A stretch of 64,000 nt of DNA from Selenomonadaceae bacterium (GTDB lineage: Bacteria > Bacillota > Negativicutes > Selenomonadales > Selenomonadaceae). Under the pieces are notes generated by a model. It saw only the letters and a program-made list of their open reading frames with translations, did no database searches and was not told the DNA's origin. Every line of letters begins with the position of its first letter. Within the stretch, counting starts at the first letter, position 1. Position numbers and translations under genes: made by a program. Positions 1 to 64,000 of this stretch are shown in pieces. Location: contig JAFSWY010000172.1 of assembly GCA_017444295.1 (NCBI GenBank), forward strand, positions 7,548 through 71,547, written 5' to 3'.

Positions 1-1305
1 CGCCTTGGGGCAATCATGGATGATAAGGCCCTCCTTCTTGTAAGGCTCGGAAGGGGGGGCGGGTGGTGTGGGCGTAGGCGTATTTGTTGGGTCATTGCTG
101 GCATCGTAGATGCCAAGCGCAGGAGAACTATCCTTGGTGAAATAATAGGTTCCGTTGCCATCTGTGTCAATGCCCACATTATGGGAAGTATCCACGGAAA
201 CAAGTGTCCCGCTGGTGTATGTATAGTAATGGCTTCCGCCGGTATTGTTTGCCTGAGCGCTCTTGATTCCGTCGTACAATGCCTTCGCCAAATCGGATAC
301 ATTGGCAACATCAGCTATGCCGATGGTATATGCCTTTGCCTGGGGATTCGTTGTTGATGGATTGTTGTCATAAGTGGAAGCAGAGTTAGCTAGGCTGGCA
401 TCAAAGCGGAAATTCAGGAACTGATAACATGCACCGCAGAGAATAGAGAATCCCTGTTGGTTGAAATCCCCTACGGTGGGTGTGGAGCCATCTGTGGTAC
501 GCACTGCACCAGAAAAGTCAATCTTGACCTTCGTGCCGCCAGAGTAGGATTGCTGGGCAGTAGCATTGATAGGGCCGCCCCTGAACATCTGCCCCCCGGA
601 ACTTGTGCCTGTCATGGCAGAGAAGTTGGAGGCCAAATTTCTCACCGAAGTATTTTGCACCAAGCCGCTGGCGGTAGTGGCCGGTCCCGAGGCAGCCGTG
701 CTTGCCGCACTTGCAGCCGCCCAGTTCGCCCGATTGCTGGGCCGATAAACCCACACATCCTCAATGGGCAATTGGGTGGTGGTCATGCCATTGTAGAGTG
801 GCACAGTAAGCGACCCGTTGCTGTCCTTGTCCATGGGAAGCTGCACCGGGTCGGTGTACTTCATGGCATCCGGGGACTCATAGCGGCCGTCCAGAAGAAT
901 CTTCCCGTTGTAGCTGGTCTCCGAGGCGATGTCCTGGATGAGATCCATCCGCTTGTCGTATTCCTTTTGAAGGGTTGCCCGATCCGAGTCCGTGTTGTGG
1001 TCGTTCATGGCATTCAGGCACATTTCCTTCATGGAGCGAAGGTTGTTGATGATGGACTGGATGCCTCCCTCCGCCACGGCCACAAGGCTGTTCCCCGTCT
1101 GGACGTTTCGGATGTTCTGGTTCAGGGAACGAATCTGCACCCGCATCTTCTCGGAGATGGAGTACCCGCTGGCATTGTCCCCGGAGCTGTTGAAGTCCAT
1201 CCCCGTGGACACCTTTTTCAGCGACTTGGATAGGTTGCTGTTGTTCTGGTTCAAGGTGTTCAGGGCACTGTTCGCCGCAAGGTTGTTCCTCACCTTCATT
1301 GACAT
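1..1305 (-). CDS. fliC: Flagellin paralog 1, N-terminal 435 codons. The ORF runs off the left window edge, so it is absent from the ORF track.
   Basis: Manual translation from ATG at 1305 gives MSMKVRNNLAANSALNTLNQNNSNLSKSLKKVSTGM...SGYSISEKMRVQIRSLNQNIRNVQTG, a canonical flagellin D0/D1 N-terminus. It is collinear with the 1635-3344 flagellin, including the QQGFSILCGACYQF block. The frame stays open to position 1. Confidence 0.9.
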   Translation of the reverse strand, partial: MSMKVRNNLAANSALNTLNQNNSNLSKSLKKVSTGMDFNSSGDNASGYSISEKMRVQIRSLNQNIRNVQTGNSLVAVAEGGIQSIINNLRSMKEMCLNAMNDHNTDSDRATLQKEYDKRMDLIQDIASETSYNGKILLDGRYESPDAMKYTDPVQLPMDKDSNGSLTVPLYNGMTTTQLPIEDVWVYRPSNRANWAAASAASTAASGPATTASGLVQNTSVRNLASNFSAMTGTSSGGQMFRGGPINATAQQSYSGGTKVKIDFSGAVRTTDGSTPTVGDFNQQGFSILCGACYQFLNFRFDASLANSASTYDNNPSTTNPQAKAYTIGIADVANVSDLAKALYDGIKSAQANNTGGSHYYTYTSGTLVSVDTSHNVGIDTDGNGTYYFTKDSSPALGIYDASNDPTNTPTPTPPAPPSEPYKKEGLIIHDCPKA

Positions 1306-1503
1306 GACCCGTCACCTTCTTTCGCAAAAAGCGCGGAACCGCAAACCCGGGACGGCCATGCCCTCCCCCAACGAAAACATGACTGTACGCTTCCCCGCAC
1401 AGTCTCCCCCGATACTTTTGTCCTCATGATGTCCACTCCCTTGGTGTTCTACCCTTCCTGTTTGGGCAATATTCTCCTTTTGGGTATATATATCGCTAAT
1501 CAT

Positions 1504-1530
1504 ATATCGTCATTTTTCAGAAAAAATTAA
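1504..1530 (-). promoter_or_regulatory. Sigma28 (FliA/SigD)-type promoter for flagellin paralog 1
   Basis: On the minus strand: TTAA, 17 nt, CGATAT. This matches the TAAA-N15-GCCGATAT class and the same architecture upstream of the other two flagellin genes. Confidence 0.5.
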
Positions 1531-1589
1531 GCGATTTTTACTGTATACTTTGCAATCCCTCGCAGAGGAACAGGAAACCGCAGGAGCGC

Positions 1590-1615
1590 AAAAAAACCTC
1601 CCCGCAGAGGGGAGG
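1590..1615 (-). terminator. Intrinsic terminator after flagellin paralog 2
   Basis: Minus strand: CCTCCCC-TCTG-CGGGGAGG hairpin followed by TTTTTTT, about 20 nt after the stop at 1635. Confidence 0.75.
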
Positions 1616-1634
1616 CATTGCGCCCGGGAAATTC

Positions 1635-3344
1635 CTATTGCAACAAGTCCAGCACGCCGCCCACGTTCTGGTTGGCCTGGGACAGCATGGACTGTGCCGT
1701 CTGGGAAAGGACGTTGTTCTTCGTATAGGTCATCATTTCCTTTGCCATGTCCGCATCCTGCATGGTGGACTCCGCGCTCTGGGTGTTCTCCTGGTCTATC
1801 ACCAGATTGTCCTCGGTGAAGCCGAGGCGGGAACGGTAGGCTCCCATGCGGGTGGCCTCGTTCAGGCTGTACTCAATGGCAAAATTCACATAACCGAGGG
1901 AAAGCGCCGCCAACTCCCTCGGGGTTGTGGCCGTCCCCTCGATTTTCAGTGCCCGTGGGTGCATGCTGTTGATGTAGACAGGGAGGTACTGGTTCTGCTT
2001 GGGGCCGTGATGGATGATGAGGGGATTGCCCGGCTCGTCTTCCTCATCAGATGCCGCCTCCGGCTCCGGATCCGGTGGCAGAGCCCAAGGGGGCGTATTC
2101 TTGTCATAAGTGCCATCATCATTGATACCAAGAATAGGCGACGAATCTTTTGAAATATAGTACTTCCCCGTGGGGTTGCCCTGAGAATCTGTTTCTTTTA
2201 CAAGATTCACATTGTGTCGTTCATCGATGGATACCACTGTTGCCGAATCGGAACGCAATGTGTTTGGTCTGGAACCATTGGCTGTGGCATAATTCGTATG
2301 GCTTGCAGCAATTCCGTCAAAAAGCGCAGCTTCCAAGTCCGATTCGTTTGTAACACCTTGTATCCCGATGGTGTATTCCCTTGCCTGTGAGTTCTTAGTG
2401 GAATATGCGGGGTTGTATGTGGATGCAGAAGTTGCCAAATTGGCATCAAAACGAATATTGATGAATTGATAGCATGCACCGCAAAGAATGGAAAATCCCT
2501 GCTGGTCAAAGTCCGAAGGATAACTGGCTGCCGTACCGTTCACGTTAGCGGCAGAAAAATCCACATATACTCCGATGCCCCCGGAATAGGACGTTTTCGC
2601 CTCGATTCCCACCGCAGTATGGGCAAACCCGGGACCGGCGGTTGTGTAGTTCCTCCCCGAAAAATTTGTTGCCAAATCCGATATGGTGTTCTGTATTATG
2701 GATCCACTCGTACCGGATGTACCAGCAGTACTGGATGCACTTGAGGTAGATGTGGTATATACACTTCCCGCAGGATTCGCTGTCTTGTATTTCCACACCG
2801 ATGTCACCGGGTCATTGGTGTATTCCACATTGTACACCGGCAACAGGTTCCCGTACTTGTCCTCTTCCAAGGGCAGTTCCACCGGGGCCTCGTAGCGCAT
2901 GGACTTGGGAGAATAATACTGGCCGTTCAGCAGCCTTCGCCCGTTGTAGTCCGTTTCCGCCGCAATGTCCGTGATGGTTTCCATGCGCTTGGAATATTCC
3001 TTGTTCAAGGTGTCCCTGTCCTGATCCGAGTTATGATCGTTCATGGAGTTCAGGAGCATTTCCTTCATGGTGCGGAGATTGTCCAGCACCGACTGGATGC
3101 CGCCCTCCGCCACGGCAATGAGGTTGTTCCCCGTCTTGACGTTCTGCACGTCCTGCCCCAGGGCGCGAACCATGACCTCCATTTTCTTCCCGATGGCATA
3201 GCCCGAAGAATCATCTCCCGCCCCGGTAATCCTCATGCCGGAGGACACCTTCTTGAGGGATTTCGCCAGCGCGCTGTTGTTCGCGTTCAACGTGTTCAGT
3301 GTATTATTCGCCGAAAGATTGTTCTTTACCACCATGGGCATCAT
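1635..3344 (-). CDS. fliC: Flagellin paralog 2 (569 aa) with a large variable central domain
   Basis: N-terminus MMPMVVKNNLSANNTLNTLNANNSALAKSLKKVSSGMRITGAGDDSSGYAIGKKM. C-terminus ...MAKEMMTYTKNNVLSQTAQSMLSQANQNVGGVLDLLQ. Both are canonical flagellin N and C domains. Confidence 0.97.
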   Translation of the reverse strand: MMPMVVKNNLSANNTLNTLNANNSALAKSLKKVSSGMRITGAGDDSSGYAIGKKMEVMVRALGQDVQNVKTGNNLIAVAEGGIQSVLDNLRTMKEMLLNSMNDHNSDQDRDTLNKEYSKRMETITDIAAETDYNGRRLLNGQYYSPKSMRYEAPVELPLEEDKYGNLLPVYNVEYTNDPVTSVWKYKTANPAGSVYTTSTSSASSTAGTSGTSGSIIQNTISDLATNFSGRNYTTAGPGFAHTAVGIEAKTSYSGGIGVYVDFSAANVNGTAASYPSDFDQQGFSILCGACYQFINIRFDANLATSASTYNPAYSTKNSQAREYTIGIQGVTNESDLEAALFDGIAASHTNYATANGSRPNTLRSDSATVVSIDERHNVNLVKETDSQGNPTGKYYISKDSSPILGINDDGTYDKNTPPWALPPDPEPEAASDEEDEPGNPLIIHHGPKQNQYLPVYINSMHPRALKIEGTATTPRELAALSLGYVNFAIEYSLNEATRMGAYRSRLGFTEDNLVIDQENTQSAESTMQDADMAKEMMTYTKNNVLSQTAQSMLSQANQNVGGVLDLLQ

Positions 3345-3392
3345 CCATCAACTCCTTGTTGCAAAAATCTTTCTTTCCTGAAAAAATAGCAT

Positions 3393-3406
3393 ATCCTTTG
3401 CAATCC
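3393..3406 (-). promoter_or_regulatory. Conserved flagellin leader box GGATTGCAAAGGAT (candidate CsrA site)
   Basis: The same box, GGATTGC(A/G)A(A/G)GGAT, occurs in the flagellin-3 leader at 41252-41265. A related copy GGGATTGCAAAG lies at about 1548-1560. GGA is the core of CsrA sites. Confidence 0.35.
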
Positions 3407-3413
3407 AACAGAT

Positions 3414-3441
3414 ATATCGTCATTTTCATAAAAAACCTTAA
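3414..3441 (-). promoter_or_regulatory. Sigma28-type promoter for flagellin paralog 2
   Basis: Minus strand: TTAA, 18 nt, CGATAT, about 70 nt upstream of the ATG at 3344. Confidence 0.55.
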
Positions 3442-3560
3442 GGCAAAATATCTTTATTATATTCTTTCCTGAAATTTCCTTAATCCATCCTCAAATGCAA
3501 AAAGGCTCCCATCTCCGATATTGCATAAAAAAACGGCAATAAAAATAATTTATCAGAATC

Positions 3561-3589
3561 TTGCCAAGGGTCAGAATCCATGATATAAT
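3561..3589 (+). promoter_or_regulatory. Near-consensus sigma70 promoter of orphan RNA gene 1
   Basis: TTGCCA (3561-3566), 17 nt, TATAAT (3584-3589). It is preceded by an A/T-rich UP-like tract, aaaaaaacggcaataaaaataattt. Confidence 0.65.
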
Positions 3590-3595
3590 ACAAGC

Positions 3596-3924
3596 AAATA
3601 GAGGGAAACGACCAGCGAGCCGCCCGCAGGGCCTTGGAGGGCAGGCGGCAGCGGTAGCCGAAACAGGCTTCCCTCTGGTGTAGGCGAAAGGGCGGATGTC
3701 TATTGATGCTTGACGGACAGGGAACCCCTTCGGACTGACTGATGAGTGCCACCTGTGAAGCGAGAGGATGTCCATCGAGGCAGGGGCGCGGAAACGTGCC
3801 TGAGGCTATATGGAATCGTCATTTGCACCGTCATCAGGAGGAAAGAACAGAGACACGAGGTTTTCACGAATGCCAATCTACGGGTAGACCGGCTTGCAGC
3901 GGTGTTGCAAGCCGGTTTTATTTT
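3596..3924 (+). ncRNA. Candidate structured small RNA, about 330 nt, family unknown
   Basis: Bounded by the promoter above and a strong terminator. No ORF with a ribosome-binding site. Complementary segments: 3600-3607/3669-3676 (8 bp) and 3710-3719/3769-3778 (9 of 10 bp). Eleven GGA triplets, including two GGATGTC. Confidence 0.5.
3889..3924 (+). terminator. Intrinsic terminator of RNA gene 1. It probably also stops the convergent glycosyltransferase operon.
   Basis: CCGGCTTGCA-gcggtg-TTGCAAGCCGG hairpin followed by TTTTATTTT. It lies 7 nt from the stop codon at 3931 of the minus-strand gene. Confidence 0.8.
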
Positions 3925-3930
3925 GCCCCG

Positions 3931-5130
3931 TTATTCCCCGGCATCCCTCCGCACCCTTGGCTCCTTCCGCATCAGCTCGTCGATGGCCGCGATGACCTGC
4001 CGGGGGGAGATGCGCTTGGAGCATTCCAGCTCCCGTTCCGTCCCGTTGTGGTAGGGGCAGATTTTCGACTGGAAGCGGGTCCGTATGTCATTGAAGCATC
4101 CATGGCACACATGGCGGTTGAGAATCCGGTAAGGCGTGTAGAACTCGCACCATGGCTGCGACATGCCGCTGATGAGGATCACCGGGCACCCCACGGCATG
4201 GGCCAGCCAGGAAAGGCCACTGCCAAGGCCGATGAAGAAATCCGCATAGTAGAGCATGTTTGCCCTGTCCATGATGCTGCGGTCCCCCGTCATGTCCTCC
4301 GCGCTGTCCGGCATCAGTGTCTCATAGTTCAGCTCCCGCTGGTAGGCGTGGCGGTCAATGCAGATGACCCGGTACCCCAGAGCGTTCAAATAGTCGGAAA
4401 CGATATCCCATCCACGGGGATAATGCCATCCCTTCGACAAGGTGGAGGCCTGCACGGCAATGCAGACATATTTCCCCTTCACGACACGGGGCCGCGTGGG
4501 ATGGAACGGGGGCAGGGGCGCAGGCCCGTGAACCCCCACGATTTCCCCTGCCATCTCATCCATGGGAAATGTCCGGGTATCGATGGGCGCTCCCATCTTG
4601 GTGTCAAACCATGCCGCCAGATAAAAAATGGCATAGGTATCCTCGGGCGCCTTCTCCCCCAATTGCGGAATCCCCGGATACAAATGCTCCGCAAGCTCCC
4701 TCAGATACTCCCCCTCCAGCTTATAATAAACCTCGCAGTGATACTTTTCCTTGAAGGCCTGGGCATAGGGAAGGGCAGCCAACGTGTCCCCCATGGCTCC
4801 CCAGACACTGTAGAACACCACCGTCTGCCCTTCGGGATCGAAGACATGGGAAAACACCGGCTCGCCATCCTTTTTCACATCGACGGCCCACCGGACAAAA
4901 TACTTTTCCATGGAAATGAGCAGAATGTCCGACACATCCTCATCCAGGAACATGTCCTCCGTATCATGGTCATATATCGATACATGCCAGTTCCCTTCCG
5001 GAACCTGCAAGCGAAGCCCTTGCCGAAAATCCAGCCTCAGGCCCGGAATCCCCGTCTCGCCCTGTACCGGCCCGGCAAATGGTTCCCATTCCTTGAACAG
5101 GCTCATTTGTGACAGCCAACGCTTATCCAT
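3931..5130 (-). CDS. GT9-fold heptosyltransferase-like protein resembling the TibC/Aah (BAHT) autotransporter O-heptosyltransferases
   Basis: GT9-like block FFIGLGSGLSWLAHAVGCPVILISG. C-terminal four-Cys cluster HVCHGCFNDIRTRFQSKICPYHNGTERELEC. The start was moved to ATG 5130 (GGAGG 8 nt upstream); the track start at 5199 is a GTG. Confidence 0.6.
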   Translation of the reverse strand: MDKRWLSQMSLFKEWEPFAGPVQGETGIPGLRLDFRQGLRLQVPEGNWHVSIYDHDTEDMFLDEDVSDILLISMEKYFVRWAVDVKKDGEPVFSHVFDPEGQTVVFYSVWGAMGDTLAALPYAQAFKEKYHCEVYYKLEGEYLRELAEHLYPGIPQLGEKAPEDTYAIFYLAAWFDTKMGAPIDTRTFPMDEMAGEIVGVHGPAPLPPFHPTRPRVVKGKYVCIAVQASTLSKGWHYPRGWDIVSDYLNALGYRVICIDRHAYQRELNYETLMPDSAEDMTGDRSIMDRANMLYYADFFIGLGSGLSWLAHAVGCPVILISGMSQPWCEFYTPYRILNRHVCHGCFNDIRTRFQSKICPYHNGTERELECSKRISPRQVIAAIDELMRKEPRVRRDAGE

Positions 5131-5205
5131 AGGCATGTCCTCCGGGTTCCTGCAAGTGAAGTAGCGAATCTCTCCCACGAAACCTCCCCCTCTTCCCACG
5201 CCGGT

Positions 5206-5865
5206 TCAGGAATCCTCGTATTCCCTGACCCGGAGCGTGAGATTCCTCTCCTCGCAAATCTTTCGGCAACGGGCGATTTCCTCGGCATCCTCCACCCTGT
5301 CCACAACGGTCAGAACCACATGCGGCACATATTTCTTGCAGTGCTCCGCAAAGGTGAGCATTCCCTCGTAGGATGCAATGCCGTGCTTCGCCCGTGTGAG
5401 TTCCAGGTAGCGCTCCGCGTTAGAGGCGTTGAGGCTGATGGAGACGGTGTCCAGCACGCCCTCGTAGTCCGCGGCGATTTCCCGCCCGTATTCCAGCTCG
5501 CCGAGTCCGTTGGTGTTGAGCCGTGTCGCCATGCCCGGATGCCGTTCCTTCACATAGTGCAGAAGAGCTGCCAGAACATCCTGCCGCTGGGTTGGCTCGC
5601 CGAAGCCGCAGAACACGACCTCCTTGATGTATTCCCAGGGCACGCTGTCCAGCTCTCTTTCGATTTCCTCAAGGGACGGCTCCTTTTTCAGCCAGAGGGA
5701 GGATTCCTCCGCCATCTTCTTCATGTTGCGCAGGCAGAACACACAGGAACAGTTGCAGCGGTTCGTGATGTTGACGTAGAGGTTCCGCTTGCCCTCCGGC
5801 TGAATCTTGAGGCTTTCCTCCAAGGGCAGGTACTTTCCTCCCTTGTGTGTCGCATATACAATCAT
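5206..5865 (-). CDS. Small radical SAM enzyme (219 aa)
   Basis: CxxxCxxC motif within NITNRCNCSCVFC. GGE-like FCGFGEPT. TNG motif. AAGGAG ribosome-binding site 8 nt before the ATG at 5865. Confidence 0.8.
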   Translation of the reverse strand: MIVYATHKGGKYLPLEESLKIQPEGKRNLYVNITNRCNCSCVFCLRNMKKMAEESSLWLKKEPSLEEIERELDSVPWEYIKEVVFCGFGEPTQRQDVLAALLHYVKERHPGMATRLNTNGLGELEYGREIAADYEGVLDTVSISLNASNAERYLELTRAKHGIASYEGMLTFAEHCKKYVPHVVLTVVDRVEDAEEIARCRKICEERNLTLRVREYEDS

Positions 5866-6020
5866 TGGGACATCTCCTTTTCCATGGCTTCCACGGCCAT
5901 CCCGTACTGCTGCCAGAGTTCCGGGGAAACCTCATCCCTCATCGGCGCAAACGCCTGCCGAAGCCCGCAGAAATTGCGGCAGGCGCGCAGGCGCTTTTCT
6001 GCGGGCAGTTCCCGCCCGTA

Positions 6021-8591
6021 CTAATTCAGCAGGGCAAACCATTCCATCTGGTGCCAGAGGAGGTCGTTTGCCGCAAGAGGTGCGCCCGTTCGTTCGCAAA
6101 GCGGTTCCCCGATGATCCCCACAGCCCCGTCCCCGGCCCGGGCGAGCTGCTGCAAAAGATGCGCCCACATCACATAGGGCAGGGGCTTCCCGTCGAGGAA
6201 ACAGGGCCGCAGCCACCGGCATTCCTCCATCAGGGAACGGCACACCAATGCTCCGTTCATGCTTCCGGAAGGATATTTCCCCCTGCAAAGGAGTTCCTGC
6301 CAAAGGGATTCCGGGGAAACCATCCCGAAGACGGGATCCACCCGGACATCCGTGTACGGATCTGTCGGGGCAAATTCCCTCCTGCCGTCCGCAAACAGTA
6401 TCCCAAAGGAGAAATCCTGGGATTCCGTGCAGGCGACCATTTTCATAAGCTTGTCCTCCTGCATGGAATATCCTGGCAGCAGCCACTGCACATATTCCCC
6501 CGTTGCCTCCCGGGAAAGCTGCCGGAAAACATCCTCTCCGGACATATCGTCCAGGAAGCGGATGCCCTCCCGCAAACCTTCCGGCAGCTGCGCCTGTTCC
6601 GTCGATGCCCCAATACCACAGACAAAAATCTCCTTGAAGGGATATGTCTGGGTCATGGCAAGACCCAAATTCCTGCATAACTCCTCATCGTCACCCAAAT
6701 AAGGGATGGCAACCGTGACCCGCTTCCCCTGCCGCAAGACCTTTTCCTCAAGGTATGCCTCCGCAATGAGCACGCTTGCCCCCATGAGATTGCGCAGGAC
6801 ATCGGGCCGCACGTCCCCGCTGTAGCGCAGGGGGATTTCCTCGCAATAGGGCTTGAGGTCGAAGTCCATCGGCTCCTCGATGGCAGAGCCGGGCGAAACG
6901 GTCTCCCCCTTGCCCAGCTTCTCGTAGCAGGTCTTGAGATAGGAGGCCGTCGGCGTGTAAACGGAATACTTCGCCACGTTGTTGATCCAGCTCGTCGCCA
7001 CCTTTGCGGCATACTGCTCATCGCTGCGCCAATGGTAATGGGCCAGGTGCAGATCCGGCACAACGGTCCAGGGAACCTTCTCTCCCGTGGCCTCCCAGCA
7101 GGCATAATGGCAACCCTGCATGAGACGGAAGCCCGGTCGAAGCGCAATCTCCCCTCCCACAGCCAGCTTCTGCCCGGGGGCGAAGTCCCTGCTGCGCCTG
7201 CAGGGACGGGAGAGCAGGAACCTTCCTTCCTCCTCGTGCTGGCGAAGGGGCTCGTAGAGCCGCCATTCCAGCTTGTGCAATTCCTCCGGGGAAAGTCCCT
7301 CCAATACCTCCCTGCAGGATTTTTCGCTGTCGGTATTGACCAGAAACTCGTCTGCGTCCAGGGGCAGGACGAGGTCGGCATGATGCTCCCTCACGGCCTC
7401 CCGCAAAAGCTCGTTCATAACCTCTGCATGGGCAAGCTCCACAGGCCGGAGCATCCGAACGAAAACAGGCAGTCCCTCTGCCTGAAGATTTTCGAGAATC
7501 TCTCCCGTCTTGTCCGCGCTGCTGTGGTTGGCAATGATGATCTCGTCGGCAAAGGCCAGGCTATGGCGGACAAAGCTCTCGATGATGTCTGCCTCATTCT
7601 TCACCATGGAGACAACGACAATTTTCCGCCCGTTTTTTTCTCTTTCCTGCAAACAAACCGCTTCCCTTCCATCAAGAATGGCACGGATTCCATCCATGCA
7701 CTGCGCATAGGCGTCCCATGCGCCGCACTCCAGAAATTCCGGCATTCGGTACGGTTTCACCCGATCATACTCATCCCGCAAAAGGGCCAGAAGATGCGCA
7801 TAGTCCTCCCGGGTTTCCAGGAACACGCGCCTCCTGTAATACTCCGTGCCCAGTCGGAACCATTCCATCCTGCTTTGCAGGATCACGTCCTTCTGCTGCC
7901 CTTCCTGCTCCCCATGGCGGCGGTAGTAGCTCAAGGAATCGCGGAAAACCGCGCATTTCCCCTTTTCCAGCAGTTCCAGCCACATGGCAACATCCGAGAT
8001 CGTCCTGTAGCCTTTCGCCTCCGCACGCCAGTAATGATGTTGCAGGTCCCGCCTGCGAAAGAGCACTGCAGAAGGCTCGCCGATGTAGTTCCGCATGTCC
8101 CGCAGCATGCGCCGCCCAAGTTCTGCACCGTCGAACACCTGGCAGGTCTCTCCGTTTTCCAGCCCCAGAAAGGAAAGCTTCCCGACCTTGCTTCCCTCCC
8201 CGTCCATCACACCCCGCTGTGAGGTCACAAGCGTTATCCCCGGGTCCCGCTCAAAACATTCCACCATGAGCCGGAGCTTTTCCGGTTCCAGCACATCGTC
8301 ATCCATGAGCCATTGCAGATACTCGCCATGGGCCAAATCCTCAAAAGGCATGAAATTTTCTTCCTTGGTCATTGCCCTTCGGTTTCTCACGTACCGCACA
8401 CGGGAATCCCCGGCATATCCCTGCATCAGCTGCGCGGTCGCCTCGTCGCGGCTGTTGTCGCAGACGATGATCTCGACTTTGGGATAGGTCTGGGCCAGGG
8501 CGCTCCGCAAAGTCTTCTCAAACAACTTCGGGCGCTCATAGGTCGGTATCATAATGCTGACAAGCCCTTGTACGGTCTCCGCTGTAGACAT
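6021..8591 (-). CDS. Three-module glycosyltransferase (856 aa): N-terminal GT2, central GT2-like module, C-terminal GT2-like module
   Basis: N-terminal module: VSIMIPTYERPKLFEKTLRSALAQTYPKVEIIVCDNSRDE. Central module: KIVVVSMVKNEADIIESFVRHSLAFADEIIIANHSS. C-terminal module: VTVAIPYLGDDEELCRNLGLAMTQTYPFKEIFVCG. Confidence 0.8.
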   Translation of the reverse strand: MSTAETVQGLVSIMIPTYERPKLFEKTLRSALAQTYPKVEIIVCDNSRDEATAQLMQGYAGDSRVRYVRNRRAMTKEENFMPFEDLAHGEYLQWLMDDDVLEPEKLRLMVECFERDPGITLVTSQRGVMDGEGSKVGKLSFLGLENGETCQVFDGAELGRRMLRDMRNYIGEPSAVLFRRRDLQHHYWRAEAKGYRTISDVAMWLELLEKGKCAVFRDSLSYYRRHGEQEGQQKDVILQSRMEWFRLGTEYYRRRVFLETREDYAHLLALLRDEYDRVKPYRMPEFLECGAWDAYAQCMDGIRAILDGREAVCLQEREKNGRKIVVVSMVKNEADIIESFVRHSLAFADEIIIANHSSADKTGEILENLQAEGLPVFVRMLRPVELAHAEVMNELLREAVREHHADLVLPLDADEFLVNTDSEKSCREVLEGLSPEELHKLEWRLYEPLRQHEEEGRFLLSRPCRRSRDFAPGQKLAVGGEIALRPGFRLMQGCHYACWEATGEKVPWTVVPDLHLAHYHWRSDEQYAAKVATSWINNVAKYSVYTPTASYLKTCYEKLGKGETVSPGSAIEEPMDFDLKPYCEEIPLRYSGDVRPDVLRNLMGASVLIAEAYLEEKVLRQGKRVTVAIPYLGDDEELCRNLGLAMTQTYPFKEIFVCGIGASTEQAQLPEGLREGIRFLDDMSGEDVFRQLSREATGEYVQWLLPGYSMQEDKLMKMVACTESQDFSFGILFADGRREFAPTDPYTDVRVDPVFGMVSPESLWQELLCRGKYPSGSMNGALVCRSLMEECRWLRPCFLDGKPLPYVMWAHLLQQLARAGDGAVGIIGEPLCERTGAPLAANDLLWHQMEWFALLN

Positions 8592-8634
8592 GTTTTCCCC
8601 GCTTTCTCCGAAATCATGCCAGTGATTTGATTTC

Positions 8635-9483
8635 TCATTTCAGCTGCGTAAGGTACTCCTCAAAAGGCAGGCCATAATTCCAGGGCAAGTCCAGCTTCAC
8701 CGCATGGCGGAGAACCTTGCTGATGAAGATTGCCGCCTTCTGGACGGCCTGGCTCAAGGTCTCCCCGTTCACAAGGCTGGCGGCAACGATGGCGGCAAAG
8801 GCATCCCCCGAGCCGGAACGGTCGTCGCCCACCCGCTTCACCCGCAGAACCTCAGTGCCACGGTCACGTTCATAGATGAAATTCTCTACGAAGTCCTCCT
8901 CATGCAGCCCCGTGATGACCACCTGGCGCGGGCCGCGATTGGAAAGTTCCTCCGCCATCCGCCGAAGTTCCCCGTCATCCACGATGCCCCCTTCGGGGTA
9001 AGGGATATCGAGAAGCCAACAAGCCTCCGTCAGGTTCGGCGTCACGAGATCCGCATGAACGAGAAGTTTCCGCATCTCCGCGCACATCTCCGGCGTATAG
9101 GAAGAATAGAGCCTGCCATAGTCCCCCATGACAGGGTCCACCATGACTTTCGTGTTCTCCTTCTTGAAATGGGCGATGAAATCCTCCACGATCCCGATCT
9201 GCTCCACGGAGCCGAGAAATCCCGTGCAGATGCCGTCGAACTCCAGCCCGTTCTCCTTCCAGTTCTCCATGTAGGGGCGCATGCGCTCCGTATAGTCGTC
9301 GATATAATGGGATTCAAACCCCGTATGCACCGACAGGATTGCTGTCGGGAAAGGACATGCCTGTATCTTCATTGCCGAAATAAGAGGCAGCTCCACGGTC
9401 ATGGAGCAACGCCCAAAGCCCGTAATGTCATTGATGAGCGCGATGCGCTTTTGTCGTTTCACTTTCGGATCCCACCTAAACAT
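8635..9483 (-). CDS. pdxK: Pyridoxal/pyridoxamine kinase (ribokinase superfamily)
   Basis: IALINDITGFGRCS...FDGICTGFLGS...DPVMGD...GSGDAF motifs. ATG at 9483; the track start at 9486 is a TTG. Confidence 0.85.
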   Translation of the reverse strand: MFRWDPKVKRQKRIALINDITGFGRCSMTVELPLISAMKIQACPFPTAILSVHTGFESHYIDDYTERMRPYMENWKENGLEFDGICTGFLGSVEQIGIVEDFIAHFKKENTKVMVDPVMGDYGRLYSSYTPEMCAEMRKLLVHADLVTPNLTEACWLLDIPYPEGGIVDDGELRRMAEELSNRGPRQVVITGLHEEDFVENFIYERDRGTEVLRVKRVGDDRSGSGDAFAAIVAASLVNGETLSQAVQKAAIFISKVLRHAVKLDLPWNYGLPFEEYLTQLK

Positions 9484-9532
9484 CAAGATTTTCTCTATGT
9501 ATCATTATACCACAAATCAAGAGATTCCATAA

Positions 9533-9566
9533 GCAAAAGCCTTCCCATCCAAGGAAGGCTTTTGCT
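9533..9566 (-). terminator. Hairpin after queF
   Basis: GCAAAAGCCTTCC/GGAAGGCTTTTGC 13-bp stem immediately downstream of the queF stop at 9570. The trailing U-run is weak. Confidence 0.45.
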
Positions 9567-9569
9567 TCG

Positions 9570-10064
9570 TTATCGATTATCCACTTTGTCCATTCCCGCC
9601 ATGTCATGGCCCGCAAAGCGCTCCCAGGCAAGCTTTTCATATTTCGTGCCGGGCCTGCCGTAGTTGGCATAGGGGTCAATGGAAATGCCTCCGCGGGGAA
9701 GGAATTTCCCCCAGACCTCAATGTAACGAGGCTCCATGAGCCTGATGAGATCCTTCATGATGATGTTCACCACATCCTCGTGGAAATCGCCATGGTTCCG
9801 GAAACTCACAAGATAGAGCTTCAGTGACTTGCTCTCCACCATTTTCCTGTCCGGCACATAGGAAATATAGATGGTTGCAAAATCCGGCTGCCCTGTGATG
9901 GGGCAGAGGGTCGTGAATTCCGGGCAGTTGAATTTCACCCAGTAATCATTGTCCGGATGCTTGTTCTCAAAGGTTTCCAGCAGTTCCGGCGAATAATCAT
10001 AGCCATAGGCAACATTCTTCTGCCCCAGCAGGGTAATGTTCTCCCTGTCCCTTTCCCGTGCCAT
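9570..10064 (-). CDS. queF: NADPH-dependent 7-cyano-7-deazaguanine reductase
   Basis: [27 protein letters not shown] is the QueF type I signature, with the catalytic Cys in the CP(I)TGQPD context. Confidence 0.93.
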
Positions 10065-10067
10065 GGC

Positions 10068-11771
10068 TCACTCCCCTGCCTTCCCGTCGAGGAACTTCTC
10101 CTCAAAGTTCTCGACGGATTCCGGGCGCCCGAACAGGTAGCCCTGAATGGTGTCCGCATTGCATTCCTGCCGCAGGAGCTTGTACACCTCTTCTTCCTCC
10201 ACGCCTTCGATGCAGGTGCGGATCCCGATGCTGTGGCAGAGCTCCACCGTATATTTTACCAGGCGGCGGTCAAAATCATTCTCCAGGATATTCTTCACAA
10301 ATTCCCTGTCAATCTTCACAATATCACAGGAAAGGTTCTTGAGTGTCGCCAGAGAGGAATATCCCGTGCCGAAATCATCCATGGCAATAGAAATGCCCTT
10401 CTTGCGGAAGTGGTCGAACTCGCGGTTGACGAAATTCCAGTCCGCGATGATCTTGCTTTCCGTAAGCTCCAGCACCAATGCCTCCGGCGGCACATCGTAG
10501 CGGTCAATGCACTCGTTCACGAAATCCTTGAAGCTTGCATCCTTGACCTGCTCATAGCTCAAATTCACACTGACCCTGAAATTCGGCACGATTCTTCGCC
10601 ATTTCTTGCATACGCGCAGGGCTTCCTCCACAATCCAGCGTCCCACGGGAATGATGAGCCTCGTCTCCTCCAGGATTGGGATGAATTCCATGGGCGCAAC
10701 CATGCGCCCCTTGGGGCTCTTCCAGCGAAGCAGCGCTTCCGCCCCGATGAGGCACTGGTCCTCCGCCGACACCTGGGGCTGAAAGAAAAGGCTGAATCCC
10801 GTGCATCCATTCTCCACGCTTTCCCTGAGATTGTCCCGCATGGAAATCGATCGTACCCAGCGGTTATACTCTTCCTTGCTGAAAATGCAGTTGCGGTTCT
10901 TTCCGTCCCGCTTCGCGATATCCATTGCCGCCTCAGCATATTTATGGAGAACCAGATAATCCTTTCCGTTGGCCGGATAAAAGACGGTCCCGCCTGAAAC
11001 CGTGCAGAAATAGGTATGCCCATCCAGGATCTGGGGCTGTGCCAGGCTGCGCTGGATCCCTGTAAAAATATCCTGCACATCCCCCTCACCGGCTCCCGGA
11101 TAAATAATGGCAAACACATCTCCGTCCAGCTTGTAGAGGGTCAGCATGGGAGGCAGGATACTTTCAACCGTGCGGGCGACATGGCGGAGCACCTGGTCGC
11201 CCACCAGCCGGTTATAGGTTTCATTGACAATCTTGAAATTGTCCAGACCGAAAAGGATGACAGCACCGCCTTCCTCTGTGGCGCGGTAGCCTGCCAATGC
11301 CATCTTTACGCCATGCTCGAACTGGTACTTGTTGAGGAGCCCCGTGACCTCGTCTGCCTGGTTCCTCTGTGCCATGCGCGTCATCATGCCTGTGAACACG
11401 ACAGGAACGCCTTCCTTGTCCAACCCGACACGGCCGCGGCAGCGTATCCAGACATACTCGCCCTTCCTGTTCTTTACACGATACTCCAGGAAATGCTCAT
11501 ATACATTCCGGCTTTTCATGATGGCCCGCATGGAAGCCATATATGGCCCCCGCTCCTCCGGATGAATCATCGGATCCCAATACTGGTCAAAATCATAGAG
11601 CACCTCCCCCGGCAGATTGAAATCCTGCACAAGGTTCGGCGATACCATGACCGTGTTTGTCTGCATATCTGCACAAAAGAGATATGCATCCGTCGTCCGC
11701 TTCATGAGATCAAAGAAAAACTTGTATCTCTTCAGCAGCGGGCTCAGGGAAGCCCGATTGTTCTTTTGCAT
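10068..11771 (-). CDS. PAS, degenerate GGDEF and EAL protein; likely a c-di-GMP phosphodiesterase
   Basis: The GGDEF site is replaced by DGDVF and YGH by YNR. EAL motifs are intact: EALLRW, DDFGTGYSSL, KIDREF, EGVE, QGYLFG. Confidence 0.85.
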   Translation of the reverse strand: MQKNNRASLSPLLKRYKFFFDLMKRTTDAYLFCADMQTNTVMVSPNLVQDFNLPGEVLYDFDQYWDPMIHPEERGPYMASMRAIMKSRNVYEHFLEYRVKNRKGEYVWIRCRGRVGLDKEGVPVVFTGMMTRMAQRNQADEVTGLLNKYQFEHGVKMALAGYRATEEGGAVILFGLDNFKIVNETYNRLVGDQVLRHVARTVESILPPMLTLYKLDGDVFAIIYPGAGEGDVQDIFTGIQRSLAQPQILDGHTYFCTVSGGTVFYPANGKDYLVLHKYAEAAMDIAKRDGKNRNCIFSKEEYNRWVRSISMRDNLRESVENGCTGFSLFFQPQVSAEDQCLIGAEALLRWKSPKGRMVAPMEFIPILEETRLIIPVGRWIVEEALRVCKKWRRIVPNFRVSVNLSYEQVKDASFKDFVNECIDRYDVPPEALVLELTESKIIADWNFVNREFDHFRKKGISIAMDDFGTGYSSLATLKNLSCDIVKIDREFVKNILENDFDRRLVKYTVELCHSIGIRTCIEGVEEEEVYKLLRQECNADTIQGYLFGRPESVENFEEKFLDGKAGE

Positions 11772-11876
11772 CTTGCCACCACTGCTTTCCTACTACATAC
11801 TCGCGAAGAACTCACGAGCATAAACTACTTCTTTACATCATATACGAAATAGGACGTTTTTTCAAGTCCTTGGGCA

Positions 11877-12028
11877 TGTTGAAAAACGGAAACTGTGCAC
11901 TACAGCGAGGCAGTTTTTCGTATGACAAGGAAGTGAACCCGCAGTCGTAGCAGAGCTACGTCAAGGGGACACTGACGCAGGCAGACGGAAAAATGGCCGC
12001 TGTAGTGCGCTGGTGGAGTTTTCCAACA
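11877..12028. repeat. 152-nt MITE-like element with about 30-nt terminal inverted repeats
   Basis: Left end: TGTTGAAAAACGGAAACTGTGCACTACAGCG. Reverse complement of the right end: TGTTGGAAAACTCCACCAGCGCACTACAGCGG. The core CCGCAGTCGTAGCAGAGCTACGTC..GGGGA resembles the core of the 25171-25350 element. Confidence 0.5.
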
Positions 12029-12039
12029 CGCCCTGGAAG

Positions 12040-12077
12040 AAAGAACTACAACAGCCGCCCATTTCCATGGGCGGCTG
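12040..12077 (-). terminator. Intrinsic terminator after sdhB
   Basis: Minus strand: CAGCCGCCC-atggaaat-GGGCGGCTG followed by TTGTAGTTCTTT. Confidence 0.65.
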
Positions 12078-12094
12078 CGCAAATTTATCAATGT

Positions 12095-12847
12095 TTACTT
12101 GTTGAAGATATTCCTCAGAGCCTGCTTGTTGACATCGCGGTTAAGCTGTGCGAGGTAGGTCGTAAGCTTAATGCTCTTCGGGCAGACTTCCACGCAGTTC
12201 TGGCTGTTGCCGCAACTGGTGATGCCGCCCTTCCCCATGAGGGCTTCCAGGCGCTTCGGTGCATCGAACTTCCCGAGGGGATGCAGATTGAAGAGATATG
12301 CCTGCACTGTGGGAGCCGGACCGATGAAGTCGGACTGCGGGCCGACGTTCGGGCATGCCTCCAGGCAGCAGCCGCAGGTCATGCAGTGGGAAATCTCATA
12401 GGCCGTCTGTGCCGTGTAGGGATTCTGGATGGGTGCATCCTTGGACTCCCAGCTGCCGTCGATCTCCACCCAGCCCTGAATGCGCTTGAGGCTCTCAAAC
12501 ATCACGGAACGGTCGATGAGCAGGTCGCGGATGACCGGGAAGGTGCGCGCAGGAGCGAGATGGATCGGCTGCGCAAGCTCATCGATCAGCGCACAGCAAG
12601 CCTGGCGGCCCACACCGTTGATGACCATCATGCAGGCACCGCAAACCTTCTCCAGGCAGTTGCACTCCCAGGTAACAGGGGGAACGCGCTTGCCGTCAAC
12701 CGTCACGGGATTCTTCTGGATCTCCATGAGAGCTGCCACGACGTTGAGGCCCGGACGGTAGTCCACATCGAACTCCTGGGTATAGGGCTTCTCATTCGGT
12801 CCGTCCTGGCGCTCGATTACAAATCTTACTTTCTTCTGTTCTGCCAT
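12095..12847 (-). CDS. sdhB: Succinate dehydrogenase/fumarate reductase iron-sulfur subunit
   Basis: Cys clusters CNCLEKVCGAC, CMTCGCCLEAC and CGNSQNCVEVCP. Confidence 0.95.
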   Translation of the reverse strand: MAEQKKVRFVIERQDGPNEKPYTQEFDVDYRPGLNVVAALMEIQKNPVTVDGKRVPPVTWECNCLEKVCGACMMVINGVGRQACCALIDELAQPIHLAPARTFPVIRDLLIDRSVMFESLKRIQGWVEIDGSWESKDAPIQNPYTAQTAYEISHCMTCGCCLEACPNVGPQSDFIGPAPTVQAYLFNLHPLGKFDAPKRLEALMGKGGITSCGNSQNCVEVCPKSIKLTTYLAQLNRDVNKQALRNIFNK

Positions 12848-12865
12848 TTCTATGTGTCCTCCCTC

Positions 12866-14770
12866 TTACTCTTTCTTGGCTACGGCGTAGTTCCTGAGGC
12901 GCGGCTTGATGAGGGAGTGCTCGAATTCGCGATAGTTGACGATCGGCTCCTCCGTCTTCTCGTCAAAAGTGACCACCGTCGTGCGCATGAACTTCTCGTC
13001 ATCGCGGCCAAAGAACAGCAGGTCGTCATTGCCATCATCGGTCATGGCACGACCGGTTTGGGCATCGAAATGATACTTGCCGCTCTTCTCGTCAAAGGCC
13101 TGCTTCTTTGCTGCATCCCAGGAATCGTAGTCGGATTTCAGGACGATCTTGGCATGAGCGCCACGGCTTTCATCACGCTGCAAGGCAGACTTGGTGATAG
13201 CCATTGCATAGACGATCATGTTGCGGAGCTGGCGGACGAACATCGCCTCCTGGTTTGCCCAGCTGCCATGATCCGTAACACCGATGCTGTCCCAACGCTT
13301 CAAAAGGGCATGGAGCTCTTTCATGCACTGGCTGAGGCCGTTGTTGTCACGCTCCACGGAAACGTACTTGTACATAATGTCGCCGAGCTCATGATGGAGC
13401 TGGTGGGCATTTTCCGAACCGTTCATGTTGCGGATCTTGTCGAATTCCTCCACGCATTCCTTGCGGGCTGCTTCCATCTCTTCCTGGGTGAGCGCCACGC
13501 CATTCTCGCCTGCACGGGCATAGCGCAGGGCCTCCGGGCCGGAAATCGTGCCGGAATAAGCAGCGGAGAGCAGGGAGTTCGCGCCCAGACGGTTTGCGCC
13601 ATGGTACTGGTAATCGCACTCGCCGGAAGCCATGAGGCCCGGAATGTTCGTGTGATGCGCGCGATCCACCCAGATGCCGCCCATGGAATAATGGATGGAG
13701 GGGAAGATCTCCATGGGAACCTCAGCGGGGCTCTTGCCCACGAAGTCCTCGTACATCTCCAGGATGCCGCCCAGTTTGCGCTCCAGGTAGTCCGCCGGGA
13801 TATGGGAGAGATCGAGATAGACGCGGTTCGGGTTCTGCATGCCGAGGCCCATATGGACAACGACCTTGTAGATGGCACGGGAAGCAACGTCACGGGGAAC
13901 GAGGTTGCCATAGGCAGGATACATATCCTCAAGGAAGTACCAGCGCTCCTTCTCGCCCGTCTGGGGATTGTTGCGCCATACCCAGACGCGCCCGCCCTCA
14001 CCACGGCAAGCCTCGGACATCAGGCGGTTCTTGTCGGAACCCGGGATGGCCGTCGGATGGATCTGCAGGAACTCGGGGTTGCCGATCTCAGCGCCCTGCT
14101 GGTACACAGCGGAAACAGCGGAACCGTTGCAGATGGTGGAAGCCGTGCAACGACCGTAGACCTGGCCGGGGCCGCCCGTGGCAAGAATGACCACATCGGC
14201 AGGGAATGCCGTAATCTCATTGGAATTCATGTTCTGGGCAACAATGCCGCGGACAACGCCGTCCTTGTTCTTGATGGCCTTGATGAATTCCCAGAACTCG
14301 TACTTCTTGACCTTGCCCTTGACCTCCCAGCGACGGACCTGCTCGTCCAGCGCATAGAGGAGCTGCTGGCCCGTGGTGGAGCCTGCGAAGCAGGTGCGCT
14401 TGTTCTTCTGTCCGCCGAAGTTGCGGAGATCCAGAGTGCCTTCTGCCGTACGGGTAAAGGGAACACCCATGCGGTCAAACATCTTGATGAGTTTCGGCGC
14501 AGCCTCGACCATGCCCTTGACAGCCAGCTGGTCAGCGAGGAAGTCGCCGCCGTATACCGTGTCATCGAAATGCTCGTAGACGCTGTCATGCTCGCCCTTG
14601 GTGTCCATGCAGGCATTGATGCCGCCCTGGGCACAGAGGGAATGGGAACGCTTCACGGGGCAGTAAGAGAAGAGGTCTACCACACCGCCGTCCTCACAGA
14701 TCTTCAACGTAGCCATGAGGCCCGAAAGGCCGCCGCCTACGACAATAATCCTTTTTTCTGCTTTAGCCAT
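12866..14770 (-). CDS. sdhA: Succinate dehydrogenase/fumarate reductase flavoprotein subunit
   Basis: FAD fold IIVVGGGLSGL. SHSLCAQGGINA. HYSMGGIWVD. ESRGAHAK. Confidence 0.96.
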   Translation of the reverse strand: MAKAEKRIIVVGGGLSGLMATLKICEDGGVVDLFSYCPVKRSHSLCAQGGINACMDTKGEHDSVYEHFDDTVYGGDFLADQLAVKGMVEAAPKLIKMFDRMGVPFTRTAEGTLDLRNFGGQKNKRTCFAGSTTGQQLLYALDEQVRRWEVKGKVKKYEFWEFIKAIKNKDGVVRGIVAQNMNSNEITAFPADVVILATGGPGQVYGRCTASTICNGSAVSAVYQQGAEIGNPEFLQIHPTAIPGSDKNRLMSEACRGEGGRVWVWRNNPQTGEKERWYFLEDMYPAYGNLVPRDVASRAIYKVVVHMGLGMQNPNRVYLDLSHIPADYLERKLGGILEMYEDFVGKSPAEVPMEIFPSIHYSMGGIWVDRAHHTNIPGLMASGECDYQYHGANRLGANSLLSAAYSGTISGPEALRYARAGENGVALTQEEMEAARKECVEEFDKIRNMNGSENAHQLHHELGDIMYKYVSVERDNNGLSQCMKELHALLKRWDSIGVTDHGSWANQEAMFVRQLRNMIVYAMAITKSALQRDESRGAHAKIVLKSDYDSWDAAKKQAFDEKSGKYHFDAQTGRAMTDDGNDDLLFFGRDDEKFMRTTVVTFDEKTEEPIVNYREFEHSLIKPRLRNYAVAKKE

Positions 14771-14810
14771 TTAAATTCTCCTTTTCTAGCAAAGTTCTGT
14801 CCGGCCTTCA

Positions 14811-15437
14811 TCACATGACGAAATAGCTGCCCATGAATGCAAGCGTCACAAGGCAAAGAAGAGCGCAGAGCCCCATGCTCAAAGCACTTATGACGTTCTG
14901 GGAGCGCGGGCCCTTGGTGATGCCCCAGGTCATGCAGAACGTGGTGATACCATTGCAGAAATGGAAAATCGCAGCGAACATGCCGAGAACATAGAGAACC
15001 GCAACAATGGGATTGCTCGTGAAATAAGCCTGCAACAGTTCATAGGAGATCGGCGTTCCATTGATGCCCTTCGTGAAGATGCGAAGGTAGAAAATATGCC
15101 AGATAAGGAAAATCACGAGGAACCATGCCGTCCAGCGCTGAAGCGCAAAGAACCAGTTTCTCTGATAACCGAAGCGGCCTGGATTGTTGTTTGCCTGCAA
15201 TGCGATGTAGACACCATAGATTGCATGGAAAAGCAACGGAACTGCAATGGCACCGATTTCAAGGCCCATGAAGATCGGTTTCGGAATAAGCTCCATCATG
15301 GCAAGAGAACTGTTCAGCGCTGCCGGGCCCCCCATAGCCATGGAGTTCGTGAAGATGTGCTCAAAGAGCACGGCGCCCAAGCATACAAGACCACAGAGCG
15401 AATGCAAGCGGCGCACATAAAAAGTTGTGTTATACAT
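14811..15437 (-). CDS. sdhC: Succinate dehydrogenase/fumarate reductase cytochrome b subunit (five-TM, Bacillus sdhC type)
   Basis: Hydrophobic 208-aa protein directly upstream of sdhA-sdhB, giving the C-A-B gene order. Confidence 0.8.
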   Translation of the reverse strand: MYNTTFYVRRLHSLCGLVCLGAVLFEHIFTNSMAMGGPAALNSSLAMMELIPKPIFMGLEIGAIAVPLLFHAIYGVYIALQANNNPGRFGYQRNWFFALQRWTAWFLVIFLIWHIFYLRIFTKGINGTPISYELLQAYFTSNPIVAVLYVLGMFAAIFHFCNGITTFCMTWGITKGPRSQNVISALSMGLCALLCLVTLAFMGSYFVM

Positions 15438-15466
15438 TCTGAACCTCCTAAAAATCCATTAATTTA

Positions 15467-16033
15467 TCAATAGCCTTTCAGCGTACGATACTTCTCCTGG
15501 TTCGTCTCGTAAAGGCTGTTGCCTTCGCAGTCGATGACGACAATTGCCGGAAAGTCCTCCACCGTGAGACGGGCCACGGCCTCAGGGCCAAGCTCCGGAT
15601 AGGCGAGCACCTCATACTTCTTGACGGACTTCGCGATCAGGGCAGCAGCGCCGCCAACCGCAGCAAAATAAGTCACGCCGTTCTTCTTCATGGAGTCAAT
15701 GACTTCCTTGGAACGGGAGCCCTTTCCGATCATGCCCGTGATGCCCTGCTCCAGCATCGTCGGCGTGTAGGCATCCATGCGTCCCGAGGTCGTGGGACCG
15801 CAGGAGCCGATGGGATCGCCAGGCTTCGCCGGCGTCGGGCCGAGATAGTACACCACCTGGTTGTTCCAGTCCACAGGAAGCTTCTCGCCACGGGCAAGGG
15901 CCTCTGTCATGGCCTTGTGGGCGGCATCGCGGGCCGAGATGACCTCTCCCGTGATGAGCACGGCGTCGCCTGCACGGAGTTTCTTGGACATCTCCTTGGT
16001 AAAGGGAGTTTGAATACGAATCTGTTCAGCCAT
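15467..16033 (-). CDS. Class I (Fe-S) fumarate hydratase, beta subunit
   Basis: GDAVLITGEVISARDAAHK...YYLGPTPAKPG...GRMD...GKGSR, the Fe-S hydro-lyase beta type. Confidence 0.9.
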   Translation of the reverse strand: MAEQIRIQTPFTKEMSKKLRAGDAVLITGEVISARDAAHKAMTEALARGEKLPVDWNNQVVYYLGPTPAKPGDPIGSCGPTTSGRMDAYTPTMLEQGITGMIGKGSRSKEVIDSMKKNGVTYFAAVGGAAALIAKSVKKYEVLAYPELGPEAVARLTVEDFPAIVVIDCEGNSLYETNQEKYRTLKGY

Positions 16034-16057
16034 TATTGCATCCTCCTATCTCTCGTC

Positions 16058-16900
16058 TCACAGCTCACGGTGTGCATGGCGCATTGCATGGCAGCAAATC
16101 GTGACCGCCACGGGAAGGCCCGCAATATGCGTGGGACCCCACTCGATGTTGACGGCCAATGCCGAGGTCGTGCCGCCGAGCTGCGGGCCGATGCCCGTCT
16201 GGTTGATGAGTTCAAGGAGCTCCTCCTCCAACTTTGCGTACTCCGGCATGGGATTGCGCTGGTCAATGGAGCGGGTGAGTGCCTTCTTCGACATGAGAGC
16301 CGCCCGATCCATCGTTCCACCGATACCGATGCCGACCACCATGGGAGGGCAGGGATTCATGCTGGCATGGAGGATGATCTCCATGACGGCCTTCTTGACG
16401 CCTTCCACACCATCGGCAGGAACAAGCATCTTGATGCCGGACTTGTTCTCCGAACCAAACCCCTTCGGTGCAATCGTGATATCCAGTTTGTCCCCCGGCA
16501 CGATTTCCGTGTAGATGACACCCGGCGTATTGTCCTGGGTGTTCTTGCGGTTGAAGAGCGGCTCAGCCACCACGGATTTCCGAAGGTAGCCCTCCGTATA
16601 GCCCTTGGCGATACCGGCATTCACTGCATCCTCCAGATTGCCACCCGTGATATGGAGATCCTGCCCTATCTTCAGGAACACGATGGTCATGCCCGTGTCC
16701 TGGCAATAGGGGCGGTCCTCCGCCCTGGCAATCTCCGCATTGCGGATGATCTGGTCAAGCACCACCTGGCCCACCGGGGACTTCTCCGTCTCACGGCCGC
16801 GCTTGAGGCCGTTGTAGACATCCTCCGGCAGATAGTAGGCCGCTTCCTTGCACATCTCGGCCACATTCTCCGTGATGGTCTTTACGTCGAGTTCTCGCAA
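16058..16900 (-). CDS. Class I (Fe-S) fumarate hydratase, alpha subunit
   Basis: PYCQDTGMTIVFLKIG...MNPCPPMVVGIGIGGT...VTICCHA, the Fe-S hydro-lyase alpha type. Confidence 0.9.
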   Translation of the reverse strand: MRELDVKTITENVAEMCKEAAYYLPEDVYNGLKRGRETEKSPVGQVVLDQIIRNAEIARAEDRPYCQDTGMTIVFLKIGQDLHITGGNLEDAVNAGIAKGYTEGYLRKSVVAEPLFNRKNTQDNTPGVIYTEIVPGDKLDITIAPKGFGSENKSGIKMLVPADGVEGVKKAVMEIILHASMNPCPPMVVGIGIGGTMDRAALMSKKALTRSIDQRNPMPEYAKLEEELLELINQTGIGPQLGGTTSALAVNIEWGPTHIAGLPVAVTICCHAMRHAHREL

Positions 16901-16983
16901 AGTAATCCCTCCCTAAAATATAACAGCATAAATTCTGGCATACTCCATATCTTTTCTATTAGACATCGAAAAAGAAACTCCTG

Positions 16984-17005
16984 CTAAATTTCCAAAGAAA
17001 TTTAG
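16984..17005. promoter_or_regulatory. AT-rich perfect palindrome upstream of the fumarate hydratase-sdh operon (candidate operator)
   Basis: CTAAATTTC-caaa-GAAATTTAG, a 9-bp arm inverted repeat, about 85-105 nt upstream of the start at 16900. Confidence 0.3.
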
Positions 17006-17037
17006 GAAATTTATTTCGACCATAAATATGAAGTCTG

Positions 17038-17526
17038 TCAGCCTTGCTCCCCCATACGGTAAACCTTGATTTCAGGCGGTTTTCCCGGCAGAAGCTCTGC
17101 CGTCATGAAGGACGGGCGCATCTCATCCCTGGGTCGGGATGCGCTGCCGGGATTCAAGACGCAGATCCTGCCCTTCTCGCAGTACACGCGATGCGTATGT
17201 CCGTAGACGGCAATGTCACATCCCGCCTCCTTGGCAGCCTCCAGCAAAATACCCGTTCCATGGTTCACATCATAGGTATGTCCATGGGCGAGAAAGATCT
17301 TGTGGCCTGCAGCCTCGACCACCGTCTCGTTGGGAACATCCGTCCTCGGCCAGTCCCCATTGCCCGCTACCTTCACCACGCCGGTATCCGACAGCTTCTC
17401 CAGATACCTTGCATCATCGACGAAATCCCCCGCATGAAGCCAGAGCTCCACTTCGGGTGCCACCTCCAGAACGGCCTCCACCGCCCCCATATTGCCATGG
17501 GTATCACTTACGATTCCTATTTTCAT
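17038..17526 (-). CDS. YfcE/MJ0936-family metallophosphoesterase (YsnB-like)
   Basis: SDTHGN...HAGD...GNGD...HGH...GHTH motif series. Confidence 0.9.
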   Translation of the reverse strand: MKIGIVSDTHGNMGAVEAVLEVAPEVELWLHAGDFVDDARYLEKLSDTGVVKVAGNGDWPRTDVPNETVVEAAGHKIFLAHGHTYDVNHGTGILLEAAKEAGCDIAVYGHTHRVYCEKGRICVLNPGSASRPRDEMRPSFMTAELLPGKPPEIKVYRMGEQG

Positions 17527-17530
17527 GTAT

Positions 17531-19228
17531 TCACCTCCCCGATTTTGCTAACAATCGAACTTCCAATGCACAAAGCGGTTTTTTTGACAAAATCACATTC
17601 TCATTGTGCGACCAGGCACTCCAGTCGCTGCCAGCCCCACGCACACGGAACCGAAGCCAGTATTTCTCCCCTCCGCGATCATCCATCCGCATCCTGATCC
17701 CGAAAACAGGCTTCGCCTTTCCCTCGGAATCTATTGCCTCCGCAACCGATCCATTCGATGCTGCCCCTCCCCAACCACAGGCAGGAGAATATACCTCATA
17801 AAAAATAGAAAAAAACGAGGATGAAAAAAACAGCTTCAATGCCTCTATGGGAGCATCCCCTTCACCATTGCAAGAGATGCCCTCCATGACAGGCAATTCC
17901 CATGCGCCTTGCGATCTTATGCAATAAATCAAACACGGCCTTCCTAAGCGCTTCTCCGGAACACCGGAAGAAAATTCATTCTGGCAAAGCAACTGGTGCA
18001 TTTTCTGGCAAACTTTATAAAAATCAAATTTTTTGATAAACTGCACATCCCTGCCCAAATAGAAGTCACACCATTGGAGAAGGTATTCATGATATGCATA
18101 TTTCCAGCTGTCATCGTCATCGAATGCACCATATGTCTCCAAAACAAATCTTTTCCAATAAAACGTAGGGCCAAGCAAACAAACGCCATATGCACGATGT
18201 GCATAGAGAAAATTCATCGACACATCAACGATATACCAGTCAATCCCCGATGCCTCGTTGACCAGGCACTGTGAAGCCAATGTATCGTCGTTCACACGGG
18301 TCAACATGGTAAATTTCGTTCCCGGTTTGCAAAAAAGCGCCCAATGGCTGAGAGACCCCATGATGCAGGCCACCTCTTCCGCATGGGAAAGAATGGCAAT
18401 CTGCTCGGCAATGGAAAAATTCTCCGGCTCAATGACGGAAAATCCTTTGTCGGCATAAAATCTCTCAAAGTACGCATCGTTGCAGCAAACCGTTTCCGTC
18501 GAGGAAAGTCCTGACCGCGTCAGAAAAATCTTTTTGCCCAAAAGATGCCGCACGCCTTCCGGGCTGCCCGCCCTTTCCGCCATGCAACGATAGGGGATGA
18601 GATACTCCTTCGTATAATTGCACCAACTGTGCACAGCCTCTTCCGGAATCGTCACGGAACGGAACCGCGCCGGGCGCTCGACCAGCAAAATTCTTTCCCT
18701 TGGTATACCAAGCAATTCAAGGAAAGGGGCATACCAAGCTGCTGTCCCCATAATGCAGAGGAACGCAACTTTCCCATTCTCCCTCACCGCATCCCGGTCA
18801 TCGGCCGGTGTTTTTCTGGGACTATTGGGGGGGGGGGGGAGCATATACCACATCCTGCCAAAACATTCCAGGAGAAAGTGCCCAAAGTGGTTTATCAGGA
18901 CACCGCCGTACACAATATCCTCGTTCACGTCGGTGATGTCCGAGTCCTTCACCTGATAGGACGCATTGACGCCATAAAATCCCCCGGCGGGAGGTTCCTC
19001 CCCATCCCGTATTAGGCCCGCCACAAACCGAAACGCGCCGTCACAGGCACCGCCGCTGTACTCCCCCTTGGCACGATCCCGGAGAATCGGCGGAAGGAGA
19101 ATCCCCCCTTCCAGCTTTTGGACTTTCAACGTCCGTTCCGAATAGCGGCTGACCCTGCATACATCCCGCCATTGCTCGTAATTCTGTGCATAGACCCTTT
19201 TCCTGATCTCTTCCTCGGGAATACTCAT
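17531..19228 (-). CDS. GT61/DUF563-type glycosyltransferase with C-terminal ChW-like repeats (565 aa)
   Basis: GGVLINHFGHFLLECFGRMWY is the DUF563 signature. Three C-terminal repeats of the G-W...G...IEA..L type resemble clostridial hydrophobic-W repeats. Confidence 0.65.
   Translation of the reverse strand: MSIPEEEIRKRVYAQNYEQWRDVCRVSRYSERTLKVQKLEGGILLPPILRDRAKGEYSGGACDGAFRFVAGLIRDGEEPPAGGFYGVNASYQVKDSDITDVNEDIVYGGVLINHFGHFLLECFGRMWYMLPPPPNSPRKTPADDRDAVRENGKVAFLCIMGTAAWYAPFLELLGIPRERILLVERPARFRSVTIPEEAVHSWCNYTKEYLIPYRCMAERAGSPEGVRHLLGKKIFLTRSGLSSTETVCCNDAYFERFYADKGFSVIEPENFSIAEQIAILSHAEEVACIMGSLSHWALFCKPGTKFTMLTRVNDDTLASQCLVNEASGIDWYIVDVSMNFLYAHRAYGVCLLGPTFYWKRFVLETYGAFDDDDSWKYAYHEYLLQWCDFYLGRDVQFIKKFDFYKVCQKMHQLLCQNEFSSGVPEKRLGRPCLIYCIRSQGAWELPVMEGISCNGEGDAPIEALKLFFSSSFFSIFYEVYSPACGWGGAASNGSVAEAIDSEGKAKPVFGIRMRMDDRGGEKYWLRFRVRGAGSDWSAWSHNENVILSKKPLCALEVRLLAKSGR
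18827..18839. repeat. Homopolymeric G13 (C13 on the coding strand) inside the GT61 gene
   Basis: Counted directly. The coding strand reads CTC CCC CCC CCC CCC AAT, which encodes L-PPPP-N, in frame in this sequence. Confidence 0.95.
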
Positions 19229-19827
19229 TCCACTTCCTCCCCAAGAATCTCGCGCAGTCTTTCCACCATCTTGTGGAGGGCCTCTCCCCGATGGCTGATC
19301 CTGTCCTTTTCCTCCAGGGACATCTCTGCAATGGTCCGGTTTCCCACATAAAAATACGGGTCATAGCCAAAACCGTTCGTTCCCCTCGCTGCCTTCCCCA
19401 CAACACCGTCACAACGTCCCTCCGTGAGGATCTCCGTCCCGTCCGTATCATGGAACACCAGGGCACAACGATAATCCGCCGGGGATTCCTCCACACCTGC
19501 ACGATCCAGTTCCTGCAGGAGCTTGGCATTGTTCGTGGCATCGTCGGCATGGGTGCCGGAAAAACGGGCAGAATACACACCGGGAGCACCGCCCAGCACT
19601 GCGACTTCCAGGCCGGAATCATCGGCAATGCAGGCACAGCCCGTCTTTTCACAATAGAACCGGGCCTTGATCCTGGCATTCTCCTCAAAGGTTTTCCCGT
19701 CCTCCACCGCTTCCGGAAGCTCGCCAAAATCTGCCAATGAGAGCACCTTCACCGGCAAATCGAGGAAGGCATTCGTCATCTCGCGGAGCTTCCCCTTATT
19801 CTTTGTCGCAATCACGATTTTCTTCAT
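19225..19827 (-). CDS. rdgB: dITP/XTP pyrophosphatase
   Basis: MKKIVIATKNKGKLREM...GFGYDPYF...SHRG. The start was trimmed to ATG 19827; the track ORF has a spurious 59-codon extension. Confidence 0.92.
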   Translation of the reverse strand: MKKIVIATKNKGKLREMTNAFLDLPVKVLSLADFGELPEAVEDGKTFEENARIKARFYCEKTGCACIADDSGLEVAVLGGAPGVYSARFSGTHADDATNNAKLLQELDRAGVEESPADYRCALVFHDTDGTEILTEGRCDGVVGKAARGTNGFGYDPYFYVGNRTIAEMSLEEKDRISHRGEALHKMVERLREILGEEVE

Positions 19828-19846
19828 GCCGCACCCCAGTCCCGAA

Positions 19847-20593
19847 TCATCCAACACGTCCCACTCGCCAAACCAGCTGTCCGCCCAATGCATCCTTCTG
19901 TCGGGATATGAGTTTCTCGATGCCTTGCCCGCCATAGCCCAGGAGCACATCCATCTCCTGCCGTGAAAAAGGGCGGCCCTCGCCGGTTCCCTGTACCTCC
20001 ACAAACTGCCCCTCGCCTGTCATGACCACATTCATGTCCACCAGGGCCTTGGAATCCTCCTCATAGCAGAGATCGAGAATCGGCTCTCCCTCATGGGAAA
20101 TCCCCACGGAAACCGCCGCGAGAAAATCCTTCACAGGAAAAGCATTTCCGGGCTTGTAGAAGGTCTCGCATGCCTCCACCAGAGCAATGAACGCCCCTGT
20201 GATGGAGGCCGTTCTCGTACCGCCATCCGCCTGCAGTACATCGCAGTCAATCATGACGGTGCGCTCCCCCAGAGCCTTCATGTCCACCACAGAGCGCAGG
20301 GAGCGGCCGATGAGCCGCTGTATCTCCTGGGTTCTCCCCGACTGCCTTCCACGGGATGCCTCCCTCTGGGCGCGCGTAGACGTTGCCCCGGGGAGCAGGG
20401 AATACTCTGCCTTCACCCAGCCCTCGCCGGTTCCCTTGAGGAAAAACGGGACATGATCTTCCACGGATGCGGCACAGATGACCTTCGTATTCCCCATTTC
20501 AATGAGCACAGAGCCATCGGGATACCGCTGGAATCCCCGCGTCAGCCGCAAAGGCCGCATTTCATCCGGTCTGCGTCCATCCGGTCTTGGCAT
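19847..20593 (-). CDS. rph: Ribonuclease PH
   Basis: [43 protein letters not shown]...[19 protein letters not shown]. The start was trimmed to ATG 20593. Confidence 0.93.
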
Positions 20594-20666
20594 AGTCTCC
20601 TTCACTCCCGTCAAAGAAAAATGAGGCCCTTCCTGCAAGACCTCATCCACTTTTCAAAAAACGTGC

Positions 20667-21329
20667 TCACTGTTTCTCCTGATACTGCCTGTAGTTCTTG
20701 ATGATGCAGATCGGTGTCTTCTGGGAGGCATTGCCGAAGGGATTGTCGATGAGAAGCTTCGCCGCAAGTTCGCCGTTCAGCCCCTTGCTTACCCCTACGA
20801 CACGGGAACGCTTGAGATCATTGACATCGGCAATCATGGCGCCGAAACAGCCCATACGCTCCTTGATCCGGCCTGCCACATCATCGGGATCCTTCGGCCC
20901 GTAGACGATGCACTTGTCAAAGGGCGGCATGGTTCCCGTCACATCATCAATAAGAGCCGTCTGCTCTCCGCCCCACTTGTAGAAAAGCCCTCCCTGTCCC
21001 ACAAGCTTTCCGAGAAAACCGGCAAAAAGCGCAAAAGCCACACGCCATTTCCCCTCCACATCCATCAGGGACTGCATGCCATGGGGACTTGCCAGGCTGC
21101 CGTAATCCGGAATAAAGCGGCAGCAGAACTGCGCCACCCGCGAAATCCTCAGATCTTCGGGACGCACAAAGCGCCCCTGGGTAATCGCCACAACGCTTTC
21201 CGCGCAGCAGACGATATCATCTTTTTCTATCTTCTGCCGCGTATAGTGCTCGATGCTGTCCACGATATCATCTTTTTCTGTCAGGATGCGCGTAGGCACC
21301 GGTATCAATTCCATCTCTGCCATGGTCAT
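20667..21329 (-). CDS. CofE-like (F420-0:gamma-glutamyl ligase fold) protein
   Basis: General resemblance to the CofE domain ([16 protein letters not shown]...ALIDDVTG...ADVNDL). Function in a non-F420 organism is unknown. Confidence 0.55.
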
Positions 21330-21335
21330 CCCTCC

Positions 21336-21887
21336 TCAATATTTTGCCGGCGCAACGCCTGCAAGAGCAGCAATCTCTGACGCCGGAAGCAAAACACGTA
21401 TTTTGCGGTAACGCCAGGGCATGCGTCCCACTTCCATCCAAATGAGTTCCAAGGGAAGATCCACCATATGCTCCAATGCCTCCTTGAGCTTCATGCCCTT
21501 GCGGGCCGTCAGGCGCACCTTCATGAGAATGTTCAGCCGGTCCAGCTTGTCTCCCTTTTTATAGACGAGCACCGCCTCGAAATAATCATCCTCACGGGGG
21601 CAGCCTTCGCATTCCGCCTTGCCCCGCGCATCAATGCCGTCATACTGCTCATAGGGAAGCTGCGGGCGCACGAAAGCATCCATGATAGTGGCACACTGCT
21701 TGCCTTCATTGACAAAGGGAATCTTCGTGGAAAGGAGAATGCTCTCCTCCGTCTGTTCCTCCACCTCAAAAGGTGTACGCTGCTCCGGATATACAACCAG
21801 TTTCTCCAGCCCCACTGCCGCGAAATAGAGCTTCACAAGAATGAAGCTGAACACGGCCAGCCCAATGATTCCATACAATACAACCAA
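21336..21887 (-). CDS. Hypothetical membrane-anchored protein
   Basis: Single N-terminal TM segment (VVLYGIIGLAVFSFILVKLYF). I recognise no other motif. Confidence 0.5.
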   Translation of the reverse strand: MVVLYGIIGLAVFSFILVKLYFAAVGLEKLVVYPEQRTPFEVEEQTEESILLSTKIPFVNEGKQCATIMDAFVRPQLPYEQYDGIDARGKAECEGCPREDDYFEAVLVYKKGDKLDRLNILMKVRLTARKGMKLKEALEHMVDLPLELIWMEVGRMPWRYRKIRVLLPASEIAALAGVAPAKY

Positions 21888-21898
21888 AACAATGCCCC

Positions 21899-22339
21899 CT
21901 AATTTCCCTTTGCGGCTTTTTCCGCTTCTTCGGCCGCCATGGCAGCCTCCAGTTTCAAGTAATACTTGTCGGGAAGCCGCGTGATATGTCCGGTCTCCCT
22001 GCTCGTGTAGACATTCTGTGTATGCCCCGTCACAAGCACCGTGCCGTCGGATTTTCTCAGCACACGATAGTCAAAGGCCATCTTGACCCTTGTCAAGGCT
22101 GTCGCGGTGGTCTCAATGACAAGATCGTCATCATAGTATCCCGGCGAGAGATATTTCGCCTGCACATCCGTAATGGGAAAGACGAAACCATCCTCCATCA
22201 TGTCATTCAGCGTGATGCCAATGGATCTTAAATACTCCACCCTGCCAATCTCAAACCAACGGATGTAGTTCGCATGGTGAACCACCTCCATCGCATCCGT
22301 GTCATAGAAATTCACCCTGTATTCCGCAACCACTGACAA
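21899..22339 (-). CDS. YbgC/4HBT-family acyl-CoA thioesterase
   Basis: YRVNFYDTDAMEVVHHANYIRWFEIGR is a hotdog-fold signature. TTG start with AGGAGG 7 nt upstream. Confidence 0.85.
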   Translation of the reverse strand: MSVVAEYRVNFYDTDAMEVVHHANYIRWFEIGRVEYLRSIGITLNDMMEDGFVFPITDVQAKYLSPGYYDDDLVIETTATALTRVKMAFDYRVLRKSDGTVLVTGHTQNVYTSRETGHITRLPDKYYLKLEAAMAAEEAEKAAKGN

Positions 22340-22432
22340 ATATATTCCTCCTGTTCACGGCCCCCGCAAGGAGCAGCTTCCAACAATCTCCAATATAGCC
22401 TAGACCAATCCTCATGCAAAGTCAAGCATTTT

Positions 22433-23215
22433 TCAACGGATGGCATCCATATCGTCCAAGCGGGCCAGATAGGACTGCAAACGCTCCAGTTCCACAGGGT
22501 CATCCACCTTCCGCCCGGAATAGAAATACTCCACAGAGAAAGGCTGCTCCTCCAGGGCATCCCTCTTCCCGAGCTGGCGGATGAGTTCCCTGACCGTCCC
22601 CTCATTGCCGTCCACAAAATGCACGTTGTCCGGCAGGATCTCCCGAAAAGTATCCTTGAAGTAATTGAAATGGGTACAGCCAAGCACCAGAGCGGAATAC
22701 CTGGAAAAATCGTAGGGAGCCATCTGCCGCTGCAGATAATCCGAGACCTCCGGGGAACGGAATTCCGCCCGCTCCGCAAATTCCACCAATCTCGGCAGGG
22801 GCAGGAGATCCACGAGATGTTCCCTGTCCACATGCTCGATGAGAACCTTCATTTTTTGCCCGCTGACCGTGATGGGCGTCGCCACCACCAGCACCCGATG
22901 TTCCCCATCCAGATCCAGGGCCCGCTTCGCCGCCGGCTCCATGCCGATAATCGGGATGCCATAGCGGCTCCGCATCTCCTTCACCGCCACGCTCGTGGCC
23001 GTGTTGCAGGCCGTGACGATAGCCTTCACGCCCTTCCCCACAAGAAAGTCAAAGGCCTCCCCAACGAATTCCATGACCTGTTCCCGCGGCTTCACGCCAT
23101 AGGGAACATGATCCTCATCCGCAAAGAAGATGAACTGCTCCCGCGGCAGGACCTTCATGGCATGATGCAGCACCGCCAGCCCGCCGATGCCAGAGTCAAA
23201 AAAAGCGATTTTCAT
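22433..23215 (-). CDS. murI: Glutamate racemase
   Basis: IAFFDSGIGGL...IVTACNTAT...LVLGCTHF. Confidence 0.95.
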   Translation of the reverse strand: MKIAFFDSGIGGLAVLHHAMKVLPREQFIFFADEDHVPYGVKPREQVMEFVGEAFDFLVGKGVKAIVTACNTATSVAVKEMRSRYGIPIIGMEPAAKRALDLDGEHRVLVVATPITVSGQKMKVLIEHVDREHLVDLLPLPRLVEFAERAEFRSPEVSDYLQRQMAPYDFSRYSALVLGCTHFNYFKDTFREILPDNVHFVDGNEGTVRELIRQLGKRDALEEQPFSVEYFYSGRKVDDPVELERLQSYLARLDDMDAIR

Positions 23216-23266
23216 ACACGATTCCTTATTTCAAAAAATACCAACCCCAATGTATTCCAATGTATT

Positions 23267-23390
23267 ATAACGCATAGTTCAAATTTTGCCAACGGCAAAA
23301 TATTCTTATTGTCGTTTCGACGGACTTGTTCCGTCATAACGCATAGTTCAAATTTTGCCAACGGCAAAATATTCTTATTGTCGTTTCGAC
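23267..23390. repeat. Tandem duplication of a 55-nt promoter-bearing module (period 69 nt)
   Basis: ATAACGCATAGTTCAAATTTTGCCAACGGCAAAATATTCTTATTGTCGTTTCGAC occurs at 23267-23321 and 23336-23390, separated by the palindrome GACGGActtgtTCCGTC. On the minus strand it reads TTGGCA, 17 nt, TATAAT (23264-23292), facing murI. Confidence 0.85.
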
Positions 23391-23392
23391 AT

Positions 23393-23421
23393 TTGACATC
23401 CTCTTTTTCATTTGCTATACT
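23393..23421 (+). promoter_or_regulatory. Consensus sigma70 promoter of tRNA-Ser
   Basis: TTGACA, 17 nt, TATACT, ending 11 nt before the tRNA 5-prime end. Confidence 0.7.
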
Positions 23422-23432
23422 GAACCTGCTAC

Positions 23433-23521
23433 GGAGAGGTGTCCGAGTGGTTTAAGGAGCTGGTCTTGAAAACCAGTGATGCGGCAACGCAACTTGGGTT
23501 CGAAACCCACCCTCTCCGCCA
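23433..23521 (+). tRNA. tRNA-Ser (anticodon UGA), long variable arm, encoded CCA
   Basis: Acceptor GGAGAGG/CCTCTCC. Anticodon stem-loop CTGGT-CTTGAAA-ACCAG. T-arm GGTTCGAAACC. Confidence 0.9.
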
Positions 23522-23533
23522 TAAGAAACGACA

Positions 23534-23576
23534 GCCCATCCCCCAGGATAAATTCCTCTGAGGGATGGGCTTTTTT
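23534..23576 (+). terminator. Intrinsic terminator after tRNA-Ser
   Basis: GCCCATCCC...GGGATGGGC stem followed by TTTTTT. Confidence 0.8.
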
Positions 23577-23632
23577 CTGCAGGTTTTCCTGCAATGGAAA
23601 AGCACGCCCTTTGGCGTGCTTCTTTGGCAATA

Positions 23633-23709
23633 TGGTGGCGGCACAGAGACTTGAACTCCGGACACTGCGGGTATGAACCGCATGCTCTAGCCAGCTGAGC
23701 TATGCCGCC
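23633..23709 (-). tRNA. tRNA with CAU anticodon: elongator Met, or Ile2 if lysidine-modified
   Basis: Reverse complement: GGCGGCATAGCTCAGCTGGCTAGAGCATGCGGTTCATACCCGCAGTGTCCGGAGTTCAAGTCTCTGTGCCGCCACCA. Confidence 0.88.
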
Positions 23710-23710
23710 A

Positions 23711-23799
23711 TGGTGGTGGGCAGGGATGGATTCGAACCATCGTAATCCGAAGATGACAGATTTACAGTCTGTTGCCTTTAACCACTCGGCCACCTACCC
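23711..23799 (-). tRNA. tRNA-Tyr (anticodon GUA), long variable arm
   Basis: Reverse complement begins GGGTAGGTGGCCGAGTGG. Anticodon loop CTGTAAA. The 3-prime end reads GGTTCGAATCCATCCCTGCCCACCA. Confidence 0.88.
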
Positions 23800-23870
23800 G
23801 ATACATCAGCGCAATGCACCGACGACAAACAATAGTATACGCATCCAGAGGATGCTTGTCAACAAAGGAA

Positions 23871-25055
23871 TTACTTGCGGCGCATCCAAACGGGAATGTC
23901 GATGATATCCTGAACGCCGCTTTGCTGCGTCTGAGGCTCGCTTCCGGTTCCCTGGGCTGCAGGCTGCGCTGCTGTGCCGGATGCCGCATTCTGGAAGGAG
24001 GGCGCCTGGATGTTCCCAAGGCCGAACCCTGTTTCCACCTGCCTTGCCTCTCCCGGGTCAGCCCCAATGGAATTCGGATTGTCAAAACCCGTCGCTATGA
24101 CCGTAACGCTCACGCTGTCTCCCATGGTATCATCAATGGAAGCTCCAAAGATGATATTGGCATCGGGATGTGCAGATTCCTGGATCGTCACGGATGCCTC
24201 GTTGACCTCCATCATGCTCAGGGATTCTGCCGAGCCAGTGATGTTGAGCAGGATGCCACGGGCTCCCTGGATGCTCGTCTCCAGCAGCGGCGAATCCACT
24301 GCCGCCCGCGCAGCATTCACTGCCGCATTCTCCCCGGTTGCTTCGCCAATGCCCATGAGGGCAGAACCCGCATTGCTCATGATGGACTTCACATCCGCAA
24401 AGTCCAGATTGATGAGGCCGGGTTTTGCGATCAGGTCAGAGATTCCCTTCACGCCCTGGCGCAACACATCATCCGCAATACTGAACGCCTGGGTCATCGG
24501 GGTTTTCTTGTCCACGACCTGCAACAGGCGGTCATTCGGAATCGTAATGATGGTGTCCACATGCTTCTTCAGGTTGTCAATGCCCATATCTGCCTTGCGG
24601 CGGCGAGCCGGTCCCTCAAAGGTAAAGGGCTTCGTCACAACGCCTACGGTCAATGCCCCCACTTCCCGGGCACATTCCGCAACAACAGGAGCCGCACCTG
24701 TTCCGGTGCCGCCTCCCATTCCGGCAGTGATGAATACCATATCAGAGCCGCGCAGGGCCTCAAGGATGTCCTCCCTGCTCTCCTGCGCTGCTTTTTCGCC
24801 AATCTCCGGACGCGCACCGGCACCCAGCCCACGGGTGAGTTTCTCGCCGATCTGCATGCGTTTGGGTGCCATGGCATGCAAGAGCGCTTGTGCATCCGTG
24901 TTCACCGCTATGAACTCCACACCTTCCAACCCAAGGGAAATCATGCGATTGACGGCATTGCTTCCGCCGCCGCCTACACCTACTACCTTGATTTTTGCAA
25001 ATTGGTCCAAGCCAATATCGTCCAATTCAAACACTATAGAAAACCCCCATGACAT
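23871..25055 (-). CDS. ftsZ: Cell division GTPase FtsZ
   Basis: [17 protein letters not shown]...[13 protein letters not shown] (tubulin signature). The true start may be the GTG at 25034. Confidence 0.96.
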
Positions 25056-25170
25056 GATACCATTTTGTTCGCTCTATGTCCTATTATGAAAGATAACCCA
25101 CTTTAATACTTTTTAATTTTACCACTATTCCCTTATAAATTCCATACAGAATAAAAAAAAATAACGAACT

Positions 25171-25350
25171 TCAGTGTTTCCTTAGGGAAACGCTGATTAA
25201 ATGAAGTCGTCCAGATTGGCACAGATTGCGTGTATCTCCCAAGGAGACAAACCGCAGTCATAGTGGTGCTATGTCGGGGATTTGTCGACACTGGGAGGAC
25301 ACGCAAGATGTGTCAAGATGGGCGGCTGAATGAATCAGTGTTTCCTTAGG
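25171..25350. repeat. About 148-nt imperfect palindromic element flanked by 16-bp direct repeats
   Basis: TCAGTGTTTCCTTAGG occurs at 25171-25186 and 25335-25350. The right copy contains the sbp stop codon. The interior arms are about 70 percent self-complementary around the central hairpin CATAG-tggtg-CTATG. Confidence 0.7.
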
Positions 25351-25667
25351 ATATGGCGCCGCAAAAACGCCAGATTCTGGAACATGCGGAACCCAAAGGC
25401 AAGCAGTGCCACGTAATAAAGATCGATTCCCAGACGATCCCCCATATAGACAAGAAATGCCGCAAGAAGTGCATTCGTGAAGAAACCGCTGATGAAAACA
25501 GCATTGTCAAACTTCTCGTTCATTGCCGCCCGCAGGCCGCCAAAGACAGAGTCCAGAGAGGCAAGCAGCGCAATGGAGAAGAATTTCGCGTAGGCCATCG
25601 GTATCAGCACCGGGCTGATGGATCCCAGGATAAGCCCCACGAGAAGCCCCAGAACAGGAAGGATCAT
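25335..25667 (-). CDS. Small basic protein Sbp (DUF1290)
   Basis: A 110-aa membrane protein in the Bacillus position after the DUF881 gene. Contains LASLDSVFGG. Confidence 0.8.
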   Translation of the reverse strand: MILPVLGLLVGLILGSISPVLIPMAYAKFFSIALLASLDSVFGGLRAAMNEKFDNAVFISGFFTNALLAAFLVYMGDRLGIDLYYVALLAFGFRMFQNLAFLRRHILRKH

Positions 25668-26353
25668 TTCATCCCCTCCTTCTCTTCTGCCACCTCTGCG
25701 TATTCATACTTCCGAACCCCTTTGTAGGGAGGCACATAGACCGCATCACTTGCGGTGATTTCCAATTGGATGCCCCAAACCTTCAAGGTCTCCACCACGC
25801 CCCCGCGCATCTTCAGCGCATTCTCCAGGGTTGTCTTGTCGCCGATGGCATGGATCTCAAAGGGCGCCGCCGAACGCACATTGTTGACGGAAAGTGTCGG
25901 GCCCGCACAGCGGATCTCCGAAGTCCCGACCAACCTCTGGCCATTGATGGAAATCGCCTCTGCACCCGCAGCCCTGAGCTCGTTGATGACTCTCAGGATG
26001 TCGTCATCGTGGATGACATAAAGGTTCGGGTTCTCCCCGGCCTTGGACTTCTGCGTGCTGTCATCCATCCGCACGATAACTCCCGGCCCCTCCAGCGGCA
26101 TCAGGTCCGCCCGAAGCTGCAGCTCGCTGTCCGTGGAACCATTCCCGGCTTTTGCCTTGATAGCGTCGAGTTCCTCCTTGAGCGCATCCCTCTCCTTTTC
26201 CATCTGAAGCAGACGTTCCGAGAGTTCTTCCACACGCTGGTATGGCAGGGAGTGCTTCAAATCCTCCGTCGTGCGGAACTGGACGACCAGCATGAAGCCC
26301 AAAACCATACACACACAAGCAATCGACCAGCGTCCCTGCTTGATATTTCTCAT
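25664..26353 (-). CDS. DUF881 division-associated protein (YlxW/YlxX-like)
   Basis: LEGPGVIVRMDDS...VIHDDDILRVINELRAAGAEAISINGQR...APFEIHAIGD. Confidence 0.85.
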   Translation of the reverse strand: MRNIKQGRWSIACVCMVLGFMLVVQFRTTEDLKHSLPYQRVEELSERLLQMEKERDALKEELDAIKAKAGNGSTDSELQLRADLMPLEGPGVIVRMDDSTQKSKAGENPNLYVIHDDDILRVINELRAAGAEAISINGQRLVGTSEIRCAGPTLSVNNVRSAAPFEIHAIGDKTTLENALKMRGGVVETLKVWGIQLEITASDAVYVPPYKGVRKYEYAEVAEEKEGMK

Positions 26354-26371
26354 GAAATGACCGATTCCTCC

Positions 26372-27115
26372 TCACTGCGCCAACTTGATGAACGGCGATG
26401 AATAATTGAAATCCACATATTCTATGGGATATTTGCTCGTCTTCAGATCCTCCAGGAACGTCATCGTAAGCTTTGCCTTCTCCTCCAGCCGTTCCATGGA
26501 GCCCAGGCGTATCTGGACAGAGCCCGTTGTATAGGCCACCAGATAATCAGGCCCCGTAATGGCAATCTCCGAAATCTGGTTGAGAGATTCCCCGTCCAGC
26601 TGCTGCAGGAAATAAAGGATCTTCTTCACGGTCTCGTTCTCCACATCATCACCGATATACGCATCATGCAACGTAATGCCCGTAATCATCGGGATTGCCA
26701 TGGTCTTCAGGGAGCGATAGCCGTCTATGACCTTCCCCTGCCGGTCCATATCAAGGTAGCCGTAGTCACAGGCCACGGTTGCCACAGGCTTCCGCTCCTT
26801 GATGATCATGTCCAGCTTGTCGGGAAGGGAACGCCGTACCACCACTTCCTCAATGCGAAGATCCTGCATGAGCCGCTTCGTCACCACATCGGTCTGGAGC
26901 TGGAACAAAGGCTCCCCGCGATAAACCCCCGCGATCTTCATGATATCGTCCTTGGTCAGATAGGAGGTTCCCTCGACGCGTATATCCCGCAGGGTAAAGA
27001 TGGGCGAATACACTGCGATGCCGAGAACCACGGCACTGATGATGAGAAACAGGATTCCCTTCCGCATGCGGCGATGCCGCCGCTTCGGCATCCCCGGATC
27101 CTTCCCCATAGGCAC
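26372..27115 (-). CDS. ftsQ: Cell division protein FtsQ/DivIB (POTRA)
   Basis: Basic N-terminus plus a TM segment, then a POTRA region (FTLRDIRVEGTSYLTKDDI). Position is between ddl and DUF881. Confidence 0.85.
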   Translation of the reverse strand: MPMGKDPGMPKRRHRRMRKGILFLIISAVVLGIAVYSPIFTLRDIRVEGTSYLTKDDIMKIAGVYRGEPLFQLQTDVVTKRLMQDLRIEEVVVRRSLPDKLDMIIKERKPVATVACDYGYLDMDRQGKVIDGYRSLKTMAIPMITGITLHDAYIGDDVENETVKKILYFLQQLDGESLNQISEIAITGPDYLVAYTTGSVQIRLGSMERLEEKAKLTMTFLEDLKTSKYPIEYVDFNYSSPFIKLAQ

Positions 27116-27210
27116 ATTTCCCCCTTTGCCCTGCCGTCCAATTTAACACAAAAGATACAAAATTACAAGGCTTCCTCAAAAAGTATGCAATTTCCTCCCA
27201 AAAACAATAT

Positions 27211-28152
27211 TCACCGAACCGGGAAACCCGCCATCTCCAGGATGCGCTCGCAAAGCTCCGGGAACTCGATTCCCATGGCACGCCCTGCATCCGGCACAAG
27301 GGAGGTCTCCGTCATGCCCGGCACGGAATTCACCTCAATGACATAGGGGGTGCCGTCTTCCCCAAGCATCATGTCCACCCGGGCCACGCCCCGGCAGCCG
27401 CAGGCGGCAAAGCTCTTCACCGCCAGTTCCTTCACCGCCTCTGCCGTGTCCTCCGGGATCCGCGCGGGAATGATGTGGGAGGATGCCCCCTTCGTGTACT
27501 TGCTCTCGTAGTCATATCGTCCGGAAAGGGTCGTGATCTCGATGATGGGGAAGGCTTCCATCTTTTCCGCGTTCCCCCATACCGCTACCGTCAGTTCCTT
27601 CCCCTTGATGAACTCCTCCACGAGAACCTCATCATTGTACCGGAAGGCCTCCTTCAATGCCTTTTCCAGTTCCCCATGGGATTCCACGATGTAGACACCG
27701 ATGCTGGAACCCTGGGAGGTGGCCTTCACCACCACGGGAATGGAAAACTCCTTTTCAATCTCCGCCGCCAGATTGCGCTTCATGTCGAAATTGTGGAACA
27801 TGCGGGAGCGCGGCGTGGAGATGCCCTCCGCCAGGAACACCCGCTTGGATGCCGCCTTATCCATGGTCACTGCCGCCGCCAACACGCCGGAACCCGTATA
27901 GGGAATCCCCAGCATGTCCAAGGTTCCCTGCAGCAGCCCGTCCTCGCCGAATTTCCCATGAAGGGCATTAAAGACAATGGCGCAGCCGCTTTCACGGATC
28001 TGCCCCGCGAAGTGCATCGGCTCCAGTTCCATGCCCTCGACGCAGTAACCCTTTGACTTCAACGCATCCACGATGGCCTTGCCCGTCCTGCGGGAAACCT
28101 CGGCCTCCGTTGAGGTTCCCCCCATGACCACCACGATCTTCCCCTGGTTCAT
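27211..28152 (-). CDS. ddl: D-alanine--D-alanine ligase
   Basis: GGTSTEAEVSRRTG...HGKFGEDG...ATSQGSSIGV...EVNSVPGMT. Confidence 0.95.
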   Translation of the reverse strand: MNQGKIVVVMGGTSTEAEVSRRTGKAIVDALKSKGYCVEGMELEPMHFAGQIRESGCAIVFNALHGKFGEDGLLQGTLDMLGIPYTGSGVLAAAVTMDKAASKRVFLAEGISTPRSRMFHNFDMKRNLAAEIEKEFSIPVVVKATSQGSSIGVYIVESHGELEKALKEAFRYNDEVLVEEFIKGKELTVAVWGNAEKMEAFPIIEITTLSGRYDYESKYTKGASSHIIPARIPEDTAEAVKELAVKSFAACGCRGVARVDMMLGEDGTPYVIEVNSVPGMTETSLVPDAGRAMGIEFPELCERILEMAGFPVR

Positions 28153-28165
28153 ATATCCTTCTCCT

Positions 28166-29551
28166 TTACGATTCCTTCAAAATCTCCACCAGTTCCTCGC
28201 CCGTCTTGTAGATGTCGCCGGCCCCCATGGTCATGACCATGTCACCGTCCTCCACAATGGAACGCAGGTATTCCGCCACGTTTTCCCGCTCCTTGATATA
28301 GACCACCTTCTGCCCCGTCTGCTCCACGACCTCTGCGAGAATGGTTTCCCCATGGATGCCCTCGATGGGGGCTTCCCCCGCAGAGTAGATATCCGTAAGC
28401 ACCAAGAGATCCGCCGAACGGAAAGCCTGCCCGAACTCCTTGTGCAGAAGTTTCGTCCTCGAATAGCGATGGGGCTGGAAGACACAGATGAGCCTCTTGG
28501 GATTCGTCTGCTTTGCCGCCTCAAGGGTGGTATGGATTTCCGTGGGATGATGGGCATAGTCATCCAGCACCCAGACACCCTTTTCACGCCCCTTGGTCTG
28601 GAAACGGCGCTTCGCCCCATGGAAAGCCGCCAGCCCCTTTGCCATCTGCTCCACCGTAAGGCCGAGGGAAAGCCCCGTCACAATTGCCGCCATGGCATTG
28701 AGCACATTATGCCGGCCCGGGATATTCAGCGTGACATGGCCCAGATTCTTCCCCCCATGCATGACATCAAAGGAAATCCCGCTGCCCTCCGCGCCGATAT
28801 TCGCCGCCTGATAGTCCGCAGGAACATCGATGCCATAGGAATAGATTTTCCGGTCAATTTTCTTTGCGATGTTCCGAAGCTCCTCGCTCTCATAGCAGAG
28901 CACCGCATAGCCCGTTTCCTTGTCCACATTCTCGATGAACTGCCGGAAGGCCGCGCGGATATTGTCCATGGTGCCGTAATGGTCCATGTGGTCATTCTCC
29001 ACATTCGTCACCACGGCGATATGGGGTTTGAGCTTCAGGAAGGATCCGTCGCTCTCATCCGCCTCGGATACAAGGTAGTCGCTCTTTCCCAGCTTCGCGT
29101 TGGTGCCAAGATCCCCCACCTCGCCGCCGACGATGATGGTGGGGGAAACCTCCAGCCGGTCGAAGGCCACACCGATCATGGAAGTCGTGGTAGTCTTCCC
29201 ATGGGCCCCCGCCACGGCAATCCCCTTGTACTCATTGACGAGGGCCGCATTGATATCCGAGCGGTGCAGCTTGGGAATCCCCAACTGTCCCGCGGCAAGC
29301 ACCTCTGGATTGTCGAAGGGAATCGCCGTCGATACCACAATGGCATCCATGCCGCGCACATGCTCGCCATCCTGCCCCACGTAAATCCTTGCGCCCAATT
29401 CCTTCAAATGATCTGTGATATGGGACTCTGCACGGTCAGACCCCGACACCTCATACCCAAGTTCCACAAGGATTTTCGCCAGAGGGCTCATGCCTGCGCC
29501 ACCGATTCCCACAAAATGTATTTTCCTGATTCCCTTCAAACCTTTCAGCAA
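28166..29551 (-). CDS. murC: UDP-N-acetylmuramate--L-alanine ligase
   Basis: HFVGIGGAGMS...VAGAHGKTTTTSM. Confidence 0.95.
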   Translation of the reverse strand: MLKGLKGIRKIHFVGIGGAGMSPLAKILVELGYEVSGSDRAESHITDHLKELGARIYVGQDGEHVRGMDAIVVSTAIPFDNPEVLAAGQLGIPKLHRSDINAALVNEYKGIAVAGAHGKTTTTSMIGVAFDRLEVSPTIIVGGEVGDLGTNAKLGKSDYLVSEADESDGSFLKLKPHIAVVTNVENDHMDHYGTMDNIRAAFRQFIENVDKETGYAVLCYESEELRNIAKKIDRKIYSYGIDVPADYQAANIGAEGSGISFDVMHGGKNLGHVTLNIPGRHNVLNAMAAIVTGLSLGLTVEQMAKGLAAFHGAKRRFQTKGREKGVWVLDDYAHHPTEIHTTLEAAKQTNPKRLICVFQPHRYSRTKLLHKEFGQAFRSADLLVLTDIYSAGEAPIEGIHGETILAEVVEQTGQKVVYIKERENVAEYLRSIVEDGDMVMTMGAGDIYKTGEELVEILKES

Positions 29552-29571
29552 TGCGGTTCCTCCTCATTCCA

Positions 29572-30681
29572 TCATTTCGCAATTCCAATCGCCATGTCCG
29601 CGATTTCCTCAGCCGCCTCCGGTTTCCCCAGGGCGCGGCTGGCAGCAGCCATTTTCGTCAATTCATCGGGATGGTCCAGTAGTTCGTGCAGGACCTTCAA
29701 CAGGGACTCTGCATCCAGATCCTTGTTGAGTATCATGCGGGATGCCCCCGCCGCCATAACCGCCCTTGCGTTGTGTTCCTGATGGTTTTCTGCCGCATAG
29801 GGATAGGGTATGAGGATCGAAGGGATTCCCCTCGCCATGAGCTCCGCCAGCCCGATGGCCCCGGCGCGGAAAACGGCCAGATCCGCCACGGCCAATGCCT
29901 GGGGCATATTGTAAAGATAGGGCTTTACCTGGATGTGCGTATGCTTCTCCAGATCCACCCCCGCATCCGCAAGGCGCTTCATCACGTCCTCGTGCTCCAG
30001 CTTCCCTGTCACATGGAGGAACTGCACCTCCGGATGCCCTGCCGCCTCTTTCAGCACGCCGATCATCGCCTGATTGATGCTGCGGGCCCCGCGGCTGCCT
30101 CCAGAAACCAGGACAATGCGACGATTCCCGTCCAGGCCGAAGGTCTTGAGCCCTTCCTCCCGGGTGGCCTCAATCACATCCCTGCGAATGGGATTGCCCG
30201 TACAGGCGACCTTTTCCGCCGGAAAATGCCTCATCGCCTCCGGCACCCCTGCCGCAACCTTCGTGACGAAATGGGAGAGCAATTTGTTGGTGATGCCCGG
30301 CACCACATTCTGTTCCTGAATCAGGGTCGGGATTCCGAGAAGGCTTGCCGCCATCAGAACGGGGCCGCAGACATAGCCCCCCGTTCCCACCACCACATCG
30401 GGGCGGAATCTCTTCACGATGCGCAGGGCCCTTGCCACGCCGACCATGGCCTTGCCCGCCCGCTTGACATTCGCCAATGTGAAACGACGTTCAAAGCCCT
30501 GCAGCTCCACCGTGGCAAAGGGAATCCCCTCCTTTGGAACGATATCCGATTCCAACCCATGCTTCGTTCCCACATAGAGGAACTCCGCCTCAGGGTCCCT
30601 TTCCTGTATGGCTCTCAAAATCGTTATGGCAGGGTAGATATGTCCTCCCGTACCGCCGCCCGACACAATGACCCTCAACAA
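29572..30681 (-). CDS. murG: Undecaprenyl-PP-MurNAc-pentapeptide GlcNAc transferase
   Basis: SGGGTGGHIYPA...GGSRGARSIN. Confidence 0.95.
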   Translation of the reverse strand: MLRVIVSGGGTGGHIYPAITILRAIQERDPEAEFLYVGTKHGLESDIVPKEGIPFATVELQGFERRFTLANVKRAGKAMVGVARALRIVKRFRPDVVVGTGGYVCGPVLMAASLLGIPTLIQEQNVVPGITNKLLSHFVTKVAAGVPEAMRHFPAEKVACTGNPIRRDVIEATREEGLKTFGLDGNRRIVLVSGGSRGARSINQAMIGVLKEAAGHPEVQFLHVTGKLEHEDVMKRLADAGVDLEKHTHIQVKPYLYNMPQALAVADLAVFRAGAIGLAELMARGIPSILIPYPYAAENHQEHNARAVMAAGASRMILNKDLDAESLLKVLHELLDHPDELTKMAAASRALGKPEAAEEIADMAIGIAK

Positions 30682-30690
30682 AACATCCTC

Positions 30691-32052
30691 CTACATACCA
30701 TTCACAATGCGCTTGAAATCGCGCCCTCTTTCCTCAAAGCCGCTGTACATATCAAAGCTGGCACAGGCCGGGGAGAGCAGCACCACCTGGGGCGGCCTTG
30801 CCATCCCATGGGCGATTTCCAGTGCCTTTTCCATGGAATATCCCGCCTCATGGATATGTTCCTCGGGAATCCCCTGCGCTGCTGCCGCCTCATGGAAACG
30901 CTTGGCCGCATCTCCCACAAGGATGAGCTCATCCACCCGCTCCTTCACCAATCCCATGAACTCCGAAAGGTCCGTGAGCTTGTCGTCCCCCCCCGCCAGG
31001 AGAATGATGTGATTGGGAAAGGTCTCCAGTGCCTTGATGGCGGAATCCGTGTTGGTGGCCTTGGAGTCATTATAGTAGGGAACTCCGTCCACATCCCTGA
31101 CATGCTCGATGCGATGCTCCACTCCGTGAAAGGACTTCAGCACCTGTGCCATCTTTTCCGGTTTCGCCCCGGCGAGAAAGGCCGCCATGGAAGCCGCCAA
31201 TGCGTTTTCCACATTGTGCCCGCCCTTGATTCCAAGCTCCGAAACGCTGCAGAGCCCATGGCGCTGGCCTTTCCAGCGGATGACCAGCATATCCCCTTCG
31301 AGGAAGGCCCCTTCCTCCATTTCCCGATGCCTGCTGAAAAAGCAGACCTGGCAATGGGCGCGTTCCTTCATGGAGCGGGTGCGCTCATCGTCATAATTCA
31401 GGACGAGATAGTCCTCCATGGTTTCCTCGGCAAACATGCGCTCCTTCATCTGTTGATAAACTTCCATGGAACCATGGCGCACGATGTGGTCCGGCGTGAC
31501 GTTGAGCACTACCGACACATGGGGATGGAACTCATTCGTCGCCTCCATCTGGTAGCTGGAGATCTCCGCCGCAATGCAGCCGCCCTCCCCGACGCGGACG
31601 GCCTCTTCACAGAGAGGGATTCCGATATTCCCCCCAACACCAACCTTGTCGTAATGGGTCTTGAGCAGCAGTCCCAGGAGCGTCACCGTCGTCGTCTTCC
31701 CGTTCGTCCCCGTCACGGCACAGATGGGAGACCCTGCCAGACGATAGGCCATCTCCACCTCACTGATGACGGGGATCCCCCACTGAAGGGCTCTTTGCAG
31801 GATGGGAATGCGCAGGGGAACCGCAGGGGAGACCAGGACGATATCCACGCCCTCCAAAAGCTCATCCTTCTGGGGGCCAAAGACCAGCTCGATGCCCTCT
31901 TGCCGAAGCTCCGAAAAATCCTGCTGGATCTCCGCTTCCGCCTTGGCATCGCTCAAAATGACCCTCGCCCCCATGGACTTCGCCATCTTCGCCGCAGCAA
32001 AGCCGCTGATTCCGGCACCGATCACCAACATCGTCTTATCCTGCAATTCCAT
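30691..32052 (-). CDS. murD: UDP-MurNAc-L-alanine--D-glutamate ligase
   Basis: VIGAGISG...VTGTNGKTTT...ASFDMY. Confidence 0.95.
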   Translation of the reverse strand: MELQDKTMLVIGAGISGFAAAKMAKSMGARVILSDAKAEAEIQQDFSELRQEGIELVFGPQKDELLEGVDIVLVSPAVPLRIPILQRALQWGIPVISEVEMAYRLAGSPICAVTGTNGKTTTVTLLGLLLKTHYDKVGVGGNIGIPLCEEAVRVGEGGCIAAEISSYQMEATNEFHPHVSVVLNVTPDHIVRHGSMEVYQQMKERMFAEETMEDYLVLNYDDERTRSMKERAHCQVCFFSRHREMEEGAFLEGDMLVIRWKGQRHGLCSVSELGIKGGHNVENALAASMAAFLAGAKPEKMAQVLKSFHGVEHRIEHVRDVDGVPYYNDSKATNTDSAIKALETFPNHIILLAGGDDKLTDLSEFMGLVKERVDELILVGDAAKRFHEAAAAQGIPEEHIHEAGYSMEKALEIAHGMARPPQVVLLSPACASFDMYSGFEERGRDFKRIVNGM

Positions 32053-32079
32053 AAAAACATCTCCTGACCTATCATTCCG

Positions 32080-33033
32080 TCACATCATGGACAATCCGGC
32101 AACTCCCGCCAAAAGGCCCACGGCCCAAAAGACAAAGACCACCTTCCTCTCGCTCCAGCCGCCCAGCTCGAAATGATGGTGGATGGGGCTCATGCGGAAC
32201 ACCCGCTTGCCCGTGGTCTGGAAGGAAATCACCTGGATGATGACCGAAAGGGCCTCACAGACAAAGATGAGCCCCACCACCACCAAAAGCAGTTCCGTAT
32301 GGGTGAGGATGCCCATGGCCGCAAAGGCGCCCCCAAGGGCCAGGGAACCCGTATCCCCCATGAAGACCTTCGCAGGATGGGCGTTGAACCGCAAAAAAGC
32401 AACACAGGCCGCCACAACAGCCACACAGAACAAGGCCAGATTCCCGTGCCCCGTCAGGATGCACACGACGGCATAGCAGCTTGATGCAATGGCCATGGTG
32501 CCGGAGGCCAGCCCATCCAGCCCGTCGGTAAGGTTCACCGCATTGGAAGTGCCCACGAGAACGAAAAGCACCAATGGATAGTAGAGGATGCCAAGATTGA
32601 CCTCATGGTCCAGCATGGGAATCCAGATACTCGTATCGATGCCCAGTTCCTTCGTGCCGATGTACATGGTCACAAGGGCGATGAGGATCTGCCCCAGAAG
32701 CTTCTGCTTCGCCCGCAGGCCGAGGTTCCTCTTTTTCACTACCTTGATGTAGTCATCCAAAAATCCCAGCGCGAAATGCCCCAGCATGATGAAAAGCGCC
32801 AACAGGATCTCCGTTGTCAATGATGCTGCTGCAACCGTTCCCAGCAAAATACCGAGAATGATCATGATGCCGCCCATGGTGGGCGTCCCGCTCTTCGCCT
32901 GATGGCTCTTCGGTCCTTCCTCGCGGATGCTCTGCCCGAACTTCAGCCGATGCAGCATCGGCAACAAAACCGGTCCCATAAGCAAAACCACACCTGCCGC
33001 CACACCAGCAGCGATCAAAAAACTGACTGACAT
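32080..33033 (-). CDS. mraY: Phospho-N-acetylmuramoyl-pentapeptide transferase
   Basis: GTPTMGG...NAVNLTDGLDGLA...FMGDTGSLALGG...PIHHHFE. Confidence 0.96.
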   Translation of the reverse strand: MSVSFLIAAGVAAGVVLLMGPVLLPMLHRLKFGQSIREEGPKSHQAKSGTPTMGGIMIILGILLGTVAAASLTTEILLALFIMLGHFALGFLDDYIKVVKKRNLGLRAKQKLLGQILIALVTMYIGTKELGIDTSIWIPMLDHEVNLGILYYPLVLFVLVGTSNAVNLTDGLDGLASGTMAIASSCYAVVCILTGHGNLALFCVAVVAACVAFLRFNAHPAKVFMGDTGSLALGGAFAAMGILTHTELLLVVVGLIFVCEALSVIIQVISFQTTGKRVFRMSPIHHHFELGGWSERKVVFVFWAVGLLAGVAGLSMM

Positions 33034-33069
33034 TCCTTCGCTCTCTCCTCAATTACCCATCCCACAAAA

Positions 33070-34440
33070 TCAAATCAAATCGATGATCTTCTCCATCTGC
33101 ATGCCCCTGGAGCCCTTGAAAAGCACCGTATCTCCCGGCCGGAGGATCCTCTTCAGGACCCCGGCTGCCTTCTCATGGGACTCGCAGCGGTACACTTCCT
33201 TGATGCCGCCATCCTCTGCGCCCGCAGCAATCCTCTCTCCCATTTCTCCCCGGGTGACAACGGCGGCAAAGGCTTTCTCCGCCAGCTCCGTCCCCACATG
33301 GTAATGGGCGCTCTCCGAGGATGCGCCGAGCTCCAGCATGTCTCCCATGACCGCGACCTTCCTGCCCGGTGCAAGCTCGGAAAGGGTGTTGATGGCGGCT
33401 GTCATGGACATGGGGCTCGCATTGTAGGCATCGTTGACGATCCTGTACTCGCCCTTTTGCTGTATCTCAAACCGCATTTTCGCCGCTTCCGAATGTAACA
33501 GCCCTTTATGAATTTCCTCTGAAGAAAGCCCCAGGGCAAATCCTGCCGCAATGGCAGCCAGGGCGTTGTAGACGTTGTGGCGCCCTATCATGGGAAGTGT
33601 GTACTCATGGACTTCCCCTTGATAAGCCACATCAAATCTCGTCATGCCCTCCTCAGTCCGAAGGGACTGCCCGCGCACATCCGCCGCCTTCTCTATGCCA
33701 AAGGTCAGAATCCTGACATCTTTCGCTACCTTGTCCCTCATCCCGGCCACATACGCATTGTCCTCATTGAGGATCACCGTGCCCCCCGCAGGGATTGCCT
33801 CCACCAGCTCGGCCTTTGCCCTGGCGATATTTTCCATGGAACCCAGAAGTTCCATATGGGTCTCCCCCACATTGGTCACAATGCCGATGGATGGCTCTGC
33901 CACGGGCGCCAATGCCTCAATCTGATGAAGCCCCCGCATGCCGATTTCCACCACGGCTGCCGTATGTTCCTTATGGATTCCGAGCAAGGTCAGGGGAAGC
34001 CCGATCTCATTGTTGAAATTCGCCTGGGTCTTGAGCACCGGCCCCCTTGCCGAAAGCACCGCCGCTACGAGCTCCTTTGTGGTGGTCTTGCCGTTGGACC
34101 CCGTGATGGCAACCACCGGCAAATCGAATTTCTTCCGCCATAGATGGGCAATCTGCTGGTAGGCCCTTTGGGTATCCTCCGCTTTCAGCACCGTGCCCCC
34201 GATGCCTCCCAGCTTTTCCTCCATGCAGGAACGGCTCACCAGCACACCTGCGGCACCCTTTTCCAAGGCCTCCTTCGCAAAATCCTCCCCATTGAAGCGC
34301 TCCCCCTTCAAGGCAAGGAAGAGGACACCCTCCGAGATCTTCCGTGTGTCCGTCACCACATCCGTGAACCTGTCTGCTTTCCTTTGCACCACATCCGCTT
34401 TTGTCGCTGTAATGATTTCCTCAAGAGTAAATGCTGGCAT
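33070..34440 (-). CDS. murF: UDP-MurNAc-tripeptide--D-Ala-D-Ala ligase
   Basis: ITGSNGKTTTKE...DAYNASPMSM. Confidence 0.94.
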   Translation of the reverse strand: MPAFTLEEIITATKADVVQRKADRFTDVVTDTRKISEGVLFLALKGERFNGEDFAKEALEKGAAGVLVSRSCMEEKLGGIGGTVLKAEDTQRAYQQIAHLWRKKFDLPVVAITGSNGKTTTKELVAAVLSARGPVLKTQANFNNEIGLPLTLLGIHKEHTAAVVEIGMRGLHQIEALAPVAEPSIGIVTNVGETHMELLGSMENIARAKAELVEAIPAGGTVILNEDNAYVAGMRDKVAKDVRILTFGIEKAADVRGQSLRTEEGMTRFDVAYQGEVHEYTLPMIGRHNVYNALAAIAAGFALGLSSEEIHKGLLHSEAAKMRFEIQQKGEYRIVNDAYNASPMSMTAAINTLSELAPGRKVAVMGDMLELGASSESAHYHVGTELAEKAFAAVVTRGEMGERIAAGAEDGGIKEVYRCESHEKAAGVLKRILRPGDTVLFKGSRGMQMEKIIDLI

Positions 34441-35921
34441 TATTCCTTCCCCCTAATGGCTTCCCTCGCCACTTCCCTGTCATCAAAATGAATCGTCCTG
34501 TCCTTCAATATCTGGTAATCCTCATGCCCCTTGCCCAGAATGACCACGATGTCATCCTTTTGGGCCAATTCCACGGCACGGAAAATGGCGGTGCGCCGGT
34601 CCACGATGCACTCGTGATGCTTCCCGCCGATGGCTTCCTTTACGCCCTCTTCCACCTGGCCCAGGATGAACTCCGGGTCCTCCGTACGGGGATTGTCCGA
34701 AGTGGCAATGACCGTATCGGAGAGCTCCGCTGCCATGCGTCCCATGATGGGGCGCTTCGTGCGGTCCCTGTCGCCGCCGCAGCCAAAGACCGTGATGATG
34801 TGGCGCCTGGCGATCTGCCTTGCCGTGCGCAGCACATTCTCCACACCGTCCGGCGTATGGGCATAATCCACGATGACCGAAAAATCCTGCCCCTCGTTCA
34901 CGAGCTCAAACCGCCCCGGCACGCTGACAAAATCCTGCAAGGCCTTTTGGATGACATCCGGCGAAATGCCCTCTGCCAAAGCCGCTCCTACCGCGGACAT
35001 GACATTGTACACATTGAAGATACCCGTGATGCGAAGCTGCAGGTCCATGCTCCCAAAGTCCCCGGACAGCCGGAACCTTGCGCCGCCGGGAAGGACGCTG
35101 ATATCCTCCGCCCGCAGATCTGCTGCCCTGTGGATGGCATAGGTGAGATGCCTGCACTCCGCATTTGCCAGCATGGTTTCTCCCGCCCCATCGTCAATGT
35201 TCACAACGGCAGTCTTACCCTGCTTTTTCCCGACTTTTGAGAGAAGCCCGAACAGCTTTGCCTTGGCCAGCTTGTAGTTCTCCAGGGTCTTGTGATAATC
35301 CAGATGGTCCTGGGTGAGATTCGTGAACACAGCGGTATCGAACTCGATGCCCGCCACCCGGTCCTGGTCCAGCGCATGGGAGGAAACCTCCATGACCACA
35401 TAGTCCATGCCCTTGTCCCGCATCATGGCCAAAAGGTTCTGGAGCTCCACCACATCCGGCGTCGTATTGTGGATGGGAAGGGTCTCTTCCTCCACCATGA
35501 TCTGGATGGTGCCGATGAGCCCCACCTTGAACCCCGCATTCCGCAGGATGGCCCGGGTGATATAGCTCGTCGTCGTCTTGCCATTGGTTCCCGTGATGCC
35601 GATGACCCGCATGGACTGCGCAGGATAATCATGGAAAAAGGGAACGATGGCATCCAATGCCTCATTGAGCTCCGGCACCTTGAGCACCGCCATCCCTTCC
35701 GGCGGTTCAATATCCCGTGTGGTGAGGATTGCCGCCGCTCCCTGGCCGGCCACCTGCGGGATGAAATCGTGCCCATCCACATGGATGCCGGGAATGCAGA
35801 CGAAAAGCCCTCCTTTCCCCACCTTGCGCGAATCATGTTCTATTCCGGTGATTGAAGCATCCCTGCTGCCAATCACCTCGGCGCCCTTTACCAGCGCCGC
35901 CAACTCTCCGATTGTCTTCAT
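34440..35921 (-). CDS. murE: UDP-MurNAc-L-Ala-D-Glu--2,6-diaminopimelate ligase
   Basis: ITGTNGKTTTSY...DYAHTPDG...GCGGDRDRTKRP. Confidence 0.94.
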   Translation of the reverse strand: MKTIGELAALVKGAEVIGSRDASITGIEHDSRKVGKGGLFVCIPGIHVDGHDFIPQVAGQGAAAILTTRDIEPPEGMAVLKVPELNEALDAIVPFFHDYPAQSMRVIGITGTNGKTTTSYITRAILRNAGFKVGLIGTIQIMVEEETLPIHNTTPDVVELQNLLAMMRDKGMDYVVMEVSSHALDQDRVAGIEFDTAVFTNLTQDHLDYHKTLENYKLAKAKLFGLLSKVGKKQGKTAVVNIDDGAGETMLANAECRHLTYAIHRAADLRAEDISVLPGGARFRLSGDFGSMDLQLRITGIFNVYNVMSAVGAALAEGISPDVIQKALQDFVSVPGRFELVNEGQDFSVIVDYAHTPDGVENVLRTARQIARRHIITVFGCGGDRDRTKRPIMGRMAAELSDTVIATSDNPRTEDPEFILGQVEEGVKEAIGGKHHECIVDRRTAIFRAVELAQKDDIVVILGKGHEDYQILKDRTIHFDDREVAREAIRGKE

Positions 35922-35979
35922 GCCAGCCTCTCCTCATCTATCCAGCGCACATATGCTGCATTATCGCAATCCTTCAACT

Positions 35980-36076
35980 TTTACTACGAAATCTTAGCGA
36001 GTCAGGCCCGAAGGGCGCGGAATCGGTTAGATTTCGTGTAAGGGCGTAGTGCGAAACACCGTTTCGCACGAAGTTT
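35980..36076 (+). repeat. 97-nt structured intergenic element, copy 1
   Basis: Near-identical to the reverse complement of 44099-44196. Shared parts: TTTACTAYGAAATCTTAGCGA and TTAGATTTCGTGTAAGGGCGTAGTGCGAAACANNGTTTCGCAC. Confidence 0.8.
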
Positions 36077-36080
36077 ACAT

Positions 36081-36121
36081 AACAAAGTGCTTCTTCTCTC
36101 AGGGAACAAGAAAAGAAGCAC
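36081..36121 (-). terminator. Intrinsic terminator after ftsL, inside the dcw cluster
   Basis: Minus strand: GTGCTTCTTTTCTtgttccctgAGAGAAGAAGCAC followed by TTTGTT. Confidence 0.6.
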
Positions 36122-36139
36122 GCACAGTTCCTATGTCTA

Positions 36140-36532
36140 TTATTTCTCACGGGTAAAATAAACCGCAGTCGGCACCTGCATGCCCAAATCATTCTCCGCG
36201 ATGGACTTGATTCTCTCCGGTGCTTTCAGCCTCGCAATCTCGATGCGCAAGCGCTCGTTCTCCTGTTCCAGCATCTGTGCCTTCTGCTGTGTATCCACAA
36301 GGACATAGCCTCTGCTGGCACTGATGCCGCTTCGTATGGTAACAGCCATTGCCAGCACGGTAAAGAGAATGAACGCCGTGCGGCAACGGGAACGCAAGGG
36401 CTTGTTCAGAAGCGTCTGTGCCCTTTGCACCGGGTGTGGCTTTACGAGTACAGGTTTTTTCCTCGGTTGTTCTTCCACATACTCCGGATATTCCTCGTAA
36501 TCATATTCATCTTCCCAACGTTTTGCAAGCAT
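36140..36532 (-). CDS. ftsL: FtsL-like septum formation protein
   Basis: Position after rsmH. One TM segment (FILFTVLAMAVTI) followed by a coiled-coil (QQKAQMLEQENERLRIEIARL). Confidence 0.75.
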   Translation of the reverse strand: MLAKRWEDEYDYEEYPEYVEEQPRKKPVLVKPHPVQRAQTLLNKPLRSRCRTAFILFTVLAMAVTIRSGISASRGYVLVDTQQKAQMLEQENERLRIEIARLKAPERIKSIAENDLGMQVPTAVYFTREK

Positions 36533-37490
36533 CCTGGTTCCCCCCCATATTTCCTCTCAACTTCTCGGCAATGCGCAGCTTGGCGCTCTTGGAACGCGGA
36601 TTGCGCTCCAGCTCCTCCGCTGCGGCAGTGATGGGTTTGCCAAGAATACGGATTTCCGGTTGATGATGACAGACACAGACAGGCAGTTCCGGAGGACAGA
36701 TGCAGCCACGGCTCATCTCCTTGAGCACATGTTTGGCGATGCGGTCCTCCAGGGAATGAAATGTGATGATTGCGATGCGTCCCCCCGGTTTCAGATGCGC
36801 CACGGCAACCCGAAAAGCCTTCTCCAGAATGCCCAGCTCATCATTCACCTCGATGCGGATGGCCTGGAACACACGCTTGGCAGGATGCCCGCCGACCGCT
36901 TGGCGCACAGCCTTCGGGACCGCCCTGCAAATGATGTCCACCAGCTCGCCCGTGGTCTTGACAGGTTTTTCCTGTCTCGCTTTCACGAGAAAGGAAGCAA
37001 TGCGCTTCGACCATCGCTCCTCGCCGTATTCCTGAAAAATACGTGCAAGCTCATCTTCCCCATAGCAATTGACCACATCGTATGCGGAAAAGGAATTTCC
37101 CGCATCCATGCGCATGTCGAGAGGCGCATCCTGCATATAGGAAAACCCTCTCCCCGCTGTATCGATTTGATGGGAGGACACCCCCAGGTCAAAGAGGATG
37201 CCATCTGCCTCAACGATGTCCTTTGCCTCCAGGATATCCTCCAGATGACGAAAATTGTCATGGACGATGTCCACATGGCAACGGGCGCTTTTCAGCCTTT
37301 CCCCGGCTGCGGCAATCGCTGCCGCGTCCTGGTCAATGCCCAGGATGCGCCCCTCCGGTCCCAAGAGCTCGGCAATGCGGCTGGAATGCCCGGCCCCGCC
37401 AAGCGTACAGTCCACATACGTCCCGGCAGGATCTGTCACCAGTCCTTTCACGGTTTCCTCCAGCATAACGCTGACATGATGAAACGTCAT
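36507..37490 (-). CDS. rsmH: 16S rRNA (cytosine1402-N4)-methyltransferase
   Basis: HVSVMLEE...DCTLGGAGHS...DLGVSSHQ...SLEDR. Confidence 0.95.
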   Translation of the reverse strand: MTFHHVSVMLEETVKGLVTDPAGTYVDCTLGGAGHSSRIAELLGPEGRILGIDQDAAAIAAAGERLKSARCHVDIVHDNFRHLEDILEAKDIVEADGILFDLGVSSHQIDTAGRGFSYMQDAPLDMRMDAGNSFSAYDVVNCYGEDELARIFQEYGEERWSKRIASFLVKARQEKPVKTTGELVDIICRAVPKAVRQAVGGHPAKRVFQAIRIEVNDELGILEKAFRVAVAHLKPGGRIAIITFHSLEDRIAKHVLKEMSRGCICPPELPVCVCHHQPEIRILGKPITAAAEELERNPRSKSAKLRIAEKLRGNMGGNQDACKTLGR

Positions 37491-37517
37491 TGCCCATGCA
37501 TCCCTCGGTTCCTGTCA

Positions 37518-37949
37518 TCAAATTCCCAGATCAGCCAAATTCCCGGCAATCTCGGTTACGGCCGGATTTACTTCATCCGTATACTTCGTCCAGCTTTCCT
37601 TGTCCCAGAGCTCCGCACGGTTCATGACGCCCGTGAGCACCACGTCCTTCTTGAGATTGGCATAGCTCCTGAGATTACCCGGCACGAGGAAACGGCCCTG
37701 CTTGTCGCATTCCATCATCCTCGCCCCTGCAAAGAAAAACCTCACAAAGGCACGGGCCTCCGGCTTGGCAAGTGGCAGCTGGCGCAGCTTCGCCGAAAGC
37801 GCTTCCCATTCCGCCTGTCCATAGATGAACAGGCAGTTGTCCAGCCCTTTCGTCACAAAAAAGGTCTCCCCCAGCTCCGCACGGAAGTCTGCCGGCATGA
37901 TGACGCGGCCCTTTGTGTCGATTGTGTGCATGTACTCGCCCATCAACAT
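37518..37949 (-). CDS. mraZ: Transcriptional regulator MraZ
   Basis: Two DxxxR-type repeats (IDTKGRVIMP and CDKQGRFLVP). First gene of the dcw block. Confidence 0.93.
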   Translation of the reverse strand: MLMGEYMHTIDTKGRVIMPADFRAELGETFFVTKGLDNCLFIYGQAEWEALSAKLRQLPLAKPEARAFVRFFFAGARMMECDKQGRFLVPGNLRSYANLKKDVVLTGVMNRAELWDKESWTKYTDEVNPAVTEIAGNLADLGI

Positions 37950-38185
37950 ACCGCATTCACCACCCCATAAACATTATAACCCACTTTCCACCACTTTGCA
38001 CCACTTTATATTCTCTTTTATAACAAAAAAATCCTGCCTTGGCAAGATTTTTTTCTCTTCCCTCTCTCCCAAGTTTTTGTTCCATGCCCGCTTTCCCTTG
38101 ATTTTCCTTTGTATTCGCGATAGAATAGAGCAGACCAATGAAATTTTTTTGGCATCAAACTCTATTGTCTATAGGAGGGTTTATC

Positions 38186-39277
38186 TTGGAAGCAAATCGC
38201 GTCTACAATTTTAATCCCGGCCCTGCCACACTTCCCCTGGAAGTCCTGAAAGAGGCGCAGGCCGAATTCCTGAATTTCCGGAACAGCGGCATGTCCATCC
38301 TGGAAATCAGCCATCGCGCCAAGCAGTACGACGAGGTGCACAACCAGGCAAAGGCCGACATCAAGGAGCTCATGGGCCTCGGCGATGACTACGACGTCCT
38401 CTTCATCCAGGGCGGCGCCAGCCAGCAGTTCTGCATGATTCCCCTGAATTTCGCCTCGAAGGAGCATCCGGGCAGCTATGTCCTCTCCGGAAGCTTTGCC
38501 TCAAAGGCATACAAAGAGGCGCAGATTCTGGGTGTCGGCGAGGTTGCCGCTTCCAGCAAGGATGTGGATTTCCGTCATATTCCCACCCAGGACGAGCTCA
38601 AAATCAACCCCAAGGCTGCCTATCTGCACCTCTGCTACAACAACACCATCTACGGCACGGAGTTCCACTACGTGCCGGACACAAAGGGAGTCCCCCTCTT
38701 CGCCGACATGTCCTCGGACATGCTCTCCCGCCCCGTGGACTTCCAAAAGTTCGACTTCATCTATGCGGGTGTCCAGAAGAACCTCGGCCCTGCCGGTGTC
38801 GTCCTCGTGGTGGCAAAGAAGAGCCTCATCGGGAAGAGCCCGGAGAACCTCTCCACCATGTTCCGTTACGACACCTTCTACAACAAGAATTCCCTCTACA
38901 ACACGCCGCCCGCCTTCTGCATCTACATGGTGGGCAAGGTGGCTGCATGGATCAAGGCCCAGGGCGGCCTTTCCGTCATGGAAGAGCGCAACCGCAAGAA
39001 GGCGAAGCTCGTCTACGATGCCATCGACAACTCCAACGGCTTCTACAAGGGCCATGCCGACAAGGACAGCCGTTCCTTCATGAACGTCACCTTCCGTCTC
39101 CCCAGCGAGGATCTGGAGAAGAAGTTCGTGGCCGAGGCGCTGGAGAACCAGTTGAGCGGCGTCAAGGGGCACCGTTCCGTGGGCGGCATGCGCGCCTCCA
39201 TCTATAACGCCATGCCCTATGAGGGCTGCGAAGCTCTGGCTGACTTCATGGAGAAATTCCGCAAGGCAAACGCATAA
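38186..39277 (+). CDS. serC: Phosphoserine aminotransferase
   Basis: RVYNFNPGPATLP...GGASQQF...KNLGPAGV...GHRSVGGMRASIYNAM. TTG start at 38186 with AGGAGG 7 nt upstream. Confidence 0.93.
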   Translation: MEANRVYNFNPGPATLPLEVLKEAQAEFLNFRNSGMSILEISHRAKQYDEVHNQAKADIKELMGLGDDYDVLFIQGGASQQFCMIPLNFASKEHPGSYVLSGSFASKAYKEAQILGVGEVAASSKDVDFRHIPTQDELKINPKAAYLHLCYNNTIYGTEFHYVPDTKGVPLFADMSSDMLSRPVDFQKFDFIYAGVQKNLGPAGVVLVVAKKSLIGKSPENLSTMFRYDTFYNKNSLYNTPPAFCIYMVGKVAAWIKAQGGLSVMEERNRKKAKLVYDAIDNSNGFYKGHADKDSRSFMNVTFRLPSEDLEKKFVAEALENQLSGVKGHRSVGGMRASIYNAMPYEGCEALADFMEKFRKANA

Positions 39278-39292
39278 CCCCATCAAAATGAT

Positions 39293-39348
39293 ATGCTCCC
39301 CTTGGGAGGACAGGAAAAACAAGCCTGTCAATCCAAGGGGAGCATTTT
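39293..39348 (+). terminator. Intrinsic terminator after serC
   Basis: Perfect 13-bp stem ATGCTCCCCTTGG/CCAAGGGGAGCAT followed by TTTT. Confidence 0.75.
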
Positions 39349-39376
39349 GCGCCGAAAATTCCATTCCTCGCACGCG

Positions 39377-39407
39377 AAAAACGGTCGGCAACCGAAGCCG
39401 CCGACCG
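39377..39407 (-). terminator. Intrinsic terminator after flagellin 3
   Basis: Minus strand: CGGTCGGC-ggcttcggtt-GCCGACCG followed by TTTTT. Confidence 0.75.
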
Positions 39408-39420
39408 AAAATCATCTTCT

Positions 39421-41229
39421 TTATTGAAGCAAACTCAACACCGCAGAACTGTTCTGGTTCGCCTGGGAAAGCATGGACTGCGCCGACTGCAGGAGCACGT
39501 TGTTCTTCGTGTACTCCGTCATCTCCTTCGCCATGTCCGCATCGCGGATCGTGGACTCGGAATTCTGCACATTCTCCGCCGCCGTGGTCAGATTGCTTGC
39601 CGTGTACTCCAGACGGCTCTGGAGCGCACCGATGGTGGTCTGCTCATTGAGGGCCTTCCGCAGGGACTGGTCAAACAGGCGAATGGCATCATTAGCCTGC
39701 TCCCTGGTGGCAATGCTCACCTTCGTGCCATCAGCCGCCTCAAGCCCCATGGCCTTGGCCCGCATATCGTGGAACCCGAACTTGATGGACTGGTTGGCCT
39801 TGGTGCCCACCTGCAGAGTCAGATCCCCCACCTTGCCGCCGTAGTTCGATTCCCAATGGACGGTCAATCCGTCAATGATGGAGGTCTTGCTCTCCGGCGC
39901 ATACCAGAAGGTGGTGGAGCCTCCCTCCGGCACAACGCTGTCCTTGGTCTTCGCCATGCGCCTTCCGCTGGCATCGCTGCCCGTGATGGCACCGGTGTCA
40001 TCGTTGGTCAAGTCAATACCGCAACAATTCAGCAAAAATTCATCATCTGTTGCCGCCGCTGCCGCATCTGCCTTAAACTGTGTTATTAATCCCGTCCACG
40101 TGGAGAACTTCCCCCCCGTTGCAGCACTGACAGCACCATCCAACGCACTGGCTCCATGATGCACCAACACGTTCATGAAATTCTTCATGGCATCTTCCCC
40201 GCCTTGATTTGCCATATAGCGGAGAGCCATATATCCTCCTGTATAATAGATTGTTGTCCCTGTCCCTGTCGAGGTGAAATCCGATAGGGACGCACCATTG
40301 ACAGCAGCTCTCGTCAATCCACTCTTTTGCTCATCATCAATACCATGCACCAGTTCAGCCATGCCCTCTGCGATAGCCCCTGGAAGTGTCCCGAAATTAT
40401 TGATTGACGAGGCCATAATCGCATGAACCATTTCATGGGCAATCGTACGATCCAAAGTTCCCCCTATAAGCTGGCTCGAATTGTTTGGATCTGGAATAAA
40501 TGCCGTTCCATTTACATTGGACGTGTCATGTATATCCAGATTCTTAAAGAATCTCATATTCACCGTGAGGTCAAGCGAATTCGTCCTGCCATTTGAACCA
40601 CCATTATTGAAGGACACCCATGCCAATGCATTCGCCTGATTACCGGACGTGACCTCTTCAAGCTTTACATTGATATCCTTGCAATCCGCCCATTCATTCC
40701 TGAAGCTGACCCCATAGGACTGCTCAATCAAGTCCAGTGCATTCTCCAGCCATTCGGTGCTCAGCGCACTGACAATCATGTCCTGCACCGTCTCGTTTTG
40801 GATTCCCGTCTGTCCGTCCAGGAGATACTTGCCGTTGTACTGCACCAAGGCATTGTCGTCCACCTGCTGGACGTACTGGTTCACTTCCTTCTGCATGATG
40901 GCGCGGTCCTCGTCCGTATTGTGGTCGTTGGCGGAGTCCAGCGCCTTCTCCTTGAGGGTCCGAAGGATGTCCACCGTAGAGGACACGGCCCCTTCCGCCA
41001 CCTTCAACAGTGCCGTGCCATTCTGCGTGTTGCGGATGTCCTGTTCCAGCCCGCGAAGCTGGACGCGCATCTTCTCCGAGATGGAGTAGCCCGAGGCATC
41101 ATCCCCCGCGCCGTTGATGCGCATGCCAGAAGAGACCTTCTTGAGGCTCTTGGAGAGGGCATTCGAGTTCTCGTTCAACTGGTTCAGCGTATTCACCGCC
41201 GACATATTGTTCTTTACCACCATTGCCAT
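39421..41229 (-). CDS. fliC: Flagellin (602 aa) with a zincin metalloprotease-like module in the variable region (flagellinolysin-type)
   Basis: Canonical flagellin ends: MAMVVKNNMSAVNTLNQLNENSNALSKSLKKVSSGMRINGAGDDASGYSISEKM at the N-terminus and MAKEMTEYTKNNVLLQSAQSMLSQANQNSSAVLSLLQ at the C-terminus. The central domain contains HEMVH (aa 265-269, nt 40423-40437) followed by AEGMAE 19-23 aa later. Confidence 0.9.
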   Translation of the reverse strand: MAMVVKNNMSAVNTLNQLNENSNALSKSLKKVSSGMRINGAGDDASGYSISEKMRVQLRGLEQDIRNTQNGTALLKVAEGAVSSTVDILRTLKEKALDSANDHNTDEDRAIMQKEVNQYVQQVDDNALVQYNGKYLLDGQTGIQNETVQDMIVSALSTEWLENALDLIEQSYGVSFRNEWADCKDINVKLEEVTSGNQANALAWVSFNNGGSNGRTNSLDLTVNMRFFKNLDIHDTSNVNGTAFIPDPNNSSQLIGGTLDRTIAHEMVHAIMASSINNFGTLPGAIAEGMAELVHGIDDEQKSGLTRAAVNGASLSDFTSTGTGTTIYYTGGYMALRYMANQGGEDAMKNFMNVLVHHGASALDGAVSAATGGKFSTWTGLITQFKADAAAAATDDEFLLNCCGIDLTNDDTGAITGSDASGRRMAKTKDSVVPEGGSTTFWYAPESKTSIIDGLTVHWESNYGGKVGDLTLQVGTKANQSIKFGFHDMRAKAMGLEAADGTKVSIATREQANDAIRLFDQSLRKALNEQTTIGALQSRLEYTASNLTTAAENVQNSESTIRDADMAKEMTEYTKNNVLLQSAQSMLSQANQNSSAVLSLLQ

Positions 41230-41273
41230 GGCTCATCGCTCCTTCGTTAAAATCCTCGCAATCCTTTTTTAAT

Positions 41274-41301
41274 ATATCGTAGAAAAGATAAAAAAACTTA
41301 A
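41274..41301 (-). promoter_or_regulatory. Sigma28-type promoter for flagellin 3
   Basis: Minus strand: TTAA, 18 nt, CGATAT, then the leader box GGATTGCGAGGAT (41252-41265) and the ribosome-binding site GAAGGAG. Confidence 0.55.
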
Positions 41302-41373
41302 ATCCTTTTCAAAATTTGTTGATTGGATGTATAGTATTATTATAATCTTATCTTCTGGAAAGGCGGTCTCCTC

Positions 41374-42165
41374 ATGGAATTCATTCTGTTTCTTTTGATG
41401 GGCGTCGGTGTCGGCGTCTTCGGCTCCCTCGTGGGGGTCGGCGGTGGGCTCATCTGCGTGCCCGTGTTCATCTTCTTCCTGTCGTCGGGTGGCATCTATC
41501 CCTATTTCAGCACGGCAGCGCAGATTACCGGCACCTCCCTCGTCATCGTCCTGGCCAATTCCCTCTCGGGGGCGATTGCCTATGTGCGGCAAAGGCGGGT
41601 CTTCTTCCATGCCGCCATTCCCTTTGCCCTTGCCACCCTGCCCGGCGCCTTCCTCGGCTCCTACATCGTGGACAGGTTCTCCGTGGGCATGCTGAACCTT
41701 TACTACGGCATCTTCATGGGATGCATGGCTGTCATCATGTACTGGAACGCTACCCACGCGAAACATACGGACGTGCTGGAGCTGCCAAAGGATTTCCGCT
41801 ACAACCGCAAGATCGGCATCGCCGCCAGCATGGGGGTTGGCTTCCTTTCCAGCATCTTCGGCGTGGGAGGCGGCATCATCCACGTCCCCCTCATGGTGTA
41901 CCTGCTGGATTTCCCCGTCCACATCGCCACGGCCACCTCCTGCTTCATTCTCGCCGTCTCCGCCCTCGGCGGTGTCGCCACCCACATCCTGCTGAGTCAC
42001 GTCATATGGATTCCCGCCCTCTGCATCAGCATCGGCGCCGCCATCGGTGCCCAGATCGGCGCAAGAATTTCCCGCAAGACCCGCTCCAGGACTATTCTCG
42101 TCCTTCTGGCAGCGGCCATGCTGTTCGTGAGCATCCGCCTGATTCTGTCCGGCAGCGCCAATTGA
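41374..42165 (+). CDS. TauE/SafE-family anion (sulfite) exporter
   Basis: A 263-aa polytopic membrane protein with duplicated G-rich TM motifs (GSLVGVGGG and FGVGGGIIHVP). Confidence 0.85.
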   Translation: MEFILFLLMGVGVGVFGSLVGVGGGLICVPVFIFFLSSGGIYPYFSTAAQITGTSLVIVLANSLSGAIAYVRQRRVFFHAAIPFALATLPGAFLGSYIVDRFSVGMLNLYYGIFMGCMAVIMYWNATHAKHTDVLELPKDFRYNRKIGIAASMGVGFLSSIFGVGGGIIHVPLMVYLLDFPVHIATATSCFILAVSALGGVATHILLSHVIWIPALCISIGAAIGAQIGARISRKTRSRTILVLLAAAMLFVSIRLILSGSAN

Positions 42166-42229
42166 TTTTCATGATTTCCTGCATCCATACACAAAAATCC
42201 TGATGGTCCCTCTCGCCATCAGGATTTTT

Positions 42230-44008
42230 CTATTCATTCTTTTCTGGAGTTTTGGGTTCAACGATACTCACATGATTCTTCCCTTGATGCTTTTTGGCAT
42301 CATACAGTGCCCCATCCGCGCGGCTGAAGAGGCTCGCAGCATCATCCTCCGATGTCGCCTCGGTAACGCCAATGCTCGTGGTGATATGCTTCCCGTCCGG
42401 CAGGAAGTCCACTCCTGATACGTTTTGACGCACACGTTCGGCAATCTTGGCTGCGGCATTCACATCAATCCCTGCGAGAATGACGAAAAATTCATCCCCG
42501 CCCCAGCGTCCCGGCGCATCCATACGCCTGGTATTCTTGCGGAGCACATCCGCCACGAGTTTCAGCGCCTCATCCCCAACGGCATGCCCATAATTGTCAT
42601 TGATTCCCTTGAAATTGTCAATATCCATCATGATGACCGACAAGGGCTGCCGGGATACCTTGGAAATCTCCAGGGAACGCTCCAATACCGCTTCCAGCTC
42701 GCCACGGTTCAGCAATGCCGTCAGGCGGTCCATCTGCGCCAGCTGTGCCAATCCCTGGTTCACGGTCTCCAGTTCCTGGGAAGTCGCCTTGATGAAATGC
42801 ACCATATGCCGCATGACATGTGTCTGCCAGCTGAACTTCGTCCGAGTGGGCGGCAGTGGATCCGCGAGCTTCTCCGTGGGCTCGCCTTCCCGCATGCCCA
42901 AAAGCTCCAATGTCATATTGGAGATGAAAAGCTCCTTCCCCTCGCGGCGAAGTTCGCCAAAGGAATAGAACCCCGAAAAGGGGGCGAGTTCACGGCAGGC
43001 ATCCATCTCCGCACCGATATCCGCACCGAGCAGGAACCATCTCGCCACACAGCTTGTCAGGAAAATCCCCTGGGGACGGAACAGCCGCATCTTCTTCCGC
43101 AGTGCACGAGCCTTCTCGAGAATGCCCTCCGGGTCGCCATAGGCAAAATGCAGGTGATCCCCCACCCGGATATTTGCATTGAACACCACGGCACCATCAC
43201 TGCGGCAGCTGCGGGGATGCCTTGCCAGCGTCTTTTCCCCGCGCTCGAAGTAAACGGGAAAGGTCAGTGCCTCCCAGGAAAAGTCCTCGTTGTTCTTGAT
43301 GCCCAGATATTTTTCATAGGCCTTTATGGCCGGAGCATTGTCGATCTCCGTAACGACGCAGGAACCGTCCATTCCCGTGACAACCATATCCCTGCCCAGG
43401 ATTTCCCATCCAAAGCTCTCCAGGGAATTCACATGCAGATCTTTTCCACGCAAAACAAGGGCTGCCACTCCGGAGGTTATGACATCATCCGCTGTAAAGA
43501 CACACCCTTGATGTCCCAAATAGTCCTCATCGGTCATGCCGCCGAAAAACTGGATTTCTTTGGGAGCCTCTGACAGTTTCTCCAGGATGTCCAATATGTT
43601 CAGGCTGCTGTCTACGAGCAGCAAGCCCACTGCCTTGACATCTTCCATTCCCCGCAGGCGCTCCAACAGGGACTGCCCGATTTCCCCGCTGCTCAGGAAG
43701 CGGCTCGGAAATGCCACCACCTCTGCGCTGGCTTCCTCAAAGAGGCTAAAGGACACAGAAACACCCTGCTCAATAATGAAGTCATCTGCAACACTCAGTG
43801 CTGTAAATCCTCCAATGATGTGCGCATCCGGCAGGAACCCATGGAGCTTCTGCACCATGTCCTCCATGTTCACACGCTTCACCTTCGTGCCGAACACGGT
43901 AACGAGAATCGAGGAAATCACAGGAATCTTTGCCATTTTCCGGCTGGCATCCTGCAGCATATCCATAAACTCGTCATTGGTCCTCACCACATACGACAGT
44001 TGTTTCAT
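42230..44008 (-). CDS. FIST-N/FIST-C sensor diguanylate cyclase
   Basis: Intact GGDEF (RWGGDEFFVIL) and DNFKGINDNYGHAVGDEALK. The N-terminal two thirds are FIST-like. The start was trimmed to ATG 44008 (AAGGAGG upstream). Confidence 0.85.
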   Translation of the reverse strand: MKQLSYVVRTNDEFMDMLQDASRKMAKIPVISSILVTVFGTKVKRVNMEDMVQKLHGFLPDAHIIGGFTALSVADDFIIEQGVSVSFSLFEEASAEVVAFPSRFLSSGEIGQSLLERLRGMEDVKAVGLLLVDSSLNILDILEKLSEAPKEIQFFGGMTDEDYLGHQGCVFTADDVITSGVAALVLRGKDLHVNSLESFGWEILGRDMVVTGMDGSCVVTEIDNAPAIKAYEKYLGIKNNEDFSWEALTFPVYFERGEKTLARHPRSCRSDGAVVFNANIRVGDHLHFAYGDPEGILEKARALRKKMRLFRPQGIFLTSCVARWFLLGADIGAEMDACRELAPFSGFYSFGELRREGKELFISNMTLELLGMREGEPTEKLADPLPPTRTKFSWQTHVMRHMVHFIKATSQELETVNQGLAQLAQMDRLTALLNRGELEAVLERSLEISKVSRQPLSVIMMDIDNFKGINDNYGHAVGDEALKLVADVLRKNTRRMDAPGRWGGDEFFVILAGIDVNAAAKIAERVRQNVSGVDFLPDGKHITTSIGVTEATSEDDAASLFSRADGALYDAKKHQGKNHVSIVEPKTPEKNE

Positions 44009-44098
44009 TTCGTCACCTCCTTGTCTTTGCAAGCAAAAGAGTCTCACAGGTATCTTATCACAACACAAAAATATGTCAAGATTGCCCAATCTATAAGC

Positions 44099-44196
44099 AA
44101 ACTCCGTGCGAAACTGTGTTTCGCACTACGCCCTTACACGAAATCTAAAGCTCATCTGCGTCCTGTGGACTTGATTCGCTAAGATTTCATAGTAAA
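44099..44196 (-). repeat. 97-nt structured intergenic element, copy 2 (inverted relative to copy 1)
   Basis: See 35980-36076. It lies between the kor terminator and the FIST-GGDEF promoter (TTGACA, 16 nt, TAAGAT on the minus strand). Confidence 0.8.
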
Positions 44197-44231
44197 CGGG
44201 AGGTTCCCCCCACGGAAGACCTCCCATATCG

Positions 44232-44762
44232 CTATTTCTTTGCAGCGGCATCCCAGCCCGTCTGCAATGCCTTCATATTCTGTTCCACCGTATGGGGCGG
44301 CACACGATGAGCCACGGACTGTTTGACCGTCTCGAAATTCACCAGGTCCGTGAGGCGTGCAATTGCCCCCAATGCCACGATATTGGCAAAGAGCGCCTTG
44401 CCCACCTGCTCCACCGCCAGCTTCGTGATGGGGATGCGGATGACATTCGGGAAATCCGGCGGCTCGGGCACGAGATCGGTATCGAGCACCAGAAGCCCAT
44501 CCGGATTCAAATCCGTATAGTATTTATCAGCGGCCTTCTGCGTCATGGCGAGGACGATATCGGGCTGCTCCACATGGGGATGATAGATGGGCGCATCATC
44601 GATGATGACCTCGGCCTTCGAGGCCCCGCCGCGTGCCTCCGGCCCGTAGGACTGGGACTGTGCCGCTTCCTTGCCCTCTGCCACGGCGGCCTCGGCAAAG
44701 ATGATAGCCGCCGTAATCACGCCCTGCCCGCCGGAGCCGGACAACCTGAGCTGTTTTCTCAT
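44232..44762 (-). CDS. korC: 2-oxoacid:ferredoxin oxidoreductase gamma subunit
   Basis: LSGSGGQGVITAA...YGPEARGG. Confidence 0.9.
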   Translation of the reverse strand: MRKQLRLSGSGGQGVITAAIIFAEAAVAEGKEAAQSQSYGPEARGGASKAEVIIDDAPIYHPHVEQPDIVLAMTQKAADKYYTDLNPDGLLVLDTDLVPEPPDFPNVIRIPITKLAVEQVGKALFANIVALGAIARLTDLVNFETVKQSVAHRVPPHTVEQNMKALQTGWDAAAKK

Positions 44763-45583
44763 GACTTCGTTCCCCCTATCCTCTGAATGAGCCCCTCATA
44801 GGCATCGCCGTAATCTTCATAGCTGCTGTCGAGGAAGACACCGATGGGGAATTTCTCGTCGGTCTTCTGCTCCTCCGGCATCTTGTCCCATGCCGCTTTC
44901 ATGACAGCGTTGTCGCGCATCCAGGCCAGCATGTCGGCAGGGCTTCCCATCTTGTTCTTGCGCCCGTAAGCCGTGGGGCATTGCACCACGGCCTCGATGA
45001 AGGAGAATCCCTTGTTCCGGATGCCGCCGGCAATCATGTCCGTGAGGTGCTTCACATGGAAGGCTGTGGAACGTGCCACATAGGTGGCCCCCGCCGCCCC
45101 TGCCAGATCGCAGGCATTGAAGGGCCGGTCCACGGAGCCGTAAGGCGCAGTGGTGGCCTTCTTGCCCGTTGGAGTCATGGGAGATGCCTGGCCGCCCGTC
45201 ATGCCGTAGATGTTGTTGTCGAAGAGCACCACCGTAAGGTCCACATTCCTGCGGCAGCCGTGGATGAAATGGTTGCCGCCGATGGCGGTGCAATCGCCGT
45301 CCCCCGTGATGACGATGACATTGAGCTCGGGATTGGCGAGCTTCACGCCTGTGGCGAAGGGTATGGCGCGGCCATGGGCCGTGTGCAGGGTGTCAAAGTC
45401 CATGTAGCCGGAGGCGCGGGAAGAGCAGCCGATGCCGGACACGATGACGGTGTTGTCCTGGCTGAGCCCCTCTTTCTCGATGGCCTGGACGATGGCCTTC
45501 ATGACAATGCCATTGCCGCAGCCGGGACACCAGAGATGCGGCAGGCGGTTCTGGCGAAAATATTTCTCATAGCTTCTTTCCAT
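44759..45583 (-). CDS. korB: 2-oxoacid:ferredoxin oxidoreductase beta (TPP-binding) subunit
   Basis: WCPGCGNG...SGIGCSSR...GDGD...GGNH. ATG at 45583 overlaps the korA stop (TAATG). Confidence 0.92.
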   Translation of the reverse strand: MERSYEKYFRQNRLPHLWCPGCGNGIVMKAIVQAIEKEGLSQDNTVIVSGIGCSSRASGYMDFDTLHTAHGRAIPFATGVKLANPELNVIVITGDGDCTAIGGNHFIHGCRRNVDLTVVLFDNNIYGMTGGQASPMTPTGKKATTAPYGSVDRPFNACDLAGAAGATYVARSTAFHVKHLTDMIAGGIRNKGFSFIEAVVQCPTAYGRKNKMGSPADMLAWMRDNAVMKAAWDKMPEEQKTDEKFPIGVFLDSSYEDYGDAYEGLIQRIGGTKS

Positions 45584-46725
45584 TACGCATCCCTCCTTGC
45601 ACACATTTCATCAATTGCCGCTTCGATTTCCTTCGGCTCAAAGGATTTCATATTGTACTTCCCGCAGAGTTCCACGAGGCATTTCCCTTGGGCGGCACGG
45701 CGCACCTCATGGACGACCTGCCCGTAGTTGAGTTCTGCCACCAGGATGCCCTTGACCTTTGCAGCCAGCTTCTCAATGACTTTGTCCGCAAAGGGCCAGA
45801 TGGTCATGAGACGCAGGAGGCCGACCTTCTTCCCGGCCCCGCGGGCGTTCCTGACCGCCTCGTAAGCCGTGCGGGCCGTGCCGCCGAAGGCAACCACGGC
45901 ATACTCCGCATCCTCCATGAAATACTCCTCGGTATGGATGATTTCCTCCCCTGCACATGCAATCTTCTCATGCAGGCGGCGAATGGATTCCTCCGTCACC
46001 TTCGGGCTGCCCACAGGGAAGCCCGTGGCATCATGCAAAAGCCCTGTCACATGGATATGGTAGCCCTTGCCGAAGTCTGCCACGTTGGGCACGAGATCCT
46101 CATCGGGCGCATAGGGCTCATAGCCCTCCGCCCGGGTCTTCTTCGGCTTGCGCCGCTCATAGACCTCCACGCTGTCGGGAAGCTCCACCTTCTCGCGAAG
46201 ATGCCCGATGATTTCGTCCATCAGCAGGATAACCGGCGTGCGGAACCGCTCGGAATAGTTCACCGCCATCACCGTGGCATCATAGGTCTCCCGAACGCTC
46301 CAAGGTGCCAGGGCAATCATGGGATGGTCGCCATGGGTTCCCCAGCGCACCTGCATGACATCCGCCTGGGAAGGCGCTGTCGGCTGTCCCGTGGAAGGGC
46401 CCACGCGCTGGACATTCACGAGGACGCAGGGAATCTCCGCGCATGCAGCATAGCCGATGAGCTCCTGCTTCAACGAGAAGCCCGGGCCGGAAGTCGCATC
46501 CATGGATTTCAGTCCTGCAAGGGAGGCCCCAAGAATGGCGCCCATGCTGCCGATCTCGTCCTCCATCTGGATAAATTTCCCGCCATACTGGGGCAAAAGC
46601 TTTGCCATGGTCTCCGCAATCTCTGTGGATGGCGTAATGGGATACCCCGCAAAGAAGCGGACCCCTGCAGCAATCGCGCCCTCCGCGCAGGCCTCATTTC
46701 CCTGCATCAGTCTTGCCTTGCTCAT
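45583..46725 (-). CDS. korA: 2-oxoacid:ferredoxin oxidoreductase alpha subunit
   Basis: MQGNEACAEGAIAAGVRFFAGYPITPSTEI. ATG at 46725 overlaps the korD stop. Confidence 0.92.
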   Translation of the reverse strand: MSKARLMQGNEACAEGAIAAGVRFFAGYPITPSTEIAETMAKLLPQYGGKFIQMEDEIGSMGAILGASLAGLKSMDATSGPGFSLKQELIGYAACAEIPCVLVNVQRVGPSTGQPTAPSQADVMQVRWGTHGDHPMIALAPWSVRETYDATVMAVNYSERFRTPVILLMDEIIGHLREKVELPDSVEVYERRKPKKTRAEGYEPYAPDEDLVPNVADFGKGYHIHVTGLLHDATGFPVGSPKVTEESIRRLHEKIACAGEEIIHTEEYFMEDAEYAVVAFGGTARTAYEAVRNARGAGKKVGLLRLMTIWPFADKVIEKLAAKVKGILVAELNYGQVVHEVRRAAQGKCLVELCGKYNMKSFEPKEIEAAIDEMCARRDA

Positions 46726-46925
46726 TTCGCCGCCTCCTTCTTGTCCACGAAAATCGCGTAATCCGGGCAGCGCAGCTCGCACTGGCCGCAGGCAATGCAC
46801 GCCTCGCCATTCACGACCTGTATCTTGCCCAGTTCATCCACTGCCAGCACCTGCTTGGGGCAAAAGGCAGCGCAAATGCCGCATCCCTTGCACCGTTCCA
46901 GCTTGATGGTGATGTCTGACTTCAT
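46722..46925 (-). CDS. korD: 4Fe-4S ferredoxin-type delta subunit
   Basis: CKGCGICAAFCP and CIACGQCELRCP. ATG at 46925 with GGAGGG upstream. Confidence 0.88.
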   Translation of the reverse strand: MKSDITIKLERCKGCGICAAFCPKQVLAVDELGKIQVVNGEACIACGQCELRCPDYAIFVDKKEAAK

Positions 46926-47028
46926 CGCAGTCCCTCCTATATGCACAAGATTCCATGCGCCATATGCTATTCGCGCATAGAACATATGCCAATCTTGTAA
47001 TACACCATAACATCATAACAGATATGGC

Positions 47029-47058
47029 AAAAAAAATCCACCCTTTTTACAGGATGGA
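47029..47058 (-). terminator. Intrinsic terminator after the small-protein pair
   Basis: Minus strand: CCATCCT-gtaaaa-AGGGTGGA followed by TTTTTTTT. Confidence 0.7.
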
Positions 47059-47078
47059 AATGTATACAAAAAAATGAA

Positions 47079-47219
47079 TCAATCCTTCTTGTCCTCACTA
47101 GTGGGGAAGTATTTTGCCTCCCCACTCTCGATGTAAAGCAGGAACTTGTTGATTTCATCCCCGCTCCATCCTTTGGCCTGAAGCCACAGTATCATCCGTG
47201 CCACTTCCTGCATGTTCAT
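47079..47219 (-). CDS. Unannotated 46-aa protein (below the ORF-track size cutoff)
   Basis: Manual translation: MNMQEVARMILWLQAKGWSGDEINKFLLYIESGEAKYFPTSEDKKD. Ribosome-binding site TAGGAGACGAC. It starts 15 nt after the upstream gene and is followed by a terminator. Confidence 0.5.
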   Translation of the reverse strand: MNMQEVARMILWLQAKGWSGDEINKFLLYIESGEAKYFPTSEDKKD

Positions 47220-47233
47220 GTCGTCTCCTACTT

Positions 47234-47557
47234 TCAAAGTGTTTCATAGCGCGGGTGCTCCTTGACATATTCCACGGGACGCGACCAGTCCACGTGGACC
47301 TGCGTCTCGTTCCAGAGCCTGGTCAAGGCCAGCTTGAAACTCTCCTCATCCGCCAAGGGGTCCACCAGTTCCTTCGTAAAATCCATCAAGGTCTCATGAG
47401 GCACTCCCATCTCGTGCTTCGCTGCCAGATACTCCTCCGTCAGCCGCTTGCCTTCCTCATTCGCCAGCACCACATTCGCCTTCTTCTCCGTCGCACTGTA
47501 CTCGATATATCCCAAATCCCTGCCATAGCTGATTGCCACGCTGTATGTGATCTCCAT
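47234..47557 (-). CDS. Hypothetical 107-aa cytoplasmic protein
   Basis: Acidic and non-repetitive, with a ribosome-binding site. A promoter TTGGCA, 18 nt, TATAAT at 47594-47623 (minus strand) is supplied by the repeat module. Confidence 0.6.
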   Translation of the reverse strand: MEITYSVAISYGRDLGYIEYSATEKKANVVLANEEGKRLTEEYLAAKHEMGVPHETLMDFTKELVDPLADEESFKLALTRLWNETQVHVDWSRPVEYVKEHPRYETL

Positions 47558-47596
47558 CAATGCTCACCCTTCCATAAAATGACCTTTTTGATTATT

Positions 47597-47727
47597 ATAA
47601 CGCAATTGTTCAGGTTTTGCCAACAGCAAAACATTCCGATTAGCGTTTCGACAGGCTTGTCCTGTCATAACAGGTTATAACAGGGGATTCAGATTTTGCC
47701 AAAGGCAAAATATACCCGAATTTTTTC
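47597..47727. repeat. Second locus of the 55-nt promoter-bearing module (two diverged tandem units)
   Basis: ATAACGCAATTGTTCAGGTTTTGCCAACAGCAAAACATTCCGATTAGCGTTTCGAC, then the palindrome GACAGGcttgtCCTGTC, then a second unit containing TTTTGCCAAAGGCAAAA. The architecture matches 23267-23390. Confidence 0.75.
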
Positions 47728-47780
47728 AAGAAATTGCCAAAATTTCTGCCGATATGCCATAAATCCAGTATTGTCAAGAC

Positions 47781-47809
47781 TTGCGCCCACTCTTTTTTTA
47801 TGCTATGAT
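47781..47809 (+). promoter_or_regulatory. Sigma70 promoter of orphan RNA gene 2
   Basis: TTGCGC, 17 nt, TATGAT. Confidence 0.5.
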
Positions 47810-47815
47810 ACTTTT

Positions 47816-48092
47816 AAAGAAGGAACTGCCTGGGATGTGCGTGGACTTTCATATATGTCTAACCTACATTTTTTACAGGGAATCCGATTTGAATCCGACG
47901 GATGCTGGATCGTCCCGAACGAATAGCAGAAAGCGGACTTAGGATACCCACCTGCGAGTCGCAGGTTCTAGACATAAGAGAGGAACGGCATCCTGGACCC
48001 CTTTCTTGGAAGGGATTGCTGACAGATATGGCAGTCCCTTTTCTCGACACTTTCAAAGAACAGCCCTGCTATTTGTCCGGGGCTGTTTTTTT
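47816..48092 (+). ncRNA. Candidate structured small RNA, about 275 nt, family unknown
   Basis: No credible ORF. The 5-prime segment 47816-47830 pairs with 48030-48044 (13 of 15 bp). Further nested helices: 47851-47859/48021-48029 and 47900-47905/47988-47993. Twelve GGA triplets. Strong terminator CAGCCC...GGGGCTG plus T7 at 48061-48092. Confidence 0.45.
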
Positions 48093-48101
48093 GCGCTTTT
48101 A

Positions 48102-50300
48102 TCAAATCTCCTGCGCCAGCCGTTCCGCCAACAGCGTATAGCGTTTCCTCGTGCGGTCGTTCATCACTGCCGTATGGAGTGCCGCCCGGGAGCCCAGAAG
48201 AATCACGAGTTTCTTTGCCCGCGTCACTGCCGTGTAAAGCAGATTCCTCTGGAGCATGATATGGTGGCCGGGCACGAGAGGCAGGAGAATGACGGGATAC
48301 TCGCTGCCCTGGCTCTTGTGGACGCTCATGGCATAGGCCAGCTGCAGCTCGACAAGCTCGCTCCGCTCGTAGTCCACCGCCTGCTCCTCGCTGTAGCGCA
48401 CGGTGACATGGTCTTCCTCCATCGCGGTGATAAACCCGATATCCCCGTTGAACACCTGCTTCGTGTAATTGTTCTTCGTCTGCATGACCTTGTCCCCCAG
48501 GCGAAAGACCTGGACACTGTTCACGAACTCCGGTTTCTCCGGCGACCTCGGGTTGAGTGCTGCCTGCAGGCGGCGGTTGAGGCTATCCACCCCGCAGTCC
48601 TGCCGATGCATGGGGGAAAGCACCTGCACATCGGACAGGGGCGAAAATCCCATGCGCGGCAAAACACCGGTGCAAAGCTCCACGATCATGTCCGCCGTCC
48701 CGGCAGAATCATTGTTCTCAAGGAAGCGGAAATCCCCCTGGAGCGAGCATTGGGGAAGCCTCCCCCCATTGATAGCATGGGCGTTCAATACAATGGTGCC
48801 CGCCCCGTCCTGCCGAAAGACCTCGGTCAGGCAGACGCTTGGGATGACACGGGAACGCAGGATATCCTTGAGCACAGAGCCTGGACCTACCGCCGGCAGC
48901 TGGTCGACATCCCCCACGAGGATCACATGGCACCCATCGGGCACGGCCTCCAGGAAATGCTGCATGAGAACGATATCCATCATGGAAACCTCGTCCAATA
49001 TGATGGCATCCGCCTCCAACTGTTCCTCGGAATCCCTGGCGAACACGGAACCCCCGTCCTGCTGCCCGCCGCCCTGGGCCTCCAGGAGGCGGTGCACCGT
49101 CATCGCCCTGCGTCCTGTCGCCTCTGCCAGACGCTTCGCCGCCCGTCCCGTCGGTGCCCCCAACAGGATTTCCAGCCCCTGGGCCTCCAGCATCTCAAGC
49201 ATCCCCCGAACCACCGTGGTCTTGCCCGTGCCCGGGCCTCCCGTAAGCACAAAGATCCCATGCACCAAAACGGATGCCATGGCCTCCCTTTGCTTGCCGG
49301 CAAGCTCCATTCCCGTGTTTCTTTCCCATTCCTCCACGAGACGATAGGGATCTTCCACTGCCAGGGGCTCCGCCGCCCTTTGCAGATAAAGCAGCTTCTC
49401 CGCTGTCTTTTTCTCCGCAACATAGAGCCAGGAAGGATAGACAAGATTTTTCCCGCCCATGTATTCCACTGCCAGACGGTTCAAGGACAACTGTTTCTTC
49501 AAAACCTCCCGAACATTTTCAGCATCCACCTGCAAGAGTTTGGCTGCCCTTTCCACCAGGGCACCATCGGGAATGCAGCAATGCCCCGAAAGGGAAATCT
49601 GCTGCAGGGCGTAATCAATCCCCGCAGCAACCCGCGCCCCATCGTTTTTCTCCACACCGATGCTGGCGGCGATGGCATCTGCCGTCAAAAAACCGATGCC
49701 ATCCACCTCCTGGGCCAGCTGGTAGGGATGGTTTTCCAGCACATCAATGGCAAAGGAACTGTACTGCTTGAAGATGCGCGCTGCATAGGAGCCGGACACG
49801 CCATGTTCCTCCAGCCACAGCATGATGTCCCGGAGCTCCGACTGCTGCCGGTAGGATGCCGCAATCTTTTCCGCCGTTTTTTTCCCGATGCCGGGAACCT
49901 GCTCCAGGAGACGGGGCTTCTTTTCGATGATATCCAGGGTGTCCGCGCCAAACTTTGCCACGAGCTTCTGCGCCATGACCGGGCCGACACCGTCGATGAC
50001 GCCGGAGGCAAGAAATCTTTCGATGCCCTCCACGCTGGTGGGAGCCGCAATCCTCATGCCCGTCGCCCTGAACTGGTCGCCAAAGCGCGGATGCACCACC
50101 CACTGCCCCCTGAGAGACACCTGCTGTCCCACCAGAGGCGGCACCGAACTCACTGTGACATTCACGCGCCCGTGCTGTTTCAAGGGGCGCAGGCGGAACA
50201 CGGAAAACCTGCCGTCATCGCTGGCAAAGACAATGCTGTCCACAACCCCCTCAAGCTCCTCTGCCGTTTCCATTCCCGGCAGGGCATCCTGCGTCACCAT
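48102..50300 (-). CDS. recD2: RecD2-type ATP-dependent DNA helicase
   Basis: LTGGPGTGKTT, DEVSMMD, the C-terminal SVHKSQGSEYPVIL...YTAVTRAK, and HhH motifs in the N-terminal half. Confidence 0.93.
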   Translation of the reverse strand: MVTQDALPGMETAEELEGVVDSIVFASDDGRFSVFRLRPLKQHGRVNVTVSSVPPLVGQQVSLRGQWVVHPRFGDQFRATGMRIAAPTSVEGIERFLASGVIDGVGPVMAQKLVAKFGADTLDIIEKKPRLLEQVPGIGKKTAEKIAASYRQQSELRDIMLWLEEHGVSGSYAARIFKQYSSFAIDVLENHPYQLAQEVDGIGFLTADAIAASIGVEKNDGARVAAGIDYALQQISLSGHCCIPDGALVERAAKLLQVDAENVREVLKKQLSLNRLAVEYMGGKNLVYPSWLYVAEKKTAEKLLYLQRAAEPLAVEDPYRLVEEWERNTGMELAGKQREAMASVLVHGIFVLTGGPGTGKTTVVRGMLEMLEAQGLEILLGAPTGRAAKRLAEATGRRAMTVHRLLEAQGGGQQDGGSVFARDSEEQLEADAIILDEVSMMDIVLMQHFLEAVPDGCHVILVGDVDQLPAVGPGSVLKDILRSRVIPSVCLTEVFRQDGAGTIVLNAHAINGGRLPQCSLQGDFRFLENNDSAGTADMIVELCTGVLPRMGFSPLSDVQVLSPMHRQDCGVDSLNRRLQAALNPRSPEKPEFVNSVQVFRLGDKVMQTKNNYTKQVFNGDIGFITAMEEDHVTVRYSEEQAVDYERSELVELQLAYAMSVHKSQGSEYPVILLPLVPGHHIMLQRNLLYTAVTRAKKLVILLGSRAALHTAVMNDRTRKRYTLLAERLAQEI

Positions 50301-50313
50301 GAATGCTCCCCTT

Positions 50314-52278
50314 TCATGTCAGGCTTTCCGTAAGCCGCTCCCATTTCGCGTAGCGTTCCTCGATTTCCTTTTCCTTTGCCGCATAGGCCTCGGCAATCGC
50401 CTGGCTCTTGGCTGGATCGGCCTGCAGCTCCGGCTGGTTCATCTCGAACTCCAGTCCCTTGAGCTCCGCCTCCGCCATGGCGATTTCCGCCTCCGCCCTC
50501 TGAATGAGCTCCTGCCTCTTCGCCTCGCTCATGCCCTGGAGAGCATTGCGCTGTGACGTGTCCTTCCTTTCCCGTTCCCCCGAAGCATCCCCCTGCCCCG
50601 AAACAACAGGCCTCCTGCTCTCGGCAGATTCCCCTTCCCCCTTGCGGGCAGGATTCCTTTCCGCCTCCTGCCCCTGTGCGGCCTCCTGCAGCTCCTCCTC
50701 TTTCTTCATGCGGTAGTAGCTGTAGCCCCCGCCGTACTCCGTGAGCCTGCCATGCTCCAGTTCCAGGGTGCAGTTCGCCACCTTGTCGAGGAAATACCGG
50801 TCATGGGACACGACGAGGAAGGTACCGGGAAAGGCCATGAGCGCCTCCTCCACCGCCTCCTTCGCCGGGATGTCCAGATGGTTGGTCGGCTCGTCCAGCA
50901 CGAGGAAATTCGCCCCTGTGAGCATGAGTTTCAAAAAGGCCAGCCGCGACTGCTCCCCGCCCGAAAGCTCTCCGATGCGACGATAGACCTCATCGCCATG
51001 AAAGAGGAAGGCTCCCAGGTACTTGCGCGCCTGCTCCTCGGTGATGCCGTACTCATAGAGGATTTCATCGAGAACCGTATTCTCCGGATGCAGTCCCTCA
51101 TGCTGCTGGGAGAAATACCCGGGCTTCACGCGGCTGCCGAGCTTCACACGGCCTCCCGCCGCTTCCAGTTCCCCCAGGAGGATCTTCAGCAGAGTCGTCT
51201 TGCCCGCCCCGTTGGGTCCCACGAGAGCGACACCGTCCCCCTTGCGGATGAGCAGGTCCACATGGGAAAAGAGCTCCTGCTTTCCAAAGCCCATGGAGAC
51301 ATCCTCCATCTCGGCCACCCGCTGGGCGCACTCCGGCGGCGCATTCAAGGCAAAATAATTGAAGGTGGCTGCCTCCGGCGGCAGGACAATGCGCTCCAGA
51401 CGGTTGAGCTGGCTCTGCCGCCCCCTCGCCTGCTTTGACTTGATGCCCGCCCGGTAGCGCCGGATGTATTCCTCCGTCTTCCGGATGTGCTCCTGCTGCT
51501 TCTCATAGGCAGACTGCAGGGCGGCGCGACGCTCCGTCTTCACCTTCATGAAATACGTATAGTTCCCCTCATAGCTCGTGACCGTTTTCCCCGCCAGCTC
51601 GATGATGCGCGTCGCCACCCGGTCCAAAAAGAAACGGTCGTGGGAGATGATGAGCACCCCTCCGCGATAGTTCGCGAGAAACCCTTCCAGCCATTCGATC
51701 ATCCGGATGTCCAGATGGTTGGTCGGCTCATCCAGAAACAGGAAGTCCGGCTCCCGAAGAAGCGCCTTCGCCAGGCAGATGCGCGTCCTCTGCCCCCCGG
51801 AGAAATGGCTGACATCCTTCCCGAAGTCCTCTTCCGTGAAGCCAAGGCCGAAGGCGATGCGGCGGATGCGGCTCTCGTAGTCATAGCCGCCCAAGATCTC
51901 AAACCGCTCCACAATGCGGCCGTACTGCTCCAGCGCATCGGCATCGTGACCCATGCCGATGCGCTTTTCCAGTTCCTTCTTCCGCTCCCCCAACTCAATG
52001 ATATCCTCAAAGGCTCTCCTGAACTCCTCGTAAAGGGAGCCTTCCCCGAATCTCGCCTGCTGCTCCACATAGCCAATGGTATCCGCGCTGTCGAACTGGA
52101 TGCTTCCCGCATCATATTCCTCCTGCCCCAGGAGGATGCGCATGAGCGTCGTCTTTCCTGCCCCGTTCGCTCCCACGAAGCCCACCTTGTCGCCCCGCGT
52201 TACCTCGAACCGGACATCGTGGAACAATTCCTCTATGCCAAAGGATTTTGCCAATCCCTGAACTTTCAACTTTCCCAA
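50314..52278 (-). CDS. ABC-F family ATPase (two ABC cassettes, no TM domain)
   Basis: GANGAGKTT and GPNGAGKTT Walker A motifs. LSGGQRTR and LSGGEQSR signatures. Charged C-terminal coiled-coil. Confidence 0.92.
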   Translation of the reverse strand: MGKLKVQGLAKSFGIEELFHDVRFEVTRGDKVGFVGANGAGKTTLMRILLGQEEYDAGSIQFDSADTIGYVEQQARFGEGSLYEEFRRAFEDIIELGERKKELEKRIGMGHDADALEQYGRIVERFEILGGYDYESRIRRIAFGLGFTEEDFGKDVSHFSGGQRTRICLAKALLREPDFLFLDEPTNHLDIRMIEWLEGFLANYRGGVLIISHDRFFLDRVATRIIELAGKTVTSYEGNYTYFMKVKTERRAALQSAYEKQQEHIRKTEEYIRRYRAGIKSKQARGRQSQLNRLERIVLPPEAATFNYFALNAPPECAQRVAEMEDVSMGFGKQELFSHVDLLIRKGDGVALVGPNGAGKTTLLKILLGELEAAGGRVKLGSRVKPGYFSQQHEGLHPENTVLDEILYEYGITEEQARKYLGAFLFHGDEVYRRIGELSGGEQSRLAFLKLMLTGANFLVLDEPTNHLDIPAKEAVEEALMAFPGTFLVVSHDRYFLDKVANCTLELEHGRLTEYGGGYSYYRMKKEEELQEAAQGQEAERNPARKGEGESAESRRPVVSGQGDASGERERKDTSQRNALQGMSEAKRQELIQRAEAEIAMAEAELKGLEFEMNQPELQADPAKSQAIAEAYAAKEKEIEERYAKWERLTESLT

Positions 52279-52287
52279 AGCTTCCCC

Positions 52288-53613
52288 TCAATCTCCCTGC
52301 TTCACATAATCGCGCCCGATATTGACCACGGCCTGGTTCTTTCCGCCCCCGTCCATGATGATGCACCGGAAGGGCATTCCATAGAACACGTCGGTATTGC
52401 GGCTCGATGTGGTGATCGTCGTCTGCTCCTTCGAATCCGTCTTGCCCGTCTCCACCCCGGAAATGACAAAGCCCTTGCGCTGAAGGATGCCTGCCACCTC
52501 GGCACCGGCACCGTTGATGCCGCTGGAGTTGATGACCATGACCGATATCTCCTCCGGTTTCATGGGGTTGTCATCCGCCTCCCGCACCGCATCCCTTGCA
52601 GCCTTTTCCTCGGCCTTCCCCGGGGTGCTCTCCGCCGCACTGGCAATCTGTATGCCCTTCGGCAGATCCTTCTCATACTCCTCCTGGGCCTTCTCCGCCG
52701 ATGCGAGAAGTTCCTCCGTCACCGGCTCTCCCAGGGCTTCTGCCATAATCTTCCTGAGTTCCTTGATGTCCGGGATCCAATAACTGATATCCTCGAAAAA
52801 GGCCGGCCTGCCCGGAACCATCTGAGCGCTGACCCCATGGTCATGCACCTGCTTCAACTCGTTGGCAAAGGCCAGCAATTCTGTCAGGGACATGTCCGTC
52901 TCCAAGGCCTTGCCGGCCTCTTCCACCACCCCGGGCAGCCGCGGCAGTATCTGCGGCGAGATTACCTTTTCAAGAACCGCCTTCATGAACTTCTGCTGGC
53001 GCCCGATGCGCCCGATGTCCCCCTCGCCGTCACGGTAGCGCACATACTGGATGGCACGCTCCCCGTCCAAGTGCTGCTCCCCCGGATAAAGGTCGATGAT
53101 GAGGCCGCCGTCATCATCCCAGGGATCCTCATAGTACATCCGTTTCTCCACATCGATATCCACGCCCCCGATGGCATCAATGATGCGCTCGAAGGCCTTG
53201 GTGTCAATGAGCAGATAATGATCCATCGGCACGCCCAAAAGGTTTTCCACGGCACTTTGGGAGAGCTTATGCCCCCCGTAGGCATAGGCGTGGTTGATCT
53301 TGTCGTAGCCATTCCCCTTGATTTCCACGCGGGTATCCCGGGGAATGGACAGCAAAGAGCCCTTGCCCTCATTTTCATCCAGGGATGCCACCATGAGCGT
53401 GTCGCTGCGCCCGGCATCGTCCTCCCGCCGATCCACACCAAGGATCATCACATGGAGGATATGCTGCTTTTTCCCAAAATCCAGTCCGCCAGCCCATTTC
53501 GCCTGCTGTTTCCCAAAATGCGCTCCTGCAAGCGCCACCAAAATGACGAGCAGGGCGGCAACCAGCCACTTCACTCTTGTATAATTGCGCTTCTTCTGGC
53601 GCGTCTTTCGCAT
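52288..53613 (-). CDS. LytR-CpsA-Psr (LCP) family cell-envelope phosphotransferase with a LytR_C domain
   Basis: ILGVDRREDDAGRSDTLMVASLD...SIPRDT...KINHAYAYGG. N-terminal TM anchor. Confidence 0.9.
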   Translation of the reverse strand: MRKTRQKKRNYTRVKWLVAALLVILVALAGAHFGKQQAKWAGGLDFGKKQHILHVMILGVDRREDDAGRSDTLMVASLDENEGKGSLLSIPRDTRVEIKGNGYDKINHAYAYGGHKLSQSAVENLLGVPMDHYLLIDTKAFERIIDAIGGVDIDVEKRMYYEDPWDDDGGLIIDLYPGEQHLDGERAIQYVRYRDGEGDIGRIGRQQKFMKAVLEKVISPQILPRLPGVVEEAGKALETDMSLTELLAFANELKQVHDHGVSAQMVPGRPAFFEDISYWIPDIKELRKIMAEALGEPVTEELLASAEKAQEEYEKDLPKGIQIASAAESTPGKAEEKAARDAVREADDNPMKPEEISVMVINSSGINGAGAEVAGILQRKGFVISGVETGKTDSKEQTTITTSSRNTDVFYGMPFRCIIMDGGGKNQAVVNIGRDYVKQGD

Positions 53614-53800
53614 AATAAATCTCCTTTATCGTGAGGCGTGTTGATACCCAGTATAGCAAATATCCTCTTGCTCTGCAATAACAGCAAGCCCTCAAAAGGC
53701 CAGGAAATTATAGATAAAATCCATCACAAACGCCTTTAAATTTTCATAAAATTCATGTATAATACAGATATAATTGACATTTTCTTAAGGGGTGTTATTC

Positions 53801-54961
53801 TTGTTAAGCATACCTGTCAAGAGTCTCAAGGAGAATATGGTTGTTTCCCAGAGCATCTACAACAAGAGCGGCGGTGCCTATCTCGTCAAGGGGCATCCAC
53901 TCACGGGACAGTACATCAATCGTCTGAAAAACATCGGCATCCCTTCCGTCTCCGTCACTTCGACGAACCCGAAATTCCGCCTGACTCCTCCGGAGGACAT
54001 CGTTCGGGAAGACACGAGGGTCAATGCCATCCAACGTGTCTGCACGGTTTTCGAAAGCCTCTCCCAGACCGGGGAACTGGATGCAGAGACTCTGCAGGAT
54101 GTCTCTGACCACATCATCCTCGATGTCATCCAGCGCCATGCAAGCCTCGTGCAGCTCACGGACATCCGCCTGCACGACACCTATACCTTCGCCCACAGCG
54201 TCAATGTGGCCGTTCTCTCAGCGGTGCTTGGGTTCCTCTGCCGCTACAAGGAAAGGGAGCTCTCCATACTGACCCTTGGGGGGCTTCTCCACGACATCGG
54301 CAAGATCAAGATTTCCCCCAAGATTCTCAACAAGCGCAGCCGCCTGGACAATGAGGAATTCTCCATCATGAAGAGCCATACGCTGGAAGGCGCCCACCGC
54401 ATCCATGAGATGGGCACCATGCTCCCCTCCTCCAGTCTCCTCTCCGCCATCGCCGCCCAGCACCATGAGCGGATCGACGGGAAGGGATACCCACGCCAGC
54501 TGGCGGGCAGCCAAATCCATCGCTTTGCGAAAATCGTCTCCATTGCCGACGTCTATGACGCCCTTACCAGCGAACGCCCCTACAAGAAAGCATACACGCC
54601 CTCCATAGCCCATAACATCATGAAAAAGACAGGACAGGGACAGTTCGACGAGGAACTTCTGGACCTTTTCTTCAACAACGTGGCCATCTACCCTGTCGGC
54701 ACCGTCCTCAAGACCTTTTACGGGTACGGGATCGTCACGAAATGCGAGTTCGGCCACACGGAAACCCCCATCATCTGCCTCTTTGCCGACAAAAAGAAAA
54801 AGCCCCTCCCAAACCCGGTCCACATCAACCTGAAGGACGATGGCCCGGGTGCCATAGAGCAGGAGATTTCCGGCATGGATCTCATGTACTTCACCCATGA
54901 CCTCAACATCGACCCATCCATCTATCTCACAGAAAACCAGCCTCCCAAAAAGAATACATAA
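53801..54961 (+). CDS. HD-GYP c-di-GMP phosphodiesterase, paralog 1
   Basis: HSVNVA...LLHDIGK...HHERIDGKGYP. TTG start at 53801 with AAGGGG 8 nt upstream, homologous to the paralog 2 start. Confidence 0.88.
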   Translation: MLSIPVKSLKENMVVSQSIYNKSGGAYLVKGHPLTGQYINRLKNIGIPSVSVTSTNPKFRLTPPEDIVREDTRVNAIQRVCTVFESLSQTGELDAETLQDVSDHIILDVIQRHASLVQLTDIRLHDTYTFAHSVNVAVLSAVLGFLCRYKERELSILTLGGLLHDIGKIKISPKILNKRSRLDNEEFSIMKSHTLEGAHRIHEMGTMLPSSSLLSAIAAQHHERIDGKGYPRQLAGSQIHRFAKIVSIADVYDALTSERPYKKAYTPSIAHNIMKKTGQGQFDEELLDLFFNNVAIYPVGTVLKTFYGYGIVTKCEFGHTETPIICLFADKKKKPLPNPVHINLKDDGPGAIEQEISGMDLMYFTHDLNIDPSIYLTENQPPKKNT

Positions 54962-54979
54962 AATTACTTTGAAATTGCT

Positions 54980-55008
54980 TTGAAATTTGCCTGGATTTGA
55001 GCTATGAT
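54980..55008 (+). promoter_or_regulatory. Sigma70 promoter of HD-GYP paralog 2
   Basis: TTGAAA, 17 nt, TATGAT. Confidence 0.5.
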
Positions 55009-55041
55009 ATAGGAAATACGAATTTCCAAGGAGTGTTGAGC

Positions 55042-56181
55042 TTGTTACGCATACCAGTCAAAAAGCTCAAGGCAGGCATGGTCGTCTCCCAGAGCATCTA
55101 CAACAAGACAGGCGGCAGCTATCTGGTCAAGGGGCAGCCATTGACCGCCCAATACATTCAGAAGCTGAAGAAAATCGGGATTCCTTCGGTATCGGTCACC
55201 TCGACGAACCCAAACTTCAAGCTTGCGCCGCCTGCTGATATCGTGCAGGAAACCACCCGCGTCAATGCCATCCAGCGCATCTTCGATGCTTTCCAGGATG
55301 TGGAGAACTCGGGGCGTCTGGATGTGGATGCCGTGCAGAACGTATCTGACCACATCCTTCTCGATGTCATCCAGCGCAAGGAAAACCTCGTGCAGCTCAC
55401 GGACATCCGTCTGCACGATACCTACACCTTCGCCCATAGCGTCAATGTGGCCATCCTCTCTGCCATGCTTGGGCTTCTCTGCCATTACACGAAGCAGGAC
55501 CTCGCCTTGCTGACACTTGGGGCGCTTCTCCACGACCTCGGCAAGATCAAGGTTTCCTCGAATATCCTCAACAAAACCAGCCGCCTCAACAACGAGGAAT
55601 TTTCCATCATACAGAACCACCCCATGGAAGGTGCGCGCCGCATCCACGAAATGGGAAACCTGCTGCCTTCTCCTGCAATTCTCGCCGCCATCGCGGCGCA
55701 GCACCATGAGCACATCGACGGGAAGGGCTATCCCCAGCATTTGACCGGGGACCAGATTCATCGTTTTGCCAAGATCGTCGCCATTGCCGATGTCTACGAT
55801 GCCCTCACCAGCGAGCGCCCCTACAAGAAGGCCTATACCCCTTCCATCACCCACAATATCATGGTAAACGTGAACAAGGGGCAGTTCGACACGAATCTCT
55901 TGAAGCTCTTCTTCAACAACGTGGCCATTTATCCTGTCGGCACACTCCTCAAGACCGTCTATGGCTTCGGCATCGTCACGAAATGCGAGTTCGGCCGGAC
56001 AGAGACCCCCTGCGTCTGCATCTTTGCCAATACCGAGGGGAAAATGCTGGAGGATCCCGTTCGCATCGATTTGAAGAATGATGGCCCCCGGGCCATCGAA
56101 ATGGAGATTTCCGGCATCGAGCTTATGCATTTCATCCATGAGCTCGGCGTAGATCCCACCATGTACCTCACGGAAGAATGA
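55042..56181 (+). CDS. HD-GYP c-di-GMP phosphodiesterase, paralog 2
   Basis: HSVNVA...LLHDLGK...HHEHIDGKGYP. Collinear with paralog 1 over the full length. TTG start at 55042 with AAGGAG 8 nt upstream. Confidence 0.88.
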   Translation: MLRIPVKKLKAGMVVSQSIYNKTGGSYLVKGQPLTAQYIQKLKKIGIPSVSVTSTNPNFKLAPPADIVQETTRVNAIQRIFDAFQDVENSGRLDVDAVQNVSDHILLDVIQRKENLVQLTDIRLHDTYTFAHSVNVAILSAMLGLLCHYTKQDLALLTLGALLHDLGKIKVSSNILNKTSRLNNEEFSIIQNHPMEGARRIHEMGNLLPSPAILAAIAAQHHEHIDGKGYPQHLTGDQIHRFAKIVAIADVYDALTSERPYKKAYTPSITHNIMVNVNKGQFDTNLLKLFFNNVAIYPVGTLLKTVYGFGIVTKCEFGRTETPCVCIFANTEGKMLEDPVRIDLKNDGPRAIEMEISGIELMHFIHELGVDPTMYLTEE

Positions 56182-56216
56182 CAGCATCACCGGAACAAGC
56201 GATAACACATGATACA

Positions 56217-56266
56217 GGAAGGCCATCGCCGACAACAGGAAGGACTGTTGCCGGCGATGGCCTTTT
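56217..56266. terminator. Bidirectional terminator between convergent genes
   Basis: GGCCATCGCCGACAACAG/CTGTTGCCGGCGATGGCC stem flanked by A- and T-runs. Confidence 0.75.
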
Positions 56267-56271
56267 CGATG

Positions 56272-57207
56272 TTATTTCTTATCTTTCTTGTCGTTTTTGT
56301 CATTCTTGGGCGCGGGCTTCGCATTCTTCACAACGGAATCCGGAATCTTGATCCCGGATACCTGGTTATACTGGCTGCCCTTTATGGAAATCGTCAATTT
56401 CGCATCGGTCAGCGCCATTGCAACGAAGGCCTTGGTCTTCCCATCGATCCCCGGATTGCTCATCACCGATGCCATGACATTTGCGATGGGCTGCGTCAAA
56501 TCTGCCTTGGCAGAAACCACATGGTTCGTCGCCTTGTCTACCGTCACCTCATACTCCACGTCGCCCATGCCGCCGAGGATGTTGAAGATCTCCTGCACAT
56601 CCTTCTCATGCTTGTCTCCCAGCTTCATGGTCGATTTCACATATTTCCCAAAGGAACTCCAGAACTTGGCCGTATCGATGGTCGCAACATAGGTCTGCTG
56701 CTGCGCATCACCGTCTCCAAGGCGCACCGCTTCGTCGATATCCTTCATTTCCTCGGCAAGAGCCTGATAAGCAGGGCTGTCCTTCTCTACCTTGGCCTCT
56801 TTCTCCTTGGAGCACACATCCTTGTACCACTTGCCCTTGTCCTGGTAATACAGGATGTAGTTCTTCCCGTCTTCCGTGGTATAGAAGGGATACTCCATCG
56901 TCGTGGGGTTCTTCGGGTCGCTTACCGTCATCTGGAACTTCCCCTGGGAAGCAAAGGCATCCTTCGCCGAAAAGTCCACGTTGAGCTTGCCGCTTGCATC
57001 CGCGAACATCGTATCCACCGCGAACTCCAGTTCCACAGTCCCGCTCTTCACGTCCTCCATCGCCTTGTATGCCGACTCCAGCTGCTCCTTCGCCATGGCA
57101 TCCGGCTCTGCCGCAAGCCCTTGCGCCGGATGGACGAGCAACACTGCCGCCATCAGCAGGGACAGGAACCACGCCTTCATCATGCTAATCTCTTTTTTCT
57201 CTCTCAT
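56272..57207 (-). CDS. Secreted hypothetical protein (311 aa) with a lysine-rich C-terminal tail
   Basis: Signal peptide MMKAWFLSLLMAAVLLVHPAQGLAAE. C-terminus KPAPKNDKNDKKDKK. I recognise no catalytic motif. Confidence 0.6.
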   Translation of the reverse strand: MREKKEISMMKAWFLSLLMAAVLLVHPAQGLAAEPDAMAKEQLESAYKAMEDVKSGTVELEFAVDTMFADASGKLNVDFSAKDAFASQGKFQMTVSDPKNPTTMEYPFYTTEDGKNYILYYQDKGKWYKDVCSKEKEAKVEKDSPAYQALAEEMKDIDEAVRLGDGDAQQQTYVATIDTAKFWSSFGKYVKSTMKLGDKHEKDVQEIFNILGGMGDVEYEVTVDKATNHVVSAKADLTQPIANVMASVMSNPGIDGKTKAFVAMALTDAKLTISIKGSQYNQVSGIKIPDSVVKNAKPAPKNDKNDKKDKK

Positions 57208-57239
57208 CCGAATCTCTCCTTACGTCTTGTCAATAAATT

Positions 57240-57271
57240 ACGGGCAGGCCAGCAAATACCAGTCTGCCCGT
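57240..57271 (-). terminator. Intrinsic terminator after the 235-aa gene
   Basis: Minus strand: ACGGGCAG-actggtatttgctggc-CTGCCCGT followed by AATTTATT. Confidence 0.55.
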
Positions 57272-57305
57272 CTACTCCCAAATACACAACAACAGGAATG
57301 TTCCG

Positions 57306-58013
57306 TCAGCCTTCCGCCGTCGTGGCAGCACCGCTCAGTTCCTTGGCGCGGTCATCAAAGCGTTTCATGATTTCCGCATGGGTGTCCTTGGTGATCTGCG
57401 GCATATCCTTGGCCCCAAAGTAATCCTTGAAAGCCACGCCTGCCTGCTCAAATCCCTTCTCCACGGCGGAACGCATCTGCTCCAGCTTCTCCGGGTCGTT
57501 TCCGGCAAGTGCGGAAGCCAGGCCAAAGATGCGGTCAGACACGGCACTCACCGACCAGTCGCCGCCCTCGCTGATGGCAGCTTCTGCCTCCTCCGGAGTC
57601 GTGGCTACCTCGGGCATGGCAAAACGGGAAGTGTCGATCTCCACACCGCCAAAATTCAGCTTGCCTACATTGTTGTCAAGATAGTCCTGCAGCTTCTCAT
57701 TGTTCGCCGACATCAAATCGATCATGAACTGCAGGGACTTCTGCTGCACGTCCGCCTGCAATGCCTGGATTTCATCCGCCGTGAGACCCTTGGCCTTGGT
57801 ATCCTTCGCCTGTTCTGTCTCATTGGCCTGTTTCGCCGCATCGGAAATATTTACCGTATACGCCTCTCCTGCCGTATCCTTCTCTGCATCTTCCGATGCC
57901 GCAGCATTCGTGAGGGTTTCCACATCCGCTGTCTTCTTCGCCGAACCCGCCTGGTACGCATTCATCATAGCGTTGGACTGGGTGGTTGACATTGCTCCTA
58001 CATCCATGTTCAT
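57306..58013 (-). CDS. Hypothetical 235-aa acidic protein under a sigma28-like promoter
   Basis: Ribosome-binding site GAAGGAGGAAG. The N-terminus MNMDVGAMSTTQSNAMM loosely resembles YjfB-type motility peptides. The C-terminal half has VSDRIFGLASA...EKGFEQAGVAF. Confidence 0.6.
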   Translation of the reverse strand: MNMDVGAMSTTQSNAMMNAYQAGSAKKTADVETLTNAAASEDAEKDTAGEAYTVNISDAAKQANETEQAKDTKAKGLTADEIQALQADVQQKSLQFMIDLMSANNEKLQDYLDNNVGKLNFGGVEIDTSRFAMPEVATTPEEAEAAISEGGDWSVSAVSDRIFGLASALAGNDPEKLEQMRSAVEKGFEQAGVAFKDYFGAKDMPQITKDTHAEIMKRFDDRAKELSGAATTAEG

Positions 58014-58097
58014 CTTCCTCCTTCATCCTGGATACAAACATCGGTTCCCGTCCTATCGGCTAGCAATTTCCAAGAAACGGAACCCCTTCTCTTTATA

Positions 58098-58125
58098 TTA
58101 TCGTCGATTTTGGAAAAAAAGTAAA
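58098..58125 (-). promoter_or_regulatory. Sigma28-like promoter upstream of the 235-aa gene
   Basis: Minus strand: TTTAC, 17-18 nt, CGATAA. Spacing and -10 box match those of the three flagellin promoters. Confidence 0.45.
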
Positions 58126-58194
58126 GGGAAATCGTCGGAAAACGACGAAGATTTTTACGCCCACACAAAGTCCCCGCCCTGACGATTCCCATAG

Positions 58195-59196
58195 TCAGCC
58201 TCCCACCTGATACATGTACCTCGCATCCCGGACCTCTTCTCCCGATTCCTCGAGGAAGGAATGGGCCTTCGGCTTCCGGCGGATCGCCCGGGCAAGGGCT
58301 TTCGCCAGATCCCCATCCTCAGCCCCGCTGCGCAGGAGCACCCGGACATCAAGGCCGGTCCCGGCATAGAGGCAAAGCTTCAGGAATCCCCCCGCCGTCA
58401 GGCGGACGCGGTTGCAGGCAGCGCAGAACTTATGCCCCAAGGCATCAATAAAGCCCACCTGCCCACGAAAACCGGACATGCGGACATACTCCGCCGGCCC
58501 CTGGAGGCTGCTGCTTCGTTCCACCGGCAGAAGGGCGCCATATTCCTCCGAAAGCCGATTCCGCACCTCATCCATGGGAATGCCATGCAGCCCCGCCTCG
58601 AAACCGCCCCCGACGGGCATGAGCTCAATGAACCGGACCTTGACATCATACTGCCTCGCCAGCCCTGCCAGCTGCACAATATCCTCCTCGTTCACCCCGG
58701 CAATCGGCACGCAATTCAGCTTGATATCCTCAAAACCTGCGGAAAACAACGCCTCCAATCCTTCCCGCACCGACGGCAGCAAGGCGCGGCGCGTGAGGAA
58801 GGCAAAGGCCTCCTCCCGCAAGGTATCCACACTTACGTTGACGCTGTCAAGGCCCGCGTCTTTCAATTGCTCCGCCATGGAAGACAGCAGGACCCCATTC
58901 GTCGTCATTGCCACATGCTCAATGCCCTGCACGCCCTTGATGCGGCGAACAAAGTCCACAATCCCAGGCCGGATCAGCGGTTCCCCCCCTGTCAGCCGCA
59001 CCTTGCGGATCCCCAGCTGTGCCAAAGCACGGACCACCCGAAGGATCTCCTCATAGGTCAGGACATCCCCATGCCTGAGTTTCTTTACCCCATGTTCCGG
59101 CATGCAGTAACGACAGCGAAGATTGCAGAGATCCGTGACGGAAATTCGCACATATTCGATGTTCCTCTGAAAACAATCCCGCATAACACACCTCAC
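58195..59196 (-). CDS. moaA: GTP 3-prime,8-cyclase (molybdenum cofactor biosynthesis)
   Basis: ISVTDLCNLRCRYCMP radical SAM motif. C-terminal GHKFCAACNRVRLTAGG second-cluster motif. Confidence 0.93.
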   Translation of the reverse strand: MRCVMRDCFQRNIEYVRISVTDLCNLRCRYCMPEHGVKKLRHGDVLTYEEILRVVRALAQLGIRKVRLTGGEPLIRPGIVDFVRRIKGVQGIEHVAMTTNGVLLSSMAEQLKDAGLDSVNVSVDTLREEAFAFLTRRALLPSVREGLEALFSAGFEDIKLNCVPIAGVNEEDIVQLAGLARQYDVKVRFIELMPVGGGFEAGLHGIPMDEVRNRLSEEYGALLPVERSSSLQGPAEYVRMSGFRGQVGFIDALGHKFCAACNRVRLTAGGFLKLCLYAGTGLDVRVLLRSGAEDGDLAKALARAIRRKPKAHSFLEESGEEVRDARYMYQVGG

Positions 59197-59264
59197 AAAA
59201 GAAAAGGCTGCTTTTCCGCAGCCAGCGCAAAAGCAGCCCCATCCTTTTTTGCTCCACGGACAAA

Positions 59265-60971
59265 TTACAGGACCTTCTGGAGATACGCCTTGATCTCGTC
59301 GCCATCCTCCATCTTCATGACATCGGCAAGGATGTCCTTCGCCTTGATGGAGCTGACGGAGCGGAGCTTCTCCTTGACACGCGGAATGGAAGGTGCGCTC
59401 ATGGAAAGCTCGGAGATGCCCATGCCCATCAGCAGGACTGCCGCATAGGGATCGCTTGCCATCTCACCGCACATGCCGGCCCAGATATTGTTCTCACGGG
59501 CAGACTCAATGGTGAGCTTGATGAGGCGCAGCACGGCAGGATTGAAGTGATTGTAGAGATAGGCGATGCTGGAATTGCCACGGTCAACAGCCAAGGTGTA
59601 CTGCACCAGGTCGTTGGTGCCGATGCTGAAGAAATCGACGTATTTCGCGAGGACCGGGGTCATGATCGCGGCTGCCGGAGTCTCTACCATGATGCCCAGC
59701 TGGACATTATCGGAGTATTTCTTGCCCTCGTGGGCGAGCTCCACCTTGGCCTCGGCCACAAGATTCTTGACCTGCAGGAACTCCGAGACATTGATGACCA
59801 TCGGGACCATGATGGCCGCCTTGCCGAAGACGCCCGCACGCAGGATTGCCTTGAGCTGCGGCATGAAGAGATCCTTGCGCTTGAGGCTGATGCGAACCGC
59901 ACGATAGCCCAGGAAGGGGTTGTCCTCGGGGGGAATGTTGAGATAGGGAAGAGGCTTGTCGCCGCCAATGTCCATCGTGCGGATGACGCAAATGTTGCCA
60001 TCGCACTTCTCGACGGCTTCCTTGTATGCCTTGAACTGGTCTTCCTCATTGGGAATGTCCTGACGGCCCATGAAGACGAACTCCGAGCGGAACAGCCCGA
60101 CACCCTCGCAGCCATAGGTCTTGGCGTTGTCCACATCCATATGGGACCCAATGTTTGCAACGAGTTCCACGCGAACGCCATCCGTGGTGACGGCGGGGAG
60201 ATCCCTGAGGGCCGCATAATGCGCCTTGAGCTCCTCCTGCTTCTTGAGCTTCTCATTATATCCTGCGCGATCCTCATCCGACGGACGGATCAGGATATCA
60301 CCCGTCTCGCCATCAATGATGGCCTCGTCACCATCGCCGATCTTCGTGATATCCTCGCCGACTCCCACAATCGTCGGGATGGCGCGGGCCTTGGCAATGA
60401 TGACCGCATGGGCCGTCGTGCTGCCGGCGCCGAGGATGACGCCAGCAATCTTGTCCGTGGGAAGCCCTGCGATAACAGAAGGCTCGATTTCCTTGCCGCA
60501 AAGGATCACCGCCCCATCGCCCAGTTCCGGCTCGGGAACACCGAGGATGTACTTTGCGATGCGCTTGCCAACGTCACGAAGGTCCACGGCACGGGCGGCG
60601 AAATACTCATCTTCCATCTGCTCGAAAATCTGCGCCTGCTCCTCCGCTGCCTTGAGCACAGCATCGGGGGCATTGCCGGACTCCTCCACCTTGCTGAAGA
60701 TGTTGTCGCCCAACGCAGGATCCTGCACCATCATGCGATGCGCTTCCATGATGGCTGCCTGCTCCGGCATTTCCTGGGCCTGCAGTTTTTCGATGTTCTT
60801 CTGCAAAGTCTCGGCTACGGCTGCCAAGGCATCCTCTGCCTTTTTCCGTTCGGCTTCCTTGTCCAAAGGCTTGTAATTCACGAGATAGCCATCCAGGTTC
60901 TGCCCGGCCAGCATGATCTTGCCCATCGCGATTCCCGATATTACGCCTTTTCCGCGCAATTTCTCTGCCAT
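59265..60971 (-). CDS. ptsI: Phosphoenolpyruvate-protein phosphotransferase (PTS enzyme I)
   Basis: GGSTTAHAVIIAKA (active-site His region)...GLFRSEF...SIGTNDLVQY...CGEMA. The start was trimmed to ATG 60971. Confidence 0.94.
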   Translation of the reverse strand: MAEKLRGKGVISGIAMGKIMLAGQNLDGYLVNYKPLDKEAERKKAEDALAAVAETLQKNIEKLQAQEMPEQAAIMEAHRMMVQDPALGDNIFSKVEESGNAPDAVLKAAEEQAQIFEQMEDEYFAARAVDLRDVGKRIAKYILGVPEPELGDGAVILCGKEIEPSVIAGLPTDKIAGVILGAGSTTAHAVIIAKARAIPTIVGVGEDITKIGDGDEAIIDGETGDILIRPSDEDRAGYNEKLKKQEELKAHYAALRDLPAVTTDGVRVELVANIGSHMDVDNAKTYGCEGVGLFRSEFVFMGRQDIPNEEDQFKAYKEAVEKCDGNICVIRTMDIGGDKPLPYLNIPPEDNPFLGYRAVRISLKRKDLFMPQLKAILRAGVFGKAAIMVPMVINVSEFLQVKNLVAEAKVELAHEGKKYSDNVQLGIMVETPAAAIMTPVLAKYVDFFSIGTNDLVQYTLAVDRGNSSIAYLYNHFNPAVLRLIKLTIESARENNIWAGMCGEMASDPYAAVLLMGMGISELSMSAPSIPRVKEKLRSVSSIKAKDILADVMKMEDGDEIKAYLQKVL

Positions 60972-61137
60972 TTCGCATTCCCCTCTTTCCATCATTGTCC
61001 CAAAATTCGCTATCATCTTCAAACAACAACAGACCGAACGCACTTCCCATAGATATCGCGAACGGCCTGTCTTTCTCTTCTTGTGACGTTCCCGGGGGCA
61101 TTCCCCCGCCCCCAGGAAACATCCTGTCAAACGCTGC

Positions 61138-61404
61138 TCACTCCTCGCCGAACTTGGACTCGACAAGATCCTTCAATGCCTTGACAGCATCTGCCTCATC
61201 CGGCCCATCGGCGCAGATCGTGATTTCCGTCCCCTTCACCAGCCCCATGCTCATGATCATGAGTATGCTCTTGGCATCTACCGTCTTGCCCTTCGCCTTG
61301 ATCTGGACTTTGGACTTGAACTTCGTTGCTGTCTGCACGAAAATAGATGCGGGGCGGGCATGAATACCAGTCTTGTTTTCAATCGTAAGCGTTTCTTCGG
61401 TCAT
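61138..61404 (-). CDS. ptsH: Phosphocarrier protein HPr
   Basis: NKTGIHARPAS (His15 site) and AKSILMIMSMGL (Ser46 region). The start was trimmed to ATG 61404. Confidence 0.94.
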   Translation of the reverse strand: MTEETLTIENKTGIHARPASIFVQTATKFKSKVQIKAKGKTVDAKSILMIMSMGLVKGTEITICADGPDEADAVKALKDLVESKFGEE

Positions 61405-61623
61405 TGAAATCTCTCCCCATTCCTGAATATAGTAGAACAATCCGCCATGGAGGCGTCCTTTGATACTTGTATTTCGACACAAAGATGCTTTTTCCTGCTT
61501 TTTCATAAATTTTTTGACGCAAAAACAAAAAAAACAAGGAAAATATCAGATACACTGGAAAAAAAGTCGTTTACGGTGTAAAATGGATAGGGCAAGTTAT
61601 TCGAAAGAAAGAGAGGTCTGCCC

Positions 61624-62688
61624 GTGGCATTTATCCTGGTGACGCTCGCCATCATGGGCGCCAGTATATTTTTGATATACAAGCTGACGAACCACTTCGG
61701 CTTCCGCATGAAATACAAATCCTTGATTCTCTGCGCCTTCATGGCATTTCTTGTCAACATTGCGGCCATCAGCATGTCACCCTACCTGACGCAGGCCCAC
61801 TACATCCGCCTCGTCCTTCTGGTCATCGTGGCAGCGGCTGTGGTCACCATCTACAACGAATACCTGGTCCGGCATGACAAGCTTGTTGCAGAAGGAGATG
61901 TCGGCCTTCCGGACAAGGATACGGAAACCGATGCAGCGGAAAAGCCTGTCTCACGGTTCACTGCCCTGCAGGCTATGATATCCGAAAAAGCATCTTTCCT
62001 GTCAAGACTGGCAAGGAAATCAAAGGAGTCCGTTCCCGCCCCATCGGATGAGGACTGGGTTCCGGCAGCAGAGACCGGCCAATCGGCGAAAAAGTCTGCA
62101 AGGCCAGCCATGGAACCTGTTGCAAAAGCGAAACCCGACACTGCAGCCGTCCCGGCCGAAAAGCCTGAGGAAACACCTGCATCGCCGAAAGAGGCTGCTG
62201 CCACGGAACAACCGGATGCAAAGCCATCTGCCGAAAAAGTTCCGGCAAAGGCCGTGGCTGCTACCGACACACCCCCTGCAGGCATCGATCTTTCGCAGTT
62301 CCATTCCCTGGATGATATTCTCGACTATGCCTACGAGCAGAAGTCCCAAAAACACTCGGAGAATGCAATCCTTGCCTACAAGGGAGCATTGGAAAAATAT
62401 CAGGACGATGCCTATGCACCCTTTATTGTCATCGACCTGGGCAACATCTACAAGGAAAAGGCGGCCTATGAGGATGCCATCCACACTTACGAGGATGCCC
62501 TTTCCCTTCCGATCATCGCGAACGACGCTGCCACGTTGGAGAAGTTCCATGAGAACCTCTCCTACCTGCGCACCGTTCAACATATACTGTCCAAGCACAA
62601 TTCGCTTCGTACCCCTTTCCAGGACATCCCTGCGGGCTGCCTGAAGGAAATCGAGGCGGAATTCCAGGCGCGGCAGAAGCAATCCTAA
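61624..62688 (+). CDS. Membrane protein with three predicted N-terminal TM segments, an acidic/Pro-rich linker and a C-terminal TPR-like domain
   Basis: GTG start with AGAGAGG upstream. TM segments are in the first 90 aa. TPR-like region: AILAYKGALEKYQDDAYAPFIVIDLGNIYKEKAAYEDAIHTYEDAL. Confidence 0.6.
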   Translation: MAFILVTLAIMGASIFLIYKLTNHFGFRMKYKSLILCAFMAFLVNIAAISMSPYLTQAHYIRLVLLVIVAAAVVTIYNEYLVRHDKLVAEGDVGLPDKDTETDAAEKPVSRFTALQAMISEKASFLSRLARKSKESVPAPSDEDWVPAAETGQSAKKSARPAMEPVAKAKPDTAAVPAEKPEETPASPKEAAATEQPDAKPSAEKVPAKAVAATDTPPAGIDLSQFHSLDDILDYAYEQKSQKHSENAILAYKGALEKYQDDAYAPFIVIDLGNIYKEKAAYEDAIHTYEDALSLPIIANDAATLEKFHENLSYLRTVQHILSKHNSLRTPFQDIPAGCLKEIEAEFQARQKQS

Positions 62689-62706
62689 GAATATGGAGGA
62701 ATATTC

Positions 62707-63729
62707 ATGAAAAAAAGCGTAGAGATTCTCGGTCTTCCTGTCATAAGTATTACCGAGGGACGTGAGCTCGGCATGAGCAAGACGCTTCTCATTGATGCAA
62801 GGAACGGCAAGATAGCCGCTGTCACCATCGAGGATGAGGACTGGTATCGCGGCGTAAAGCTCATTCCCTATGAGTCCGTCATCGCCATCGGCGATGATGC
62901 CGTGACCGTCACCAACAGTGAGAACATCCTGAAACTCGATGAGGCGGCAGACTACGAGAACCTGCTGGATGAGAACATCCGCATCATCGACACGAAGGCC
63001 ATAACGAAAACCGGAACGATCCAGGGCAAGATTTCCGAACTCTTCATCGGCGACGACGGCAAGATCGAGAAGTGCGAGATTACAGCTCCCGATGGCACGA
63101 CCACCGAAATCATGGCGGACCAGATTTCCATCTTCGGCAAGCAGGTCACGGTCATCGACCCCGACGGGGAAAAAAAAACTGAATTTGTAGCTCCGCCGAC
63201 ACCGGCAGCCGCACCTGCTCCTGAGCCCGCTCCGGCGGAACCTGCCGCACCGGCTCCTGCAGCAGAGGCTGCTCCTGTAGAGGTTCCTGCGGCAGAGGCG
63301 CCCGCGACGGCTCCTGCAGAGGAAGCACCTGCACCTGAGCCGAAAGCGGAAGAGCCGCCGAAGGCAGAGGAGGCTCCTGCAGCAAAAGTTGAGCCAGAGC
63401 CTGCACCGGAGACAAAGGAAGATCCCAGGAAAGAGGCTCCCAAGGCAGCTCCTGCAGAGGAAAAACCGGAGCCCAGGAAAGAGGCTCCCAAGGCGGCAAA
63501 ACCCGCTGCACCCAAAGCTGCCCCTGCGGCAGATGCAGCAAAACAGGCGGCTGACAAGGCAACGGAGGAACGCCATCGCCGTTTCCTGCTTGGCAAGAAG
63601 GCAGCCCGCACCATCAAGATGGACAACGGCATCGTCATCGTCGAAGCCGGCGCCGACATCACCGAGGAGGTCCTCCAGAAGGCCAAGCTCGCCAACAAGT
63701 TCATCGAGCTTTCCATGAACGTACAGTAA
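62707..63729 (+). CDS. PRC-barrel domain protein with a long Pro/Ala/Glu-rich linker
   Basis: Two PRC-barrel-like units (ILGLPVISITEGRELG... and IIDTKAITKTGTIQGKISELFI...), then about 130 aa of low-complexity APAPEPAPAE, then a conserved C-terminal 50 aa. Confidence 0.65.
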   Translation: MKKSVEILGLPVISITEGRELGMSKTLLIDARNGKIAAVTIEDEDWYRGVKLIPYESVIAIGDDAVTVTNSENILKLDEAADYENLLDENIRIIDTKAITKTGTIQGKISELFIGDDGKIEKCEITAPDGTTTEIMADQISIFGKQVTVIDPDGEKKTEFVAPPTPAAAPAPEPAPAEPAAPAPAAEAAPVEVPAAEAPATAPAEEAPAPEPKAEEPPKAEEAPAAKVEPEPAPETKEDPRKEAPKAAPAEEKPEPRKEAPKAAKPAAPKAAPAADAAKQAADKATEERHRRFLLGKKAARTIKMDNGIVIVEAGADITEEVLQKAKLANKFIELSMNVQ

Positions 63730-63797
63730 GAATAAGGAACAAAGCAAGGGAGCACGGCAATTTGCGCCGTGCTCCCTTGTTTTCCCATGAAATGCTT

Positions 63798-64000
63798 TTA
63801 TCCCTGCTCCATCCATACCTTCTTCCCATGAAAGGCGATACCGTACTTCCAGACCTCTTTCACCCCTTGCCGGGAGAGTTCTGCGAGATAGGCTTTCTCC
63901 TCGATCTGGCGCAGGGCTTCCTTCGCCTTCTCCTCCATGGCCTCCTCGGACTTGGCGGATTTGAGTTCCAGAATCACACCGGGCGCACCGTCCTTCAAGG
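63798..64000 (-). CDS. C-terminal fragment of a PD-(D/E)XK-type (DUF1703-like) protein; continues beyond the right edge
   Basis: GVILELKSAKSEEAMEEKAKEALRQIEEKAY...GIAFHGKKV resembles the C-terminal nuclease-like module of AAA-ATPase/PDDEXK_9 proteins. Confidence 0.45.
   Translation of the reverse strand, partial: LKDGAPGVILELKSAKSEEAMEEKAKEALRQIEEKAYLAELSRQGVKEVWKYGIAFHGKKVWMEQG

Follow-up and report, generated by a model that had tools for sequence, protein, structure and literature searches.

The Locus and Its Transcription Unit

In the 64-kb stretch of DNA analyzed here, the whole of which is called the window, a presumed RNA gene lies on the plus strand between two protein genes of the minus strand. 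On its 5′ side, a flagellin gene (1635..3344; Pfam Flagellin_N and Flagellin_C), for whose protein no exact record was found on look-up, is transcribed divergently from it. On its 3′ side, a gene for a TibC-like family-9 heptosyltransferase (3931..5178; Pfam PF21129 and PF01075), the product of which is 100% identical to protein P0001, converges on it. In the window lineage, this heptosyltransferase gene is the last one of an operon composed of GGDEF/EAL, queF, pyridoxamine kinase, GT2, and radical SAM genes. The promoter and the GGA-box leader of the flagellin gene occupy roughly 3345-3460, and TAAG-N16-CGATAT is, by inspection, its putative promoter of a sigma-28-like type. The boxes that a preliminary description of this DNA had assigned to the flagellin leaders are indeed present: GGATTGCAAAGGAT is found at 3393-3406 on the minus strand, and a second copy with one mismatch at 1545-1558.

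The promoter of the RNA gene, at 3552..3589 on the plus strand, consists of a block ATCAGAATC, a -35 element TTGCCA, a 17-nt spacer, and an extended -10 element TGATATAAT. It had been described as near-consensus, and in a consensus scan TTGCCA-17-TATAAT agreed with the consensus at 11 of 12 positions with a TG preceding the -10 element; it was the only sigma-70-like site in 3300-4100. The GC hairpin with a T-run pointed out at the other end was also recovered, as an intrinsic terminator on the plus strand at 3886..3924. Its hairpin (3886-3918) has a 15-bp stem and a 3-nt loop, is preceded by an A/G-rich tract and followed by the U-run, and lies directly against the stop codon with which the convergent operon ends. 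From these two signals, a primary transcript of about 327 nt (3596..3922, plus strand) is predicted, and the unit is probably transcribed as one piece. High expression is also expected, because the promoter is a strong one of the housekeeping type. About 290 nt without a conserved ORF lie between the promoter and the terminator. Elsewhere in the window, at 47824-48003, there is a bona fide 6S RNA.

Distribution and Genomic Context in Rumen Selenomonas

The conservation in relatives that the preliminary description had asked for was found: the same RNA is present in seven further rumen Selenomonas lineages, and full-length homologs were detected by nhmmer with E-values of 1e-52 to 1e-102. Its close relatives are L001, L084, L085, L089, L090-92, L093, and L094-95, and its distant ones are L096-103, which include GCA_008271295.1 and GCA_017426545.1, and L104. 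The MAG to which ERZ28595054 scaffold_109 belongs is a further carrier genome. GCA_008271295.1, which appears to be the assembly of an isolate, has an RNA with a predicted length of about 580 nt, as expected for the L102 type. When a covariance model was built from the close relatives, it failed to align L102 and L104 structurally, so that these two distant forms are counted as members by their position, their orientation, their promoter type, and some short conserved blocks. A core covariance model, R1, recovered nothing beyond the sequences it was trained on and the linker block of the distant forms, and thus gave no help in aligning L102 or L104. The family is found here only in rumen Selenomonas lineages. 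Even among close relatives, L002 and L086 have no such RNA at the same position beside a radical SAM protein that is 83-84% identical to that of the window, so the RNA must be dispensable or mobile.

A metagenome scan with GAGGCTATATGGAATCGTC gave three matches, of which L089 is real and L087 and L088 are chance. With flagellin as the anchor, 80 GTDB loci were obtained, including about a dozen Selenomonadaceae ones, and the RNA was not detected in any of the 80 by blastn, single-sequence nhmmer, or profile nhmmer; the glycosyltransferase used as an anchor in GTDB genomes gave no relatives. Among plasmids and phages the RNA had no BLAST match, one pattern scan of viral contigs was negative, and no description of this RNA was found in the literature.

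Promoter and terminator are kept in position and sequence across eight lineages. The promoter block ATCAGAATCTTGyCAAG...TATGnTATAaT is retained in L085, L089, L090, L093, and L094, and its form in L102 and L104 is TTGCAA-17-TGnTAATAT / TGCTATGAT. The arrangement with the convergent operon is kept as well. The RNA always stands tail-to-tail with the end of the GGDEF/EAL-queF-pyridoxamine kinase-radical SAM operon, and at six loci the distance from the terminator hairpin to the stop codon of the convergent gene ranges from a 5-nt overlap to 23 nt. In L104, the stop of the operon is preceded by two further hairpins, in addition to a terminator that belongs to the RNA itself. The neighbor on the non-operon side, on the other hand, varies: it is flagellin, a gene for an acetyltransferase-glycosyltransferase, a protein of 407 aa with no more than a faint TPR match, or, in L104, yqeB-comFC-yvyF-flgM-flgN, a late flagellar cluster. 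Thus, the link to flagellin is looser than it looked at first, since the flagellin side changes and the constant neighbor is the 3′ end of the radical SAM operon.

A Covarying Scaffold with Invariant Loops

When seven sequences were folded together by RNAalifold, 82 pairs were obtained, 19 of them with compensatory changes. Counted over the same seven sequences, 96.2% of the cells are paired and 20 of the 82 pairs are changed on both sides, values to be read with the fact that the structure was derived from the very alignment on which the pairs were counted, and that this alignment contains only six full-length sequences from five lineages. Shuffled controls gave 9.7 +/- 2.0 double changes, and none of 500 reached the observed number; likewise, none of 500 reached the fraction of paired cells, and slid controls gave 3-8 pairs with double changes. 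The folding z-score of the whole window RNA is modest (-1.89). Single-sequence MFE folds were not relied on, as they contradict a long-range helix supported by covariation.

The 5′ domain (3600..3676, plus strand, as are all the elements below) is a three-way junction of helices P1, P2, and P3, in which five pairs show compensatory changes. P1 joins AGAGGGAA at 3600-3607 with TTCCCTCT at 3669-3676. This pairing had already been noticed in the preliminary description, and the relatives bear it out by covariation, with changes from A-U to G-C and from G-C to G-U. In P2, which is formed by 3611-3624 and 3644-3655, neither the length nor the sequence of the tip (3625-3643) is constant among lineages. 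P3 joins 3657-3659 with 3666-3668 under a closing loop GAAACA, and the listed pairs of P1 and P3 have base-pair probabilities of at least 0.93.

Downstream of the junction lies an unpaired block, GGAUGUCUAUUGAUG, at 3694..3708; no other piece of the family is conserved as widely. This linker is identical in all six full-length close sequences and has no covarying partner. In the distant L102 and L104, where it takes the form GAAAGG..GAUGU.UAUUGA.GAU, it is the only part that nhmmer and the covariance model alike recognize.

In the 3′ domain (3710..3876; RNAalifold, seven sequences), the helices are nested and make up a long irregular rod: a weak one of 3710-3715 with 3871-3876, one of 3728-3732 with 3856-3860, one of 3735-3749 with 3825-3841, and a hairpin of 3767-3787 with 3798-3820. 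These helices (4-8) are 88-100% paired and contain 12 pairs changed on both sides; for example, CUGAUGA/UCAUCAG is replaced by CGGUGA/UCACC in L085. The tip of the hairpin (3788-3797 in the window) is as short as 10 nt in some lineages and exceeds 30 nt in others. Two hairpin tips of the molecule thus vary in both length and sequence, their bases being constant. On the 3′ side of the base of the long hairpin, a block GAGGCUAUAUGGA (3802..3814) is invariant in all seven close sequences and pairs with UCCAU..AG at 3771-3779; it looks like a Shine-Dalgarno sequence plus AUG, yet starts no conserved ORF. The terminator stem, helix 9, is 99% paired across lineages with compensatory changes from U-A to C-G. 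A second long-range helix proposed at the outset, between 3710-3719 and 3769-3778, can be drawn in the window sequence but had to be given up: in the relatives no compensatory change occurs in it, changes break its pairs, and covariation favors other partners for both arms.

Coding Potential and Known Families

The preliminary description held that no ORF with a ribosome-binding site is present. This is nearly right. A 25-codon ORF at 3810-3887 has GAGG 4 nt upstream of its start, and is the only one with an SD-like sequence, but its frame is not conserved: 1 nt is gained in L089 and L090, and 1 nt is lost in L093 and L094. The RNA is thus non-coding, as 1-nt indels break the ORF in four lineages. 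Antisense ORFs had no Pfam match, and a six-frame concatenated translation of the RNA, used as a protein query because of possible spurious ORF calls, found nothing.

The preliminary description could not place the RNA in a known family by eye, and no catalogued family matches it. Rfam 15 gave no match in 3400-4000 of the window at gathering thresholds, the best sub-threshold hit being a human lncRNA model (E = 0.076), and none in seven homologous loci; in the window and in these loci alike, the matches with the best E-values were noise. ARAGORN found no tRNA or tmRNA. Several local resemblances were also considered and rejected. The stretch GGGUAGACCGG merely resembles a T-box sequence, and GAGGAAAG, reminiscent of RNase P, is not conserved. 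The hammerhead-like CUGAUGA at 3739-3745 is UCGGUGA in L085 and covaries with 3831-3837 as a plain helix strand, and none of the Rfam hammerhead models scores.

GGA Motifs and the CsrA Question

The RNA had been described as GGA-dense, with a two- to threefold enrichment, and as a possible sponge of the motility locus that titrates CsrA. The eleven GGA triplets are all present at exactly the positions reported, but the enrichment does not survive comparison with shuffled sequences: 8.6 are expected from mononucleotide shuffles (P = 0.22) and 10.4 from dinucleotide shuffles (P = 0.48), and 22% of the 292-nt segments on both strands of the 64-kb sequence contain at least 11. Among the eight homologs, the density ranges from 1.65 to 4.9 per 100 nt. 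A nominal, uncorrected P < 0.05 is reached only in L089, by the mononucleotide shuffle only, and in L090, by both shuffles, and L102 is below expectation. In CsrB and RsmZ, there are about 6-7 GGA per 100 nt.

The two GGATGTC sequences pointed out earlier are at 3694 and 3766. The second one is not kept, as relatives have AGA, AAA, GUG, or GCA in place of its GGA. Most of the other GGAs are not conserved either, and most of the conserved ones are paired, those at 3812 and 3837/3840 being inside helices; in the consensus structure, only the GGA at 3694 is both invariant and unpaired. A tblastn search for csrA and fliW recovered neither gene from the 64-kb window or from the Selenomonadaceae loci examined, and the same search detected them next to flagellin genes in loci of Lysinibacillus, Paenibacillus, and Synergistaceae. 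With GGA density within the range of shuffled controls, the second site lost, and GGAs paired, the claim of a CsrA-titrating sponge is left unsupported.

What Can the RNA Do?

With its transcription signals, its conservation and structure, its lack of coding potential, and its fixed genomic slot, the locus very probably represents a real, conserved, structured non-coding RNA gene, and the core of the preliminary description, an independent non-coding RNA gene with long-range structure and no family match, has strong comparative support. How, then, might such an RNA work? Our tentative preference, held at somewhat short of even confidence, is a stand-alone structured non-coding RNA of about 330 nt, belonging to a family not in Rfam 15, that acts in trans through invariant surfaces binding a partner. 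The RNA would be made constitutively from its own strong housekeeping-type promoter, and its transcription would end at the intrinsic terminator back-to-back with the end of the convergent operon. It would then fold into the 5′ three-way junction and the long 3′ rod of nested helices, where compensatory changes keep the helices and several internal loops and the 15-nt linker GGAUGUCUAUUGAUG stay invariant. Action in trans seems the most likely mode, in which the covarying scaffold would position the invariant unpaired surfaces for binding to one specific partner; a protein is the likeliest candidate, ahead of a small ligand or another RNA. That invariant loops sit in a covarying scaffold suggests that they may be binding sites, although this arrangement fits a ligand-binding or catalytic RNA as well.

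Such an RNA could also pair with mRNAs encoded elsewhere in the genome, one of its conserved unpaired blocks serving as a seed. A stand-alone transcript with its own promoter and Rho-independent terminator and invariant single-stranded blocks of 13-15 nt would suit this role, but the structure is far larger and more elaborate than that of typical seed-type sRNAs, several blocks are invariant and not one, the unpaired blocks are purine-rich and SD-like and not anti-SD, and the two main blocks have no complementary sites beyond chance in the 64-kb window, which is a small part of the genome; we regard this role as unlikely. The multi-helix junction, the GAAA-type loops, the invariant internal loops, and the variable peripheral stems are typical of defined tertiary folds, and would let the invariant loops form the pocket of an orphan riboswitch-like aptamer or the active site of a ribozyme. 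Indeed, the direct repeat GGAUGUCyAUyGA (3694 and 3766) permits alternative pairings with 3710-3719 in the window sequence. However, these pairings have no covariation support, the hammerhead-like strand behaves as a plain helix, no Rfam riboswitch or ribozyme model scores, and there is nothing for the RNA to regulate as a riboswitch since no sense-oriented gene follows it, so that a sensor or a catalyst is unlikely. Is the element instead directed, in cis, against the operon that converges on it? It might terminate or interfere with transcription of the radical SAM/glycosyltransferase operon, and read-through, whichever way it runs, might give antisense RNA, as in an excludon or riboswitch-controlled antisense. 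The invariant tail-to-tail layout, with the shared hairpin so close to the operon stop, and the additional hairpins of L104 are in line with this, and the A/G-rich tract 5′ and the U-tract 3′ of the stem give the terminator a two-way look. Nevertheless, 290 nt of covarying structure with invariant loops are needless for termination or interference, inspection showed no conserved antiterminator that could form instead of the terminator stem, and on the strand of the operon only a weak U-tract follows the hairpin; this is likewise unlikely in our view.

A decoy whose GGA motifs bind the repressor CsrA and relieve flagellin mRNAs, beside or instead of FliW, is improbable, but what speaks for it deserves mention. 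GGAUG at 3694 is invariant and unpaired and occurs in every lineage, and in L102 this site reads AAGGAUGU, a full match to the published SELEX consensus ARGGAUGU. The purine-rich internal loop at 3838-3855 retains at least one GGA in every lineage, and the flagellin leader of the window has GGA boxes. In L104 the RNA borders the late flagellar cluster; in Bacillus subtilis, this cluster ends in fliW-csrA-hag. Against these stand the unenriched GGA in the window RNA and in most homologs, the second GGAUGU that is not conserved, the pairing of most conserved GGAs, the absence of an array of repeated GGA-loop hairpins, and the csrA and fliW genes not found in the window or in the Selenomonadaceae loci examined. 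There is also a small chance that some late-flagellar regulator has the RNA as its decoy or scaffold, CsrA being one candidate, which would bind through the invariant GGAUG and the GGA of the purine-rich loop, or that the RNA is the subunit made of RNA in a new RNP specific to rumen Selenomonas. Finally, the transcript could be an mRNA with a long structured leader for the 25-residue peptide MESSFAPSSGGKNRDTRFSRMPIYG (3810-3887). GAGG precedes the AUG, the window, L084, and L085 share an open ORF whose stop falls in one alignment column, and the 3-nt insertion of L085 is in-frame. But the frame is lost in L089, L090, L093, and L094, a codon-by-codon reading found no third-position bias of substitutions, and the conserved stop results from the A/G-rich tract that pairs with the U-run of the terminator; this reading is already contradicted and is very improbable.

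With this RNA, a well-supported structured family is added to a major rumen bacterial group whose RNA biology is almost unexplored. Its covarying scaffold, invariant loops, and fixed slot beside the motility region offer a tractable route to a new RNA-protein or RNA-ligand partnership, and if GCA_008271295.1 is an isolate, expression, partners, and phenotype are directly testable. The analysis also takes away a tempting but unsupported claim, that of a CsrA sponge in a lineage of the Firmicutes type; if the decoy were real after all, no RNA antagonist would have preceded it in a Csr system of the FliW (Firmicutes-like) type.

Comparison with Known Systems

Like CsrB/RsmZ-type RNAs, the Selenomonas RNA is a non-coding promoter-to-terminator transcript of similar length, purine-rich, with GGA motifs that include one invariant unpaired GGAUG, and is located near motility genes. 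Unlike them, it has no array of repeated GGA-loop hairpins, its GGA density is at background, most of its GGAs are unconserved or base-paired, and it is built as a junction plus a rod and not as a string of short hairpins. With riboswitch-controlled or excludon antisense units, such as the B12 riboswitch with AspocR in Listeria and the S-box antisense in Clostridium acetobutylicum, it shares a structured leader followed by a terminator and aimed into a converging operon, but it has no known aptamer and a conserved antiterminator was not found. The RNA polymerase-binding rods, 6S and Ms1, resemble it in the strong housekeeping-type promoter and in a long irregular 3′ rod with large internal loops more conserved than the helices; on the other hand, it does not match the 6S model, has an extra three-way-junction domain, and coexists with the separate 6S RNA already present in the window (47824-48003).

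The raiA motif RNA, OLE, ROOL, and GOLLD, large orphan RNAs of bacteria with elaborate structure that comparative genomics brought to light, are alike in the following respects: each is a stand-alone gene of hundreds of nucleotides with its own promoter and terminator, has a multi-domain structure borne out by covariation, in which the loops are invariant and the peripheral stems vary, and occurs in anaerobic Firmicutes-type bacteria and rumen metagenomes with a function that is not obvious from the context. The Selenomonas RNA differs from them in having no sequence or structure match in Rfam 15, in its much narrower range, one rumen Selenomonas group, and in its location, which is a fixed chromosomal slot and not a prophage or variable context.

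A Predicted Transcription Unit and Its Relatives

In the window, a 585-nt gap lies between two minus-strand genes assigned by Pfam, a flagellin gene (1635-3344), whose start borders the gap, and a gene for a TibC-like heptosyltransferase (3931-5178), whose stop does. The left portion of the gap (about 3345-3560) is A/T-rich and bears the flagellin leader, and the right portion (3594-3885) has 60% G+C and a purine-rich plus strand. The near-consensus promoter and the hairpin with T-run that the preliminary description had pointed out are both borne out: TTGCCA-17-TATAAT at 3561-3589 agrees with the consensus at 11 of 12 positions, has TG before its -10 element and is the sole sigma-70-like site within 3300-4100, and the top terminator-like site (3886-3918) consists of a 15-bp stem with a T-run after it. 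Therefore, a transcript is predicted to run from about 3596 to about 3922. Its sequence is single-copy within the window.

Where else is this RNA found? Among GTDB genomes, the glycosyltransferase as an anchor gave no relatives, and the flagellin gave 80 loci, none of which has the RNA. A large protein collection contains a protein (P0001) 100% identical to the window's heptosyltransferase and shows the window to derive from a metagenome scaffold of a rumen Selenomonadaceae; the RNA at locus L001 differs from that of the window by 3 substitutions. On two contigs with relatives of the glycosyltransferase (L084 and L085; 76% and 68% identity), the RNA lies at the same place in the same orientation. 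An invariant 19-mer taken from their alignments was used to scan metagenomes and yielded one more homologue, L089. With the neighbouring radical-SAM protein as the next anchor, the RNA was found in all three lineages tried (L090-92, L093 and L094-95). Matches in two more distant Selenomonas lineages, L096-103 (to which NCBI assemblies GCA_008271295.1 and GCA_017426545.1 belong) and L104, are weaker (nhmmer E = 6e-4 and 4e-5), co-located and co-oriented; both forms possess a TTGCAA-17-TGn(-10) promoter and a terminator of their own. Two loci from close relatives (L002 and L086), whose radical-SAM proteins are 83-84% identical to that of the window, have no RNA downstream of the glycosyltransferase; thus, its presence is patchy.

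The form in L102, from the first of these distant lineages, is about 580 nt long. About 250 extra nt (4195-4440 of that locus, minus strand), with no counterpart in the window RNA and no matching Rfam family, lie there between the conserved core and the terminator, and the whole 586-nt stretch has a folding z-score of -3.0. The 19-mer, GAGGCTATATGGAATCGTC, also matched by chance an unrelated metagenome contig (L088, 1225-1260), apparently where an ordinary gene has its ribosome-binding site and start; this indicates that the invariant block of the RNA is strongly SD/AUG-like.

Conserved Structure and Coding Potential

Seven of the close sequences were aligned, six full-length and that of L084, which is cut by a contig end. 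RNAalifold gives 82 pairs on this alignment, 19 of them with compensatory changes. Paired cells amount to 96.2%, against 91.8 +/- 0.6% in shuffles, and both partners have changed in 20 pairs, where shuffles give 9.7 +/- 2.0 such pairs and none of 500 reaches the observed 20; these counts were made on the alignment that also yielded the structure, with full-length sequences from five lineages only. When partners are slid by 1-3 columns as a control, pairing is 35-48% and only 3-8 pairs are changed on both sides.

The plus-strand structure begins with a three-way junction made of P1 (3600-3607 with 3669-3676), P2, whose tip varies in length, and P3, closed by the loop GAAACA. P1 had already been proposed from the window alone, and an A-U to G-C change in relatives supports it. 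An unpaired linker with the invariant GGAUGUCUAUUGAUG (3694-3708) is followed by a 165-nt rod of nested helices. In one of them, a long-range helix formed by 3735-3749 and 3825-3841, L085 has CGGUGA/UCACC in place of CUGAUGA/UCAUCAG; another is a hairpin (3767-3820) whose base is invariant and whose tip varies. The terminator (3886-3918) covaries too, from U-A to C-G. The minimum-free-energy fold of the single sequence lacks the long-range helix and was rejected as a model. A second helix proposed at the same time as P1 (3710-3719 with 3769-3778) does pair at 81% in relatives, but it shows no compensatory changes and several pair-breaking substitutions, and covariation gives each arm another partner. 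It is to be noted that an imperfect direct repeat (3694-3709 and 3766-3781, plus strand; GGATGTCTATTGATGC vs GGATGTCCATCGAGGC, 13 of 16 identical) has two copies each able to pair with 3710-3719 in the window sequence; covariation backs neither pairing, and the GGA of the second copy varies.

Can the RNA be the mRNA of a small peptide? The preliminary description saw no ORF with a ribosome-binding site, but a 25-codon ORF at 3810-3887 has GAGG 4 nt upstream. Its frame is open in three sequences (those of the window, L084 and L085), with an in-frame 3-nt insertion in L085 and a stop at one column, read as three different stop codons across the three. These stop codons belong to an A/G-rich tract that pairs with the terminator U-run, and the frame is broken by a 1-nt insertion in L089 and L090 and by a 1-nt deletion in L093 and L094, so the coding signature is gone. 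A peptide mRNA has hardly any chance of being correct, and comparison of the sequences indicates that the RNA is non-coding. On the plus strand, the 456-codon ORF at 3742-5112 is, as had been described, a shadow of the glycosyltransferase gene, with no Pfam match. Taken together, homologues in the same slot and orientation, covarying helices and the broken frame make it very probable that the proposed RNA gene is real, conserved, structured and non-coding.

Genomic Context

What stays constant beside the RNA is a conserved opposite-strand operon, whose 3' end faces it and which encodes PAS-GGDEF-EAL, QueF (preQ1 synthase), pyridoxamine kinase and a TIGR04100/TIGR04038-type radical SAM protein, and, in some loci, a GT2 glycosyltransferase and a TibC-like glycosyltransferase. 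The string is conserved in the window (5206-11771, minus strand), L093, L094 and L096-L104; the radical SAM protein is TIGR04100/TatD-linked, fumarate-reductase-like genes precede the string, and the GT2 and TibC-like heptosyltransferase genes are inserted into or after it in some lineages only. Thus, the setting between a flagellin gene and a flagellin-glycosylation island is true in the window, but the island is an insert that varies between lineages, in an operon that otherwise looks like a housekeeping one, and the flagellin side varies as well. On the divergent side, the window, L085, L089 and L093 have flagellin, L090 has an acetyltransferase-GT2 gene, and L094 encodes a protein of 407 aa whose sole match, to TPR, is faint; L102 has yqeB-comFC there, and L104 has yqeB-comFC-yvyF-flgM-flgN. 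With this last order begins the late flagellar cluster of Bacillus subtilis, which ends with fliW-csrA-hag. The RNA thus lies at the edge of the motility region, with no tie to flagellin or glycosylation genes as such.

Two more flagellin genes lie in the window. One (1-1303, minus strand) starts at 1303, runs past the window start and was seen only via L001 (560 aa); its shadow is an ORF of 258 codons on the plus strand (457-1233). The other (39421-41229, minus strand; flagellinolysin model NF033876, 276 bits) is predicted to encode a flagellin into which a protease domain, an HExxH metalloprotease, is inserted.

GGA Content

The eleven GGA positions listed in the preliminary description are all correct, and the excess of 2-3 times is not found: mononucleotide shuffles give 8.6 +/- 2.4 (P = 0.22), dinucleotide shuffles give 10.4 +/- 2.2 (P = 0.48), and 22% of all 292-nt segments of the 64-kb sequence, on both strands, have at least 11. 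A count within the shuffled range had itself been named there as refuting, so this point fails. Eight homologues have 1.65-4.9 GGA per 100 nt; nominal P falls below 0.05 in just two of them, in L090 with both shuffles and in L089 with the mononucleotide shuffle alone. Relatives do not keep the GGAUGU at 3766, both GGA 3812 and GGA 3837/3840 lie inside helices, and GGAUG at 3694 is the only GGA both invariant and unpaired, although the purine-rich loop 3838-3855 keeps one GGA in every case. These last two would fit one or two CsrA sites, but the pattern across relatives does not fit a multi-site sponge. By tblastn, neither csrA nor fliW was found in the window or the Selenomonadaceae loci examined; in loci from Lysinibacillus, Paenibacillus and Synergistaceae, the same search finds both adjoining flagellin. 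A CsrA decoy, as first proposed, is improbable.

In the flagellin upstream region (3345-3460, minus strand) lie a sigma-28-like promoter, TAAG-N16-CGATAT, and a leader that contains GGAUUGCAAAGGAU and AAGGAG and looks like a CsrA-type one. A near-copy of its box (1545-1558, minus strand) lies ahead of the second flagellin gene, and L089 has a sigma-28-like promoter (CTTAAG-N-GCCGATAT) in tandem duplicate (4408-4440 and 4502-4532).

Possible Function and Relation to Known RNAs

What could such an RNA do? A covarying scaffold with variable peripheral tips, several invariant loops and the 15-nt invariant linker, behind a strong, conserved promoter of the housekeeping type with no genes downstream, is typical of an RNA that would fold into a defined shape and present fixed surfaces to a partner. 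We infer, tentatively, that it may act in trans by binding this partner, most likely a protein. A base-pairing sRNA, to which an invariant unpaired linker might also be suited, seems unlikely beside the many covarying helices. More doubtful is a ligand-sensing or catalytic RNA, for which a defined fold would speak as well; no gene follows that it could control. Slightly more doubtful still is a cis or antisense element of the convergent operon. The terminator hairpin is close to the operon's last stop codon, from a 5-nt overlap up to 23 nt apart in six loci. In L104 (4190-4345, minus strand) two strong hairpins, AAAAAGGCCCCGCC...GGGGCCTTTT and CCCCCTCAATGAGGGGG, lie past the RNA's own terminator before the radical-SAM stop, so RNA and operon share no single terminator there.

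The absence of a known family, first judged by eye, was confirmed with Rfam 15, which detects 6S RNA and three tRNAs at other places of the window, nothing at the RNA and, under permissive filters, only noise there; ARAGORN gives no match for it either. The 6S RNA (RF00013, 67.2 bits) lies at 47824-48003 on the plus strand, with promoter-like TTGTCA ... TGCTATGAT immediately upstream, and thus the RNA at about 3596-3922 is not the 6S RNA of this organism. Of the tRNA genes (RF00005), which lie at 23433-23799, one is on the plus strand and the other two are on the minus strand. A full-text literature search found no account of the RNA; a Breaker-lab survey that mentions Selenomonadales covers other motifs, gltD and ldh2 (PMC8632094). 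Comparative support is solid, and a cultured carrier would likely allow tests. The RNA is comparable in kind to raiA, OLE, ROOL and GOLLD, large structured orphan RNAs from Firmicutes-type bacteria, whereas neither their models nor any other in Rfam 15 match it; we file it as a new family of an already known kind.

Follow-up and report, generated by a model that had tools for sequence, protein, structure and literature searches.

A TibC/Aah-like heptosyltransferase homolog encoded beside flagellin genes in a member of the Selenomonadaceae

To our knowledge, the only role described to date for the BAHTs, heptosyltransferases typified by TibC and Aah, is the maturation of virulence autotransporters in proteobacteria, such as AIDA-I, TibA and BimA. 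In the 64-kb stretch of Selenomonadaceae DNA analyzed here (64,000 nucleotides, hereafter the window), a homolog of these enzymes is encoded close to flagellin genes, and an initial annotation of this DNA put forward flagellin as its acceptor. Two questions arise, namely whether the protein is a genuine member of the BAHT family and which molecule it modifies. The soluble O-glycosyltransferases of flagellin include FlmG of Caulobacter, Maf of Campylobacter and Aeromonas, and the GT2/TPR enzymes of Clostridioides difficile; we know of no characterized flagellin transferase in the BAHT/GT9 family.

Identification of a BAHT family member

The enzyme gene is located on the minus strand, where the ORF 3931-5199 represents the true frame because its GC3 is 0.73, as in the neighboring genes, whereas the antisense ORF 3742-5112, although longer, reaches just 0.57. 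The most likely start, in agreement with the coordinate of the initial annotation, is the ATG at 5130, the best candidate, which is preceded by GGAGG 8 nt upstream and gives a product of 399 aa. The features of the gene are as follows:

3931..5130, minus strand: gene for the 399-aa BAHT homolog (protein O-heptosyltransferase of the TibC/Aah type, GT9), in an ORF open to GTG 5199
4864..5046, minus strand: N-terminal flattened beta-barrel domain (TibC_1st, PF21129, E 2e-14; ORF residues 52-112)
4786..4788, minus strand: codon of Asp, the predicted catalytic base (D138 in ORF numbering; D115 if numbered from ATG 5130), which aligns with TibC Asp110
4165..4230, minus strand: GT9 C-lobe donor-binding loop GLGSGLSWLAHAVGCPVILISG (ORF residues 324-345)
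4021..4107, minus strand: Cys4 'iron-finger' motif, CxxC-x12-C-x11-C, aligned with the four cysteines of TibC

The equivalog model TIGR04414, named 'autotransporter strand-loop-strand O-heptosyltransferase' in NCBIfam, matches the protein with 357.1 bits (cut-off 200) and covers model positions 7-373 of 374, whereas the NCBIfam models of LPS heptosyltransferases give it only 18 bits. Among the Pfam domains, TibC_1st (PF21129) scores 53.8 bits (cut-off 27) and GT9 (PF01075) 23.2 bits, only just above its cut-off of 22. HMMER aligns the protein with TibC (PDB 4rap) at E 5e-70 over residues 49-412, with ~35-40% identity over the full length, and the TibC structures 4RAP and 4RB4 are its sole solved relatives.

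In TibC, Asp110 is the catalytic base, Thr226, Lys230, Arg286 and Trp305 bind ADP-heptose, with Trp305 contacting the heptose O4, and Cys339, Cys342, Cys358 and Cys370 are the ligands of the ferric ion (PMC4358343). We compared the respective residues using the HMMER alignment to TibC and a set of 114 Selenomonadaceae homologs aligned with MAFFT. Asp110, Lys230, Arg286 and Trp305 are identical in the window enzyme, and Thr226 is replaced by Ser, the majority residue at this position among the Selenomonadaceae homologs; Asp occupies the catalytic-base position in 111 of the 114. The four cysteines (ORF C365, C368, C381 and C393) are located downstream of the loop GLGSGLSWLAHAVGCPVILISG, so this GT9 motif and the CxxC-x12-C-x11-C pattern that follows it are both present just as initially described. 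Given that these cysteines pair one-to-one with the ferric-ion ligands of TibC and are retained in at least 112 of the 114 homologs, the pattern is not a chance occurrence. The middle spacer of the iron finger consists of 12 residues, in contrast to 15 in TibC, and the thumb-tip residues Phe265 and Val266 of TibC correspond to Asn and Tyr. The donor-binding loop contains the equivalent of Trp305 and carries Gly at the position that sets the preference for D,D- versus L,D-heptose, which is occupied by Pro300 in TibC and Ser294 in Aah (PMC4358343).

The AlphaFold2 (AF2) model of the enzyme, built on 20 homologs (pLDDT 85.6, pTM 0.86), consists of a beta-barrel with strands at residues 32-108 followed by two Rossmann-like lobes. 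In a Foldseek comparison, this model matches TibC (4rap/4rb4) with TM of 0.84-0.88 and rmsd of 2.6-2.8 Å over ~385 residues (E 3e-34), compared to TM of about 0.5 or lower for the next best matches, the GT9 proteins 3TOV, WaaF and WaaC. Thus, the enzyme shares the N-terminal beta-barrel, the GT-B domain and the Cys4 iron finger with TibC of ETEC H10407 and Aah of DAEC 2787 (PDB 4RAP/4RB4). With WaaC, WaaF, WaaQ and 3TOV of Veillonella parvula, it has in common the GT9 C-lobe (PF01075) and the ADP-heptose-type donor site, but those proteins are devoid of both the beta-barrel and the iron finger, and their similarity to the enzyme is weak in profile score as well as in fold. WaaC, WaaF and WaaQ act on Kdo or heptose of the lipid A-core, not on protein. 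Because profile search, key residues and fold all agree, there is little doubt that the window protein is a bona fide member of the BAHT (TibC/Aah) family, in accord with its original assignment to this subfamily. From this relationship, we infer its iron binding, oligomeric state and activity, the latter presumably being the transfer of heptose to Ser/Thr.

The hosts of TibC and Aah are proteobacteria, whereas the window belongs to a diderm Negativicute (Firmicute) with LPS, given that the family alignment retrieved 77 genome loci, every one of them from Selenomonadaceae (Selenomonas, Quinella, Schwartzia and Mitsuokella), and that the orthologs of the conserved genes around the enzyme are named Selenomonas or Mitsuokella.

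Organization of the locus

In the initial annotation, the enzyme gene was regarded as the last gene of an operon with a radical SAM enzyme and a three-module glycosyltransferase, lying close to two flagellin genes. The relevant part of the window contains the following genes:

1..1305, minus strand: flagellin B, a candidate acceptor, truncated where it runs off the window, a paralog 54% identical to flagellin A
1635..3344, minus strand: flagellin A, 569 aa, a candidate acceptor (PF00669, Flagellin_N, and PF00700, Flagellin_C)
3561..3925, plus strand: non-coding RNA (ncRNA) gene, a backbone element between the BAHT gene and the flagellin genes, convergent with the BAHT gene
5206..5865, minus strand: 219-aa radical SAM protein (rSAM) of the TatD-associated family (TIGR04038, 179.7 bits, cut-off 129.7)
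6021..8591, minus strand: three-module GT-A (GT2) glycosyltransferase (GT2x3), 856 aa (PF00535, PF13704)
8635..9486, minus strand: pyridoxamine-kinase-like protein of the ribokinase superfamily (NF005491, 284.7 bits, cut-off 231; backbone synteny)
9570-10064, minus strand: queF, a backbone gene
10068-11771, minus strand: PAS-GGDEF-EAL gene, part of the gene string upstream of the enzyme

Both flagellin genes are real, and the 586 bp between the stop of the enzyme gene and the start of the first flagellin gene accommodate the ncRNA gene. On the minus strand, the genes follow in the order PAS-GGDEF-EAL, queF, kinase, GT2x3, rSAM, BAHT. Of the proposed operon, the co-directional position of the enzyme gene after the GT2x3 gene, located 890 bp upstream, is supported; the radical SAM protein, in contrast, is the product of a backbone gene and probably not a functional partner. 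This is apparent from three rSAM-bearing genomes with the gene order sdhCAB-(EAL)-queF-kinase-rSAM-(about 760 bp)-p280-comF-ilvB-ilvN, in which the site contains no BAHT, GT2x3 or flagellin gene. Selenomonas spp., S. caprae and Mitsuokella possess the backbone sdh-(EAL)-queF-kinase-rSAM-ncRNA-p280-comF-ilvBN, the ~760-bp gap of the backbone-only genomes yields weak nhmmer matches to the window ncRNA, and in the related contig L001, the same p280, comF and ilvB come after the flagellin gene. Judging from these gene orders, queF, the kinase, rSAM and the ncRNA constitute the backbone, and the genes for GT2x3, the BAHT and the flagellins have been inserted, variably among genomes, at a single hot spot; in related genomes, the rSAM-ilvBN interval also carries GT9, GT41, LuxC/E and other inserts.

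Homologs of the rSAM protein are numerous (6,734 at E<=1e-20); the best 120 of these are 71-99% identical to it and, where the source is named, come from Selenomonas and Mitsuokella and are labelled 'TatD family nuclease-associated radical SAM protein'. Because the queF-kinase-rSAM order is kept in genomes without BAHT, GT2x3 and flagellin, the link between the radical SAM protein and the enzyme is coincidental, and neither rSAM nor the kinase is probably related to the glycosylation function. A functional kinase-rSAM-BAHT triad, as suggested by the loci L078, L080 and L001, was rejected on the same grounds. GT2x3 is a probable partner enzyme of the BAHT gene product: in other organisms, BAHT domains are fused to GT2, GT2+TPR, methyltransferase and DUF5672 domains, which suggests that the BAHT domain works with GT-A enzymes such as GT2x3. 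Homologs of GT2x3 populate the GT41/TPR glycosylation islands of Selenomonas; between the kinase and rSAM genes, GT2x3 is missing in L080 and L165-L169, and L001 contains module 1 alone.

No recognizable promoter directly serves the BAHT gene, which is probably transcribed by read-through from the backbone gene string. The ncRNA gene has a promoter of its own (TTGCCA-17-TATAAT at 3561-3589) and a terminator (3886-3918), is conserved in L081, L080 and L001, and has no Rfam family match, nor does the rest of the intergenic region. With this convergent gene and terminator in between, the enzyme gene is not co-transcribed with flagellin. Sigma28-like promoter motifs precede flagellin A (3414-3441) and flagellin B (1504-1530), and the flagellin-type motif TTAA-N15-19-CGATAT occurs only in front of the flagellin genes, all three of them, and not in front of the enzyme gene. 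We also considered a mobile BAHT-ncRNA-flagellin cassette that would include the ncRNA but dismissed it in view of the ncRNA homologs, albeit weak, in the backbone-only genomes.

Compared to L001 and L080, the enzyme (66-69% identity) and the flagellin (~44% overall) have diverged faster than the flanking backbone genes (82-90%), namely queF (85-90%), the kinase (82-84%) and rSAM (83-84%).

Phylogeny and gene neighborhoods of the BAHT homologs

In a maximum-likelihood phylogeny, which includes 114 homologs and is rooted on TibC, the window protein groups with those of L080, L001 and L078 (support 87), and L079/L002 are the sister group of this clade (support 100); the SH-aLRT support of the six-tip window clade is 100. 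In four related contigs, a flagellin gene is located directly downstream of the enzyme gene, across the ncRNA: the window, L081, a contig fragment with an enzyme 97% identical to that of the window and the same TibC-flaA-flaB order, L080 (69%) and L001 (66%). In L078, which belongs to the same clade, the enzyme gene is followed by AMP-binding and GNAT genes, with no flagellin, and in the backbone genomes L165-L169, neither the enzyme nor the flagellin is encoded at this site. Altogether, linkage of the enzyme to flagellin is observed in 4 of the 5 evaluable window-clade contigs and in three other lineages, but the four cases in the clade may trace to a single ancestral event.

Filament-related neighborhoods are also found in more distant parts of the family. 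In L017, a flaG-fliD-fliS-flagellin array with three GT2/TPR genes is convergent with the BAHT gene; in L022, two GT2/TPR genes, a GT41-TPR gene, a methyltransferase gene and the BAHT gene come after the gene that follows fliS in L017; and in L059 (Schwartzia succinivorans DSM 10502), the order is flagellin-DUF3298-BAHT-FkbM methyltransferase. On the family tree, the filament context requires 4 changes by parsimony count and involves at least four separate lineages. The homologs in L017 and L022, located with GT2-TPR and GT41-TPR genes beside fliD, fliS or flagellin, resemble those of flagellin glycosylation islands, and the window likewise combines glycosyltransferase and flagellin genes, with no lipid-carrier or flippase genes visible. 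Unlike FlmG, Maf and the GT2-TPR enzymes, the window enzyme contains no TPR or Maf-type flagellin-binding module. Across the family, flagellin is encoded within the flanks of only 5 of the 161 loci (1.7 Mb in total), which is near chance expectation, and there is no family-wide flagellin enrichment. Similarly, a metagenome scan that covered 80 loci yielded no member of the window clade above 55% identity and no flagellin adjacency.

Adjacency to the substrate appears to be a habit of the family: in L156 and L154, which encode distant high-GC homologs (37-38% identity), the enzyme gene is directly followed by genes for proteins with up to 12 AIDA repeats. In contrast to TibC and Aah, the window enzyme is not encoded beside an AIDA-repeat autotransporter, its neighbors being the flagellins, the ncRNA, rSAM and GT2x3. 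In the 50%-identity library, the family numbers 555 representatives (E<1e-30), and in Selenomonadaceae, many of the paralogs are encoded in tandem, in arrays of two to five genes. At 12 loci, one to five paralogs are located directly downstream of the gene for a protein of 2,000-2,900 aa that is rich in Thr, Asp and Gly and carries RTX-like repeats at its C terminus, and in L004, three such genes in a row precede the gene for a 1,014-aa protein in which Pfam detects RTX repeats. These arrays make non-autotransporter substrates likely for the BAHT family in Selenomonadaceae generally. A flagellin substrate becomes less exotic in this light, but the same arrays provide the main rival to it, an RTX-type substrate encoded elsewhere in the genome.

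Candidate acceptors

The flagellins encoded just downstream are the most likely acceptors of the enzyme, with about an even chance that this assignment, made from gene neighborhood, is correct. In its favor are the recurrent linkage in the window clade and three other lineages, the joint absence of both genes from the site in L165-L169, the fusions of BAHT domains with GT2, GT2+TPR and methyltransferase domains, and the fast divergence shared by enzyme and flagellin; against it are the near-chance frequency across the family, the arrangement in L078, the separate transcription of the two genes and the fold of the flagellin variable domain. The full-text literature search, conducted mostly on papers free of subscription, found none linking BAHTs to flagellin or reporting BAHTs in Negativicutes, and none that describes flagellin carrying heptose; flagellin would accordingly be an undescribed class of BAHT substrate, as originally suggested. 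According to secondary sources (PMC13339959, PMC10202936), the flagellin of Selenomonas sputigena is heavily O-glycosylated with rhamnose- and fucose-rich glycans, and these sources make no mention of heptose. Within the 64-kb window, none of the genes gmhA, hldE or hldA/hldC, gmhB and hldD is evident.

By homology, the enzyme is predicted to function as a soluble cytoplasmic iron-finger glycosyltransferase that takes ADP-activated heptose in its GT-B cleft and, with Asp138 (ORF numbering) as the predicted catalytic base, transfers the sugar to hydroxyl groups of Ser/Thr in a protein destined for export, at a stage when this protein is already folded, at least in part. The two downstream flagellins would be such proteins, as their gene neighborhood suggests, the likely targets being the surface-exposed variable domain or the Ser/Thr-rich linker, and GT2x3 might add further sugars. 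In flagellin A, residues 159-214 form a Ser/Thr-rich disordered stretch, and the variable domain, of the same type in flagellin B, is predicted by AF2 to adopt an alpha/beta fold with a CxxC motif, unlike the beta-helix of the TibA and AIDA-I passengers. We considered the possibility that the variable domain is a beta-helix mimic of the TibA passenger and rejected it given this alpha/beta fold combined with a disordered stretch; a Foldseek search retrieved generic flagellins only. Only 11 homologs of this variable-domain type were found, and its co-occurrence with BAHTs was likewise discarded because the flagellins of L082, L083 and L084 have no adjacent enzyme gene.

Together with the arrays, a broader reading can be proposed, namely that the window enzyme O-heptosylates flagellin, the tandem paralogs hyperglycosylate giant RTX-type proteins secreted by the type I pathway, and the family has, in Selenomonadaceae, spread beyond autotransporters; we put this forward tentatively, as a possibility rather than as the expected outcome.

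The flagellin neighborhood could also be accidental, with the actual acceptor being another exported protein encoded elsewhere in the genome, either a giant RTX-like adhesin secreted via the type I system or a type V autotransporter; in a diderm host with LPS, both are potential substrates. The characterized BAHTs act on beta-helical adhesins (PMC4358343), most of the Selenomonadaceae paralogs are not near flagellin, the arrays of paralogs described above adjoin RTX-like proteins, and the rSAM-ilvBN hot spot is permissive to diverse inserts. We nevertheless consider this alternative rather doubtful. No AIDA, autotransporter or RTX domain was detected by Pfam in the subset of ORFs scanned in the 64-kb window; the informative cases across the family adjoin the presumed substrate, and for the window clade, this neighbor is flagellin; and in the tree, the window clade branches separately, with good support, from the clade that includes the arrays and giant proteins.

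Less probable still, and in our view unlikely, is that the acceptor of the enzyme is itself a sugar. Transfer of heptose, or of a different sugar from an ADP-activated donor, would then extend a flagellin O-glycan that another transferase had started, or contribute to the LPS core or some other glycoconjugate. The GT9 family comprises mainly LPS heptosyltransferases that elongate glycans, GT9 genes of the ordinary type are found beside the homologs in L079/L002, L052, L053, L061 and L072, the known flagellin glycans of S. sputigena are complex oligosaccharides, and Gly at the stereoselectivity position differs from both Pro of TibC and Ser of Aah. However, the protein-recognition apparatus of the BAHTs, that is, the N-terminal beta-barrel, an insertion of thumb length and the iron finger, is retained in full, and both the fold comparison and the profile scores place the enzyme with TibC and far from WaaC, WaaF and the LPS heptosyltransferases. 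We regard it as highly improbable that the gene is no more than a degenerating or inactive relic left by the insertion of an island, even though the surrounding region is variable and the gene has diverged faster than its neighbors. The frame is intact with normal codon bias and a good ribosome-binding site, the catalytic, donor-binding and metal-binding residues are all kept, a protein 99% identical across the full length is on record, and the 97% identical homolog occurs on a contig fragment with the same gene order.

Should flagellin, a substrate of flagellar type III export, prove to be the target, it would be the first heptosylated flagellin, with O-heptose as a new chemistry for flagellin glycosylation, and the enzyme would be the first BAHT outside type V secretion. 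Confirmation of either flagellin or an RTX protein as a substrate in this gut or rumen Firmicute would make the dodecameric iron-finger machine a general cytoplasmic device for protein hyperglycosylation, and natural enzyme-substrate pairs would become available for the study of acceptor recognition. If, on the other hand, the acceptor is an ordinary adhesin encoded elsewhere, the finding amounts to one more member of a known family, in a phylum new to it.

The runs found to contain the window sequence are DNA metagenomes only, with no RNA-seq runs among them, and the window DNA was detected in the gut metagenomes of sheep and goat. In public annotation, the Selenomonadaceae homologs already carry the TIGR04414 label.

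Domain fusions and paralog arrays of the BAHT family

The BAHT domain, that of the TibC/Aah-type protein O-heptosyltransferases, is found fused to GT2, to GT2 together with TPR, to a class-I methyltransferase and to DUF5672, and tandem BAHT-BAHT fusions of 924 aa are present as well (fusion proteins P0139, P0150, P0157, P0167, P0176 and P0197). The paper on TibC (PMC4358343) describes no such architecture.

In genomes of Selenomonadaceae, the family also forms tandem paralog arrays of 2–5 copies (L024 9836-16494; L031 4114-9207; L038, L039, L028, L003 and L004). At 12 loci, the array lies downstream of a Thr/Asp/Gly-rich protein of 2,000–2,900 aa with RTX-like C-terminal repeats; queD and queE come after the giant protein, and downstream of the array are genes for an aldo-keto-reductase/ferredoxin protein and for a flavodoxin. 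These combinations of array and giant protein are apparent candidates for pairs of BAHT enzymes and giant adhesins outside type-V secretion. Repeat-bearing proteins encoded directly behind a three-gene BAHT array and behind a distant BAHT homolog, respectively, are the following:

L004 14265-17309, 1,014 aa, RTX calcium-binding repeats recognized by Pfam
L156 6775-11583, 1,602 aa, 12 AIDA repeats plus a Hint_2 domain

A 974-aa paralog of the former is encoded upstream in the same locus. The BAHT homolog of L156, a metagenome contig with a GC content of 0.68, shows 38% identity, and Pfam did not detect an autotransporter barrel in the AIDA-repeat protein.

Flagellins and neighboring genes of the window

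Five genes of the window are considered here:

1-1305 (-) and 1635-3344 (-), BAHT-adjacent flagellins
3561-3925 (+), structured ncRNA gene with its own promoter and terminator, between the BAHT and flagellin genes
17531-19228 (-), GT61-like glycosyltransferase (PF04577), 12 kb from the BAHT gene
39421-41229 (-), third flagellin, 602 aa

Cysteines are unusual in flagellins. Both BAHT-adjacent flagellins contain a nearly invariant Cys-x-x-Cys (ILCGxC) within their variable domain (alignment A3), which is common to only 11 proteins in a collection of 5.8 billion. In the third flagellin, Pfam recognizes the flagellin N and C domains only; its variable region differs and contains an HExxH motif (AHEMVHAIM), by which this protein is reminiscent of the proteolytic 'flagellinolysin'-type flagellins.

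The ncRNA gene has no match in Rfam and is part of the conserved sdh-to-ilvBN backbone: Selenomonas and Mitsuokella genomes free of the BAHT/GT2/flagellin island give weak nhmmer matches to it, located between the radical SAM gene and p280. The same hot spot accommodates a different insert in one relative, a 9-kb cluster located 5' of the backbone kinase gene (L078 1-9300) and containing AMP-binding, LuxE, LuxC, B12-radical SAM, DUF4910, methyltransferase and SPASM genes. The GT61-like gene, which bears a poly-C tract, possibly encodes a further member of the surface-glycosylation repertoire.

Follow-up and report, generated by a model that had tools for sequence, protein, structure and literature searches.

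A run of 13 identical bases inside a predicted glycosyltransferase gene of a member of the Selenomonadaceae raises the question of whether surface glycosylation in this lineage is switched by slipped-strand mispairing. Phase variation of glycosyltransferases through homopolymeric tracts is textbook knowledge for Campylobacter, Neisseria, Haemophilus and Helicobacter, and nearly all of the bacteria in which it is described are pathogens. An earlier note, made from the sequence of the 64,000-nt stretch of DNA analyzed here (hereafter the window), proposed such a switch. We followed up this proposal using the predicted structure of the encoded protein, the gene neighborhood and two syntenic ENA metagenome assemblies, ERZ27318099 (L001) and ERZ28595054 (L002), along with several additional assemblies that contain the same locus. 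We consider it fairly probable (roughly two chances in three) that the tract is a hypermutable SSR that functions as a translational ON/OFF switch, through slipped-strand phase variation, of an accessory GT61 glycosyltransferase. The features of the locus are collected in Table 1.

Table 1. Features of the GT61 locus, with positions in the window
Feature	Positions	Strand	Basis or remark
GT61-family glycosyltransferase gene, 565 aa, ON frame	17531..19228	-	ORF, Pfam PF04577, AlphaFold2, PDB fold matches
C13 homopolymer, proposed slipped-strand switch	18827..18839	-	G13 on the plus strand; read from sequence
Codons 130-150 (LPPPPNSPRKTPADDRDAVRE), lineage-specific loop with the tract	18779..18841	-	homologue alignment, model pLDDT
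5' 900 nt (codons 1-300), near-identical between strains	18329..19228	-	dS 0.015, dN 0.0014, window versus L002
3' allelic module (codons 301-565)	17531..18328	-	dS 0.99, dN 0.167, ratio 0.17, versus L001/L002
GGAGG Shine-Dalgarno sequence	19236..19240	-	7 nt upstream of the GT61 ATG; read from sequence
rdgB/Ham1-like gene, directly upstream	19225..19893	-	stop overlaps the GT61 start; the syntenic gene is Ham1p_like in L001 and L002
ysnB/YfcE-like metallophosphoesterase gene	17038..17526	-	starts 4 nt past the GT61 stop; Metallophos_2

The tract and its reading frame

The earlier note had counted 13 consecutive G at 18827-18839 (C13 on the coding strand), read them as LPPPPN at about codons 130-135 of a 565-aa gene, taken the gene to be ON, and argued that the gain or loss of one nucleotide would truncate the product ahead of its catalytic core. 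Recounting and translation bear this out. The run is exactly 13 bases long, and the minus strand at this site reads ...TATATGCT CCCCCCCCCCCCC AATAGTCC..., that is, TGG TAT ATG CTC CCC CCC CCC CCC AAT AGT CCC in codons. The tract consists of the third base of the CTC codon (Leu130) and four CCC codons (Pro131 to Pro134), with Asn135 (AAT) next, and it is in frame with the complete ORF, so that the gene is ON in the window.

When tract lengths of 9 to 17 were simulated, the full-length product (564-566 aa) was obtained only from C10, C13 and C16, the -1 class yielding proteins of 146-148 aa and the +1 class proteins of 134-136 aa. The truncated products, of which a real C12 contig (L001) provides an example, lack almost all of residues 115-306, the Pfam GT61 domain, as well as the Rossmann-like domains of the structural model. 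The invariant G116-H117 motif is located just upstream of the tract. With 13 C within codons 130-134, the tract exceeds the length of about 8 G or C from which slippage of an SSR inside an ORF or promoter becomes frequent. The ON and OFF states follow the number of repeats both in the simulation and in the assembled loci, where the gene is split at C12 (L001) but intact at C13 (L002 and the window).

A GT61 protein with the tract in a predicted surface loop

The window protein matches the Pfam profile PF04577 (Glyco_transf_61 / DUF563) over residues 115-306 with 37.5 bits against a curated cut-off of 27 (E 3.4e-9), and the match covers positions 1-136 of the 137 positions of the profile. The same domain is present in 61 of 61 database homologues. 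A PDB sequence search with this protein produced no match, and neither did the NCBIfam models, which leaves it with no named orthologue. In the AlphaFold2 model, which was built with 29 homologues (mean pLDDT 90.8, pTM 0.81), an N-terminal beta domain is followed by a Rossmann-like alpha/beta region extending to about residue 355, a helical linker and a C-terminal beta-rich domain (433-561). Structure comparison of this model with the PDB yielded 16 chains at E <=0.001, all of them POMGNT2 (E 1e-9 to 1e-7), with TM scores of 0.30-0.38 over the whole chain and sequence identity of 9-12%; the low TM scores probably stem from the arrangement of the domains in the model. The assignment to the GT61 type, made previously from the sequence, is thus upheld by the Pfam score and by the fold matches to POMGNT2.

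The animal GT61 enzymes POMGNT2 and EOGT share with the window protein the architecture of a catalytic region followed by a C-terminal beta-sandwich-like domain. Both act on protein O-glycans or on proteins, POMGNT2 by extending a protein O-glycan; the window protein, in contrast, is bacterial, and the resemblance is silent on phase variation. Among the full-length homologues, some (e.g., P0024) contain ChW in the C-terminal region. For the C-terminal 139 aa of the window protein, no Pfam match to the ChW repeat (PF07538) was detected even at E 10; the domain may be a divergent relative of ChW, and we do not assign it to that family. Fusions to GT41 domains occur in some GT61 homologues. Neither a signal nor a membrane anchor was noticed in the window protein.

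In the homologues with identity of at most 50%, the segment ...GHF(I/L)LE..GR(L/M)WY(V/I)L is followed by 6-8 variable residues and then by a K/R-hydrophobic strand, and none of these homologues contains the PPPP motif. At this loop, the window protein is longer than the homologues by about 15 residues (PPPPNSPRKTPADDRDAVRE). Residues 131-150 have pLDDT values of 64-69, the lowest in the catalytic region, whereas those on both sides exceed 90. Judging from the alignment and the model, the tract sits in a lineage-specific surface loop; because the loop is specific to this lineage and has low pLDDT, in-frame changes of length (P3, P4, P5) should be tolerated.

How unusual the tract is

A census of every run of 7 or more bases across the whole window agrees with the earlier claim that no comparable homopolymer occurs elsewhere in the 64 kb: the next longest runs are A9 (two cases), A8 (two) and C8 (one), and the longest other G run is 7. 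Among 100 dinucleotide-preserving shuffles, a 13-mer of G or C appeared in 5 (mean 0.06 per shuffle), so that a first-order composition model makes the tract no more than moderately unlikely. Among real Selenomonadaceae sequence, however, the tract stands out as an extreme outlier. The window combined with related Selenomonadaceae loci (225 kb) contains 28 G/C runs of 6, 8 runs of 7, a single run of 8, none of 9-12 and one of 13, that is, the real sequence avoids long G/C runs far more than the shuffle model does. Apart from the tract, neither the window nor about 160 kb of related loci contained a G/C run of more than 8. Likewise, no long G/C runs were found in the loci of GT61 homologues and in related species, indicating that they are not a general feature of the GT61 family.

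The codon CCC accounts for 37% of the Pro codons in 13 neighboring genes, and for this reason the encoding of PPPP by four CCC codons is not very improbable. At least five other independent assemblies carry the tract at the same codon, and this recurrence implies that it was neither produced by assembly nor by an accident of composition in a single contig. The two-color Illumina poly-G artefact was considered as well and rejected, the tract being internal, in frame and found in six or more assemblies.

Variation of tract length across assemblies

The alignment of L001 and L002, two contigs of one strain, spans 13,267 nt and shows no mismatches and a single gap, and this gap is the tract, C12 versus C13 in the assembled contigs; the two assemblies possibly come from one study, or could even represent one sample assembled twice. 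A literature look-up of the sample and run accessions turned up nothing on their independence. With C13, L002 encodes an intact protein of 568 aa (P0064), whereas with C12 the gene in L001 is split into ORFs of 147 aa and 421 aa. The protein database contains only two 90% clusters for the GT61 gene, one of which holds the 421-aa, 147-aa and 568-aa proteins.

Further assemblies of the species were identified using exact-match probes that are identical between strains (FumB, a 183-aa hypothetical protein and the ysnB-like protein), and contigs of three of these assemblies stop at or in the tract. Contig L094 (Logan SRR34217802) starts with C15 followed by AATAGTCC and is otherwise 100% identical to the window allele; the C15 run sits at the contig end and therefore represents a lower bound, at least 15 C. 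The 67-kb contig L092 (assembly ERZ27317918) starts 1 nt past the tract. Contig L095 (Logan SRR14556315) starts 4 nt past it, and the upstream partner of this contig, L102, ends with ...TATATGCT and C12, so that at least 12 C are present. This site repeatedly breaks de Bruijn assemblies. The tract states on record, by contig consensus, are 12, 13 and at least 15, the complete ones being C13 and one C12.

The earlier note had suggested comparing tract lengths in relatives, and had held that mixed CCN codons in the orthologues would speak against a switch. The lengths do vary between assemblies (C12 OFF, C13 ON and one contig end with at least 15 C), and the orthologues at this locus have a pure C tract, not mixed CCN codons. 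Both outcomes speak for the switch, although homopolymer sequencing error may contribute to the differences in length. Because the 5' half of the gene is so similar between strains (dS 0.015), conservation of the tract in itself says little. In an exact look-up of the predicted C11, C12, C14 and C15 products of both alleles in a collection of 15 billion proteins, none was found except P0063. A scan of genome contigs with the GT61 protein revealed no relative, the set of species representatives being without the gene, and metagenome contigs scanned with a gapped DNA pattern around the tract and with the protein gave no match. An exact look-up of the contig of the window GT61 protein returned no record.

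These data also have to be weighed under an explanation that involves no selected switch, according to which the protein has a real poly-Pro loop that uses CCC, and the differences in length and the contig breaks are homopolymer sequencing or assembly errors. The common use of CCC for Pro in this neighborhood and the occasional 13-mer in the shuffles fit such an explanation, as do the known tendency of long G/C homopolymers to break contigs and resist sequencing, and the record of only one complete OFF copy with no other frameshift product. It is at odds, however, with the lack of G/C runs of 9-12 in the 225 kb and with the location of PPPP in a lineage-specific insertion that is missing from homologues. 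Furthermore, a sole change in 13.3 kb, taken together with a contig end of at least 15 C, exceeds occasional read noise. Altogether, we regard this explanation, a poly-Pro loop with purely technical variation and no selected switch, as unlikely. A C13 tract is mutable by slipped-strand mispairing, whether or not it is selected for; we infer that the length variation at this locus is biological, reversible and selected.

Insertion of the GT61 gene into a housekeeping operon

On one side, the neighborhood of the GT61 gene includes ftsZ, genes for a racemase, a thioesterase and a CofE-like protein, rph and rdgB; on the other side are genes for a class I fumarase, fumarate reductase and a PAS-GGDEF-EAL protein. 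RNase PH is closest to the proteins of an uncultured Selenomonadaceae MAG (79%), a Selenomonas sp. MAG (77%) and Mitsuokella jalaludinii (76%), and the best matches of the neighboring genes, to Selenomonadaceae, Mitsuokella and Selenomonas, support the Negativicute host that was assumed when the switch was proposed.

In five related species, the ysnB-like gene directly follows rdgB, without the GT61 gene, and the GC content of the GT61 gene is 50.6%, compared with 57-59% for its neighbors. Given this absence from five relatives and the low GC content, the gene is a lineage-specific insertion in the rph-rdgB-ysnB operon. The closest full-length homologue (P0004, 43% identity) is also a lone gene, located inside a znuA-znuC-znuB operon with overlapping stops and starts. 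The more distant GT61 homologues are located in glycan clusters, whereas the window gene belongs to a housekeeping operon. The start codon of the GT61 gene overlaps the TGA stop of rdgB (ATGA). A promoter and terminator scan around the GT61 gene yielded counts at the level of shuffled sequence, which does not indicate a promoter of its own. A polar effect of the OFF state on the ysnB-like gene is possible.

A mosaic gene with diverged 3' alleles

Between the window and L001/L002, identity per 100 nt is 98-100 in the flanks and in the first 900 nt of the gene, drops to 67-84 in the last 800 nt and rises again to 96-99 in the gene that follows. The divergent 3' module encompasses the end of the catalytic region, the helical linker and the C-terminal beta-rich domain. 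The substitution rates for the two parts of the gene (Table 1), obtained by the Nei-Gojobori method, show that both diverged 3' alleles are under purifying selection and that the 3' half in the window is a functional allele of old origin, acquired by recombination, rather than a product of decay. Contig L096 starts at nt 899 of the gene, exactly at the junction, as expected if both 3' alleles coexist in that sample. L093, a third strain in which FumB is identical, carries a third, far more divergent 3' allele (29% identity over the last 85 residues), so that at least three alleles of the 3' half exist. It is probably this swappable half that determines which acceptor is used or which linkage is made. 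An ON/OFF tract that occurs together with allelic specificity modules is a classic hallmark of contingency loci evolving under diversifying pressure.

The same comparison bears on the alternative that a recently acquired gene is turning into a pseudogene, such that the tract is a mutational liability and the OFF copies are dead ends. The nature of the gene as a low-GC insertion specific to this lineage fits this alternative, as does the frameshift in one of the three fully assembled copies. However, apart from the tract the OFF copy carries no lesion and matches an ON copy exactly over 13.3 kb, the dN/dS of 0.17 shows purifying selection on both diverged 3' alleles, and the Shine-Dalgarno sequence and translational coupling are intact. 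We consider decay quite improbable: with purifying selection, a good Shine-Dalgarno sequence and the ATGA overlap, the gene looks functional. A role of the tract in transcriptional slippage or in programmed ribosomal frameshifting, by which one allele would give a short and a long product, is scarcely credible: RNA polymerase can generally slip on long homopolymers, and OFF alleles could then leak, but the alternative frames stop after 1-13 codons without a conserved downstream ORF and, to our knowledge, the bacterial slippage sites on record are A or T runs, not G or C runs.

A model of the switch and its likely acceptor

Under the preferred interpretation of the tract as a slipped-strand ON/OFF switch, C residues would be gained or lost during replication through mispairing. 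Lengths of C10, C13 and C16 would keep the frame and accommodate P3, P4 or P5 in a tolerant surface loop. Any other length would lead to a stop after 134-148 residues, with the loss of nearly the whole catalytic domain and of the C-terminal beta-rich domain. The population would then be a mix of cells with and without one sugar decoration on the acceptor, which we would guess to be either a glycan of the cell surface or a surface protein that is O-glycosylated, flagellin for example. Phages or host antibodies would be the likely selective agents.

We infer that the GT61 gene is a surface-glycan gene. With regard to the acceptor, a protein-linked glycan is a reasonable guess, based on the POMGNT2-like fold, the homologues fused to GT41 and the presence of flagellin and glycosylation genes in the window. 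Specifically, the window contains two large flagellin genes, one of which is adjoined by genes for a TibC-like protein heptosyltransferase and a double GT2. The flagellin of Selenomonas sputigena is reportedly heavily O-glycosylated. No flagellin genes were found within +/-5 kb of GT61 homologues in other loci, and guilt by association lends no support to flagellin as the acceptor.

Relation to known phase-variable systems

The futA and futB genes of Helicobacter pylori contain a poly-C tract of about 12-14 near the 5' third, and their ON/OFF state diversifies surface glycans. These genes encode GT10 enzymes that act on the LPS Lewis antigens of a pathogen, and their products have C-terminal heptad repeats, whereas here the C-terminal domain is beta-rich and allelic.

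A homopolymer inside a glycosyltransferase gene is also found in pgtA of Neisseria gonorrhoeae, where a poly-G tract, carried by only some strains, is located in the gene for a pilin galactosyltransferase that extends a protein O-glycan (PMC2193922). The enzyme family and the acceptor differ in the present case, in which a protein acceptor is hypothetical. In Campylobacter jejuni, genes for LOS, capsule and the flagellin glycan (Cj1295) likewise contain an intragenic G/C tract in which a change of +/-1 nt truncates a glycan-modifying enzyme (PMC8355987; PMC3068675). For C. jejuni poly-G tracts of 8-11, rates of change of 1e-4 to 1.6e-3 per division are given; tract length differs between near-identical genomes, as it does by contig consensus at the present locus, and polar effects on the downstream gene are possible in both cases (PMC8355987). 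The rates support the mutability step of the model proposed here. The C. jejuni tracts, however, are mostly G9-G10 and number dozens per genome, in a bacterium without mismatch repair, whereas the present case involves one C13 in 64 kb of a Negativicute, within a GT61 gene that stands alone in a housekeeping operon.

Literature searches on Selenomonas, Veillonella and Negativicutes found no report of SSR phase variation. The mechanism itself is familiar, and the novelty lies in the host clade, in the GT61 enzyme family and in the orphan insertion with recombining 3' alleles. We tentatively propose, at somewhat short of even odds, that this is the first SSR contingency locus in Negativicutes and the first phase-variable GT61 enzyme. 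According to this joint reading, a horizontally inserted single-gene cassette in a housekeeping operon would combine a poly-C ON/OFF loop with an exchangeable C-terminal specificity module (at least three alleles in one species) and diversify a surface glycoconjugate, possibly flagellin O-glycans, of a ruminant-type gut commensal under phage or antibody pressure.

In practical terms, this one site interrupts assemblies and gives rise to 'pseudogenes' in metagenome-assembled genomes. Should the switch prove real, anaerobic commensals of the gut or rumen share this bet-hedging device, which would have implications for phage-host dynamics and for the heterogeneity of strains seen in metagenomes. 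An ON/OFF tract and recombining 3' alleles in an orphan GT61 gene also make a compact system in which to ask what bacterial GT61 enzymes glycosylate.

The GT61 gene as a single-gene insertion with divergent alleles

The GT61 glycosyltransferase gene is a low-GC, single-gene insertion flanked by rdgB on one side and a ysnB-like gene on the other (window 17038-20650), and is missing between these two genes in five related species (L003-L007). The gene of its closest full-length homologue, P0004, likewise stands alone, wedged within a znuA-znuC-znuB operon (L083:755-5022). These lone insertions suggest a mobile single-gene cassette; no mobility genes are visible.

In comparisons of the window with the syntenic metagenome contigs L001 and L002, codons 301-565 show dS of ~1 and dN/dS of 0.17, and the 5' half shows dS of 0.015. 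The 3' half is an anciently diverged allele. A third, far more divergent 3' allele is present in another strain (L093:3-293), and the start of one contig, L096, coincides exactly with the recombination junction in the gene.

Features of the window
Feature	Position	Strand	Remarks
Flagellin, 569 aa	1635-3344	-	
TibC-like GT9 protein heptosyltransferase	3931-5199	-	TibC_1st, E 2e-14
856-aa protein	6021-8591	-	two GT2 domains
GT61 3' allelic half, codons 301-565	17531-18328	-	compared with L001 and L002
A9	25153-25161		~100 nt upstream of ftsZ
C8	30987-30994	+	within Mur ligase (MurD-like) gene
Second flagellin, 602 aa	39421-41229	-	
A9	63170-63178		near 63.17 kb

Flagellins and a repeated element

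The region 1635-8591 (-) is a possible flagellin glycosylation island, made up of the 569-aa flagellin, the TibC-like heptosyltransferase and the 856-aa double-GT2 protein. The central domain of the second flagellin contains an HEMVH...E motif and yields weak, below-threshold scores against Peptidase_M9 and Peptidase_MA_2; this protein may be a proteolytic (flagellinolysin-like) flagellin.

Just upstream of an Asp/Glu racemase-like gene, a 55-bp element occurs in two direct copies (23267-23321 and 23336-23390; 98-100% identical), each containing the palindrome ATTTTGCCGTTGGCAAAAT. The pair is kept in L001 and L002 and may be a duplicated operator.

The tract and assembly breaks

The next longest homopolymers in the window after the C13 tract are one C8 and two A9 runs; these would provide controls, from within the window itself, for sequencing errors at homopolymers. 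The tract is a breakpoint in metagenome and Logan assemblies of the species (the starts of contigs L092, L094 and L095 and the end of L102), and the gene caller reports two genes at the GT61 locus of L001. The tract is a concrete case of a homopolymer that fragments metagenome-assembled genomes and yields apparent pseudogenes.
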